Source: Paraspadella gotoi
Taxonomy: Eukaryota > Animalia > Chaetognatha
Direction of reading: 5' to 3'
NCBI GenBank assembly: GCA_051294375.1
Contig: JBJCIZ010000040.1
Location: forward strand, 62,001-126,000
Length of the DNA: 64,000 nucleotides
A model generated the notes under the pieces. It saw only the letters and a program-made list of their open reading frames with translations, was not told the DNA's origin and did not search any database. Shown here one piece after another: positions 1-64,000 of the stretch (positions within the stretch are counted from its first letter, which is position 1; the number at the start of each line of letters is the position of its first letter). A program made the position numbers and the translations under genes.

Positions 1-168
1 AAGCTGCAGGCACAACAACCAGGTGTTTTTCCTTTGTCGCCTCCCTCCTTCCCAGGTGGGCGTAAAGAGGTCCCCTACTTTCCCTTATTATTTTTTATTT
101 ACCCCCTAAATGTTTTATTTCATATAATTACCCCTTTCTCCCCCCTTGTTGTGGTACCCTGTTCCAAG

Positions 169-1349
169 ATGGCGGTGGCGAGAGAACCTCAAACGACCGG
201 CGCCGCGTCTTCTATTGGATCGAAGCCTTTAATTCATCCAAGGACGACTCTTGAGAATGGATTAACTTATTCGAAAAGGCAGTCGTGCTTCGCGACCAAT
301 CCCCTCCTCGCGAACAAAAAGCATGAATTCTTTATCAATGGCTGCCTCTCAAATTAGACGCGTTGGCCAGACAATCTTCAAACAGAAAACCAAGATAACT
401 ATGAGGAATTAAAAATTGAACTCATCAATTTCTTCGTTGATCCACAAGATACATATGATTTCTGGCTAAGAAAAAAACTATTAATGGGATGGAAAAGAAC
501 CATTCCGTGCTCTCGCCTCCGTGTTATCACATCGGTGATCAAAGCATGATAAATATCAACCCTGCCAACTAAGGCGGTGAATATTTCTTCACCTCCGCGC
601 CGCCTTGGATAAGCCATATAGGAACGCCATAGATCTAGGTTGCGCGAAGACAAAAGAACCATAGAAGAAGCAAAGAAGATTGCTCAAGGGTTCCATATGA
701 CCCAGGCTTGAAGACGATGACAAAGCAGACAAAGCTGAAAGTAAATCAGTTTCCTTTACAGGCGCCGCTATGAAAGACGATCGTATAAAAAAATCCTGGA
801 AGATGCCTTAGCAAGCTCTGCTATCGAAATGGAAAATCTCCGAAGAGAACCAGAGGTAATAGGAGGCAAATGGGATGATGGATACACAAGTGAACGCCGT
901 CGCAACTTCTCACGAGTCCCTCAGATCCAGAGATGGTTCCGATTCAGAATCGTGGCCCTCCTACAACCCGACGGACCGCAGACGCGACTATCAAAACAGG
1001 CGCGACCGGTTCCGTAGATTGGACCAATCAGACCGATACAGAAGCCCTACGACCGACAGCAGCAGTCGCGACAGCCGTGATAGCAGCATTCTAGCCGCCG
1101 CGGCGAAGAAATGGTCGAAACGAAGGCAGATACTGGCCCCGTGAAGGCAAGACTTTAGAAGAAGAGACAACTACTCAACTCTGGAAGAGACGCCTACAGG
1201 GCCAATCCAAACCGTAGATGAGGAAAGTTATGTTAGCGAAGGCGAATTAGAAGTCCTCCGCCTGTATCGCGAACAGCGCAAACGCGATCGCCAAATCAAT
1301 CCGCCAACTCCTCATCCAACAGCAAATCAAATCTTATTCAAAAAACTAG
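169..1349 (+). pseudogene. gag: Gag of Gypsy A copy 1 (frameshifted by indels)
   Basis: ATG in aagATGgcg; fragments such as FEEWINLFEKAVVLATNP and Arg-rich RDDRRRDYQNRRDRFRR; stop TAG immediately after slippery site. Confidence 0.75.
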
Positions 1350-1381
1350 AGGACGACCTTGCCACGAGGCAAGGCAGGGTC
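1340..1381 (+). promoter_or_regulatory. -1 ribosomal frameshift signal at the gag-pol junction of A
   Basis: A AAA AAC followed by TAG, then hairpin ccttgcc-acga-ggcaagg; repeated at ~18552. Confidence 0.75.
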
Positions 1382-4300
1382 AAATGACAGAGAGTCCCCT
1401 AAATTAGAAACTTTAAAGCCTAAATGGAAAGCAGAGTTCTTCGCTAGAGTGGGTAATGAAAAACTAATCAGTCCTTGCGACACAGGCTGTTCAAAGAGCT
1501 GTGTCAGCGAGGAATTCTTCAATCATCATCACTCTTTGCGCCAAGTAAGTTTAGACCCCTATCCTTTACAGGTACAGCCATAAATGGCCCAAAGTACTAA
1601 CTATAGGCATCGCAACATTAATTTAGAATCAATAATACCTATATGCATATGAATTGTAGAATTGTGCGAGGGCCTTATCCAACCTTCATTCTTGGCTGGG
1701 ACTTTTTCTGTAAATATAACGCATTTCTAATTCCCTCCGAGGGAAAATAGTAATTCTATGGCCTTTCTTCCACACCCTGATCGAAAAACACCCATAGGCT
1801 CTCCGGTTGTTTCTACCGCATCCCCGAGGACACTGTATTCCTGCTAACTCAAAAATGCAGTCTGAATGTCGAGACTAATGCTAGATAATAAAGAAGCCAA
1901 CGAAGCCTCCAAAACAGTCATAACAGAGCCCTTCGCTAATGGTAACGAGAGTTCCTTGCTTGCAAGTGCGTTTCCGTCTGTGTGAAAGAAGGCAGATTCC
2001 TCACAGAAGTCATGAATATTAACCTACAATAGCCACAAAGCCATAGCTGGTTATTAGGCCGGAACAGGTTGAAGTTCTCTCAATAAATAATGGTAAAGTG
2101 ACTGTTAGAGAATTATGAAAATAAAAAAATATTTTAAAAAATTATTTCATTAATAAGCGCACGGAAGCCTTTAAAGATTATTTTTATTACTAAATAAAGT
2201 AAAAAATTTTTTTTTGAATTTTTCAATTTTTTTGATAGATTCTGATAGAGCTTTAAAAGTTAGATTAAGTTATTAATACAATTTTTAAATTTTGTTTTTA
2301 TTGATAAAAATTTTAAAAAACATAAAATTCAGCCATGATGATGATGATGAATTTTTTAACTTTTTTTGTTTTTAACCAATTTCTGTCAAAATTTAAAAAA
2401 TTGTAGTATAACTTTCATTTAACTATTCAAGCTCTATAAGAAATCCGTTCTTTAAAAAATAAATTAAAAAATAAAATTTTTGTCATCTTGTTATATATTT
2501 AATTAATATTTAAAAGCTTCGTGCAAAACCCAATGGAACTAATTCAAAAAGTTGCATGAAAAATCGATTTAGTAATGGAAGGAAAAAAGAAATTTTTTTT
2601 GAGAGAATTAGAAGTTATAAAAAGTGTTCAATTTTGGCCCGCCTTACTGGTTATGTCCTGGGCTATGCAGAATTCCAGACGATGAGTCCTGAATATTTTT
2701 TGCATCAGAACGAATATGGTCTGATGCTTTCTCTAGCGAAGACTCTGGTTATGAATCAGAGGATCCTGGCGACTCTGTGGGTTCCGACTCAGAAAAAGAA
2801 TTCGAGAATGACCCCCCGCTAAGGCAAGCCTCCATTAACACTAAAGAAAAACCCCCGCCAAGAGACATCAATACCCGAAGGAGCTAAAAAGGTTAAAAGT
2901 TAATTACAGCAAATCCGCGCCAGATGAAAAAAAAACCCTATATAGATCAATTGAAAGGAATTACTCGAGGTGAAACATGAAAAAGCTTTTCTCAAAACAT
3001 AATCGGGATTATGGTAGAACGAATCTTATACAATGTAGATCATCATTTGAAAGACAAAACCGGCCCTCCTATGCCATAGCCCTTTACCGCGTACGCGTCC
3101 CGAAATGCGCGACATTATTGATAAGCAAGCCTATGAGATGATCGCTGATGGCCTCTTGGCCATCCACGAGCCCTTACTCCGCCCCGATATTACTGGGCGA
3201 TTATAGATTTCCTCACAGACTTCAGGAATAGTCAATGAGAGTGCAATAAAGTGGTTATCCCCTGCCAAGAATAGAGACTCCCTACAAAAAACTCAAAACC
3301 AAGATTTTCACGCAATGGATCTGACCAAAGGCTTTTGGCAGATCCAATACATCCCGACGATAGAAAATATTTTGCCTTTTCCACGGAATCCATGCATTTG
3401 GAATATTTATAGCTCCCATGGCGCTAAAAATTCCCCCAGCTATCTGTGCGCCCTATGCAATTAGTTTGAGAGGTTTCCCCACAACAATAATTAGCTACAT
3501 GGACGATATCTCGTAGCAGATAAAGACATGGAAAGCCATTGAGCCGGAGAGGCGACAAAGACGACGACACCGTAGACCATGATTATGCATTTATCCCATG
3601 ACCCTCCGAATCAATCCACCCCTTTGAAGATGATTCAGTCTTCTTAGGCATAGATGATCTCGACGAAACAACGGCAGTAAACTTCAATGCAAATGAAAGC
3701 GAACTCAGAAGTTGAGAGAAGAACAAGACAATGACGATTATGAAAGATGGAACGCTCTGTAGGAAAAACTTCCATAACTGAAGCGCCTGGCCCATTTTAC
3801 AAGCAGTAATCCCCGATTTACTTGTAATGACGTTCTGAAACGTTTCCACGGTCAGTGTTTTCCGGCCATCATCAATCAAAAAGATGGTGGAGAAAGTAAG
3901 ACGTTACGCTATCTGGCCAGGGCTAGGCAAAGATGTTGCAAACCATCTCAAAAACAGCAAGATATGCGAACCAGGTCAATGAACCAAACCCAAAGAACAA
4001 AAACACCATTACAATCATCGTTGGCCGAAAATGTGTTTGACCATGTTATATGGCGATCTGCTAGAAGCTACCCACAGCCCCAGGCGGACTGAAGTATGTC
4101 TTGGTCTTCAAGTACGTTTTATTCTCAGGTTATGTGACACTCTATAAACTTAGGAACAAAACGCGACAGGTATTGCCAAAGGCGTTTGAAAACCTAGTTG
4201 CTTCGCTGGCCCTCAAAGTTGTTAACTGTCCGATAATGCGTGGCGAATTCATCGCTGACATTGTCAAAGCAGTTTGGCCAAATTATGGGCACGAAGAGAG

Positions 4301-4520
4301 AACAAGTGTAGCCTACCGTCCGGCCGAATCACAAGGCAAGCGTGGAAACGACAGAACTCCAGGAATACCAAATTAATGTAAATGACCTAAGCCATAGAGA
4401 CTACTCGCAATAATGGGAAAGTCTTGAGATTGATTCACTCCCTGTAAATGGTTTGAATGGTCGTTACAACACTACTGTCAGTTTGCACCCCCCTCGGTCC
4501 CGGTCGTATAATATGACCCC
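1350..4520 (+). pseudogene. pol: Pol of Gypsy A copy 1 (PR, RT, IN; interrupted by MITE)
   Basis: DTG protease, YMDD RT, integrase SDNGGEF-like and AYRPESQG motifs in alternating frames. Confidence 0.88.
2055..2646. mobile_element. hAT-type MITE (family 1) inserted in A pol
   Basis: 8-bp TSD ctggttat at 2047-2054 and 2647-2654; imperfect TIRs taggccggaacaggttgaa / ttcaattttggcccgcctta; AT-rich non-coding interior. Confidence 0.85.
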
Positions 4521-5100
4521 ATAACGCTACGCTCTCGCCCGCACACACGCACGCAGGGTTTGTTTCTATTTATATAGTCTGTTCTTCTACCCGAGCCAAG
4601 GTGAATGCGTTACTAGCAATGATTGTTTATACGTAAGCTTTCGAAAAAAATCGCTACGTAAATATAGCAGAAATATTAGCTGACCAAATCTCTCGGAAAG
4701 ATCCAACCCTGTCTTTGGCAAGATTTTCGCCATAGAAACGATTTTCCCGCGAATCTGACAGTGTGCCCCGTTGAATAACTGCTAGAGATCTCGAATCGTT
4801 TAGCTTCCTCTTTACTTTGTAGCTTTAAATAAAATATTTCACCAAAATTGGACAATTCAAGCTTTCCGCATCCCTCCGCTTCATCACTATCAAGAATAAC
4901 CATAGTTAAGATTGTAAATGAAAAATTGTTTGTTGAGAAGCTCGCTTCACGACCAATAGACTCACATCGGATTCCTGCTTTGAAGTAGTGTCATATTGTA
5001 AAGAGATTGAACCAACATACCTTGATACGGTTGAACATTGATTATTACGTTGAGTCAGTGGTCGGTGAAAGTTGAGAAGATGCGGCCATCTTTGACTAAT
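4520..5100. mobile_element. Low-quality partial copy of hAT-type MITE family 3
   Basis: Noisy colinear match to 36130-36600 at the same position in the A integrase. Confidence 0.55.
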
Positions 5101-5426
5101 TAGAGTATTGCATTTGGATAGACTTTTGGTTTTTCATTTAAACGCAAATCAATCAAGATAGGATTCTCAGTTCTGATTTAACGTTTTGTTTCAGTAATTG
5201 CATTTCTTTCAACTTTTGTTTAGCTGAACATTATCTCGAGTCTTGATTTTGTAGCTCGTCAATGTAATAAATTGGATATAGCGTTATTCCTGATGTTTTG
5301 ATACTCCGCTTCTCATACATGTAACTAGATACACGTTTAACAAAAAGTGAGAGAAACTCTCAAACTAGAGGAGAATCTCTTTCATGCAAATCAATAATTA
5401 AAGACATCAGTTTGATACCAAAACGT

Positions 5427-8400
5427 TGTGGCCTTCCCTGCGGTCAAGCTACAGTAATAATTAAGAGCCACAGTCGTGTGGTGGCCGTCATCGTCTGATA
5501 GTCTGCAGGGTTCGCGTCCCAGTCCCCGTTCACCCTGTCATCCGACGCTACGCCACACATGGTTAGCCCAAACAGGTGAAAAAGTCAAGCCAACCTAAAA
5601 GGGGCATAGGAGGAAGCCAATTCACCCTCGGAGGTAAGATGATTGGAGGTGATTAGAATTCGGGAATATAACGCTGTGGTATCATCCAATCCGCTGACAC
5701 CGCCTTTTCGTTTTCCTACCAATCCGCTTTAACTCGGCCTACGACACGCAAGAGTACAAGGATCCGATGGGAGGCGGTCCGCGAGCATCAGTAATCGGAC
5801 TTCGCTCTCACGCTGACGCGAGCGCGGCGACAGCCATAGCGAGCAGGACGGCGGCGACTCTACAGATTCCTTTCGGGCATCTCGGGCGGCAGAGGCGGAG
5901 GCCAGTGCCGTTTCGCCAGCGCGAGTCAATACGAGTCGCCACGTCCTTCGCCGACAAGCTGCACGTCTAATTGTCGACTTCCAAGTGCTCAACGACCAAC
6001 AAGTTTCAAAAACGGGCCTGGCTGAGCAATCGGCGGTCGCCGCCGAAAGGAGAACATTCGCGAGCGCGGAACATGAGAGACGCTCCGCGCTGCATTGAAG
6101 CTTGGCAGCAACGCCGCAGCACTGGGAGAGGCGTCGAACAGGAAGCCAGAGTCGCTTCCGCAATGTACTTTTGACACCTTGCAATATCAGAGAAATAAGG
6201 GATAAAAACGGGTCGAAAGTCATTCGGTGATATGCATGGCGGCGCAGGAATCGTCGATCTCAAGTTACAAATAAGATCTCCTATGCTCACTTGGAGTTCG
6301 AAATTCGGCGTCACGTTGAATCCAAGATAATGCAGTTCTCTTTCGGCGAGACATGACGGGAGGGGCACGTTGGAGAGTAGAGTTCCTCAGTTAACCTACG
6401 AAAAGAGTGATGTGCCCTTCTTCTGAGCGCCGGGCAACAAGCCTGCCCATCTCCTCGGCACCCTCGAACGTACGATGGCATGCATAGCCGTCCGAAGATG
6501 CTGGCAACTGCTTGTGAGGAGGAAACGAAACATCTGCACGTGCATTGGACGACGTCGAGAAAAGAGGAAAATTCTTAGAGAAGGCGTCCGACTGAAGTAC
6601 GAGTCGTCACCTGAGGGATGAGAGGCGTGAGGACGTTTTATGGCGGAGCGAGTTGTAGTAAAGTTGGCGCGTACCAATCACTTCGTACAAAGACAGGAAA
6701 TATCTGTAAGGATCCGTCAAGCATATGCCGCTCGTCAACATCCAGTCGAAGCTGGAATCAGAATCGCGATCGCGTCAACCGTCGCACATCGGACGGACGA
6801 GCATAAACGCTCGCTGTAGGGGAGGTTTACTTCAACGAAACAATGAACGGAGAGACAAAAGCAGACAAATCCTGAGAAGGGAAAAACGGAAGGCAAAGCT
6901 CGGATCTACCTTATGCAGCCTAGAAGCGACGTTCAAGGTTTGGCGAGGAATGCCTGGTCATCGCGAGCCAGGATGTGCCAAGTTTGCACCGAGAGAACTC
7001 AGAAAACTGGCGAGGAGAGGGTGAAAGCGCCAAAGGGGGGGCGCCGGGACGTTTTTCGTAGGATGTTTGGGAAAAACGGCCGTCCCAACAGCAGATCGTT
7101 CAGCCAGCATCCACATGATTGTATCTCGTATTATGTTCGGCTGGACTCTGCCAGAAGGAAGTGCTGGTGGAACGGGCGGGGCAGATTGGAGTTGGTCATC
7201 ATTCCTGCCAACTCAAGCAGCAGACGCAGAAAATTGGCCCACGCCGGAGATGAGACTACAGGCAGGCGAGACGGACATCGCTCATCAACTGCTATGGGAA
7301 CTAGTTAAACTGTTACTTGTAGGTAAGGAGACGTCATGTTGAATCAGCGAATTCGTCGTCGGCTGATTGTGGACCCGAAATATACTCGGCGCTGCAGATT
7401 TTTTGGCGGAATAAATTTCCTAGCATCCAAAAACCACCGAGATGGGATTATTGGATTTGGACCTGTACAAGATTACTGCAAGATGCGCGGCATACGTGAC
7501 ATACATCAGCGAGGTGACTACTCACGTAGAACATTCGTTGACAGAAAAGGCGAAGAAGTTTTTATACAACTGCTGAGTCTTTGTTCGCCTCACTCTGCAA
7601 CGCCGACTTCTTGAGGCTGGTGGAAAGAGACGAAGCGACGGCGTGACCACGTGCGATCCCAACTGAAGGTCCGGACCATGGCCTATATGGTTTGATCTTT
7701 CTGTGACGCTTGTATGTCGTCTATTGATGGGCGCGTGCTTCTGTTGATATCGTGCGCGTCGCTCGACCCGAAAGTTGGCGGTGGACGAAGAGAGAAGTGC
7801 TAGAATAAAAGATGGGTCGGTCTGCGTTGGCGATAGCGATAACGGGTGTAAAGTCAGAAGCTCGGTCGTCTCCCCGTTGCACGTGGTTGGAAAAGCCGAG
7901 ACGGCGGGTTTTTCTGTTTTTGTGTTGGTTTTTTTAAGCTGTTGTATTGTTGTTTGTATTCTTTGGTTCTGCGTTGAGCTTGGTGCGGGCGCACTGACGG
8001 CGCCGCTGAATGCACAGACAATTAGATGACAAATTACGCCGTCAATACTTACAGACTTTCACGCACAGCTAGAAGGAAAACGATATTCTCGAAGATTGAT
8101 TTACTGGAAGGGTATCATCAAATCCCAGTCAGCCCGAAGATGTCAAGAAGACATGCGGTAATGAACCCCGCTTTGGGGTTATTATGTTTGTTCCCACGCG
8201 TGCCCTTTCGGACTTAAGAACGCAGGACAAAGATTTCAGCGTCTTTATGGACGAATTCTTGGCAGACAGTTCCACACACGTTTTGTGTACTTGGACGCAT
8301 CTTGCGGTAGCCTCGTCATCACCAAGAGGAACACCTCCCAGGTACCTTGGGATGGTCGAGTTTCAAGGCCCTCGATGCCAATGGCTTTGGTGGTGAACAA

Positions 8401-8445
8401 CCAAAAATCTCCATCCTACCGGCAGGATCATTGCGAGTTCTCGAT
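5427..8445 (+). mobile_element. CsRn1-type Gypsy element C, 5' part (putative LTR, gag, PR, RT; truncated; very noisy)
   Basis: SPLHVV at ~7870, KTIFSKIDLLEGYHQIPV at ~8080, PFGLKNA and YLDD-like motifs at ~8200-8300; Cys/His gag motif near 6915-6980; candidate LTR tgtggc...gccaca at 5427-5557 then tggttagccc. Confidence 0.75.
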
Positions 8446-8829
8446 TTCTTAAATTATGCAAGTTGACCAAATTATGCATATTGGTGTTGACGCAGCTATT
8501 GGTTCATTGATTGATTAATTGAAGAGAAAATTATTATTTTTATTTTTATATATTTTATTTTAATAAAAGATGAAAAAAGAAAAGAGATAGAGAAAGAGAT
8601 AGAGAGGGAGAGAGAGAGAGGAGAGGGAGAGAGAAATAGGAGGGAGAGAGAGCCGTTCCAGGGGGCAGGAAAATTCATCCCCCTTGGGGTGGCCCCCAGG
8701 GGAAAGGTTTTTTTAGCCCCTGGGGGATTCCCCCTGGAGTGGCCCCCTGGGGCCCATAAAAAGAGGCTACTGGGGGCCGCCCCCAAGCAGTAATAATTTG
8801 CTTGCCCCTAGCAGCGCCCCCGGGGGAGG

Positions 8830-9634
8830 CGATTCTGAAGGATGACATACTTGTTTGACTTTGCCAAATTCCTGACCCGACTTTCTCCATGTTGAAAAAC
8901 ATCATTTCCAGCTTTGTCTTTCCCTTAGAGCAGCATCATGGGATTTGGAGAAGAACTCACCATTGGCAGCTTCGTAATCGGTGTCAGTTTCATTGCTGCA
9001 TCTTCGATGGGAAATGAGACTGAAAAGTGCGTGAGTGGCATATCATTTACCGGGTTTTTTTCTCCTTCTGCTTCTACCAGCGTTGTTGGCGGCGTTGTAG
9101 ACGGACCTGTCCGTATTTTCATGTCTTGCACGGGTAGAGGCTCAACGATTGGATTATCTAATAATACAGGCAGCATCGATGCAGAAAGCACACCACTGCT
9201 GGCTTTTCTACTTGGTCATCTTCCCTCTCACTTCCTAGCCAAACCTGAGCTTCAGCAACAACCTGGCGTTTCTGCATTTCTCGCATCTCAACTGCGCTCT
9301 TGCAAGGAACAATTCTGTCTCTAACTGCTGACTTGCCTGGTTGGCTCTCGTGCGGCTCATGACGGCGTGAGAAAATTGGTCAAGCACGATGCGGGAAATT
9401 CATATCAAACTGAGTTTCATTCTGCAAGAGATTGCAGAGAATTTCCGCTGCCGTCACCATCAATTGACGATGAATCATCTCTTCAGCAATGGAGTCAGGG
9501 GTCGGGTCATGGTTGACCAAAAGGGCAAATCTCCGGAAATCCTCAACACAGAAGCACAAGGCAAGACTAAAACGCTTCACTCCTAATTCATTTAAATTAT
9601 CAGCATTAGAAAAATAACTCAATAAACTTTCCAT
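8830..9634 (-). pseudogene. Unidentified ~270-aa reading frame broken by indels
   Basis: ORF pieces 9380-9634 and 8925-9191 are linked by open coding-like sequence (DQFSHAVMSRTRANQASQQLETELFLARAQL); no recognisable domain. Confidence 0.4.
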
Positions 9635-10489
9635 GTTTTGTATTTTGGCGGGCTACAAGCTCAAATCAATCCATTTTTGTTCTCTCCGAATTTATGGCTC
9701 AGACAATTATTAGCCAATAATTAATAATAATCTCAGCGGCAATAAACAAATGAGAGACGCAGTGATAATTCGTTTTATTTGATGACTGTGTGAGTGAAAC
9801 CGACCACAATTCTCCTTTCTATCTGCGCGATGTGATAATACATACCCGCCTGTAAACTGAATGAGTCAAAATCTCCGGTAATAAGTAGATTATAGGCGCT
9901 TTGCTCTTGGCGCTGAACTTCAGCTCTTGACACCAGACTTCGAACTTCAGCTTAATGCCCATCTTCTGGCTTCAGCTCAATAGCTCAACTTCGGCTGTAT
10001 CGCCTAACTTCGAATCTTGCGCTAAAAGTTAGAGGTTAGCTCGCTCACCTGCCACCGAGACTGACGTGTATCACCAAGGACGCAATCACCAGCCAGATGT
10101 ATTAAATATCAACTTAGTAATGGGTACTCTCCTGGCAATCCTATCAGCGACAACCACTTACTACGTTCAACAGAGTATATTAGCCATAATGTACAACAAG
10201 TAGAAGGAGAAGTTTAATACCTAAATTAATTTAAATACTTATTATCATTATAACTATCATTTAAACTATCATTTAAACTTACATCTACGGCTTCCCGTAG
10301 ACTAAGTGACATAATTTCACATAAATTAAAGAAAAGAAAAATAATTCAAATCTCAGTCGGCTCCGTGTCCTCGGCACCGCGTCTCTAAATCCCTATGCCC
10401 GGATTCTTAGCGCCGGTTTGCTTAATCGGCGTCCCGGCGCTATGCCAGCGGCGCCGCATCGTGCCGTCTTATTATACAATGGACATTAA

Positions 10490-10630
10490 TTTTTTTTGCA
10501 TAATTTATCATAATTCGATGTTCTGACATGATATAAGTGAATGTCCGACAATATTGAGGGGGCGGACCGACGGACTGACAATGTGAATTATAGAGTCGGG
10601 ATCTTCTAATAAGCAGATCCGACTAAAAAC
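10490..10630 (+). mobile_element. Probable Helentron/DINE-1-like (HINE) element end
   Basis: Degenerate gacg/ggac microsatellite, then gtgaattatagag, hairpin agtcgg(g)atct...agatccgact and an A-run. Confidence 0.45.
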
Positions 10631-10735
10631 TGAATAAAATTTTGTGTAGCATTAGATTGCATCTGGAAATTCATAGAACACATTTTTACCGGGAAAATTT
10701 AAAAGTATGTCATTACAGTAAGTTGTTGTGTTGTG

Positions 10736-11262
10736 AGGGGATTGAACCCGGTACCTAGTGGTCATAAGCTGATGGCTTTACTAAATGAGCCACCGGGTCA
10801 CAACTGAAAGAGTCATGCTTATAGGCGAGGTGAACCTAGGCAATGCCCGACTACATGTCCCCCAAATTGTAACCCACCCTGCACTGCTTCCAGTGGAGGG
10901 AGGGGAGCAATCTTCAGCACGTTCATGGGCCTGGAATCAGAAGGTTGGAATACGCTCGACAGGATGGGCTCACCAGTGTAGATAAGGCGCTAAGTGGGCT
11001 GAAGATGACTATCCGTAACTTCTATAACCCCCTCTAGCAGACATGGAACAGGTCCTGGGCTTGGAACCAGGCTTGAGGGTTTTCCACGCCCACCAGGGCG
11101 GCTTGCGGCCATCCTCACTCTTCCCGCAGGGTAGGTACCGGGTTGGGATTGAACCCGATACCTAGTGGTCATGAGCTGATGGCTTTACTCAATGAGCCAC
11201 CGGGTCACAACTGAAAGAGTCATGCTAATAGGCGGGGTGAACCTAGGCAATGCCCGACCACA
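10736..11262 (-). mobile_element. TRIM 1 with tRNA-like sequence in LTR (Helenus-like); 5' LTR 11262-10977, internal 10976-10856, truncated 3' LTR 10855-10736
   Basis: Minus strand: TGTGG...CTACA LTR, PBS tggtgagccca, PPT-like ttggggga before the second TGTAG LTR; both LTRs contain Box A tggctca and Box B gggttcaatccc. Confidence 0.8.
11136..11207 (-). ncRNA. tRNA-derived (Met-like, CAT) Pol III cassette inside TRIM LTR; not a bona fide tRNA
   Basis: gacccggtggctcattgagtaaagccatcagctCATgaccactaggtatcgggttcaatcccaacccgg; second copy at ~10736-10800. Confidence 0.6.
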
Positions 11263-11990
11263 TATTCACACCGCCTCACGTCCACCATCCTTCAGCCAAA
11301 TCTATTGGCTCAGAGGGGGAACACACCATCCCAGGCGTAGTGTTCCATCCACAGTCCTGACGACTTCCTTCTGCATTGGCAAAGCAAGACCGTCCTAGGG
11401 TAACAGCGCTAGTGACCGAAGGCGTCACTGAGGGTCGAAAGGCCCCAAAGCTAACAGTGAGATGCCCCATCCCAATGGGCATCACAGGCAACCCGGCTGT
11501 TGCCATAAGTGGTGAGCCCTACTATCGAACACACAACCTTCTCATGGTATGCTACGACAAACACCCCTTCCCTGCCAACTTCTAGTATGCTACGACAAAC
11601 GCCTCTGCCCCTGGGGTATGCTACGACAAATACCTATGCCCCCACAACTCCCGCTCTCTCTCTCTCCCACTATGGTAACAGTCATGTCAGACACCTCTCA
11701 GGCTTGAGAAACCTGAGTGATGTCTTGGCCCGGGTATCCTGTGGTGGTATATTCACAATGCCTCACGTCCACCATCCTTCAGCCAAATCCATTGGCTCAG
11801 AGGGGGAACACACCATCCTAGGCGTAGTGTTCCATCCACAGTCCTGACGACTTCCCCATTGGCAAAGCGAGACAGTCCTAGGGTAACCGCGCCAGTGACT
11901 GGAGGCGTCACTGAGGGACGGAAGCCCCCAAAGCCAACAGTAAGATGCCCCATCCCAATGGGCATCACAGGCAACCCGGCTGTTGCTATA
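11263..11990 (+). mobile_element. TRIM 2 (LTRs 11263-11507, 5'-clipped, and 11740-11990)
   Basis: ~245-bp direct repeats ending gccata/gctata; PBS tggtgagccct at 11510; non-coding 230-bp interior. Confidence 0.78.
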
Positions 11991-13840
11991 GTATCATATA
12001 AAGTAGAAGATAATCTAAGATAAAGGGAGCCCATTATTTAAAGTGGAAAAGAATGAGTTGAATATGTTTAAATCTTAAACTATTCCAAACAGAATTTATG
12101 GTATACAATGTTCAAATATGAAGTAAAAACTAGAAAAGATACCTTTTTTGAGACAATTCCACAACTTGTGCAAAAATCAACTGATTGGCAGCCATGTGTT
12201 GCATTCTTGCTAACTGTGTCATTGAGCAAAATAGTGCAGTTATTCCAACATTTAATTGCAAGCGTCAGTTTTAAAAAATAAAATGACAGGACCCACCGAG
12301 AATTAATCATTTTGATACTTTAACGAATCTAAAATATCTATGATGTCAAAGTAAAAGTCATTTAAATGATGATAAAGGATGATGATAAAAAATATTATCT
12401 TGCCAAAATTCTTGGATCAAGATGCTTGTTCCTTGTGCATTTGATTTTTTTGAAACTAGCTACTCCTTTTAATAGATTACCATCTAATGGATATAATTTT
12501 GACAGTATTTTTTTAAAGATTTAAAGCAATATTTTGGTAAGAAAATAAAACAAGAAATAAGGAGTAAACAAGGGAATGTTGCAAGGATACTTTGAAGATC
12601 TACTGGCCAATCGTTTTGGCCAAAGATTTTGCCCATAAACTTTCTCTGTGGCTCTTCACTCAGTTACCGACTTGTAATAAGCCGATGGTCAGTCATGTCC
12701 TGTATGTACTTGTATAAAAAGGTTCAAATTTTTGTATTTTTTTCTCAGTCTAATACAAATTTTATTTCATAAAAAAGAAAAATGCAAAATTATATAATTA
12801 AATAATTATTTAATCGATATTTAATATACAGGGGTGGGACCATATATTCTACAAATAAATACTTCCAAAAATATTTTTGATTGTTATGAGAATGAGATTA
12901 AACGAAAAGTATTCAAACATTTTTCTTCCAAACCGCGCGGAGAAAACCGAGCAGTTGTCTTTGTTGCATCAAAAAAACATAATATCAAAGAATTTCAAAA
13001 CAATCAATATATCGTCTGAAAGCTAAAAGAGAGTATTATATGAATATTTATTCAGATTTTAAAAATCATTAAGAGCTTTAAAGTCAGGATTTTTTAAAAA
13101 AAATTTTGAATATAAAAAAGACCATTGGATCAAGTCGAAAAGATAATTGTTGAATATTTTTTTTTTAATTTTTATTATTTCATCAAAAATATATCTTTAA
13201 AAAAAGGGAGGTTCAGACTAAAATTTAAAAAAATTGGATGGTTAGATTAAAAAATAATGAAATAAATATTGGTGCACTTTTAAAAAATGTTAAGAATAAC
13301 ACAAGCCATTAGAAAGATTCACCTTCGACAAGCATGTCCTTTTCTCAGTGTCCAGAGAAGGTGGCACATGATTTTTCAACTGTCCCATTAGGAATTCTGT
13401 CATCTCTGTCACTATTGTTGCTGTCAGAAAGTCGAAAGTTCTAGAGGGGATGCGTGGGAAATTCTGCTTCTCTATCCTATATTTTCATTTATCAGGGGAA
13501 TTGCAGTCAGAAAAACTGCGGGGCCTAAAGTCAGAAGTCACCATCCTTCATCTTGACTTTTGTCAAAATTTTTATAAATTTTGTAAGGAAGCATCAAAAA
13601 GAAGTTTGACATGTTATACAGAAAACTTTAATTACAGTAGTTGCTGTTGGTTTTTCCAGACGTGTTTGATATTGATTAAAATAAATTTTAGCCTAGTTTC
13701 CAAATTGTTACTTTTTCATCTATCATAAACCGTTTTTGTGCTCTATAACCATTTATGAAGCCGCTTCTGAAAAACTTTCCCTTCATGCTACTTCTAATTT
13801 CTGTTGGACTCAAACTTTTGCAAAATGTCGGATTGGAAGT

Positions 13841-15825
13841 AACAGGTGTTCTTGGTGACAGAGACGAACGAGCACGCGGCAAATTATACAGGTGGGCCCT
13901 CAGTGGGTATATATGTTTTCACTCCATGCTTGGAGCGGCAGAATCAAAACTGAAAGTGGTTATGTCTGGGAATTCATCAAGTAATTTTGCATATACTTTG
14001 CAGATTGACGATGTGGCACGTGTTGCTGTTGCTCAACAGATTTTCAGTGACATTAGAAAAGTCATCAAGATGATCACAACCCCAGTGGAATGATCTGGAG
14101 CAAGATGTAAGTTGGCCAGAAATCAGACCCAAGTATAGGGCGTGGACACAAGGCATGATGCATTCCATCATGTAACCTCAAGAATATTTATTCATGAGAT
14201 CTCGGTGCCCATAGGTGGGAATGGTAGAGTCATTGGCAGTGTAAAGAGGTGTGCCAGTAGGACCATTCTGACGTTGTTGGAGAGAAGGCAGGAACAAGAA
14301 AAAGTCAGCCGCCGCCATCACAACCAACAGACATTGTTAGTATCCGTGAACATGAATTAAACGAGAGATTTTGTGCCGGCGGCGGCGTTCACATCCGTGC
14401 GCCGCGCCAGGCCGTTTTCCGGTGTCACATTGAACAGCCTTCGACACATTTCTTAGCTTTTCCCTTATAATTGGCATGATTAATAGCAAAGCGTGAGGTT
14501 TTTGGAAAAAAATTTGTGCTTGGATGACCAGGGTCTGCTGTGCCAGTTGAAGCAGCACCACCAATTCTGGTGCTTTCCTTGTTGCTTGAAGTCCATGGCC
14601 GCGGCCTCGCCCCCTCCAATTTTGGCGGCCCTCCGATTATGTGTTGCATTAATTGAGGCATCTGTATCGCCCAAAAATGGTGGTGTAAAATTAGTGCCAT
14701 CTACAGCAGAAACTGTTGCACGCTGGAGGAGTTGCCATCGGCACCATACCATTTTCCTGCTGCTTCTGCTACACCCTCAGTGGTTGCATCCTCTCTCATG
14801 ACTGAATCTTGAATGTTACTGGAAGGGATTGTAAAGTGCTTCTTTGGCAAGGTCATCGATAGTGAGGTCCCTAAGAGTTGTTTCTAATAATGCAGCTCTT
14901 CTCCATTGGATGAAGACCATCAAGTTTGAGTCCGCGTAAAAATTGAGCGCGCACGTTGGCTTTTTTGATCGCCAAATTGTTTCAGAATGCGAGCGTTACA
15001 ACCCCTCTACATCAGCCGCAGTTGGAAAGGGCGAGAGTTGACAATAAGTAGAGATAGCACTTTGACGGAGTGGTGGAACAGCAGCAGAGATAAAAGCAAA
15101 TTGTGAAGCAGGGTCAGAAAGGCCAACCATTGCAAATGAGCGTCTGACAGCACTGATCCAAGATTCAACATCGTCTATGTTGAAAGGTGGAAGTGATGGA
15201 GTGCAAACAAAAGTAGGATGTGGCAGCGATTGGGAGTAGGGTTGTTTGTAGAGAAAGCCGTCTGCATTTCTTCCATTGTCAACCGCATGCGCTCTAACTC
15301 CTGTTGATGTTGCTGTTGTTGCTGTTGAAGTTGGCGCTGAAATTCTGCTTGAAGCTGCTGATGCCTGTCGTTTGGAACATGTCGGCGTCCATGGTGGTGC
15401 CGTGGACCCTCTACAGCGCCGAGAGTTGCTGGATTGATTGGTCGGAAGCGCCTGGGATGAGGGTTTTCAAGATTGTTTAATGTTAGAGTCGGGGTACGTC
15501 GCCGCATAAAGGTTGGTCTCATTGGGATTGTATTTCACGCTTTAGTTCACTTTTTAATTCTTTTTCAAATTTTTTTTTTTAAGGGTTGCGATTTTATTTT
15601 CTTTTTGTCGCGGATTACCATATGGCGAGAGAAATAAAGAATCGTTTTTAGTTTCATACATTTATTCGCGAGAGACGAGAAAAAAACAGAGTGAATACAA
15701 AATCAATAATCATAACTGATTCAAACGCGTGAAAAATTGATACGGTTTCAGATGACGTCATACAGAGGTCACGTGAGGGTAAGTAAAATGCAGAAGAGGT
15801 CGCTGCCAAAAAGAGCATCGCTACA
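13841..15825 (-). mobile_element. CsRn1-type Gypsy B, copy 1 (5' LTR 15621-15825, gag, PR; truncated before RT)
   Basis: Near-identical to 29530-31539; gag C-x2-H-x9-C-x3-C motif (HANYKGKAKKCVEGC). Confidence 0.88.
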
Positions 15826-16292
15826 ATTTATTTATTTTTAGCTAAATTGAATATATATTATTGCATGAAAGGGCAAAAAAAAGGAAAAAGGTAAAAGCAA
15901 AGGGCGAAAAAAGGAAAAAAATAAAGGGGGAAAGAAAAGGGGAAAAAGTGAGAAGAAAAAGCAAGAAACAGGAGCGAGATAAATAAAGGAGAAAGAATAA
16001 GAGAGAGATGAGGATAGAAAAAAATGAGAAAAATAAACAAAGGGAAAAAGCAGGGAAAAATTGCGAGAAGAGAGAGAGGGGTAAAAAATACTGGTGAGAA
16101 GGGGAGAGGAGAACTAAGAGAGAACATAAAAAAATAGGTTTTTTTTAAAATTTAAAGATTTCATACCAAAAAATGAAAAAATCACATTTAAAATTAACCG
16201 AATTTAACCGTTAAAATGAATATATTAACGGTTAAGTTTAAAATTATTTTTAACCGTTAATAACCTAACAGTTAACGGTTATCGGAACACTA
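15826..16292. mobile_element. Right arm of hAT-type element family 2 (duplicate of 31540-32004)
   Basis: Ends aacggttatcggaacacta followed by atcactgg; subterminal aaccgtt repeats. Confidence 0.8.
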
Positions 16293-16337
16293 ATCACTGG
16301 TGCATCGTGCCAGTTCACGTTTAGTGAGAGAATCCTT

Positions 16338-16980
16338 ATGGCATCCCTTACCATCACTCCCACAAAGGTGTTGGTGCTTCATCATCCTTTCGCCTATCAG
16401 ATGATCTCTGAGGCTACTAAAGTGGTGTGCCATGTTAATTCCATCAGCAGCTTTGCCCAATTCACTAGGCCCACACTTCTCATGGTTTTGGGCATGCTGT
16501 GAAGATATCGCTCCTTTCAACATTATTTCCAAACGGACGTTGTAGCTAATCGGCAAGCGTATTGAAGATCTGTGTCCCCGCGCTACAATCAGTCTGATCA
16601 AGTTTTGCCATCTGCGAATCAGTTTCATAACCTTGATGGCTCATACCTCGGCCTGATGCAAAGATCAAGGCAATCTGTGAAGATTTGGTTCGATTGAACT
16701 TACGCGATTGCGCGGCCCACAGTGAACATCCCGTCCGCGGAGACCCCATTCGACCGTCCTTTTGAGTCGGAAGAGAATTGTGCCTTGCTGTCCTCTCACG
16801 TGGCACGACTTCGCAATCCGCTCTGCAAGTCCGCCCCTGCAGTGCTGAAGGCGCACCCCAATTACCTTCCCAAAGTCCATGGCAATCCCCGTTTTCACGT
16901 AATGTGGTCTTGAGCATTTCCATATTGAGCCTTCCTTTACTTCCTGCGGGTACAAGAAAAAGGAGAGTGCTTGATCAACT
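16338..16980 (+). pseudogene. Putative ORF0 upstream of gag in A (second copy ~32049-32720)
   Basis: ATG MASLTITPTKVLVLHHPFAYQMI...; shared downstream frame LSSHVARLRNPLCKSAPAVLKAHPNYLPK in both copies; lies between PBS and gag. Confidence 0.5.
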
Positions 16981-19255
16981 CCTCGCGGACCGCAACCCTC
17001 AGATTTTAGCTCAATGCAGCAATGCTTCAAGCCCACGACATCTTTCCTTTCTCTACAGTTCGGATTCTCGATGAAGCCTCCTATAACACCTAGTCTAACC
17101 CGACACTGTGCAAACTTTTAGAAAGACCTTAAGAACTCTGAACCAAGCTTCCAATTTTAGTCAATCATTACATATTTCCAATCGTCATCCTATAAAAGTC
17201 CTTCGACCTTCCTTTACTGGTCCAAGGCAAGCTGCAGGCACAACAACCAGGTGTTCTCCTTTGTCGCCTCCCTCCTTCCCAGGTGGGTAAAGAGAGTCCC
17301 CTACTTTCCCTTATATTTTTTATTTACCCCCTAAATGTTTATATTCATATAATTACCCTTTCTCCCCCCTGTTGTTGGTGACCTTTGTTCCCAAGATGGC
17401 GGTGGCGAGAGAACCTCAAACCGACCGCGCCGCGTCCTCTATTGCGATGAAGCCTTTGATTCATCCAAGGACGACTTTGAAGAATGGATTAACTTATTCG
17501 AGAAGGCAGTCGTGCTTGCGACCAATCCCTCCTCGCCAACAAAAAGCATGAAATTCTTTATCAATTGGCTGCCTCTCAAATTAGACGCGTTGGCCAGACA
17601 AATCTTCAAACAGAAAACCAAAGATAACTATGAGGAATTAAAAATCGAACTCATCATCTCTTCGTTGATCCACAAGATACATATGATTTTCTGGCTAAGA
17701 AAAAAACTATTAAGTGGGATGGAAAAGAACCATTCCATGCTCTCGCCTCCCGTGTTATCACATCGGTGACAAGCATGAAAAATATCAAACCCTGCAACTA
17801 AGGCGGTGAATATTTCTTCACCTTCCGCGCCGCCTTGGAAAAGCCATATAGGAACGCCATAGATCTAGGTTGCGGCGAAGACAAAAGAACCATAGAAGAA
17901 GCAAAGAAGATTGCTCAGAGGTTCCATATGACCCAGGCTGAAGACGATGACAAAGCGAAAGCAAATCAGTTTCCTTTACAGGCGCCGCTATGAAAGACGA
18001 TCGTATAAAAATCCTGGAAGATGGCCTTAGCAAGCTCGCATCGAAATGGAAAATCTCCGCTCTGATACCAGAGGTAATAAACAAACGGATGATGGATACA
18101 CAAGCGAACGCCGTCGCAACTTCTCACCGAGTCCCTCAAGATCCAGAGATGGTTCCGATCAGATCGTGGCCCCCTCCTACAACCGCGACGACCGCAGACG
18201 CGACTATCAAAACAGGCGCGACCGGTTCCGTAGATTGGACCGATCAGACCGATACGGAAGCGCTACGCACGAAGCAGCAGTCGCGACAGCCGTGATAGCA
18301 GCAACTCTAGCGCCGCCGCGATGGAAATGGTCGAAACGAAGGCAGATACGGCCCGTGAAGGCCAAGACTTTAGAAGAAGAGACAACTTCCGCAACCCTGG
18401 AAGAGACGCCTACAGGGCAATCCAAACCGAGATGAGGAAAGTGATGTTAGCGAAGGCGAATTAAGTTCTCCGCCTGTATCGCGAACAGCGCAAACGCGAT
18501 CGCGATCAATCCGCCAACTCCTCATCCAACAGCAAATCAAAAATCTTATTCAAAAAACTAGAGGACGACCTTGCCACGGGCAAGCAGGGTCAAATGACAG
18601 AGAGTCCCCTAAATTAGAAACTTTAAAGCCTAAATGGAAAGCAGAGTTCTTCGCTAGAGTGGGTAATGAAAAACTATCAGTCCTTGGCGACACAGGCTGT
18701 CAAAGAGGCTGGTCAGCGAGGAATTCTTCAATCATCATCCACTTCTCTGCGCCAAAGTAAGTAGACCCCTATCCTTTACAGGTACAGCCATAATGCCCAA
18801 AGACTAACTATAGGCATCGCTAACATTAAATTTAGAATCAATAATACCTATATGCATATGAATTGTAGAATTGTGCGAGGCCTTATCAACCCTTCATTCT
18901 TGGCTGGGACTTTTTCTGTAAATATAACGCATTTCTAATTCCCTCCGAGGGAAAACTAGAATTTCTTGGCCTTTCTTCCACACCCCTGATGAAAACACCC
19001 ATAGGCTCTCCGGTTGTTCTACCGCATCCCCGAGGACACTGTCATTCCTGCTAACTCAAAAATGCATCTGAATGTGAACTAATGCTAGATAATAAAGAAG
19101 CCAACGAAGCCTCCAAAACAGTCATAACAGAGCCCTTCGCTAATGGTAACGAGAGTCTCCTTGCTTGCAAGTGCGTTTCGTCTGTGAAAGAAGGCAGATT
19201 CCTCACAGAAGTCATGAATTTAACCAACAATAGCCACAAAGCCATAGCTGGTTAT

Positions 19256-19851
19256 TTAGGCCGGAACAGGTTGAAGTTCTCTCAAATAAATAATGGTAAA
19301 GTGACTGTTAGAGAATATGAAAATAAAATAATTTTTAAAAAATTATTTCATTAATAAGCGCACGGAAGCCTTTAAAGATTATTTTATTACATATAAAGTA
19401 AAAAATTTTTTTTGAATTTTTCAATTTTTTTTGATAGATTCTGATAGAGCTTTAAAAGTTAGATTAAAGGTTATTAATACAAATTTTTAAATTTTGTTTG
19501 TTTATTGATAAAAATTTTAAAAAACCATAAAATTCAGCCAATGATGATGATGAGTATGATTTTTTAACTTTTTTTTTTTAACCAATTTCTTGTCAAAATT
19601 TAAAAAAATTGTAGTACTAACTTTCATTTAACTATTCAAGCTCTATAAGAATCCGTTCTTAAAAAATAAATTTAAAAATAAAATTTTTGTCATTTGTTAT
19701 ATATTAATAAATATTTAAAAGCTTCAGTGCAACAACCCAATGAACTAATTCAAAAAGTTGCATTGAAAATCGATTTAGTAATGGAAGGAAAAAGAAAATT
19801 TTTTTGAGAGAATTAGAAGTTATAAAAAGTGTTCAATTTTGGCCCGCCTTA
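19256..19851. mobile_element. hAT-type MITE family 1, second copy (same site as in copy 1)
   Basis: TSD ctggttat at 19248-19255 and 19852-19859. Confidence 0.85.
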
Positions 19852-20520
19852 CTGGTTATGTCCTGGGCTATTGCAGAATTCACCACGATGAGTCATGTGA
19901 AGTTGCTGAAACAGGAATTCTGTAAATTGCAAAAATGTCAATAATATTTCTCGGCCTAAAAATTTCCATTCCCTTTCACATTCCACTTTTGGTAAAACAA
20001 AGTAGTTTCATATAAAAGTCTATTGTAATATTTTATTCTTGCGCCATTTCCCTTCGATTGTTATATACTGAAATAAACTCTCGTTCATTTTACTCTTCGG
20101 TATCGAAATTCTTTTCACTAAAAATCCGGTCTCCACTTTGGTGTTCCAGCCGCCTGGTTACGAATAAAGTTTTCTTTTAAGCCCTCCGAAGCGAAATACT
20201 CGTTCGTCCGCTACCTAAATTTCTAACAAATTTAAAAGAGAGAAAATCTCAAATTTTACGCTTTCGCGTTCCAATTCTTTTCCAATCTTTTTTCGTGCGC
20301 CTTTGCGGCTTCAACAAAGGACACTCGGAATTTTGAAGTGAGATTGTTCTTAGGTTTTTTTATGAAGCAAGGAGTTGTAAAAAATAATTGGGCCATAGTT
20401 TTTTATAAAAAATTGATAATTAATTAAGATCAGTAAAAATTTGTTACCAATTCATATTTTTCTCCAAGGTCTATCGCAGATCTTACCTTACCTTTTCTGA
20501 AATTTTATTAATTTTTAGTT

Positions 20521-20840
20521 ATGGCATCAGGGGAGCCGTCGGCTGGACCGCCAGTTGGCGAGTGGCGAAACCATCAAAATTCCGACAGCGGACAGATTAT
20601 GAGAGAGAGTCGTTCCCTAGATCAATTAGGAGGAACGAGAATAGACTGCCGGCTTGCCAGAAGATCGGACACTCGACATCTCACAGAGGAGGAGTACATC
20701 AATCTTTGAAAAGGCGGTAGACAACTGAGAGCAGAGTTTGTGAAGAGGAAGACTAAAGAAGAGATGAGAGGCAGTAAAAGAGGGTAGAGTGGGGTAGAAG
20801 AGAGAGAAGGATTGGAGAAGTTAATGGAGGTGAGCAAGAG
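20521..20840 (+). pseudogene. Truncated gag-like N-terminus of element D
   Basis: First long ATG frame after the PBS leader; charged coiled-coil-like sequence ending abruptly near 20840. Confidence 0.4.
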
Positions 20841-21889
20841 GTGTGAACAGCTTCTTTTTCCTTACCAAAGCCTATCTCCTACCATCTCGGTTCTTTTCCG
20901 AACTCTTCTCTACTCTCCCGTCAAAAATTTTCTTTCCCGCCTACTTCTCTAACCCCGTTCCCCCCTCAGTTTTCCGTGCGTTCCTGCATCGTCAGCGGCC
21001 CACGCCCGCCAAGGTCCATCGATCAACTATCCGGACAGAGCATCGGTCGGCCAAATCGATGAAGCAGATTAAGACGAAGCTGAAGCAAACGGACGACGCA
21101 TTTGTGTTCCTGCAGAATGAGTCCATCATCCAGCAAGAAATCGGCCATGTTTTTCCAAGCTGAGTCTTTTGCGCCGACGGAAAGTTGCCAATTGTTGCTG
21201 ACCCATTTCTTGATGATAACCTTAGACCATATTATGCAACATTTATCTCTCACACCCGTATTACTCTGTTGCACGAATATTATTTTGTTCACTGAGTGTC
21301 ACCTGTTTCCCAATTTTTCAAAATAGTTGTCTTAGTAAATATCAAACGATGAACAAACTAAAGACGCAACGGTTATGCAATTTTATTTACGTTTTTCTAT
21401 GTAATGAAAGCTTCTTGGGCGCGGGACGAAAACCAATTTGTTTGCGATTTTATTTGTAAACTGAAAGATAAAAATGTTAGCTCGCGTCGTGGAAGATGCT
21501 TATCATCCGGGGGTGGAAGAGACTTTATCTGCATGTGGCGAGGCACGCCGATAGCCTTGGAAACCAAATCGTGGCCGGCGAAAGGCACTGCGACCGTCGA
21601 TGCCGTCGATTTGCCCAATCGTCGAGCAGATGGACGTTTCCACCATCAAAAGTTGGCGGCCGCAGGGCGGCAAAGCAGCGGTTTAGGGGCGGCCGCTCTG
21701 GGCGTGGCAAAGGCCCGGCAATGGCCGGACGTGGACGTTGGTCGGCGAATCGTTGTCGCCGATGACACTCAAAGTCGAACCAGACGTTTTCTCGTTTCAT
21801 CTCTATGACGCTCCCTCCTCCACATTCGTTGCTTATTACTGCTGAAAGTTAGCATGGAAGATTTGGATCATACAAAGAAAAACCATGTT

Positions 21890-23390
21890 TATTTTTTGCG
21901 CGGAGGAATTGGGTCAGCACCCATCCGTCGGTACATGTCCCAAAAGCACCCAAGAGTAAACCGCAATTTGAAGCTTGCCCATGAAAGATGCCAAAGGAGG
22001 AAAGAAGGATGCATGAGGGGCGCGGCGGCGAAGTCTCGTCAGTCATGATGTCGGGCTGCGCCGTCAATGGCGTCTTGGAAATTCTACAAAACATGGAAAC
22101 GATTTTTCGCGAAAATCAGGCGTCTAAGAAAAACAACTGATTCAAATTTTACTGCATCATTTTCGTCATCGTCATCAAATTTTTCAACTGCAGTTCTTTG
22201 TCAAATTTTTTTGCCAATAAGCAATCAAACTCTTCTGCCAGGCCGCTACGCCCAAAGAACCTGCCTTTTTCTCAATCAAGAGGAAAGTCCGCTTGAATCA
22301 CTCTGCAATAAAAAATATTTCAGATGAATTGTGTCAATTTTTTGAAAGCAAGAAGAGGACTTACTATGTCTAAGCTTAATGTCTCCCACATTGAAATGTC
22401 CAGCGCGGACCTGACTCCGGATATGAATGACACTGAGTGGACGCGATTTTCCGGCAAAATGATTCCACTGATCCGGCACACCCTCCTCGGCAGTCGGTGA
22501 ACAAAGCTAAGTTGTTCATCAGATGACTGGGATCCGGGACAGTCTAATTAGAGAAGGAATTAGTTCAAAAGGGAGCTATTTCCATCTCTTCAATTAGTGC
22601 CTACTCACAGTAGCAGTTGACCAAGGCGTTGGCAGAAAAGTGTGGAAATCAAGAAGTGGAAAGGTCTTCTTGGCCTTTGGACACGTCTCAATGTTCAACT
22701 CTCAGATAAAGATGTAGCTTCAGGCCACACTGCAGGAAGTTGAACGAAGTTGTGGATGAGCCTATTAAACCAAGGAAGTTCCAGTTTTTCCTCAGACGAC
22801 AGTTCTTCAGAAAATTTTGCGATATGCAACAGGCGCTGATGTGAGTGAAAAGAAAAAATTGATTATTTGCTAAGGAAAGAGGAAGTTACCAGATAAACAT
22901 GAAGCTTTGCTTTTATCTATGGGGACTTGGCATTCCTTCGTCACCGCAGTCGTCTTTCCATCATCAGTAATCAGGAGTGCTACTACGCTTGTGGACAGCC
23001 CCTGATGGAGGAATCAAGTTCTCTCCTTGTTGTGTCTGAGATGGAATTTCATCGTCTTTTGAGTAAGACTCATGAAACAAAATTTGCTGCGGTCAATCAA
23101 GGTTTTGATCATGTTGTTGTTGAAATAGTTGCCCAAATAGCAACGAATTCATTCAAGTGCCCATTCTCTAGTCCTCTGGAGAATTCAGATATTCCCTGGA
23201 ATCATCTCATTCGTTCAAGTCTATCCCGAGAGAGTCTCATCAAATTGGTTGAAGATGAGAAAAACATTAGACCGCCTGTGCCATGCCCGCCTGCGGACCG
23301 CCTCTTACCCGTTTGGCTGCTCGCCGCTCTGCTTCTGCAAATGCCGAGGCCGGTGGATGCAAATTATCTTCTTTTTGTTGAGACATCATA
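21890..23390 (-). CDS. Spliced antisense gene of unknown function inside element D (at least 5 exons)
   Basis: Four short GT-AG introns on the minus strand at 22889-22836, 22608-22544, 22364-22303 and 22152-22084; two junctions are in frame (PWSTAT|TVPDPS and DDENDA|NFQDAI). Confidence 0.6.
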
Positions 23391-25313
23391 AACAATTTAC
23401 TAAATGTGGACTAATAAATTTTGTTTTTATTATTCTGACTAGAAACTTTAATGTATTTCTTACAATTGATAAATTTTCAATGTGTTTTTTGAAACTTAAT
23501 TTAAAGGAATACAATTGTTTAATTAAAAATGTGTTACAAAAAAAAAATTTGTATTAAATATTGCAGAATACAGTTGCCAATAGATTAAATTTGGCGAAAT
23601 GTTATTTACATGATGAATTGCACGTGTCTTTTTGTTTACTCTTTTTCTCGGTGATAAGACCGGCCCTGGGTTGTGTGTTGGGTTTGTAATGAGTCTGTTA
23701 GAACGAATTAGAGAATGGGTGACCACTTGTAAATTTCACTGTATAATTGATTAATATATATTATTCAATCATTATTGTACTCACATTAGTAGACCTTCTT
23801 CAAGTTTGTAGGAATCCGTCAGGATCCTTCTTTTTGAAGCACTGGCGGACTACAGTTATGAGAGATGTAAGGGAGTAATGAGAAAATGGTCGAAACTATA
23901 CAATTAATTATATGTGTTATTAATCATAATAAAATTAATTTTGATTACATGTATGTCGCTATTAATCAAATCTTTTGAGATTCAGGTTCTTTGACTCACG
24001 GTTGAAGAGAAAGCAACCGATCACCCTGACACCTGCGAAGATTCTTAACGGCGGACACGTCGCTTGAAAAATGTTAAGATTGCCATGGAGTGTGAGAGGG
24101 GGATCGCTATATGTGTGAGCTAAAAGTTAAATTTATTAATTGTGATAACTGATCAAAAAATAAATATTGCATGTTGAACCAATATTGAAATCAAAGATCA
24201 ATAATCAATTGTGACAGTAAGCTTATTTCGTAAAAATTAGTAAAAGTTTTTTTCAAATTTTTTTCATAAAAAAAAAAATTGATGATATTTTATTTCCGTT
24301 TTGAATTATTGTCTACAAATTATTGCCATTTCGAATTCAACTTATTTTGTGCATTTAGAAAACTTATTCTTAATAAAATTGGAATTCGTCGGTTATGATT
24401 TTGTATTTGAATTGTTTTTTGCCATACTATAACTATTATCGTCTGCGTATTGCGTAATGCAATTTTTCATATGTCTTTTGTTTTATAAAAGTTCGAAAAT
24501 GTTATATAATTTTAAAATGAGCATCGACTTACTGTTTTGTTAGATCGAAAATTGTTTGCTTATGAAAATTATTTTGAAAGAAAGTGTATTAATAAAACTT
24601 GAAATTAATTCCCTTTTATATATTCGCGTTTCCATTGACTGATACATTTAAAGGTAGAACCTTGTGAATTTTATATGTTATTTTGGCTTAAAAATTTTTA
24701 TTTTTTTTAACCCTGAGTGAATTTATAGCTATCGTTTTAGAAATATTTATTTTGTTTTTTGAAATTTTAGTAGCATGGCCGAGTGAAGTTCGTGCAGAAC
24801 AGAATTCTGTAAATTGCAAAAAATGTCAATAATATTTCTCGGCCTAAAATTTCCATTCCCTTTCACATTCCTACTTTTGGTAAACAAAAAGTAGTTCATA
24901 TAAAAAGTCATTGTTATTTTATTTCTCCGCGGCATTTTCCCTTCGATGTTTATACTGAAATAAACTCTCGTTCATTTTAACTTTGGTATCGAATTCTTTT
25001 CACTAAAAATTCCGTCCTCCACTAGTCCCTGAATAATTTTGCATCAGAAACCGATATGGTCTGTTGCTTCTCTAGCGAAGACTCTGGTTATGAATCAGAG
25101 GATCCTGGCGACTCTGTGGGTTCCGACTCAGAAAAAAGAATTCGAGAATGACCCCCCGCTAAGGCAATGCCTCCATTAACACTAAAGAAAAACCCCCGCC
25201 CCAAAGAGACATCAATACCCGAAGGAAGCTAAAAGGTTAAAAGTTAATTACAGACAATACCGCGGGCAGATGCCAAAACCCTATTATANNNNNNNNNNNN
25301 NNNNNNNNNNNNN

Positions 25314-25674
25314 GTCATTTCGTCCGTGTTTAACAATAAAACTTTACATATGATTATGATTAATTATCATCAATCATCATCTGTTATTTTTGTATTAAAC
25401 CTTTTCTTTCTTATACAGATCACGTGATATGATTATTCATTAGCCAGTGTCGGGGTTTCTTAATAGTTTATTTGTTTACCATTATGTCTCCATTCTCCCG
25501 TCCATCATCATGAGCTTAATCCATGATTTATGATGCCTTTGGCCGTCCTTACCTTTTGCTGCAGATTGAGCATGTTTACACAGAACTTTATTTGATCTCC
25601 AATTAACCACTGAACTAACCAACCGTGTCAAAGCTGAATCGAGGTGAGCTCTCTACAATAAATACCGCTCATCA
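25314..25674 (+). repeat. Probable 3' part of the 5' LTR of Gypsy A
   Basis: aataaa then ...ccgctcatca; with the hAT removed it joins ctggtgcatcg, a tRNA-Gly-like PBS. Confidence 0.6.
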
Positions 25675-25854
25675 CTGGTAGAGTTCCGATAACCGTTAAT
25701 GTTTTTAGAATTCGCTTAACCGTTAAAACAAACATTTTTAACGATTAACCGTTAAAATCGGTTAATTTTATAATTCAACTTTAAATTTAAAATATTAAGA
25801 TTTAAAACAAAATAAAGGTATTTAATGTATTTTCTTTTTACTCTGGCTCTTGAA

Positions 25855-25900
25855 TGCGCTGATAAAGACTTGAAACAGAGTCGAAACATGTCTATTTTTT
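25855..25900 (+). ncRNA. Degenerate Penelope-type minimal hammerhead motif inside hAT family 2
   Basis: ctgataaagac...gtcgaaacatgtc; the CUGAUGA core is altered to CUGAUAA. Confidence 0.5.
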
Positions 25901-26849
25901 ATGTCAATAAAATTGTTGTTGTAACAAAACAAATTTTTTGCTAATCTCATAACACAACGAAACGAAAGAAGATACCATCAAATTCTAATTCTATATTTTG
26001 TTTCTCTTTCTTCTCTTTTGCCTTTCTCTTTTTTTTCTCTACTTCTTTCTATTCCCATTATTTTTGTAGTTGTTAGTTTCTTAAACGCTTGTTTTTCTGT
26101 TGTTGGGTCTTTCATAAACTATGAGCAATGGTCATTGACATAAATATAAATATGAATATTTAATTTATTGATAGACTGGTTGATTTATCGATTGATCAAA
26201 ATATTTATTGATTAATAAATATATTTTTCACGTTTAATTAAAAAGTATATCATCATTATTCTTTTTTATATATCTTTTTTAAGATTCGTTCCTTTTATTA
26301 TTAATTTTTAAATTTTTTAAATAATTTTTTTATTTGGTTTTTTATTCATTTTTCATTCATTCGGTTTGATTTCATTTGCTTCTTTTGTTAATTTTAAAGA
26401 GGGAAAGAAAATGAGAGAAAAAGTAAAAATAGGGATTATAATGGCGAGAGAATAAAAGAATCGTTTTTAGTTTCATACATTTATTCGCGAGAGAGGAAAA
26501 AACAGGAGTGAATACAAATCATAAATCATAACTGATTCAACGGTAAAAATTGATACGGTTTCAGATGAGTCATACGAGGTCACGTGAGGTAAGTAAAATG
26601 CAGAAGGTCGCTGACCCAAAAAGAGCATCGCTACAACATCCCCCTTCTACTCGATGTACGAAAGTAAAGTACGAGTTGAAACAAACTACAAAACTATCAT
26701 TAATGACTATGATTATGTAAGGAAACGAATTACATAGGAAATAAACGGATCTTTAAAAGTAAACAAACAACAACAACAACAACAAAATTACGAATGTATT
26801 TAAAATGAGTTTGATAAAAGATTTTCCCCTAATCTTCCGAAGTCATTTT

Positions 26850-29800
26850 GTTGATTGTCAGGTGGACGTAGTGTTTCTGGAAGGGCATTCGGCATGCACA
26901 TGGAGGTTGACGGCGAGAGGGAGTTTCTTGTGGGAGACATGCCGTGCCCTGCGTGGTTCTCGAGCTTCTGGTAGAGTTTGTTGAGGATCTGGCGAGTTGG
27001 AGCCTTTCCTCGGCGAGGGAGTCTGAGGAGGTTGAGTTATGCTAGATGCGGTCAAGATGCGCGACTTTAAGACGCATCACAGATATTGAGCCGAACCGCG
27101 TCCAGGAAGTTCTATGACAAAATGTTTTCATGACGTTCTAAAACTCGAAATGGTCTCTTGGTATGGAGCCTGGATGATGGACCAACATGACCATTCTCCG
27201 TTGTCGAACGAAGACGTATTCTGCTACCTTGAGTGCTTCTGGAAACGCCATGATGGTGGGATTTTCCATGATATATGACTGGTTGAGGAAGCAAGGTAGC
27301 GACATCGATACGAAGTTGTTGGAGGATATGACGAGATGCAGCCAGTGTCATCTGAAGTTGAAGCAGGGGCCAGGGATGAGTTCGCCAGGTATAGTGAGTG
27401 ATTCTCCAAACACCATCTCAGCTGCAGAGGCTTCCAGATCGGGCTTTAGTGCTGTTCTAAGGCACCTAACAAGTCTCATGGAAGCTCGTGAAACCATCTT
27501 TCTGATTGTTCCTCAAGCGAGTTTTTTAGTGATGCTTTTATAGTCACGATGGAATCTTTCAACCATGCCATTAGTCTGAGGATGATATGCTGTTGTTGAG
27601 CGTGTTTGTATCCGATATATTGTGCTAGTTGTCGCCAAAACTCGGAATGTAAACTGTGGTCCACGATCAGTAACTACTAGGTGAAGGGAGATCCCAAAAC
27701 GTTGTACCCCATCATGAAGGAAAGCAATGGCAAGGTTATGAGCGGAAGTTTCTCGAATGGAATGGCTTCAGGCCAACGTGAAATCTGTCTACAATGGTTA
27801 GTAGATGTGTATGACCTTTGGAAAGTGAGAGTGGTCCAACAACATCAATGTGAACATGTGCAAAACGTCGTGGTGGTGGGCTCAAAATTGACAAGAGGTG
27901 CTCTTACATGTTGCTGCACTTTAGAGCGCTGACATGTTATGCATGTTCTAGCCCAGTTAACAATGTCTTTCGCGCAAAAGGACCATACAAATCGTTGGAG
28001 CACTAAAGATTTTGTTGCGGTTAATTCCAGGATGAGATAATCCATGGAGAGCATCAAAAACCGCCGTTTCCATGCAGGAGGAACAAACGGCCGAACTTTG
28101 CCTTGCGAGATGTCACACCAGAGGCTAGAATCTGAATTGGGATGTGTTGGAATTTAAGGCCACTCTGTGGGTCATTCAGTAGGCGTTTAAGCTCTTCATC
28201 CTTCTTCTGATCTTCACCATGGCCACAAAATCAATACCTTGGTTCTGAACAGCGCAAAATAGTTGCTGGAAGTTCTTCCCAAGCAATGTGGGCGATTGTT
28301 TGTGTGGAAGAGGTTTGAAACAGCATCAATATCAACACGAGAGAGAGCATCAGCTACTTATATTGGCTTTACTTCAATAAATTGTACGTCAGTTGTGTAT
28401 TCTGCTATTGCACTGAGTTGATAACTTTGTCTCATAGAGTGTGGTTCTGCCTTCTTGACGAGACCAGGGACTAGCGAGTTGTGATCTGAAAAGAGAGAGT
28501 AAATGGACGTCCCTCCAGAAAGGACGAAAATGACGAACAGATCGGAAAGCAGCAAATAACTCCTCTGTCGAATGGCAGGCCACTTGCACTGGCCCCCTTC
28601 AGAGGGCTGAGAGAAAATGCAAGTGGCTTCCACTGATTGTTCTAGTACGCCACCGATAGCAAGATTAGAGGCGTCTACCGTCAGAGCCAGTTTGCGCCGT
28701 CCAACAGGTGAACAGAAGAGTTGCTTTAGCTAGAGCTTCTTTGATATTATCAAATGCAACATCACATTCTTTTTGGCCAAATCTAGGGTTTAGGTTTTTC
28801 CTCTGAGGATGCTGTATAAAGGACCTAAGTTTGGGCTGCATGGAGGCAAAAAACGACGGTAATAATTTAGCATGCCTAAAAAACGCTGAAGATTCTTTCA
28901 CAGACTTGGGCGCGGAAAATTTTCTGATTGCCTCAACTTTCTCAGGAAGTGGTTTGAATTCCATCTGCATTTACATGATAACCTAGAAAGTCTAAAGAGT
29001 CGCTCCAAACACGCATTTTGACTGGTTAATAATGAGTCGTTTGTAGAAAGTAATTCAAACAGGCGCCCTCAAAGTCCTTCACATGTTCCTCTTTTGATGA
29101 GCTTGCCACTAAATGTCGTCAAGATATACAAAAACGTGTGGAATGCCTTGAAGAATGCTATCCTCATTCTTTGAAAATCCTGAGCAGCATTCTTCAAGCC
29201 AAATGGTGTCCGTAAATACTCATAAAGGCAAATGGGGTATTATGGCAGTTTTAGGTGTATAATCTTCCTCAGCTACTGGGTTTGGTGATATCCTTTACAG
29301 TAGATCTATTTTGAAAAGACGGTCATCTCCTGCAATGTCTGCATTGAAATCTAGGATGTTTCTGATTGGGTATCTGTCAGCTTTGGTTATGGAATTTTAG
29401 TTGTCTATAATCCCCACAGGGTCTGAGGCTGCCATCCGGTTTTTTTACCACATGAAGGGTGAAGACCAAAGGGCTACGACCTTTTGCGTATGATGCCAAG
29501 TTTCTCAAGAGCATCAAATTCTTCTTTGGCAGCAGCAGGTGTTCTGGTGACAGACGAACGAGCGACGGGCAAATATCAGGTGGGCCCTCAGTGGGTATAT
29601 GGTGTTTTCACTCCATGCTTGGAGCGGCAGAATCAAAACTGAAAGTGGTTATGTCTGGGAATTCTATCAAGTAATTTTGCATATACTTTGCAGATTGACG
29701 ATGTGGCACGTGTTGCTGTTGCTCAACAATTTTCAGTGACTATAGAAAAGTCATCAAGATTGATCACAACCCCAGTGGAATGATCTGGAGCAAGATGTAA

Positions 29801-30120
29801 GTTGGCCAGAAATCAGACCCAAGTATAGGGCGTGTGGACAATGCGCAATGATGCATTCCCATTCCAAAAATTGTAGCCATCAAGAATATATTTCATGGAT
29901 CGGTGCCCATAGGTGGGAATGGTAGAGTCATTGGCAGTGTAAAGAGGTGTGCCAGTAGGACCATTCTGACGTTGTTGGAGAGAAGGCAGGAACAAGAGAA
30001 AAAGTCAGCGCCGCCATCAACAAGCCACTCAAGATCATTTGTTAGTATCGTGAACATGAATTAAACGAAGATTTTGTGCCGGCGGCGGCGTTCACATCCG
30101 TGCGCCGGCCAGGCCGTTTT
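26850..30120 (-). pseudogene. pol: Pol of Gypsy B (PR, RT, RNase H, IN; indels probably mostly sequencing error)
   Basis: WLVDGGAD at ~30010; SPLHVVKKPDGSLRPCGDY at ~29410-29460; YLDD at ~29120; PLPEKVEAI; SDHNSL; WARTCITCQRSK; HIDVVGP. Confidence 0.9.
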
Positions 30121-31226
30121 CCGGTGTCCACATTGAACAGCCTCGACACATTTCTTAGTTTTCCCTTACTAATCTGCATTAATAGTCTAGAAGCGTTGAG
30201 GTTTTGGAAAAAAATTTGTGCTGGATGACCAGGGTCTGCTGTGCAGTTGAAGCAGCACCACCAATTCTGGTGCTTTCCTTGTTGCTTGAAGTCCATGGCC
30301 GCGGCCTCGCCCCCTCCAATTTTGGCGCCCTCGATTATGTGTTGCATTAATTGAGGCATCTGTATCGCCCAAAAATGGTGGTGTAAAATTAGTGCCATCT
30401 ACAGCAGAAACTGTTGCACGCTGGAGGAGTTGGCCATCGGCACCATACCATTTTCCTGCTGCTTCTGCTACACCCTCAGTGGTTGCATCCTCTCTCATGA
30501 CTGAATCTTGAATGTTACTGGAAGGGATTGTAAAGTGCTTCTTTGGCAAGGTCATCGATAGTGAGGTCCCTAAGAGTTGTTTCTAATAATGCAGCTCTCT
30601 CCATTGGATGAAGACCATCAAGTTTGAGTCCGCGTAAAAATTGAGCGGCACGTTGGCTTTTTTGATTCGGCCAAATTGTTTCAGAATGCGAGCGTACAAC
30701 CCCTCTACATCAGCCGCAGTTGGAAAAGGGCGAGAGTTGACATAAGTAGAGATAGCACTTTGACGGAGTGGTGGAACAGCAGCAGAGATAAAAGCAAATT
30801 GTGAAGCAGGGTCAGAAAGGGCCAACCATTGCAAATGAGCGTCTGACAGCACTGATCCAAGATTCAACATCGTCTATGTTGAAAGGTGGAAGTGATGGAG
30901 TGCAAACAAAAGTAGGATGTGGCAGGATTGGGAGTAGGGTTGTTTGTAGAGAAAGCCGTCTGCATTTCTTCCATTGTCAACCGCATGCGCTCTAACTCCT
31001 GTTGATGTTGCTGTTGTTGCTGTTGAAGTTGGCGCTGAAATTCTGCTTGAACGCTGCTGATGCTTGTCTGTGGAACATGTCTCGGCGTCCATGGTGGTGC
31101 CGTGGACCTCCTACTAGCGCGCCGAGAGATGCTGGATTGATTGGTCGGAAGGCGCTGGGATGAGGGTTCTTCAAGATTTGTTTAATGTTAGAGTCGGGGT
31201 ACGTCGCCGCATAAAGTTGGTCTCAT
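30100..31226 (-). pseudogene. gag: Gag of Gypsy B
   Basis: Starts MRPT...; Gln-rich stretch; SDPASQFAFISAAVPP; CHCC motif, then G GAA AAC slippery site and ggcggcg/cgccgcc hairpin (clearest in copy 1, ~14380-14425). Confidence 0.8.
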
Positions 31227-34200
31227 TGGGATTGTATTTCACGTTTAGTTCACTTTTTAATTCTTTTTCAAATTTTTTTTTTTAAGGGTTGCCGATTTTA
31301 TTTTCTTTTTGTCGGGGATTACCATATGGCGAGAGAATAAAAGAATCGTTTTTTAGTTTCATACATTTATTCGCTGAGAGAAGCAGAAAAAACAGAGTGA
31401 ATACAAAATCAATCAATAACTCATAACTGATTCAACGCGTAAAAAATTGATTACGGTTTCAGATGACGTCATACGAGGTCACGTGAGAGGTAAGTAAATG
31501 CAAAAGAAAGGTCGCTGACCCAAAAAGAGCATCGCTACAATTATTTATTTTTAGCTAAATTGATATATATTATTGCATGAAAGGGCAAAAAAAAGGAAAG
31601 GTAAAAAGCAAAGGGCGAAAAAAAGGAAAAAAATAAAGGGGGAAAGGGAAAAGGGGAAAAAGAGAAGAAACAAGAAAAACAGCGGCGATAAATAAAGGAA
31701 GGAAAGAATAGAGAGAGAATAGAGGATAAAAAAAATGAGAATAATCAAAGGGAGAAAAGCAAGGGAAAAATTCGCGAGAAGAGAGAGAGTGGGTAACAAT
31801 ATGGTCGAAGGGGAGAGGAAAGAGAGAACATAAAAAAAATAGTTTTTTTAAAATTTAAAATATTTCATACCAAAACAATGGAAAAATCACTACTTAAAAT
31901 TAACGGAATTTAACCCGTTAAAATGAATATATTAACGGTTAAGTTTAAAATTATTTTTAACCGTTAAATAGCCGTTAACAGTTTAACGCGTTATCGGAAC
32001 ACTAATCACTGGTGCATCGTGCCAGTTCACGTTTAGTGAGAGAATTTTATGGCATCCCTTTACATCACTCCCACAAAGGTGTTGGTGCTTCATCATCCTT
32101 TCGCCCTATCAAGATGATCTCTGAGGATAAATGTGGTGTGCCATGTTAATTCCACATCAGCAGCTTTGCCCAATTCACTAGGCCAACACTATCTCATGTG
32201 GTTTTGGGCATGCTGGGAATATGCAGTACTCCTTTCAACATTATTTCCAACAAGACCGGTACTATGTTAGTAGCCTAATCGGCAAAGCGTATTGAAGATC
32301 TGTGTCCCCTGCGCCTACAATCAGTCTGATGCAAGTTTCGCATACTCGAATCAGCTTCATAAACCTTGATGGCTCAATCACCTCGGCCTGATGCAAAGAT
32401 CAAGGCAATTCTTGAAGATGTTGGTTCGATTTGAATCTTTACGCGATTGCGCGGCCCACAGTGAACATCACCGGTCCGGGAGACCCCATTCGACCGTACC
32501 TTTTGTAGTCGGAAGAGAATTGCTGCCTTGCTGTCCTCTCACGTTGCACGACTTCGCAATCCGCTCTGCAAGTCCGCCCCTGCAGTGCTGAAGGCGCACC
32601 CCAATTACCTCCCAAAGTCCATGGCAAATCCCCGTTTTCACGTATGTGGTCTTGAGCATTTCCATTTGACGCTTCCCTTTACTTCCTGCGGTACAAGAAA
32701 AAGGAGAGTGCTTGATCAACTCCTCGCGGACCGCAACCCTCAGATTTAGCTCAATGCAGCAATGCTTCAAGCCACGACATCTTCCTTTCTCTACAGTTCG
32801 GATTCTCGATGAAGCCTCCTATAACACCTAGTCTAACCCTGACACTGTGCAAACTTTTAGAAAGACTTTAAGAACTCTGAACCAAGCTTCCAATTTTAGT
32901 CAATCTTACAATATTCCAATCGTCTATTCCTTATTAAAAAGTCTCTTTCCGAACCCTTCCTTTTATATACGGTTCAGAAGAGCAAGACCTGCGCAGGCAC
33001 ACAGAGAACAGAACAATAAGAGTAGTTTTCTTTTGTCGCCCCCCCTCCCTTCCCCCAAGGTGGTAATGGCCGGCTTCTCATGACGAGAGACCCCTAACTC
33101 ATGACTTCACTCAGTCTCAGTGTTAACCTCCTTCCCTATATAAATGGCGACGTCAGTGAGTGATAATAACCCGTCCCTGTGCGCTCTGCGGCGCTTGGCT
33201 ATTGGGCTGGACCTTGTTCCTCGAACGGAATGGCCCCTACTGGCGAAACGCACAAGCGTTTGGTTCCCAGTCGCCCAGATTCGCGGAAAAGTTTGAAATT
33301 GGGTTTAAATTTTATGAAGATGGGTACAACCAATATTAAAAAAATTATCCATTCATTTAATAAATAAGCTTATCGTGGTCGCGCCGCTAGACTTTGGAGC
33401 GAGGACCTCTATAATATCGCGATCGCGTGTCCTGCATACTTCGTGATCTTCCCCATCACGTCTTATGTCGAATGCACACCTTTTACTAAGATTCATCATA
33501 AGGTCAGGGGAGGCTTTAGACGGATATGGATTAATCTCCAGTAATGGGGCAGTTCCTGCTGCCGACCCAATACCCTCGCCGTCGCAGAATAACAAAAAAG
33601 CAGGTTACCAATTGAATTTATTTATCAATGGCTTTGCCTCTCCAAATTAGTATGATACGTCCCTCTGCTCTTGGCCACGACAAATACTTCCATAACCCAC
33701 GAACCACATACTCGATAACTATGTCCACTGGTGTATCAAAACACTCTCGCACCTCCTACTCCCCTACCTTTCTCTCTCCTTGCTCCTCCGATCACAACTC
33801 GAGTACGACCTCATGATTTCTGGCTAGAAAAAAACTAATAGATATGGGATGGAAAAGAACCATTCCATGCTCTCGCCTCCCGTGTTATCACATCCGGTGA
33901 ATCAAGCATGCAAATATCCAAAACCCTGCAACTAAGGCGCGGTGAATATTTCTTCACCTTCCGCGCCGCCTTGGACAAGCGCCATCATAGGAACGCCATA
34001 GATCTAGGTTGCGGCGAAACAAAAGAACCATAGAGAAGAAAGGCAAAGATTGCTCAGAGGTTCCATATGACCCAGGCTGAAGACGATGACAAAGCTGAAA
34101 AGCAAATCAGTTTCCTTTACAGGCGCCGCTATGAAAGACGATCGATAAAAATCCTGGAAGATGGCCTTAGGCAAGCTCGCCTCGAAATGAGGAAATCTCC

Positions 34201-34586
34201 GCTCTGATACCAGAGGTAATAGGACAAACGGGATGATGGATACACAAGCGAACGCCGTCGCAACTTCTCACCGAGTCCCTCATAGAAATCCATGGATATT
34301 CGCTGGCACGCTCATCGTGGCCCCTCCTACAACCGCGACGACCGCAGACGCGACTATCAAAACAGGCGCGACCGGTTCCGTAGATTGCGGACCGATTCGA
34401 GACCGTGATTCGGAAGCGCTACGACGAAGCAGCAGTCGCGACAGCCGTGATAGCAGCAACTCTAGCTCGCCGCGGCGAGGAAATGGTCGAAACGAAGGCA
34501 GTATACGGCCCGTGAAGGCCAAGAACTTTAGAAGAAGAGACAACTTCCGCAACCTGGAAGAGACGCCTACAGGGCAACAAACGTAG

Positions 34587-37500
34587 ATGGATCAATTGAA
34601 AGAATTACTCGAGGTGAAACATGAAAAAGTTTTTTCAAAACATAATCGGGATTATGGTAGAACGAATCTTATACAATGTAGATCACATTTGAAAGACAAA
34701 ACCGGCCCTCCTATAGCCATAGCCCTTTACCGTACGCGTCCCGAAATGCGCGACATTATTGATAAGCAAGCCTATGAGATGATCGCTGATGGCCTGCTTG
34801 GCCCATCCACGAGCCCTTACTCCGCCCCGATATTACTGGCGATTATAGATTCCTCACAGACTTCAGGAAAGTCAATGAGAAGTGCAATAAAGTGGTTTAT
34901 CCCCTGCCAAGAATAGAAGACTCCCTACAAAAACTCAACAACCCAAGATTTTTCACCGCAATGGATCTGACCAAAGGCTTTTGGCAGATCCCAATACATC
35001 CCGACGATAGAAAATATTTTGCCTTTTCCACGGAATCCATGCATTTGGAATATTTAGTAGCTCCCATGGGCGCTAAAAATTCCCCCAGCTATCTGTGCGC
35101 CCTAATGCAATTAGTTTTGAGAGGTTTTCCCCCACAACACATAATTAGCTACATGGACGATATCCTCGTAGTAGATAAAGACATGGAAAGCCATGAGCCG
35201 GAGAGGCGACAAAGACGACGACACCGTAGACCAAGATTATGCATTATCCCACGACCCTCCCGAATCAATCCACCCCTTCGAAGATGATTCAGTCTTCTTA
35301 GGCATAGATGATCTCGACGAAACAACGGCAGTAAACTTCAATGCAAATGAAAGCAAAACTCAGAAGTTGAGAGAAGAACAAGACAATGACGATTATGAAA
35401 GATGGAACGCTCTGTAGGAAAAACTTCCATAACTGAAGCCCCTGGCCCATTTTACAAGCAGTAATCCCCGATTTACTTGTAAATGACGTTCTGAACGATT
35501 TCCACGGCTCAGTGTTTTCCGGCCATCCATCAATCAAAAAGATGGTGGAGAAAGTAAGACGTTACGCTATCTGGCCAGGGCTAGGCAAAGATGTTGCAAA
35601 CCATCTCAAAAACAGCAAGATATGCGACCAGGTCAAATGAATGCCAACCCAAAAGAACAAAACACATTACAATCAATCGTTGCCAGAAAATGTGTTTGAC
35701 CATGTTATATGCGATCTGCTAAAGCTACCCAAGCCCCAGGCGACATGAAGTATGTCTTGGTCTTCAAGGACGTTTTCTCAGGTTATGTGAAACTCTATAA
35801 ACTTAGGAACAAAAACGCGACAGGTATTGCCAAAGCGTTGGAAAACCTAGTTTGCTTCGCTGGCCCTCCAAAGTTGTTAACTTCCGATAATGGTGGCGAA
35901 TTCATCGCTGACATTGTCAAAGCAGTTTGCCAAATTATGGGCACGAAGAAGAGAACAAGTGTAGCCTACCGTCCCGAATCACAAGGCAACGTGGAAAGAC
36001 AGAACCGAACAATAATTAAAGACTAACCAAAAGACTACTCCAATATGGGAAGTCTTGGATTGATCACCTTCCCTATGTTGAATGGTCGTACAACACTCTC
36101 CGTTTGCACGTACTAATATGACCCATACCTAGGACTAAGCTCTGACGAACAAAGCCAGAGGTTTTTTTAATATATTCTTATACCGGCCAAGGTAGAATGA
36201 TAGCAATATTGTTAATATTAAGTTTCAAAAAAATCCTACATAAATATAGAAAATATTAACCAAAATCTTCGGAAAATCCACCCCTTCTTTGGAAGATTTT
36301 CGCCATAGAAGATTTTTCCCGAATCTGACTCCCGGTTGAAACTCTTAGAATTCCGATCGTAGTTAGCTCCTCTTTTACTTTTACTTTTAAATAAAAATTT
36401 CACCAAAATGGACTAATTCACTTTCCATGATCGTATCATATCAAGAATAACCATATAAATATAAAGAAAAATTTGAGAGCCCTTCAGACATATGACTATC
36501 GGATTCCTGAATTTGAAGTTTATTGTAAAATGACAAACATACCTTAAATGCGTTGACATTGTATTGAAGTTGAGAAATCCCTTTATTTTATATATAAAAA
36601 TTGGACCAGTCCATTTGAATCTGATATTTTGATGTCAAAATGATGGTTATTTGTCAAGAGAAAAAAAATGCGAGCCCTTGAGATGCAACAGGATCGGAAT
36701 CGGTGTTTTTAACATATATTTTTTACCTGAATTTTTCCCAGGGGCGTTGACATTATTTGGTAGTCAGATTTTAACAAAAATCTCCATTGAAAAAGTCTTC
36801 CTCGATTTCTAAGAACGACGTAAACTCCTACCATACTGCTGTTCTTTGGCCGCGAGCCTCCTCTCCCAGCCTTCACCGGAGTGGAATTGATAGAATGAAA
36901 GATCGCACTTTGCAAGATTATATAGATAAAGTGCAAAAACCGAGTAAAAATGATCATGGATGAAGCAAGAATACGCACAGAGAAGAAAAGAGCACATGAA
37001 GAGAAAACCTACAACAGGAAATCCAAACATACCCCTCTTCAAGAAGGCGATCTGGTATACGAAAGAGTTCTAGATGGCCTTAGAGAAAAGCTAGACCCAA
37101 AATGGTCAGGTCCCTCACAGAATAACAAAACGCGTCCCAAGTTCCAAAGGAGATTCTGGAACAACATATTGGTGCGAGTGTAGAGATGGAAGCAAACGCC
37201 GCCGAAACTTCAAACACCTTAAAAAGGTTAATGCAACATACAAAGAGTTAATGAGAAAGCCAATACAACCAAGGAAAACTAAAACAAAAATGGCATTAGA
37301 AATATTCGCAATCATAAACAATACTAATGAACCCTCGGTCCCTCCTGATCCCCACGCCGACGAGCCTGCGAATCCTGTACCTCCAGTAAACACAGCTCTA
37401 TCCCATGTCACAACTCCAACTGGAAGAGAAGAAGATCAAGCAGAAGCTGATCCTCAACCCTCTACCTCCGCAGCATCTCAAAACCCAGATGATACTGATG

Positions 37501-38052
37501 AGATGTGGAAGAAAAATCCTCTGCGACCGACCAATCCAAAGATAGTGTCATTATTTTGGGCACATCTAAGGGCAAAGCCACAGCCACTACAGCAAAGCCT
37601 CCAAAGCCCAGCACTCCATTACTGCCGGAAGAAGGAGGAAGCCTTGGATTGACCCTAGCCCTGATGTGTTTGAAACAAGAACAAGAGGCGAAACCAAGCG
37701 CCTACAACATGCCATTTGTGAATCAGAATCTCACCCCGATGATCCAGAAACTATCTCTCTTCAGTCCTCCAACAGTGGTTCCCAAGATGAATCCTCCGAT
37801 CCGTCTATGAGGTCACCTATCCCCGATGACCTCACTGTCTCCGATTTCTTCAAAAATCCTGCCACCTTTAAAAGGAAAACCAAACAAAAATTTGATGACG
37901 ATAATAGCACCCAGGCTCCTCGTGGGTCTACCACTTCAAACGAGTCCCCAATTAGTTCTGCTAGAAACGTTCCTTCAACCTCTAGGGATATTGGCCCTGA
38001 ATCAGTACTATCAGAAGAAGAGGTCAACCCGTTTACTAGTACTCCCAAATAA
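34587..38052 (+). pseudogene. pol: Pol of Gypsy A copy 3
   Basis: YPLPRIED, MDLTKGFWQIP, YMDD, H-x6-H...CDQ zinc finger, SDNGGEF, PESQGNVERQNRTI. Confidence 0.92.
36130..36830. mobile_element. hAT-like MITE family 3 inserted in the A integrase
   Basis: tagga...tccta termini; duplicated ccatac(c); empty site at ~49875; inverted right half at 59537-59900. Confidence 0.75.
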
Positions 38053-38791
38053 CAAGGGACGATATGTAAATAATAGCTAATTATTCTACATTCATATCTT
38101 AGCTTGTAACTAATCGCGATTCAATTTTATATGAATTCATAATTTAATTTCCGGAATTATTTTAGTTTATCTAGCTACTTTTAGATGGAACTTTATTTTA
38201 TAGTCTCTCTGAGCTCAAATACCTTATTTCAAAAAAAAAAAAAAAAAAGGGTTTTAACGACATGTCTTAATTTTAACTGCTTTAAAAGATAATTTACACA
38301 ATTTTGCCACAATTGAAGCTATTTTGGTGCCTTATTCTTCAGCGCATTGTATTTAGTAATTTTATCTATTTCGTTACCGTCAAGCTTTACCTTTGAGTCA
38401 AAACAATTTCTAAACATACAGCAGTTCAATTAGTATACTTGTGCGAGAGATTGTGAAGCAACGCCTGTAGCCTGAATGAATAATTGTCCTCGCTAGCCTT
38501 CTCACTGTCAAGACTCTTAGCCTTTCTAGATTACCGTGCTAACCAGTTAGTTTTCAAAAGTTAGTTTAGTTAGTTTTCAAAAGTATTGGGTTTTTATTAT
38601 AGCAGCAAATATAAGTTTGATTTTACTTTATCTCATTGTGCATTCATTTAAGTCAATCGATTAATTGCAATTGAAAATTTAGCTATATAGTTTTCCCCTT
38701 CTTATCCAGCAAGTTACATTAAGCTTTCATTCAAAAATTAGTAAACTGCCCTTATTAACTCGTTCCATCGTGCTGAAAGAGACGTGGGAAG

Positions 38792-39181
38792 ATGGGCAAG
38801 AGAAAACGTTCGTTCGCGTCTGAAATTTTTGCTCTCAAGGACAATACTCGCCCGAAGCGACCGAATAACGAGAGTTATATGAGGAATGGCGTTCAGGTTA
38901 TCGTCCTTGATGCAGACCTCGAAGACGTCGAGGTTGATTTATCATCCCTTCCTCGCCATAACCCGTCGCGCAAACGGACGAAAACCACGGATAAAGATCG
39001 TCATGAGAAACTCGAATTTCAGCGCGATCAGCGCCATTTCAAGATCGAAACCCTCGCGTCCGATCAAATCATACATTCCCGATTCTATGATAGCGCGAGA
39101 AAACACGCTATGGATTTCTTGAGTCTCGCCGACGACGTCTCGGATTCCTTCTGGCCTATCGGTTTCGACACGGATTTTTAA
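38792..39181 (+). CDS. Basic 129-aa ORF downstream of A pol (accessory ORF, unknown function)
   Basis: Open frame MGKRKRS...; inverted copy at 46400-46774; noisy copy near 56500-56750. Confidence 0.55.
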   Translation: MGKRKRSFASEIFALKDNTRPKRPNNESYMRNGVQVIVLDADLEDVEVDLSSLPRHNPSRKRTKTTDKDRHEKLEFQRDQRHFKIETLASDQIIHSRFYDSARKHAMDFLSLADDVSDSFWPIGFDTDF

Positions 39182-39230
39182 ATTTATAAAAGTGTTTATC
39201 ATCTAGCATAAAAAATTATTGGACACATAT

Positions 39231-39472
39231 TAGCGCGGAGTATAAATACAAGAAATAATAATGGACTTCTTGTGTCCTCCTAATTTTTTTAAACACAAGT
39301 AAAACTATTCCCTAAGATCAAAAAATAAAAAATTCGTTTGGCCAATTTTCCCGTTCTATCGATAAGATAAGATGCAAAAAAATCGGAAAAAATAGAAAAT
39401 TTAAAAATAAAATAAAAGTGGTTAGTAATATTAATAATCATATATCATATCTTGTATTTATGCTCCGCGCTA
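39231..39472. mobile_element. hAT-type MITE family 4 (inverted copy ~46112-46350)
   Basis: TIRs tagcgcggagtataaatacaaga / tcttgtatttatgctccgcgcta; TSD acacatat / acagatat (7 of 8). Confidence 0.85.
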
Positions 39473-41424
39473 ACAGATATGATATCGTTTGAATAACTTA
39501 AAAGTGGATTCCAACTTTCAGGTGATAAGGTGAGTCCTTCAATATTTTATCTGATGTATAAGAAATTCTTCAGTAGATGGTTTATTCAATAAAATTACCC
39601 TAAAATTTCTAAAGATTGTTAAGCCGAACCAGATTTTAAAAGCAAATGTGAAGCAGATTAGTGGCAATAATTTTTTACAATTGCAGTAAATTTTTGGAAT
39701 AAAATTTTTACTTTACCTTATGAATATAGATCTGACACTATTTAACAACATTAAGGACTATATTATTTATTAAGTTTCTATGTCATAAAATTTTACATTG
39801 TACAATCTGTTCTGCTTCACTCAGTAACAAACTCTACAAATCTTATATAGTCTCTGAAGGTATGTATCTATTTATGGTCAGTCTTTATATCTGCTCTCGT
39901 GAGGTAAAAGAGATGAGTAGGATAATAATATAATAGTAAAAGGTAAGTAGATGTAACAAAGGCAAAAAGAATACATAAAGGGAGTAAAGGGGAGAAGGAA
40001 GGTTTTTGGATCCCGAGACTGAGAGATGAGAAGTTGTGATGCCGATTTCCAAGACCCTCCGAGATTCAAGAATGAGGAGGAGGGGATGACGAGGGGAGCA
40101 GGAGACGCTGAGATGGGGAGTGAAAGGCTCTGGCGGTAGGGGGAGCTTCTATCCTGACAGTTCTTAAGTTAGCAGAGAATTTAAAAAACAGGAGAAATTT
40201 TAGTCAAAATTGTGCATTTTCTTATGGTGACAAAAAGAAAATCACCCTTAAGATGCCATATTTTCTAATTTCTTCAAAAAGTACATCTAGTTTTTAACTT
40301 GTTTCTCCATAGCAGACAGATTAGTTACAAAGTACAGTTTAAAGTAAAGCTTGCTGCAGTATCAATAGATATAAATTAAAAACAAAATGGATAAAAACAA
40401 TTAAATTATAATTTTATTTTTTACTTCAGATCAGAAATCATAATACGTGAATCAGTAAGAAATATCACTTGTAATTGATTATCAAAACAGTTTTGATTTT
40501 ATCAGGTAAGAAGACAAAAAACATTCCTTTATTTCAATGGAAACTTATACGGATTTTGCTTGAATTTTCCCCAACCCTTTCCATTGTTCCAATATGGAAG
40601 CTCTTTCAACCTGAAAAAAAAATATTACTGAGGAAAAAAACTTTAAACTTTAAGAAAGTATTTTTTTAAAAATAATTATGCTGTCATTTATCAACATTTT
40701 GCAACAAATTAAGACTGGTCTTAAAATTTTAAAAATTTTCATTTTAAAATTTTAGTAGTATATTCTTATCATTTTAAATCAATCTTGTTCACTAGTACGC
40801 AGTAATGTATAATATTTTGAAAAAAGACTGAAGTCTCTACCTTGCATTGCTGCTATTTTAAAACTAATTTTTACATGACTGTCTCTAATGCTGTTTGCAG
40901 GATCCAAACCCAAGACCTCCTATGGTAATATTTAAGGAGACATGGGTTTGAATCACACTGCTGCCACCACATTTAAGAAAAAACAGGTTGAGATTTTATT
41001 CTGAGAATAAAGGTGACGATGAGACACACGCAGGAGTCTTTTTCAGTTCTACTGAAACTAAAAAGAGTGAGGTTTATTTATAGCTAAGAAAGAGGATCGA
41101 CGACATTGGTAATATTTACAGTTCCGCTGATCCTGCAAGCTGATTGGTCGATTCCGGTTCCATCCTTGACCAATCAGGATTCGGCGATTTCATTTTGCCC
41201 AAGTCTCTGATACGATTTACTTTTGGTGGATGCGATGGTCAAAACACTTTAAAAAATATGCCTCCATAAGAATTAGTCGGTTTTATGATACCGCCATATT
41301 GTACTTAAAAATTAAAGGTTTAAAAATTTTGTTAAAAAAAATCATTGTTATGATTCTTTCTTTTCGTTGTTTAGGATTTAGGAAAAAACAGTTTTAATAG
41401 GCAACAACGATTTTATTATTGTAG

Positions 41425-41465
41425 ATCGGACAAGTTTCGACTCTGTCTCAGTCTTCATCAGCGAT
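41425..41465 (-). ncRNA. Minimal type I hammerhead ribozyme (Penelope type)
   Basis: atcg CTGATGA agac tgagacaga gtc GAAA c tt g TC cgat; stem I atcg/cgat, stem II gac/gtc. Confidence 0.8.
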
Positions 41466-42236
41466 TTTAATAATCAACAATTTTCTCTCTTTTAATATTA
41501 GTTTGGAGATAGAGAGAGAGAGAGAGAGAGAGAAAGGGAGATTCAACAAAGAATTTAGATAAGAGACAGTGTCACTAACCTAACCACTGGTCAGATGTGA
41601 GGACAGATGGAAGATAAGGAATGGAAGAAGATAAGATTGGTTGAAACTTGAAAGGTGAAAAATTCAGAGAGAGAGAGAGAGAAGCAAAAGAGCTAGAGAA
41701 ATAATTACATTTAACAATGTACAACAGAGTGAAAAATGGAAAAAACTTAATACTCAACTGTAATAACAAAGAAATTAATATATTATTAATCATTAAGAAT
41801 GAAATGTGAAAGGGAAAATAAGTGTAGGGATAGATAAGTAAAGATGTTAGTGAAAGTAAGATAAGAAAGAGCTCAAAAAAGAGCTGGCCCCCCGGCCATG
41901 GCAAATGTGGGACCGTGAGCGATGTGATCGGGTTATAGGCTTGTCATAGACTGGGAGAGGTATCTAGTAGGCTGGGTATGAGTACCAAGGCTGTTCTAAT
42001 GTCCTCTGGCCTATAAGCCTGCTGACGGCGCTCTCTTGCCTGACGATAGGCCGGGTGATTATCTGTTCTGGCCTGCTTAGATGCAGGGGATACAGATTCT
42101 CTCTCCTCTTCCTTCAGCCGTCGTTTTGGGCAACACTTGGTGCGAGGAAGGTTTGCCCATCAAGTTGCTGCAGGATCGGGAAAGGCATCGGGCGTCCATC
42201 GCTTGCCTGAGAGAGAGAAAATTGTTGATTATTAAA

Positions 42237-42280
42237 ATCGCTGATGAAGACTCTTAAGACAGAGTCAAAACTTGTCCGAT
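42237..42280 (+). ncRNA. Hammerhead motif with core GAAA mutated to AAAA
   Basis: atcg CTGATGA agactcttaagacagagtc AAAA cttgtc cgat. Confidence 0.65.
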
Positions 42281-42387
42281 CTACAATAATAAATCGTTGT
42301 TGCCTATTAAAACTGTTTTTCCTAAAAGTAAAAAATCTTAAAAGAATAGGATCGAGCTACCTTCAATGATAAGCAAATATTGATGCG

Positions 42388-43213
42388 GTGGCTGTGGGAT
42401 TCCTCCCACACGGGATTCCTCCAACTGTATTCCTCTCACATGGGATTCCTCCTACGCGGGATTCCTCCATGGATTTCTCCCACTCGAGATTCCTCCCACA
42501 GGGATTCCTCCCGCGAGATACCTCCCACATGGAATTCCTCCCCAAAGAATTCCTCCCACATGGATTCCTCCCATACGGATTTCTCCCTATGGATTCCTCC
42601 CACGCGGGATTCCTCCCACGCAGGATTCCTCCCGATGGATTCCTCTCGCACGATCTCCATGGAATTCCTCCACTGTGGATTCCTCCCACACGGGATTCCT
42701 CCCAAACGGGATTCCTCCCAGGCGGATTCCTCCACACGGGATTCCTCCCAACGAGGATTCTCCCTTAAATTATGATTAATTTCTTGTTGCATTTTTGTTG
42801 CAAGAAAAAATCAACTTAGATTCATTAAAAAAAATTTTTGTTTTTCTATTGGACAAAGTGGGAAAATCCTGCGTGGGAGGAATCCCGTTTGAGAGAATCC
42901 CGCATGGGAGAAATCCCATGTGGGAGGAATCCTGTGTGGAGGAATCCCATGTGGGAAAATCCTGTGTGGGAAGAATCCCACGTAGGAGGAATCCATTGTG
43001 GGAGGAATCCTGTGTGGGAGGAATCTCATGTGGGAGGAATCCTGTGTGGGGAGGAATTCCATGGGGAGGAATCTGTGGGAGGAACCCGTTGTGGGAGGAA
43101 TCCGTGTGGGAGGAATTCCTTGGGTGGAATCCCTTGGGGAGGAATCCCGTGTTGGAGGAAACCAGTGTGGGAGGAATCCCCGCGGGAGAATTCTGTTGGG
43201 AGGAATCCACAGC
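42388..43213. repeat. Foldback MITE of ~15-bp repeats (GGGATTCCTCCCACA), centre of a giant palindrome
   Basis: Two oppositely oriented arrays, ~42395-42766 and ~42860-43208, with a ~95-bp AT-rich spacer. Confidence 0.9.
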
Positions 43214-46200
43214 ACCCGCATTCAATATTGCTTATCATGAAGGTAGGCCGCATCCTATTCTTTTAAGATTTTTTTACTTTGGAAAAAACAGTTTTAATAG
43301 GCAAAACGATTTATTATGTAAGATCGCGACAAGTTTTGACTCTGTCTTAAGAGTCTCATCAGCGATTTTTTTAATAATCAAAATTTTCTTCTCTCTTCAG
43401 CAAGCGATGGACGCCCGATGCCTTTCCCGATCCTGCAGCAACTTGATGCAACTCTCTCCCACCAAGTGTTGCCAAAACGACGGTGAGGGGAAGAGGAGAG
43501 AGGAATCTGTTATCCCCTGCATCTAAGCAGCCAGAACAGATAATCACCCGCCTCATCGCTCAGGCAAGAGGAGCGCCGTCAGCAGCTTATCAGGCCAGAG
43601 GACATTAGAACAGCCTCGGCTACTCATACCCCAGCTACTAGATACCCTCCAGTCATAGACAAGCTATAACCGATCCAATCGCTCACGTCCCACATTTGCC
43701 AGCCGCGGGGGGCCAGCTCTTTTTTTGAGTCTTTCCTTATCTTACTTTCACTAACATCTTTACTTATCTATCCCTAAACCTTTTTTCCTTTCACATTTCA
43801 TTCTTAATGATTAATAATATATTAATTTCTTTTGTTATACTAGTTAGTATTTTAAAGTTTTTATTTTTCACTTCTGTTGTACATTGTTAAATGTAATTAG
43901 TTCTTCTAGCTCTTTTGCTTCTCTCTTCTCTCTTCTGACATTTTTTCACCTTTCAAGTTTCAACCAATCTTATCTTCTTCCATGTCCTTATCTTCACCTG
44001 TCCTCACATTGAACCAGTGGTTAGGTTAGTGACACTGTCTTTCTAATTCTTTGTGGAATTCCCTCTTTCTCCTCTTTCTCTCTCTCTTATCTCCAAAACT
44101 AATATTTAAAGAGAGAAAATTGTTGATTTTAAAATCGCTGAATGAAGACTGAGACAGAGTCGCAAACTTGTCCGATCTACAATAATAAAATCGTTGTTGC
44201 CTATTAAAAACTGTTTTTTCCTAAATCCTAAAACCAACGGAAAAGAAATAATCATAACAATGATTTTTTTTTAACAAAATTTTAAACTAGTACAATATGC
44301 GGAATCATAAAAACCGACTAATTCTTATGGAGGCATATTTTTTTAAAGTGTTTTGACCATCGCATTCCACCAAAAGTAAATCGTATCAGAGACTTGGGCA
44401 AAATGAAATCGCCCGAATCCTGATTTTGGTCAAGGATGGACCGGAATCGACCAATTCAGCTTGCAGGATCAGCGGACTGTAAATATTACCATGTCGTCGA
44501 TCCTCTTTCTTAGCTATAAATAACCCACTTTTTAGTTTCAGTAGAACTGAAAAAGACTCCTGCGTGTGTCTCATCGTCACCTTTATTCTCAGAATAAAAT
44601 CTCAAACCCTGTTTTTTTTTAAATTGGTGGCAGCAGTTGATTCCAACCCATGTCTCCTTAAAATATTACCATAGGAGGTCTTGGGTTTGGATCCTGCCAA
44701 ACAGCATAGAGACAGTCACTGTAAAAAATTAGTTTTAAAATAGCGCAATTGCAAGTAGAGACCTCCAGTCTTTTTTTCAAAATATAACATTATGCGTCTA
44801 GTGAACAAGATTGATTTAAATGCAATAGAATATACTACTAAAATTTAAAATGAAATTTTTAAATTTTAAGACCAGTCTTAATTTGTTTGCAAAATGTTGA
44901 TAAATGACAGCATAATTATTTTTAAAAAAAATACTTTCTTAAAGTTAAAGTTTTTTTTCCTCAGTAATATTTTTTTTTCAGGTTGAAAGAGGCTTCCATA
45001 TTGGACAATGGGAAAGGGTGGGGAAAATTCAAGCAAAATCCGTATAAGTTTCATATGAATAAAGGAATGTTTTTTGTCTCTTACCTGATAAAATCAAAAC
45101 TGTTTTGATAATCAATTACAAGTGATATTTCTTACTGATTCACGTATATGATTTTCTTTTGATCTGAAGTAAAATAAAATTATAGATTTTATTGTTTTTA
45201 TCCCATTTTGTTTTATTTATATTTGATACTGCATGCCAAGCTTTACTTTAAACTGTACTTGCTAACTAATCTGTCTGCTATGGAGAAACAGTTAAAAACT
45301 AGATGTACTTTTGAAAAATAGAAATATGGCATCTTAAGCGGTGATTTCTTTTTGTCATCATAAGAAAATGCACCAATTTTTGACTAAATTTTCCTGTTTT
45401 TTTAAATTCTCTGCTACTTAAGAACTGTCAGGATAGAAGCTCCCCCTACCGCCAACCTTCACTCCCCATCTCAGCGTCTCTGCTCCCCTGGTCATCCCCT
45501 CCTCCTCATTCTTGAATCTCGGAGGTCTTGGAAATCGGCATCACAACTTCTCATTCTCAGTCATCGGGATCCAAAAACCTTCCTTCTCCACCTTTACTCC
45601 CTTTATGTAATTCTTTGCCTTGTTTACATCTACTTACCTTTTTACTATTATATTATTATCCTACTCATCTCTTTTACTCTCACGAGAGCAGAATAAAGGA
45701 CTGACCATAAATAGATACATACCTTCAGAGACTATATAAGATTTGTAGAGTTTGTTACTGATGAAGCAGAACGAGATTGTACATGTTAAAAATTTTATGA
45801 CATAGAAACTTAATGAAATAATATAGTCCTTTAATTGTTGTTAAATAGTGTCAGAATTCTATATTCATAAGGTAAAGTAAAAATTTTATTCCAAAAATTT
45901 ACTTGCAATTGGCTAAAAATTATTGCCAATAATCTGCTTCACATTTGCTTTTAAAATCTGGTTCGGCTTAAAATCCTTTAGAAAATTTTAGGTAATTTTA
46001 TTGAATAAACATCTACTGAAGAATTTCTTATACATCAGATAAAATTTGAAGGACTCACCTTATCACTGAAAGTTGGAATCCACTTAAGTTATTCAAACGA
46101 TATCATATCTGTTAGCCGGAGCATAAATACAAATATGATATATGATATTAATATTACTAACCTTTTATTTTATTTTTAAATTTTCTATTTTTTCCGATTT

Positions 46201-49200
46201 TTTTTGGCATCTTATCTTATCGATAGAACGGGAAAAATTGGCCAAACGAATTTTTATTTTTTGATCTTAGGGAATAGTTTTACTTGTGTTTAAAATAAAT
46301 TAGGAGGACACAAGAAGTCATTATTATTTCTTGTATTTATACTCCGCCTAATATGTGTCCAATAATTTTTTATGCTAATGATAAACACTTTTATAAATTT
46401 AAAAAATCCGTGTCGAAACCGATAGGCCAGAAGGAATCCGAGAAGTCGTCGGCGAGACTCAAGAATCCATAGCGTGTTTCTCGCGCTATCATAGATCGGG
46501 AATGTATGATTGATCGGACGCGAGGGTTTCGATTTGAAATGGCGCTGATCGCGCTGAAATTCGAGTTTCTCATGACGATCTTTATCCGGGTTTTCGTCCG
46601 TTTGCGCGACGGTTATGCGGAGGAGGATGATATAATCAACCTCGACGTCTTCGAGGTCTGCATCAAGGACGATAACCTGAACGCCATTCCTCATTAACTC
46701 TCGTTATTCGTCGTTCGGGCGGTTTGTCCTGAAGCAAAAATTTCAGACGCGAACAAACGTTTTCTCTTGCCCCATCTTCCCACGTCCTCTTTCAGCACGA
46801 TGAACGAGTTAATAAGGGCAGTTTACTAATTTTGAATAAAGCTTAATGTAACTTGCGGATAAGAAGGGGAAACATATATAGCTAAATTTTCAATTCAATT
46901 AATCGATTACTTAAATGAATGCACAATGAGATAAAGTAAATCAAACTTATATTTGCTGCTATAATAAACCCAATACTTTGAAAACTACTAAACTAACTTT
47001 GAAAACTAACTGGTTAGCACGGTAATCTAGAAGGCGAGAGGTCTTGACAGTGAGAAGGCAGTGAGGACAATTATTCATCAGGCTACAGGCGTTGCTTCCA
47101 ATCTCTCGCACAAGTATACTAATTGAACTGCTGTATGTTTAGAAATTGTTTGACTCAAGGTAAGCTGACGGTAACGAATACGATAAAATTATAAATACCA
47201 ATGCGCTGAAGAATAAGCCACCAAAATAGCTTCAATTGGGCAAATTGGTGTAAATTATCTTTTAAACGGCAGTTAAAATTAAGAATGTCGGTTAAGGCTG
47301 GATCACTGGCCAAAAGTTATAATTAGGATTAAATAAGCTTGTATTCGAAAAGTAGAGGTCAGTTGATCTGAAAAGATTCACTTTATCTTTCCTCTCGATC
47401 CATGCGTTTTTTTTCGAATTTATAATACTATATAAAATAAAAGGAAACCTTCGGAAGAGTTGCGGCCCAACGGCTAAAGGATTTTCATGAAATTTTCATA
47501 AATTACTTGAGACAAGGGTCCCAATTCTATGAGAGGGATTTTTCAAATTCACTTATCTTCATAAGAAAAAAAAAAAGAATAGAAAATTTTGGCATTAAAT
47601 TTTAAATATCTTGAAACTAATAATATTTTCCAAATCCTCTCATAGAATTTCTCCACCTTTCCATACTTATAAAAATAATTTATTTATTTTCTATTTCAAA
47701 CGGTTTTAGCTACTCTTTTTTTGTTTATTTTTTTTTTTATTTTTTTATTTTTTTTCTGTAGATTTTACAGAAACTAAAGTCGAGCAAGAACTTTAAAATC
47801 GATACGCTTTTCCGAAATCTATTTCATTCTAGTTTAATGATGGCTTTACGATCTTTAAAGTTTTATCCAAATTTTGTACAATTTTTTTTTTAATTAACAA
47901 ATGGCTGTGGCTGGGGAAAGCATCAGTAAACAAGGAGGAATGGCTGTTTATTATTTTTTTCTCAGTCTTGTTTTGAACAGTTTTGAACTGGGAACAGAAA
48001 CTAAATGTCAAAAGCAACATGAGGCTGGTCCGTCTGTGGAATCTGTGGCAGTCTATGGCACCATTGAGGGTTGTTATCAAAGTGGGACCCAACTTCAGAT
48101 GCCAGGGGACGAATGTCTTTGAATTTTTACAATTTTACAATTTTATCATTCTTTTATAATAAAATGATAATAGACATCCTCATAATAAGCGTTCTGTTCT
48201 TCTCTCTACATAAACGTTTAGTTTCATCATTATTGATTCTATAACATAATGGAATGACTGGTTTTTAGTTGTTAGTATTACACGAGGTAGGTGCTGTTTA
48301 ATGAAAAAAAAATTAAAATTTTGCGTTTTAAAAATGACTTTACGTGTTGGATGAAATTTTTAGGTTTACTGAATAAAAAAAATGCCTCTTGAGCTGAACC
48401 TTAATCAAATTTAGAGTTTTTTTTTTTTGAAACGTGAAGGGAATACACTTCTTTGACATATAATAAATTGTACAAACTTTACTGCAATTCTGTTTGAATG
48501 ATCCAGGCCTTAAAACCCTTTTTTTTTTTGAAATAAGGTATTTGAGCTCCGAGAGACTATAAATAAGTTCTATCTAAAAGTAGCTAATAAGACTAAAATA
48601 TTCCGGAAATTAAATTATGAATTATATAAAATTGAATCGCGATTAGTTAAAGCTAAGATATGATGTAGAATAATTAGCTATTATTTACATATCGTCCCTT
48701 GTATTGGGATAATAGTAAACGGTGACCTCTTCTTCTGATAGTACTGATTCAGGGCCAATATCCCTAGAGTTTGAAAGGAAGTTTCTAGCAGAACTAATTG
48801 GGGACTAGTTGAAGTGGTAGACCCACGAGGAGCCCTGGGTTGTAATCGTCATCAAATTTTTTTGTTGGTTTTTCTTTTAAAGGTGGCAGGATTTTTGAAG
48901 AATCGAGACAGTGAGGTCATAGGGGATAGGTGACCTCATAGACGGATCGGAGGATTCATCTGGGAACCACTGTTGGAGGACTGAAGAGAGATAGTTTCTG
49001 GATCATCGGGTGAAGAATTCTGATTCACAATGCATGTTGTAGGCGCTTGGTTTCGCCTCTGTTCTTGTTTCAAACACATCAGGGCTAGTCAATCCAAGGC
49101 TTCCTCCTTCTTCCGGCAGTAATGGAGTGCTGGGCTTTCAGCTTTGCTGTAGGGTGTGGCTTTGCCCTTAGTGTGCCCAAATAATGAACTATCTTTGGAT

Positions 49201-50745
49201 TGGTCGGTCGAGAGGATTTTTCTTCCACATCTCATCAGTATCATCTGGGTTGAGATGCTGCGGAGGTAGAGGGTTGAGGATCAGCTTCTGCTTGATCTTC
49301 TCTCTTCCAGTTGGATTGTGACATGGATAGAGCTGTGTTTATGAGGTACAGGATTCGCAGGCTCGTCGGCGTGGGATCAGGAGGGCCGAGGGTTCATTAG
49401 TATTGTTTATGATTGCGAATATTTCTAATGCCATTTTTTGTTTTAGTTTCCCTTGGTTGGTATTGGCTTTCTCATAACTCTTTGGTCTGTTGCATTAACT
49501 TTTTAAGGTGTTTGAAGTTTCGGCGGCGTTTGCTTCCATCTCTACCTCGCACCAATATGTTGTTCCAGATCTCCTTTGGAACTTGGAGCGTTTGTTATTC
49601 TTGAGGGAACTGACCATTTTGGGTCTAGCTTTTCTCTAAGGCCATTGGAACTCTTTTCGTATACCAGATCGCCTTCTGAAGAGGGTATGTTTGGATTTCC
49701 TGTTGTAAGTTTCTCTTCAGTGCTCTTTTCTTTCTGTGCGTATTCTTGCTTCATCATGATCATTTTTACTGGTTTTGCACTTTATCTATATAATCTTGCA
49801 AAGTGCGTTTTTCTTCTATCAATTTCCACTCCGGTGAAGCTGGGAGAGGAGGGCTCGCGGCTAAAGAACAGCAGGTATGGTCATATTAGTACGTGCAAAC
49901 GGAGTGTGTTGTACGACCATTCAAACAATAGGAAGGTGATCAATCCAGACTTCCCATATTGGAGTAGTCTTTTGGTTAGGTTTTAATTATTGTTCGGTCT
50001 GTCTTTCCACGTTGCTTGTGTCTGGGACGGTAGCTACACTTGTTCTCTTCTTCGTGCAATAATTTGGCAAACTGCTTTGACAACGTCAGCGATGAATTCG
50101 CCACATTATCGGAAGTTAACAACTTTGAGGGCAGCGAAGCAAACTAGGTTTTCAACGCTTTGGCAATACCTGTCGCGTTTTTGTTCCTAGTTTATAAGTT
50201 TCACATAACTGAGAAAAACGTCCTTGAAGACAAGACATACTTCATGTCGCCTGGGGCTGTGGGTAGCTTTAGCAGATCGCATATAACATGGTCAAAACAC
50301 ATTTTTGGCAACGATTGATTGTAATGTGTTTTGTTCTTTGGGGTTTGTTCATTGACCTGGTCGCATATCTTGCTATTTTGAGATGTTTGCAAAATCTTTG
50401 CCTACCCTGGCCAGATAGCGTAACGTCTTACTTTCTCCACATCTTTTTGATTGATGATGGCCGGAAAACACTGAGCGTGGAAATCGTTCAGAACGTCATT
50501 TACAAGTAATCGGGATTACTGTGTAAAATGGCAGGGCTTCAGTTATGGAATTTTTTTCCTACCGAGCGTTCCATCTTCATAATTCGTCATTGTTCTTGTT
50601 CTTCTCTCAACTTCTGAGTTTCGCTTTCATTTGCATTGAAGTTTACTGGCGTTGGTTTGTCGAGATCATCTATGCCTAAGAGACTGAATCATCTTCGAAG
50701 GGGTGGATTGATTCGGGAGGGTCGTGGGATAATGCATAATCTTGG
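43205..50745 (-). repeat. Inverted duplication of 35231-42390, including Gypsy A copy 4 (46400-50745)
   Basis: Continuous reverse-complement match until the N gap at 50746. Confidence 0.93.
47296..48509. mobile_element. Kolobok-like non-autonomous DNA transposon (noisy copy ~57150-58150)
   Basis: TTAA TSD at 47292-47295 and 48510-48513; TIR ggctggatca / tgatccaggcc starting GG; single ttaa at the empty site ~38253. Confidence 0.78.
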
Positions 50746-50770
50746 NNNNNNNNNNNNNNNNNNNNNNNNN

Positions 50771-52238
50771 GAGAAAATAATTACATTTAACAATGTACAA
50801 CAGAGTGAAAAATGGAAAAACTTAATACTCAACTAGTAATAACAAAAGAAATTAATATATTAGTTAATCATTAAGAATGAAATGTGAAAGGGAAAATAAG
50901 TTGTTAGGGATAGATAAGTAAAGATGTTAGTGAAAGTAAGATAAGGAAAGAGCTCAAAAAAGAGCTGGCCCCCCCGGCCTGGCAAATGTGGGACGTGAGC
51001 GATGTGATCGGGTTATAGGCTTGTCATAGACTGGGAGGGTATTCTAGTAGGCTGGGGTATGAGTACCAAGGCTGTTCTAATGTCCCTCTGGCCTGATAAG
51101 CCTGCTGACGGCGCTCCTCTTGCCTGACGNNNNNNNNNNNNNNNNNNNNNNNNNNNNNNNNNNNNNNNNNNNNNNNNNNNNNNNNNNNNNNNNNNNNNNN
51201 NNNNNNNNNNNNNNNNNNNNNNNNNNNNNNNNNNNNNNNNNNNNNNNNNNNNNNNNNNNNNNNNNNNNNNNNNNNNNNNNNNNNNNNNNNNNNNNNNNNN
51301 NNNNNNNNNNNNNNNNNNNNNNNNNNNNNNNNNNNNNNNNNNNNNNNNNNNNNNNNNNNNNNNNNNNNNNNNNNNNNNNNNNNNNNNNNNNNNNNNNNNN
51401 NNNNNNNNNNNNNNNNNNNNNNNNNNNNNNNNNNNNNNNNNNNNNNNNNNNNNNNNNNNNNNNNNNNNNNNNNNNNNNNNNNNNNNNNNATAAAATCGTT
51501 GTTGCCTATTAAAACTGTTTTTTCCTAAAAGTAAAAAAATCTTAAAAGAATAGGATCGAGCCTACCTTCAATGATAAGCAAATATTGATGCGGGTGGCTG
51601 TGGTATTCCTCCCACACGGGATTCCTCCCAACTGTATTCCTCTCACATGGGATTCCTCCTACGCGGGATTCCTCCCCATGGGATTTCTCCCACTCGAGAT
51701 TCCTCCCACACGGGATTCCTCCCCGCGAGATACCTCCCACATGGAATTCCTCCCCAAAGAATTCCTCCCACATGGGATTCCTCCCATACGGATTTCTCCC
51801 TATGGAATTCCTCCCACGCGGGATTCCTCCCACGCAGGATTCCTCCCCATGGAATTCCTCTCGCACGGGATTCCTCCCCATGGAATTCCTCCCACGTGGG
51901 ATTCCTCCCACACGGGATTCCTCCCAAACGGGATTCCTCCCAGGCGGGATTCCTCCCACACGGGATTCCTCCCACACGGGATTCCTCCCCTTAAATTATG
52001 ATTAACTTTCTTGTTGCATGTTCTTGTTGCAAGGAAAAAAATCAACTTTAGATTCATTAAAATAAAATTTTTGTTTTTTCTATTGGACAAAGTGGGAAAA
52101 ATCCTGCGTGGGAGGAATCCCGTTTGAGAGGAATCCCGCATGGGAGAAATCCCATGTGGGAGGAATCCTGTGTGGGAGGAATCCCATGTGGGAAAATCCT
52201 GTGTGGGAAGAATCCCACGTAGGAGGAATCCCGATGAT
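50771..52238 (+). repeat. Direct copy of ~41695-42995 (Penelope fragment plus foldback MITE), gapped
   Basis: Colinear match, flanked by and containing N runs. Confidence 0.85.
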
Positions 52239-52304
52239 AANNNNNNNNNNNNNNNNNNNNNNNNNCTTTCACTCATACACGCATTTGTTTGTTTTATTTA
52301 TGAA

Positions 52305-52575
52305 TGAATGATTCATTGCGTCAATGAATGACTATCATCGCTCAATGAATGACTATCACGTTCAATGAATATTATCTCACACTCAATGAATGACTATTCA
52401 TTGCATCAAATCATTTGGCTGTATTATTACATCAATCATTTGGTTATCATCACACACGATCATTTGATTATCATCGCACATCAATTTTGCGTAATCATCA
52501 CATCAATATTTGGTTATCATCGCATTTAAAATATTTGGTTATCATCGCATCAATCCTTGTTATCATCGCATCAAT
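52305..52575. repeat. ~21-22-bp minisatellite (atcatcgcatcaatatttggtt / tcaatgaatgactatca); second copy 61770-62045
   Basis: About 12 degenerate tandem units. Confidence 0.8.
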
Positions 52576-53432
52576 GGTTTCATTGGGATTCCTCCCACAC
52601 GGGATTCCTCCCAACAGAATTCTCCCGCGGGATTCCTCCCACACTGGTTTCCTCCAACACGGGATTCCTCCCCAAGGATTCCACCCAAAGGAATTCCTCC
52701 CACACGGATTCCTCCCACAACGGGGTTCCTCCCACAGATTCCTCCCCATGGAATTCTCCACACAGGATTCCTCCCACTTGAGATTCCTCCCACACAGGAT
52801 TCCTCCCACATGGATTCCTCCTACGTGGGATTCTTCCCACACAGGATTTTCCCACATGGGATCCTCCCACACAGATTCCTCCCACATGGGATTTCTCCCA
52901 TGCGGATTCCTCTCAAACGGGATTCCTCCCACGCAGGATTTTTCCCACTTTGTCCAATAGAAAAAACAAAAATTTTATTTAATGAATCTAAAGTTGATTT
53001 TTTTCCTTGCAACAAGAACATGCAACAAGAAATTAATCATAAATTTAAGGGGAAATCCCGTGTGGGAGGAATCCCGTGTGGGAGGAATCCCGCCTGGGAG
53101 GAATCCCGTTTGGGAGGAATCCCGTGTGGGAGGAATCCCACGTGGAGGAATTCCATGGGAGGATCCGTGCGAGAGGAATTCCATGGGGAGGAATCCTGCG
53201 TGGGAGGAATCCCGCGTGGAGGAATTCCATAGGGAGAAATCCGTATGGGAGGAATCCATGTGGGAGGAATTCTTTGGGAGGAATTCCATGTGGGAGGTAT
53301 CTCGCGGGAGGAATCCCGTGTGGGAGGAATCTCGAGTGGGAGAAATCCCATGGGAGGAATCCCGCGTAGGAGGAATCCCATGTGAGAGGAATACAGTTGG
53401 AGGAATCCCGTGTGGGAGGAATACCACAGCCA
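52575..53432. mobile_element. Foldback/MULE-like MITE in its intact context
   Basis: tgg...cca ends; flanks tcgcatcaa / ccgcatcaa (8-9-bp TSD-like) within the minisatellite; inverted 15-bp subrepeat arrays. Confidence 0.75.
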
Positions 53433-54286
53433 CCGCATCAATATTTGCTTATCATTGAAGGTAGGCTCGATCCTATTCTTTTAAGATTTTTTACTTTTAG
53501 GAAAAAACAGTTTTAATAGGCAACAACGATTTTATTATTGTAGATCGGACAAGTTTTGACTCTGTCTTAAGAGTCTTCATCAGCGATTTTAATAATCAAC
53601 AATTTTCTCTCTCTCAGCAAGCGATGGACGCCCGATGCCTTTCCCGATCCTGCAGCAACTTGATGCAACTCTCCTCGCACCAAGTGTTGCCCAAAACGAC
53701 GGCTGAAGGAAGAGGAGAGAGAATCTGTATCCCCTGCATCTAAGCAGGCCAGAACAGATAATCACCCGCCTCATCGTCAGGCAAGAGGAGCGCCGTCAGC
53801 AGGCTTATCAGGCCAGAGGGACATTAGAACAGCCTTGGTACTCATACCCCGCCTACTAGAATACCCTCCCAGTCTATGACAAGCCTATAACCCGATCACA
53901 TCGCTCACGTCCCACATTTGCCAGGCCGGGGGGCCAGCTCTTTTTTGAGCTCTTTCCTTATCTTACTTTCACTAACATCTTTACTTATCTATCCCTACAA
54001 CTTATTTTCCCTTTCACATTTCATTCTTAATGATTAACTAATATATTAATTTCTTTGTTATTACTAGTTGAGTATTAAGTTTTTCCATTTTTCACTCTGT
54101 TGTACATTGTTAAATGTAATTATTTCTCTAGCTCTTTTGCTTCTCTCTCTCTCCTCTCTGAATTTTTTCACCTTTCAAGTTTCAACCAATCTTATCTTCT
54201 TCCATGTCCTTATCTTCACACTGTCCTCACATCTGACCAGTGGTTAGGTTAGTGACCACTGTCTCTTTCTAAATTCTTTGTTGAAT

Positions 54287-54317
<31 letters not shown>

Positions 54318-57300
54318 ATCTCCAAAACTAATATTAAAAGAGAGAAAATTGTTGATTATTAAAATCGCTGATGAAGACTGAGACAGAGTCGAAACTTGTC
54401 CGATCTACAATAATAAAATCGTTGTTGCCTATTAAAAACTGTTTTTTCCTAAATCCTAAACAACGAAAAGAAAGAATCATAACAATGATTTTTTTTAACA
54501 AATTTTAAACCTTTAATTTTAAGTACAATATGGCGGTATCATAAAACCGACTAATTCTTATGGAGGGCATATTTTTTAAAGTGTTTGACCATCGCATCCA
54601 CCAAAAGTAAATCGTATCAGAGACTTGGGCAAAATGAAATCGCCGAATCCTGATTGGTCAAGGATGGAACCGGAATCGACCAATCAGCTTGCAGGATCAG
54701 CGGAACTGTAAATATTACCAATGTCGTCGATCCTCTTTCTTAGCTATAAATAAACCTCACTCTTTTAGTTTCAGTAGAACTGAAAAAGACTCCTGCGTGT
54801 GTCTCATCGTCACCTTTATTCTCAGAATAAAATCTCAACCTGTTTTTTTCTTAAATGTGGTGGCAGCAGTGTGATTCAAACCCATGTCTCCTTAAATATT
54901 ACCATAGGAGGTCTTGGGTTTGGATCCTGCAAACAGCATTAGAGACAGTCATGTAAAAATTAGTTTTAAAATAGCAGCAACTGCAAGGTAGAGACTTCAG
55001 TCTTTTTTCAAAATATTATACATTACTGCGTTACTAGTGAACAAGATTGATTTAAAATGATAAGAATATACTACTAAAATTTAAAATGAAAATTTTTAAA
55101 ATTTTAAGACCAGTCTTAATTTGTTGCAAAATGTTGATAAATGACAGCATAATTATTTTTTAAAAAAATACTTTCTTAAAGTTTAAAGTTTTTTTTCCTC
55201 AGTAATATTTTTTTTCAGGTTGAAAGAGCTTCCATATTGGAACAATGGAAAGGGTTGGGGAAAATTCAAGCAAAATCGTATAAGTTTCCATTGAAATAAA
55301 GGAATGTTTTTTGTCTTCTTACCTGATAAAATTCAAAACTGTTTTGATAATCAATTACAAGTGATATTTCTTACTGATTCACGTATTATGATTTTCTGAT
55401 CTGAAGTAAAAAAATAAAATTATAATTTAATTGTTTTTATCCATTTTGTTTTAATTTATATCTATTGATACTGCAGCAAGCTTTACTTTAAACTGTACTT
55501 TGTAACTAATCTGTCTGCTATGGAGAAACAAGTTAAAAACTAGATGTACTTTTGAAGAAATTAGAAAAATATGGCATCTTAAGGGTGATTTTCTTTTTGT
55601 CACCATAAGAAAATGCACAATTTTGACTAAAATTTCTCCTGTTTTTTTAAATTCTCTGCTAACTTAAGAACTGTCAGGATAGAAGCTCCCCCTACCGCCA
55701 GAGCCCTTTCACTCCCCATCTCAGCGTCTCCTGCTCCCTCGTCATTCCCTCCTCCTCATTCTTGAATCTCGGAGGGTCTTGGAAATCGGCATCACAACTT
55801 CTCATCTCTCAGTCTCGGGATCCAAAAAACCTTCCTTCTTCCCTTTACTCCCTTTATGTATTCTTTTTGCCTTCTTACATCTACTTACCTTTTTACTATT
55901 ATATTATTTATCCTACTCATCTCTTTTACCTCACGAGAGCAGATATAAAGACTGACCATAAATAGATACATACCTTCAGAGACTATATAAGATTTGTAGA
56001 GTTGTTACTGAGTGAAGCAGAACAGATTGTACAATGGTAAAATTTTATGACATAGAAACTTAATAAATAATATAGTCCTTAATGTTGTTAAATAGTGTCA
56101 GATCTATATTCATAAGGTAAAGTAAAAATTTTATTCCAAAAATTACTGCAATTGTAAAAAATTATTGCCACTAATCTGCTTCACATTTGCTTTTAAAATC
56201 TGGTTCGGCTTAACAATCTTTAGAAATTTTAGGGTAATATTTATTGAATAAACCATCTACTGAAGAATTTCTTTATACTGAATTGAATCCTTAAGTATTC
56301 AAATCAACTGCGCGGAATAAATAAGAATGATGATTAATCAACCATATTTATTTATTTCATTTTTGCACTATCTTCGTAGACAATTGGCAACATTTTTTTA
56401 CTTAGATAGTTTATTGTTAAAAAAATTAGGGACACGAATCCTTAATCTGTTTTATACGCTATATTCCAATAATTTATGCGGATACATTATAATTAATCTG
56501 ACGATGAAAATGAGCGCGCGCTCAGCAGGTTTCTCGTACATACGGAATGATTGATGGAGCGATCGATAAGGCTGATGCCTGAATTGATTCATGATTTACG
56601 GTTCTGTTGACGGGTATCGGATGTAACAACCTGGTCTTCAGTTTGCTCAAGCGATAACTGATTTACGATTCTTCTATACTTCCGTTATTCGTTTGGCGTA
56701 GTACTTGATCTTATCAGAAGAAAATTTGGCAACAAACGATTTCTCTTCCCATTTCAGTCTCTTTGAGATAACGGTTATAAGGGCTAGTTTACTAATGTTT
56801 GAAAAATAATTAGAGCTGATCAAAGAAGAGTCAAAACTTTAGCTAATTTTCATACTCGCAATAATCATTGTATGATGCACTAGATAAGTAAAATCAACTT
56901 ATATTGCTAGATAGATAAAACCCTACTTTTAAAACTATAATAACTTTAAAACAATGCGTTGCTATCGAAAGTAGAGCTACAGAGGCTATAGGCAAAATTC
57001 CAGTAAGCGTGCTCAATCCGCAAGATTTGACGATCCGTTAGCAATGTGCTCAGAGCGACGTAACAAAGAAAATCTAATTGAGCAAGATAGTTCTCCATGC
57101 TATCAATGAAATCGGTGTAAATGTACTTTTAGAGTTAAATTAAGAATTCGGTACTGGATCTGCAAAGTATAGGATTAAATAACTGATCTGAAATAGGTCC
57201 GTCTGATTCGGCTGAAAGATTACTTGAGTCTTCTCTTAACGATTATCCTGTGTTTTTCGATTTAATCAAATAGAACTTTCGGAACGGGTTGCTGGCCAGA

Positions 57301-59900
57301 CGGAAGGGATTCATGAATATAATTACTTCGACGCCAGAGGTCCTGCAATTCTAGAGGGATCAAATTACTATCCATAGAAAAGAAGATTTGCATTAACTTG
57401 TTAATTCGTGAAACTTTGGCATGTATTCAATCTCTATAGCAATCACTTTCCAACATAATAATAGTTATATTCAGACGTTTGTCACTCTTTTGTTTTTTTT
57501 TTTATTTTTTTCAGATTTACATGCTATCGCAAACTAACGAGCTCTTTCAACATTCATTCGGAGTTAAATAAGGTTACGACTTAAGTTTTACAATGTCAAT
57601 TTTTTTAATAACGAAATGCTTGCTGGAAGTGTAACAGAATTGTATTTTGCTTGGAAATTGAACTGGTGGAAAAACTATATAGCATAAAGCGGCATGAGCT
57701 GTTGTCATTAATCGATGGAGTCTTAATGGCACATTGAGGGGTTATAAAGTACCATCAGATCGACATCTGAATTTAATTTTCAATTATTTCTTGCTATAAT
57801 AACCAATATTGAAGACATCTCAATAAGCGTTTATAACTCTTCTGACAAAACGTTATTACTTAATTGATTCACGTAATCTAATGGAAGATCTTGAGTTTTA
57901 GAGTGTTAGTCGAACATTATCAATGCAGGCTAACAGCGTGCTGCTTACATCTTCGACAAGAAAATTAAAATCTGCGGTTTAAAATGCTTTACCTGTTGAT
58001 AAATTAAGCTTACGTACAAATAGAAAACCTCTTAGCTAACATAATCAAATTAGAGTTTTTCTGAACGATAAGGGCACCAATACACTTTCATTTGACAAAT
58101 AATAAATGTGTACAAGCTTATCATTTTAAAGGTTAAAATTCAGGACTGTCAGTTAAAACCCTTTTTTTTTGTAATAAGGTATTTGAGCTCCGAGAGACTA
58201 TAAAATAAAGTTCCTATTAAAATAGCTAGATAAGACTAAAATAATTCCGGAAATTAAATTATGATTCATATAAAATTGAACGCGATTAGTTACAAGCTAA
58301 GATATGAATGTAGTAATTATTAGCTATATTTACATATCTCCCTGTTATTTGGGAGTACTAGTAAACGGGTTGACCTCTTCTTCTGATAGTACTGATTCAG
58401 GGCATTCCCTAGTAGAAGTTTCTAGCAGAACAATTGGGGACTCGTTGAAGTGGTAGACCACGAGGAGCCTGGGATTGCTATTATCGTCATCAAATTTTGT
58501 TGTTTTCCTTTTAAAGGTGGCAGGATTTTTGAAAGGACAATCGGAGACAGTGAGGTCATCGGGGATAGGTGACCTCATAGACGGATCGGAGGATTCATCT
58601 TGGGAACCACTGTTGGAGACTTGAAGAGAGATAGTTTCTGGATCATCGGGTGAGATTCTGATTCACAAATGCATTTGTAGGCGCTTGGTTCGCCTCTTGT
58701 CTTGTTTCAAACACATCAGGGCTAGGTCAATCCAAGGCTTCCTTCCTTCTTCCGGCAGTAATGGAGTGCTGGGCTTTGGGAGGCTTTTGCTGTAGTGGCT
58801 GTGGCTTTGCCCTTAGATGTGCCCAAAATAATGACACTATCTTTGGATTGGCGGTCGCAGAGGATTTTTCTTCCCATCTCATCAGATCATCTGGGTTTGA
58901 GATGCGCGGAGGTAGAGGGTTGAGGATCAGCTTCTGCTTGATCTTCTCTCTCTCATTGGAGTTGTGACATGGATAGAGCTTGTGTTTACTGAGGTACCAG
59001 ATTCGCAGGCTCGTCGCGTGGGGATCAGGAGGACCGAGGGTTCATTAGTATATGTTATGATTGCGAATATTTCTAATTGCCATTTTGTTTTAGTTTCTCC
59101 TTGGTTGTATTGGCTTTCTCATAACTCTTTGTATGTTGCATTAACTTTAAGGTTTGAAGTTTCGCGGCGTTTGCTTCCATCTCTACACTCGCACCAATAT
59201 GTTGTTCCAGAATCTCCTTGGAACTTGGGACGGTTTTGTTATTCTTGAGGAACTGACCATTTGGGTCTAGCTTTTTCTCTAAGGCCATCTGAGACTCTTT
59301 CGTATACCAGATCGCCTTCTTGAAGAGGGGTATGTTGGATTTCCTGTTGTAAGTTTTCTCTCATGTGCTCTTTTCTTCTCTGTGCGTTATTCTGCTTATC
59401 CCATGATCATTTTACTCGTTTTTGCACTTTATCTATATAATCTTGCAAAGTGCGATCTTTATTCTATCAATTCCACTCCGGTGAAGCTGGGAGAGGAGGC
59501 TCGCGGCTAAAGACAGCAGGTTAATGGTAGGAGTTTACGTCGTTCTTAGAATCGAGGAAGACTTTCAATTGGAGATTTTGTTAAAATCTTGACTACCAAA
59601 TAATGTCAACGCCCCAGGGAAAAAATTCAGGTAAAAAAATATGTAAAAATACACTCGATTCCGATCCTGTTGCATCTCAAGGGCTCGCATTTTTTTTATC
59701 TCTTGACAAATAACCATTATTTTTGACATCAAAATATCAGATTCAAATGGGGACTGGTCCAATTCTTTATATATAAAATAAAGGGATTTCTCAATTCATA
59801 CAATGTCAACGCATTTAAGGTATGATTGTCATTTTACAATAAACTTCAAATTCAGGAATCCGATAGTCATATGTCTGAAGGGCTCTCAAATTTTTCTTTA
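53433..59900 (-). repeat. Third copy (inverted) of the 36460-42390 block, including Gypsy A copy 5
   Basis: Reverse-complement match; 56270-58150 is raw-read quality. Confidence 0.88.
54364..54404 (+). ncRNA. Minimal hammerhead ribozyme (intact core)
   Basis: atcgctgatgaagactgagacagagtcgaaacttgtccgat. Confidence 0.8.
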
Positions 59901-59902
59901 TA

Positions 59903-61747
59903 TGTATGAGTGAAAGAGAGAGAGAAAGAGAGAAAGAGAAAGAAAGAAAGAGAGAGAGAAAGAAATAGAATAAATCGATGAAAATCTCGGATGTAAATTT
60001 GGGATTATGCATTGAGAAAAAGCGTGGAATAAATGGCGATAATAAAAGTTTTTAAAAGGAGAAAAATAATCAAAATTTTTCAAAAAACTATCACGCAAGA
60101 GACCGTACAGAAATAGAGAGAGACAGAGAGAGAGAGAGACAGAGAGAGACAGAAACAAAAAGAGGAAGAGAGAGAAATTTGGACAGCCGCTGGAAGGCAG
60201 CTGTACAGTCACTGCAGAGCCTGAACTCGTTTTTAAAGGGTTCAGAAAAGGCAGCAACTGACAAAAATAGGAAGAAAAATTTATATATAATTTTAAAGAA
60301 ATAAAAGAAAGGAAAAAAATATTACAATTGTTTACAATTGGAAATTGTTACAATTTTTTCCAATCATAGGTTGTAAAAGATTTTATTTTTATTTGTATTA
60401 AAATTAAGATATTGCTTCTCATTAAAAAGGTCTCTTGATTTCACATGTTTTAATTGATTCAAAGATTTTTTTTATGAATTTCATCTTCAATATTATTTAC
60501 TGCAATATGTAAATTAAGCATTTCTATATACTAATTTGGCATTTCTATATACTAATTTGGCTATTATAATAAGTACTATATTTGTATATTGCAGTAAATC
60601 ATAATGAAGTGAAAATTCAAAATTTTATAAAACATCGTAATTCATAATAATTTTTATTTAAATAAAAACGGTAAGTCCCAGCCAAAACTATAAAAGCGTA
60701 GNNNNNNNNNNNNNNNNNNNNNNNNNATTGTTTCAGGTAAGCTTCTTTTTCACGCGGCGTCCGTGTCGTCGGTCGTGTCAGCCGACTTTTTGTATAAAAA
60801 ACTAACTCTTTTCTATTAGTTTATTTTGGTTGGACTTATGACCTGCTTTAACTTTTTTAAATAAAAAGTATTGATGATTACATTGAGTTTTATAAAAGTG
60901 GTGCAATCATAGTAAGGGTTAAAAATTTAGATGTGGCTTCTCATTGCATAAATAGCTTTTGAAACTTTTATTTACATTGGATTTCAGTATTTTTTTTTGT
61001 TTTGAATTTTTCCACTTCAATATGATTTACTGCAATATGCAGATATGAGATTATAAGTCTTTTTTTTTTTCAATATATATCCAAATTATTATATAAGAAA
61101 TGCTTTAAATCTAATTACATAATATTTGCGGAAGAGTAATTAATATTGAGATGAAAATTCATTAAAACTCTTTGATATCAATAAAATAAAATGTGTATCA
61201 AAATACCTTTTTAATGAGAAAGCTATATCTTAATTTTTTAATTACAAATTAAAAATTAAATCTTTTACAAGCTATGGGATGGGAAAAAATTTTAACAATT
61301 TTCAATTGTAAACAATTGTAATATTTTTCCTTTTTTTTATTCTTTAATATTATATAAATCTTCCTTATTTTTGTTCAGTGCTGCCTTTTCTGAAACTCTT
61401 TTAAAACGATGTTCAGGCTCTTGCAGTGACTGTACATGCTGGCCTTTCCAAGCGGCTGTTCCAAATTTTCTCTCTTTCTCTTTTTGTTTCTGTCTCTCTC
61501 TGTCTCTCTCTCTCTCTGTTCTTCTCTCTATTTCTGTACGTTCTTTGCGTGATTAGCGTTTTTGAAAAATTTGATTATTTTTCTCCTTTTTAAAAATTTT
61601 GATTATCGCCATTTTATTCCACGCCTTTTTCTCAATGCAAAATCCCAAAATTTACATCCGAGTGATTTTCATCGATTTATTCTATTTCTTTCTCTCTCTC
61701 TTTCTTTCTTTCTCTTTCTCTCTTTCTCTCTCTCTTTCACTCATCAC
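59903..61747. repeat. Long inverted repeat (arms ~800-1000 bp, GA-microsatellite rich) centred on an N gap
   Basis: tgtatgagtgaaagagag... at 59903 mirrors ...ctctttcactcatcac at ~61747. Confidence 0.8.
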
Positions 61748-62046
61748 GCTTTTGTTTGTTTTATTTATGATGAATGATTTCATTGCCGTCAATGAATGAC
61801 TATCAATCGCATCAATAATGACTATCATCGTTTTCATATGAATGATTATCATCACATCAATGAATGACTATCATTGCATCAATCATTTTGGTTTTATTAA
61901 TATACATCAATCATTTTGGTTATATCACACCGATTCATTTGATTTATTCACGCATCAATATTGGTTTATTTCATCACATCAATATTTGGTTATCATCGCA
62001 TTAAAAATTGGTTATCAATCGCATCCAATCCTTTGGTATCATCGGT

Positions 62047-64000
62047 CCTCCTACGTGGGATTCTTCCCACACAGGATTTCCCACATGCGGATTCTCCCAC
62101 ACAGGATTTCCTCCCACATAGATTTCTCCCACGTGCGGATTCCTCTCAAACGGGATTCCTCCACGCAGGGATTTCTCCCATTCGATTCCAATTAGAAAAA
62201 ACAAATAATTTTATTTTTAATGAATCTAAGTTTGATTTTTTTCCTTCAACAAGAACATTGCAACAAGAAGTTAATCATATTTAAGGTGGGAGGAATCCCT
62301 GTGTGGGAGGAATCCCGTTGTGGAGGGAATCCCGCCTGGAGGAAATTCCCGTTTTGGAGGAATCCCGTTTGGAGGAATCCCACGTGGGAGGAATTTCCTA
62401 TGGGAGAAATCCCGTGCGAGAGGAATTCCATGGGGAGGAATCCTGCGTGGGAAGAATTCCCGCGTTGGGAGAATTCCTATTAGGGAGAAATCCGTATGGG
62501 AGGAATCCCATGTGGGAGGAATTTCTTTTGGGAGGAATTCCCATGTGGGAGGTATTCTCGCGGGAGAATCCCGTGTGCGGAGGAATCTCGCAGTGGGAGA
62601 AATCCCATGGCGTGAGGAATCCCGCCGTGGGAGGAAATCCCGTGTGAGAGGAATACATGTTTTGGAGGGATATCTCCGTGTGCCGGAGGTTAATACCACA
62701 GCCCACCCGCATCAATATTGCCTTATTCATCAGGTAGGCTTCGATCCTATTCTTTTAAGATTTTTTTACTTTTAGGAAAAAACAGTTTAATATGGCACAA
62801 CGATTTTATTATTGTAGATCGGACAAGTTTGACTCTGTCTTAAGAGTCTTCATCAGCGATTTTTAATTTAATCAACAATTTTCTCTCTCTCAGCAAGCGG
62901 ATTGCGACGACCCCGATGCCTTTCCCGATCCTTGCAGCAATTATGCAACTCTCCTCGCAACCAAGTGTTGCCCAAAACGACGCTTGAAGGTAAGAGGGAG
63001 GAATCTGTATCCCCTGCATCTAGCAGGCCAGAAACAAGAATTAATCACCCGCCTTCGTTCGTTCAGGCAAGAGGAGCTGTCCGTAGGCAGCTTATTCAGG
63101 CCAGAGTGACATTTAGAATCAGCCCTTGGTACTCATTACCCCAGCCTCTACTACAAATTACCCTCCCAGTCTATGACAAGCCTATAACCCATCACATCGC
63201 CACGTCCCACATTTATGCCAGCCGGGGGGCCAGCTCTTTTTTTGACTCTTTTCCTTATTCTTACTTTTCACTAACATCTTACTTATCTATTCCCTAAAAC
63301 TTATTTTCCCTTCACATTTCATTCTTTAGATGATTTAACTAATATATTAATTTCTTTTATTACTAGTTGTATGTATTAAGTTTTTTCATTTTTCACTCTG
63401 TTTGTAACCATTGTTATAAATGTTAATTATTTTCTCTCGCTCTTTTGTTCTCTCTCTCTCTCTCTGAATTTTTTCACCTATCAAGTTTCAACCAATTTTA
63501 TCTTCTTCCATGTCCTTATCTTTCACCTGTCCTACACATCTGACCAGTTGGTTAGGTTAGTGACCACTGTCCTTTTCTAAATTCTTTTGTTGAATCTCCC
63601 TCCTTTCTCTCTCTCTCTCTCTCTTCTCTCTTCTTCTCTCTATCTCCAAAACTAATTATTATAATTAGAGAAAATTTGTTGATTATAAAATCGCTGTATT
63701 GAAGACTCGAGACTAGAGTTCGAAACTTGTCCGATCTACAATAATAAAATCGTTCGTTGCCTATTAAAACTGTTTTTTCCTAATCCTAAACACATACGAA
63801 AAGATTAAGAATCATAACAATGATTTTTATTAACAAATTTTTTAAAACCTTTATTTTTACAGATACTTTATTTGGCTCCGGTGATCATAACGCGCACTAA
63901 TCTTATGGAGGCATATTTTTTTAAAGTGTTTTGCACCATTCGCATTCCACAAAAGTAAATCGTATCAGAGACTTGGGCCAAAATGAATCGGCGATCCTGC
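62047..64000. repeat. Fourth copy of foldback MITE, Penelope fragment and flank (repeat of ~52815-54700)
   Basis: Colinear noisy match. Confidence 0.85.

What the first reader, a model, noticed from the sequence alone, without database searches (positions are those of the whole stretch)
21890..23390. Multi-intron antisense gene carried inside an LTR retroelement
Seen: element D has LTRs, a TSD and a PBS but no pol. Its minus strand has four GT-AG introns of about 54, 65, 62 and 69 nt with pyrimidine-rich acceptors, and at least two splice junctions keep frame. Established: sense introns tend to be lost during retrotransposition, whereas antisense introns survive in the genomic RNA. Inference: this is a retrotransposon-borne spliced accessory or captured gene with no family I can recognise.
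Basis: partly seen in the sequence, partly recalled or inferred. Interest (0 to 1): 0.8.

Follow-up and report, generated by a model that had tools for sequence, protein, structure and literature searches.

The report
Backward intron-bearing gene in animal retroelement
A polymerase-less jumping element of an animal carries, on the strand opposite to its own genomic RNA, four intron-shaped segments that likely belong to a spliced extra gene of no recognised family, a layout already described for fungal and plant elements, but splicing and the protein are untested because this copy is error-ridden and incomplete.

Summary
The anatomy is real. D (19895-25023) is an LTR element with AGT..ACT ends, a 4-bp TSD (AGTC) checked against an empty site, a TGG primer site and no detectable pol. 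Four minus-strand GT-AG segments (54, 65, 62, 69 nt) lie where stated and beat composition-preserving shuffles (1-4 of 300); the plus strand has none. The 'keeps frame' argument is void: the window differs from short-read contigs by about 50 gaps per 850 nt, and random junctions stay open about as long. In 5 of 7 runs contigs leave the window at 23122 for 121-826 letters, so this copy likely lacks part of the gene. No spliced read, homologue, family or fold was found; an Mrr-nuclease look-alike on the plus strand failed testing. Best reading: a non-autonomous Gypsy-type element with a spliced antisense accessory gene, whose introns persist because the packaged RNA is the other strand. Antisense extra genes are known (Boty brtn, Grande, Retand), and this scan found spliced ones before on other DNA. 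What would be new is an animal, pol-less, errantivirus-ended carrier and an unplaced protein.

The parts
19891..19894 (+). 5' target-site duplication AGTC
   Evidence: single copy at empty site 2685-2688
19895..20137 (+). 5' LTR (243 nt), ends CTCCACT; TATA-like 20011, AATAAA 20072 on +
20139..20156 (+). Primer-binding-site-like TGG run right after the LTR; tRNA species not identified
   Evidence: LTR-to-TGG joint in X1 and X7; no tRNA gene in window
20521..21805 (+). GC-richer sense-strand coding-like block (ATG 20521), broken frames, no family; gag-like only by position
   Evidence: plus-strand stop triplets scarce in 21480-21840, P 0.02; Mrr-like lead rejected
21888..21893 (-). AATAAA overlapping the predicted stop of the antisense gene
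21890..22083 (-). predicted last exon
   Evidence: GC 0.53
22084..22152 (-). intron-like segment 4 (69 nt, GTAAAA..TTGTAG; weakest donor)
22153..22302 (-). predicted exon
22303..22364 (-). intron-like segment 3 (62 nt, GTAAGT..TTGCAG; strongest)
22365..22543 (-). predicted exon (one frame stop-free)
22544..22608 (-). intron-like segment 2 (65 nt, GTGAGT..AATTAG)
22609..22835 (-). predicted exon
22836..22889 (-). intron-like segment 1 (54 nt, GTAACT..CATCAG)
22890..23389 (-). predicted first coding block (ATG 23389); stops in all three frames (10, 6, 11); overlaps a 162-codon plus-strand open frame 22903-23388
23122..23148 (.). site where short-read contigs leave and rejoin the window; this copy likely lacks at least 121 nt, at least 826 nt by run X9
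   Evidence: tables 7, 8
23400..23948 (-). three further intron candidates 23463-23400, 23784-23739, 23948-23896 (leader introns or a second small gene)
   Evidence: only 23784-23739 passes the strict cut
24782..25023 (+). 3' LTR (242 nt), AGTGAAG..CTCCACT; no clear polypurine tract before it
25024..25027 (+). 3' target-site duplication AGTC

Best explanation
D is an LTR element with errantivirus-type AGT..ACT ends and no detectable pol that likely moves with a helper's enzymes and likely carries a spliced, protein-coding accessory gene on the strand opposite to its genomic RNA. Shown: LTRs, TSD, TGG primer site, plus orientation, four minus-strand GT-AG segments in excess of chance, no pol similarity. 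Inferred: the plus-strand genomic RNA is made from the 5' LTR, packaged and copied in trans by a Gypsy-type RT and integrase; a separate minus-strand transcript starts in the AT-rich 24200-24780 stretch or the 3' LTR, is spliced at four to seven short introns and ends near the AATAAA at 21893; because the genomic RNA reads these introns as CT..AC, the spliceosome does not remove them and every new copy keeps them. Speculative (about 0.3): the product is a nuclear regulator or anti-silencing factor that helps the element family, by analogy with antisense extra ORFs of plant elements.
For: Element anatomy and empty site. AGT/AnT ends mark errantiviruses and their derivatives (PMC5408687, passage; PMC3601003, passages). 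Intron excess is minus-strand only and survives shuffles that keep local composition: 3 strict, 1 of 300; summed score 0-1 of 300; plus strand 0; densest cluster in the window; narrow lengths, GC dips, AATAAA at the predicted stop. Single DNA contigs carry several of the segments in one piece (22243-23122 in X6, 22288-23122 in X7), and overlapping pieces run from 21211 to 23122 with one listed gap at 21680-21726, so no pol sits there on these paths. Contig depth over the gene is about 3-12 times that of the empty-site contig in 4 of 4 runs, a weak sign of many copies. No TIR pair brackets the gene.
Against: No spliced junction in any of 7 runs laid; the only 'RNA?' run covers introns 1 and 2 unspliced. 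No homologue by phmmer over 1.84 billion representatives (one frame only) or by two word searches. The stop-triplet test does not favour minus-strand coding (exons P 0.76) and in 23148-23389 favours the plus strand (P 0.018 against 0.99); the test is weak, 2 of 8 known coding controls pass. A 162-codon plus-strand open frame overlaps the first block. The splice matrix is generic, from memory, and written after I had seen the introns. No helper with the same LTR is in the window, and the polypurine tract is unclear.
Confidence: 0.55

Rival explanations
1. The minus-strand unit is a real spliced transcript but non-coding; it would act as antisense RNA that pairs with the element's genomic RNA and feeds small-RNA control.
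For: Splice signals are the only positive evidence; no frame or homologue. Non-coding antisense RNAs are known for micropia and TART (PMC7264820, part 2).
Against: Exon blocks are 150-500 nt, GC-richer than the introns and flanks, with a start ATG and a stop overlapped by AATAAA, as in compact coding genes.
Confidence: 0.15
2. The segment is passive cargo: a piece of an intron-bearing host gene or of a DNA transposon taken up at DNA level in reverse orientation and carried along without function.
For: Deletion variants are common (joints 22943->23278, 22184->22310, 21099->21307) and this copy likely has one. LTR elements do capture host sequence (PMC5131818, passages), although by an RNA route that removes introns.
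Against: No TIR or internal TSD; no similarity to any transposase or host family, though Pfam also missed a visible RT remnant at 8050-8480 in this noisy sequence; the segment is present in all 7 runs at depth above the empty-site contig.
Confidence: 0.17
3. The plus strand is the coding one (a long gag-like or other ORF broken by sequencing errors), and the 'introns' are reverse complements of A-rich codon runs.
For: 162- and 138-codon plus-strand open frames; each intron-like segment has at least one open or nearly open plus frame (translations); plus-strand stop triplets are scarce in 23148-23389.
Against: Block shuffles keep the A-rich dips yet reach the observed intron count in only 1-4 of 300; none of the other pol/gag regions of the window gives such a cluster on its reverse strand.
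Confidence: 0.13

Closest known systems
brtn of Boty-like Ty3/Gypsy elements (Botrytis, Sclerotinia; Zhao et al. 2011, PMID 21802103, not held; seen only as cited in PMC7264820, PMC8365987, PMC4227169; its multi-exon structure is recalled)
   Same: Extra gene antisense to the element, next to the 3' LTR.
   Different: Boty is fungal, has gag-pol and 5-bp TSD (PMC4227169 passage reports 5 bp for its solo LTR); D is animal, pol-less, 4-bp TSD, AGT..ACT ends; no sequence link tested positive.
Antisense additional ORFs of plant Ty3/Gypsy elements: Grande gene23, RIRE2, Retand TRP28 (PMC7264820 parts 1-2 of 3; PMC11963269 passages)
   Same: Antisense, 3' part of the internal region, unknown function, own promoter proposed; some Retand families are non-autonomous.
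   Different: Described as ORFs (the word intron does not occur in PMC11963269); TRP28/PF04195 not hit here; plant only.
Errantiviruses and their derivatives (gypsy, ZAM, Idefix groups; PMC5408687 passage, PMC3601003 passages)
   Same: AGT..ACT termini with extended complementarity (6 of 7 nt), TGG primer site; 4-bp TSD (recalled as typical).
   Different: No pol or env detected, so no phylogenetic placement; host taxon not established; antisense spliced genes are not mentioned in the passages read.
LTR-mediated retrocopies in animals (PMC5131818, passages)
   Same: Foreign coding-like sequence flanked by LTRs and mobilised as a pseudo-element.
   Different: Those arise from mRNA and are intronless; here the introns are present and antisense, and no parent gene is found.

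Membership tests
LTR retroelement (non-autonomous) | Two direct LTRs with inverted termini and a 4-6 bp TSD | tested here: met
LTR retroelement (non-autonomous) | Primer-binding site after the 5' LTR | tested here: met
   TGG run at 20139; joint in X1, X7; the tRNA itself not identified
LTR retroelement (non-autonomous) | Polypurine tract before the 3' LTR | tested here: inconclusive
   only a mixed 13-mer precedes 24782; noisy sequence
LTR retroelement (non-autonomous) | No pol in the element | tested here: met
   for this copy; the segment missing at 23122-23148 was not read
Errantivirus / insect-ERV clade | AGT..A(A/C)T termini | tested here: met
   3' LTR AGTG..CACT; 5' LTR has one extra base at its start; feature from PMC5408687
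Errantivirus / insect-ERV clade | RT/IN phylogeny and env (or derived loss) | not testable with these tools
   D has no pol or env; no genome held to find the helper
Antisense additional gene (brtn / aORF-3R type) | Antisense to the element, in the 3' internal region | tested here: met
Antisense additional gene (brtn / aORF-3R type) | Present in most copies of the family | tested here: inconclusive
   covered in 7 of 7 runs; LTR:gene depth about 2:1 in X1 and X7 but about 4-5:1 in X2 and X9; contig depth is no copy number
Antisense additional gene (brtn / aORF-3R type) | Transcribed and spliced | tested here: inconclusive
   no spliced joint in contigs of 7 runs; none is on record as RNA
Antisense additional gene (brtn / aORF-3R type) | Intact conserved ORF; TRP28 or other known domain | tested here: inconclusive
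   frames unreadable (about 50 gaps per 850 nt); no Pfam hit, but Pfam has low power on this sequence
Nested DNA transposon | TIRs and own TSD around the gene | tested here: not met
   only short AT-rich inverted matches, none bracketing the gene
Mrr-type restriction endonuclease (plus-strand ORF 21362-21805) | PD-(D/E)XK fold and profile match | tested here: inconclusive
   Atlas 0.92 but only 119-148 shared features; own 18-sequence HMM -1.2 bits, 209 of 2000 shuffles as high, HHalign probability 3%; model pLDDT 37, no fold match; contigs show 18 gaps in 21449-21680

The most novel reading that the evidence does not exclude
An animal retroelement family with errantivirus-type ends has shed pol but kept and amplified a multi-intron (four to seven introns) antisense gene of a wholly new protein family, so the non-autonomous element works as a mobile carrier of a trans-acting factor, for example an anti-silencing protein that pays its helper for transport.
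Probability: 0.25. Interest if true: 0.7.

Novelty: new member of a known kind. Interest (0 to 1): 0.4.

Why it matters
Antisense extra genes of LTR elements have no known function, and a 2020 review asks for antisense and spliced transcripts to be looked for (PMC7264820, part 2). An animal example kept in a pol-less, multi-copy family would suggest that the gene is selected for its own sake and would give a small target for testing anti-silencing or export functions. As it stands it adds one more likely case without a protein identity.

Tried and rejected
No genome held. Run search: 9 runs, word share 0.08-0.10, no RNA holder listed; this blank is no evidence on expression. 7 of the 9 runs were laid; all are contigs; difference tables were cut (152+305 and 87+233 rows not shown), so conservation of the eight splice dinucleotides is untested beyond 'none of the listed rows hits them'. 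A joint 22074->22150 in X1, X2, X4 nearly matches intron 4, but its side is 21 nt, the letters between are unknown and the ends are off by 9 and 3 nt: lead only. Protein searches with stops read as X: word search frame 1, 0 of 2776 candidates; phmmer over all representatives, frame 0 of 21888-23123, 0 hits; word search frame 2, 0 of 4 candidates. Control: single-frame read-throughs of four noisy pol copies found relatives at E<=1e-3 in 11 of 12 frames, so close relatives would likely have been seen; distant ones would not. Related-locus scans of metagenome and viral contigs and a 29-nt LTR pattern in viral and genome contigs: nothing. Pfam, PHROGs, PADLOC, PDB sequences, phages, plasmids, Rfam: nothing of note. 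Atlas on exon 3: no usable hit. A three-frame alignment as a profile was misregistered and dropped. Mononucleotide-shuffle stop test seemed to favour the plus strand; with dinucleotide shuffles the effect over the exons vanished. Mrr-like nuclease lead: not supported. Helper search in the window: D's LTR matches nothing else; similarity to the AGTG-starting stretch at 5057 is not significant (17 of 200 shuffles at best). Ten literature searches listed no paper on an intron-bearing antisense gene in an animal LTR element; the library lacks most subscription journals and Repbase reports, and no supplements were read.

Full report
Setting. The window is a nest of LTR elements and repeats. Self-comparison shows a Gypsy-type host element present at 1-5054 and again at 17229-19897 plus 25024-25288; the second copy is split by element D. 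RT, RNase H and integrase hits lie in other elements (27516-28729 minus, 34790-36023 plus). The host taxon was not established; short GT-AG introns and earlier notes on this genome point to an invertebrate animal (inference; notes unchecked). No genome is held.

Element D. The LTRs are 19895-20137 and 24782-25023, 88% identical with mostly single-base gaps. AGTC flanks both ends and occurs once at the empty site of the sister host copy (2685-2688); contigs of 4 of 4 runs show the empty-site joint. The 3' LTR reads AGTGAAG..CTCCACT. AGT/AnT ends are described as the mark of errantiviruses and their derivatives (PMC5408687, one passage; PMC3601003, passages). TGG follows the 5' LTR, and TATA-like and AATAAA motifs lie on the plus strand of the LTR, so the element's sense is plus. 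Eighty pol proteins related to the host element's pol annotate the other elements but give one hit at E 0.6 inside D. The polypurine tract is unclear.

The introns. All four segments are at the stated sizes with GT..AG ends on the minus strand, T-rich, GC 0.29-0.37 against 0.41-0.53 between them. With a generic splice matrix that I wrote from memory, three pass a strict cut against a shuffle mean of 0.4 (1 of 300). Shuffling within 12- or 25-nt blocks, which keeps the AT-rich dips, gives 1 of 300 for three strict and 2-4 of 300 for four looser hits, and 0-1 of 300 for the summed score; the plus strand has none in 21790-23450; at the loosest cut the count alone is no longer unusual (46-55 of 300). 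It is the densest cluster on either strand of the window. Three more minus-strand candidates lie upstream (23463-23400, 23784-23739, 23948-23896), and AATAAA overlaps the predicted stop at 21893.

Sequence quality. Seven of nine listed runs were laid. The window differs from their contigs by many indels shared by all runs, for example 47 gaps over 22288-23122 (X7) and 50 over 22243-23122 (X6). Frames therefore shift about every six codons and cannot be read from the window. In X1, X6, X7 and X8 contigs run 121 letters past 23122 into sequence not in the stretch, in X9 826 letters, and in six runs a contig begins exactly at 23148. This copy therefore likely lacks part of the first coding block. 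Overlapping contigs cover 21211-23122 with one listed gap (21680-21726), so no pol is inserted there on these paths. Depth over the gene is about 3-12 times that of the empty-site contig, a weak sign of a multi-copy family; LTR to gene depth is about 2:1 in two runs and 4-5:1 in two others.

Expression. No joint matches an intron with GT-AG ends. X9, guessed to be RNA, covers introns 1 and 2 unspliced and also holds the empty site, so it likely is DNA. A short-sided joint near intron 4 in three DNA runs is only a lead. Splicing is untested.

Protein. No family or homologue was found. The phmmer method does find relatives from equally noisy pol copies in 11 of 12 frames, so close relatives are likely absent from the library; Pfam, however, missed a visible RT remnant at 8050-8480, so distant families are not excluded. 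Strand of coding could not be settled by stop-triplet counts: the exons show no depletion on either strand, 23148-23389 favours the plus strand, and only 2 of 8 known coding controls pass. A 162-codon plus frame overlaps the first block. The sense block 20521-21805 has no family either. Its last ORF scored 0.92 against Mrr-type nucleases in the Atlas, but shared features were under 170, an HMM from 18 Mrr proteins scored it -1.2 bits (209 of 2000 shuffles as high), the model was poor, fold searches were blank and contigs show 18 gaps across this stretch. I do not accept it.

Mechanism. Shown: element anatomy, orientation, strand-specific intron-like signals, no pol similarity, no TIRs. Inferred: transposition in trans by a Gypsy-type helper; an antisense transcript from the AT-rich 3' region or 3' LTR, spliced and polyadenylated near 21890; introns kept because the packaged RNA is the other strand (established logic of LTR replication, recalled). 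Speculative: a nuclear regulatory or anti-silencing role, as proposed for plant antisense ORFs (PMC7264820, parts 1-2 of 3; PMC11963269, passages). I put a real spliced antisense unit at about 0.7, protein coding at about 0.55 and the regulatory role at about 0.3.

Known and new. Antisense extra genes near the 3' LTR are known from Boty (brtn; paper not held; cited in PMC7264820, PMC8365987, PMC4227169; exon structure recalled), Grande, RIRE2 and Retand. Earlier notes of this scan report spliced antisense genes in several fungal Gypsy elements and in one env-bearing element of another genome (unchecked). Ten paper searches listed no intron-bearing antisense gene in an animal LTR element, within a library that lacks most subscription journals; other papers seen only as passages or one part (PMC5131818, PMC12477816, PMC10886601, PMC12992720, PMC12440569 part 1 of 5, bioRxiv 2022.06.16.496473) added no such case. 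D works like a brtn-type carrier; membership of any protein family is unshown. Verdict: likely real, a new member of a known kind, interest 0.4.

Noticed in passing
window 5052-8480: A second junction GAGTC|AGTGG, the same target and start motif as D, begins a stretch with a TGGTGGCC primer-like site near 5479 and an RT remnant at 8050-8480; possible AGT-ended helper lineage, but no LTR similarity to D and no empty-site proof.
   Followed up: partly
window 1-5054, 17229-19897, 33490-38718, 48510-50745, 57641-59907: Host Gypsy family with TGGTGACC primer site; its RT has 80 relatives at 62-84% identity in unnamed assemblies, pol proteins about 1700 aa with a long disordered tail.
   Followed up: partly
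window 38255-43208, 44500-46300, 52602-57153, 62000-63800: A repeat of about 5 kb in direct and inverted copies with arrays of a 16-nt unit (GGGAGGAATCCCGTGT-like) and intron-like segments kept between copies (39530-39614, 39860-39936, 40455-40505); no Pfam hit.
   Followed up: no
window 19360-19730 and 2159-2524: An AT-rich, self-inverted insert of about 370 nt inside the host element's pol, MITE-like, shared by two copies.
   Followed up: no
window 26433-31540 and 13833-17290: A minus-strand Gypsy element with 205-nt LTRs, TGGTAATCC primer site and RT-RNase H-integrase, plus a partial second copy.
   Followed up: no
window 10738-11990: Duplicated 119-nt and 246-nt units; the first starts with the reverse complement of a tRNA B-box-like motif, SINE-like.
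   Followed up: no
window 21461 and 21390-21331 (minus strand): A strong acceptor with CTAAC branch-like motif and a weak 60-nt intron candidate downstream of the predicted stop; the antisense unit may extend further.
   Followed up: partly
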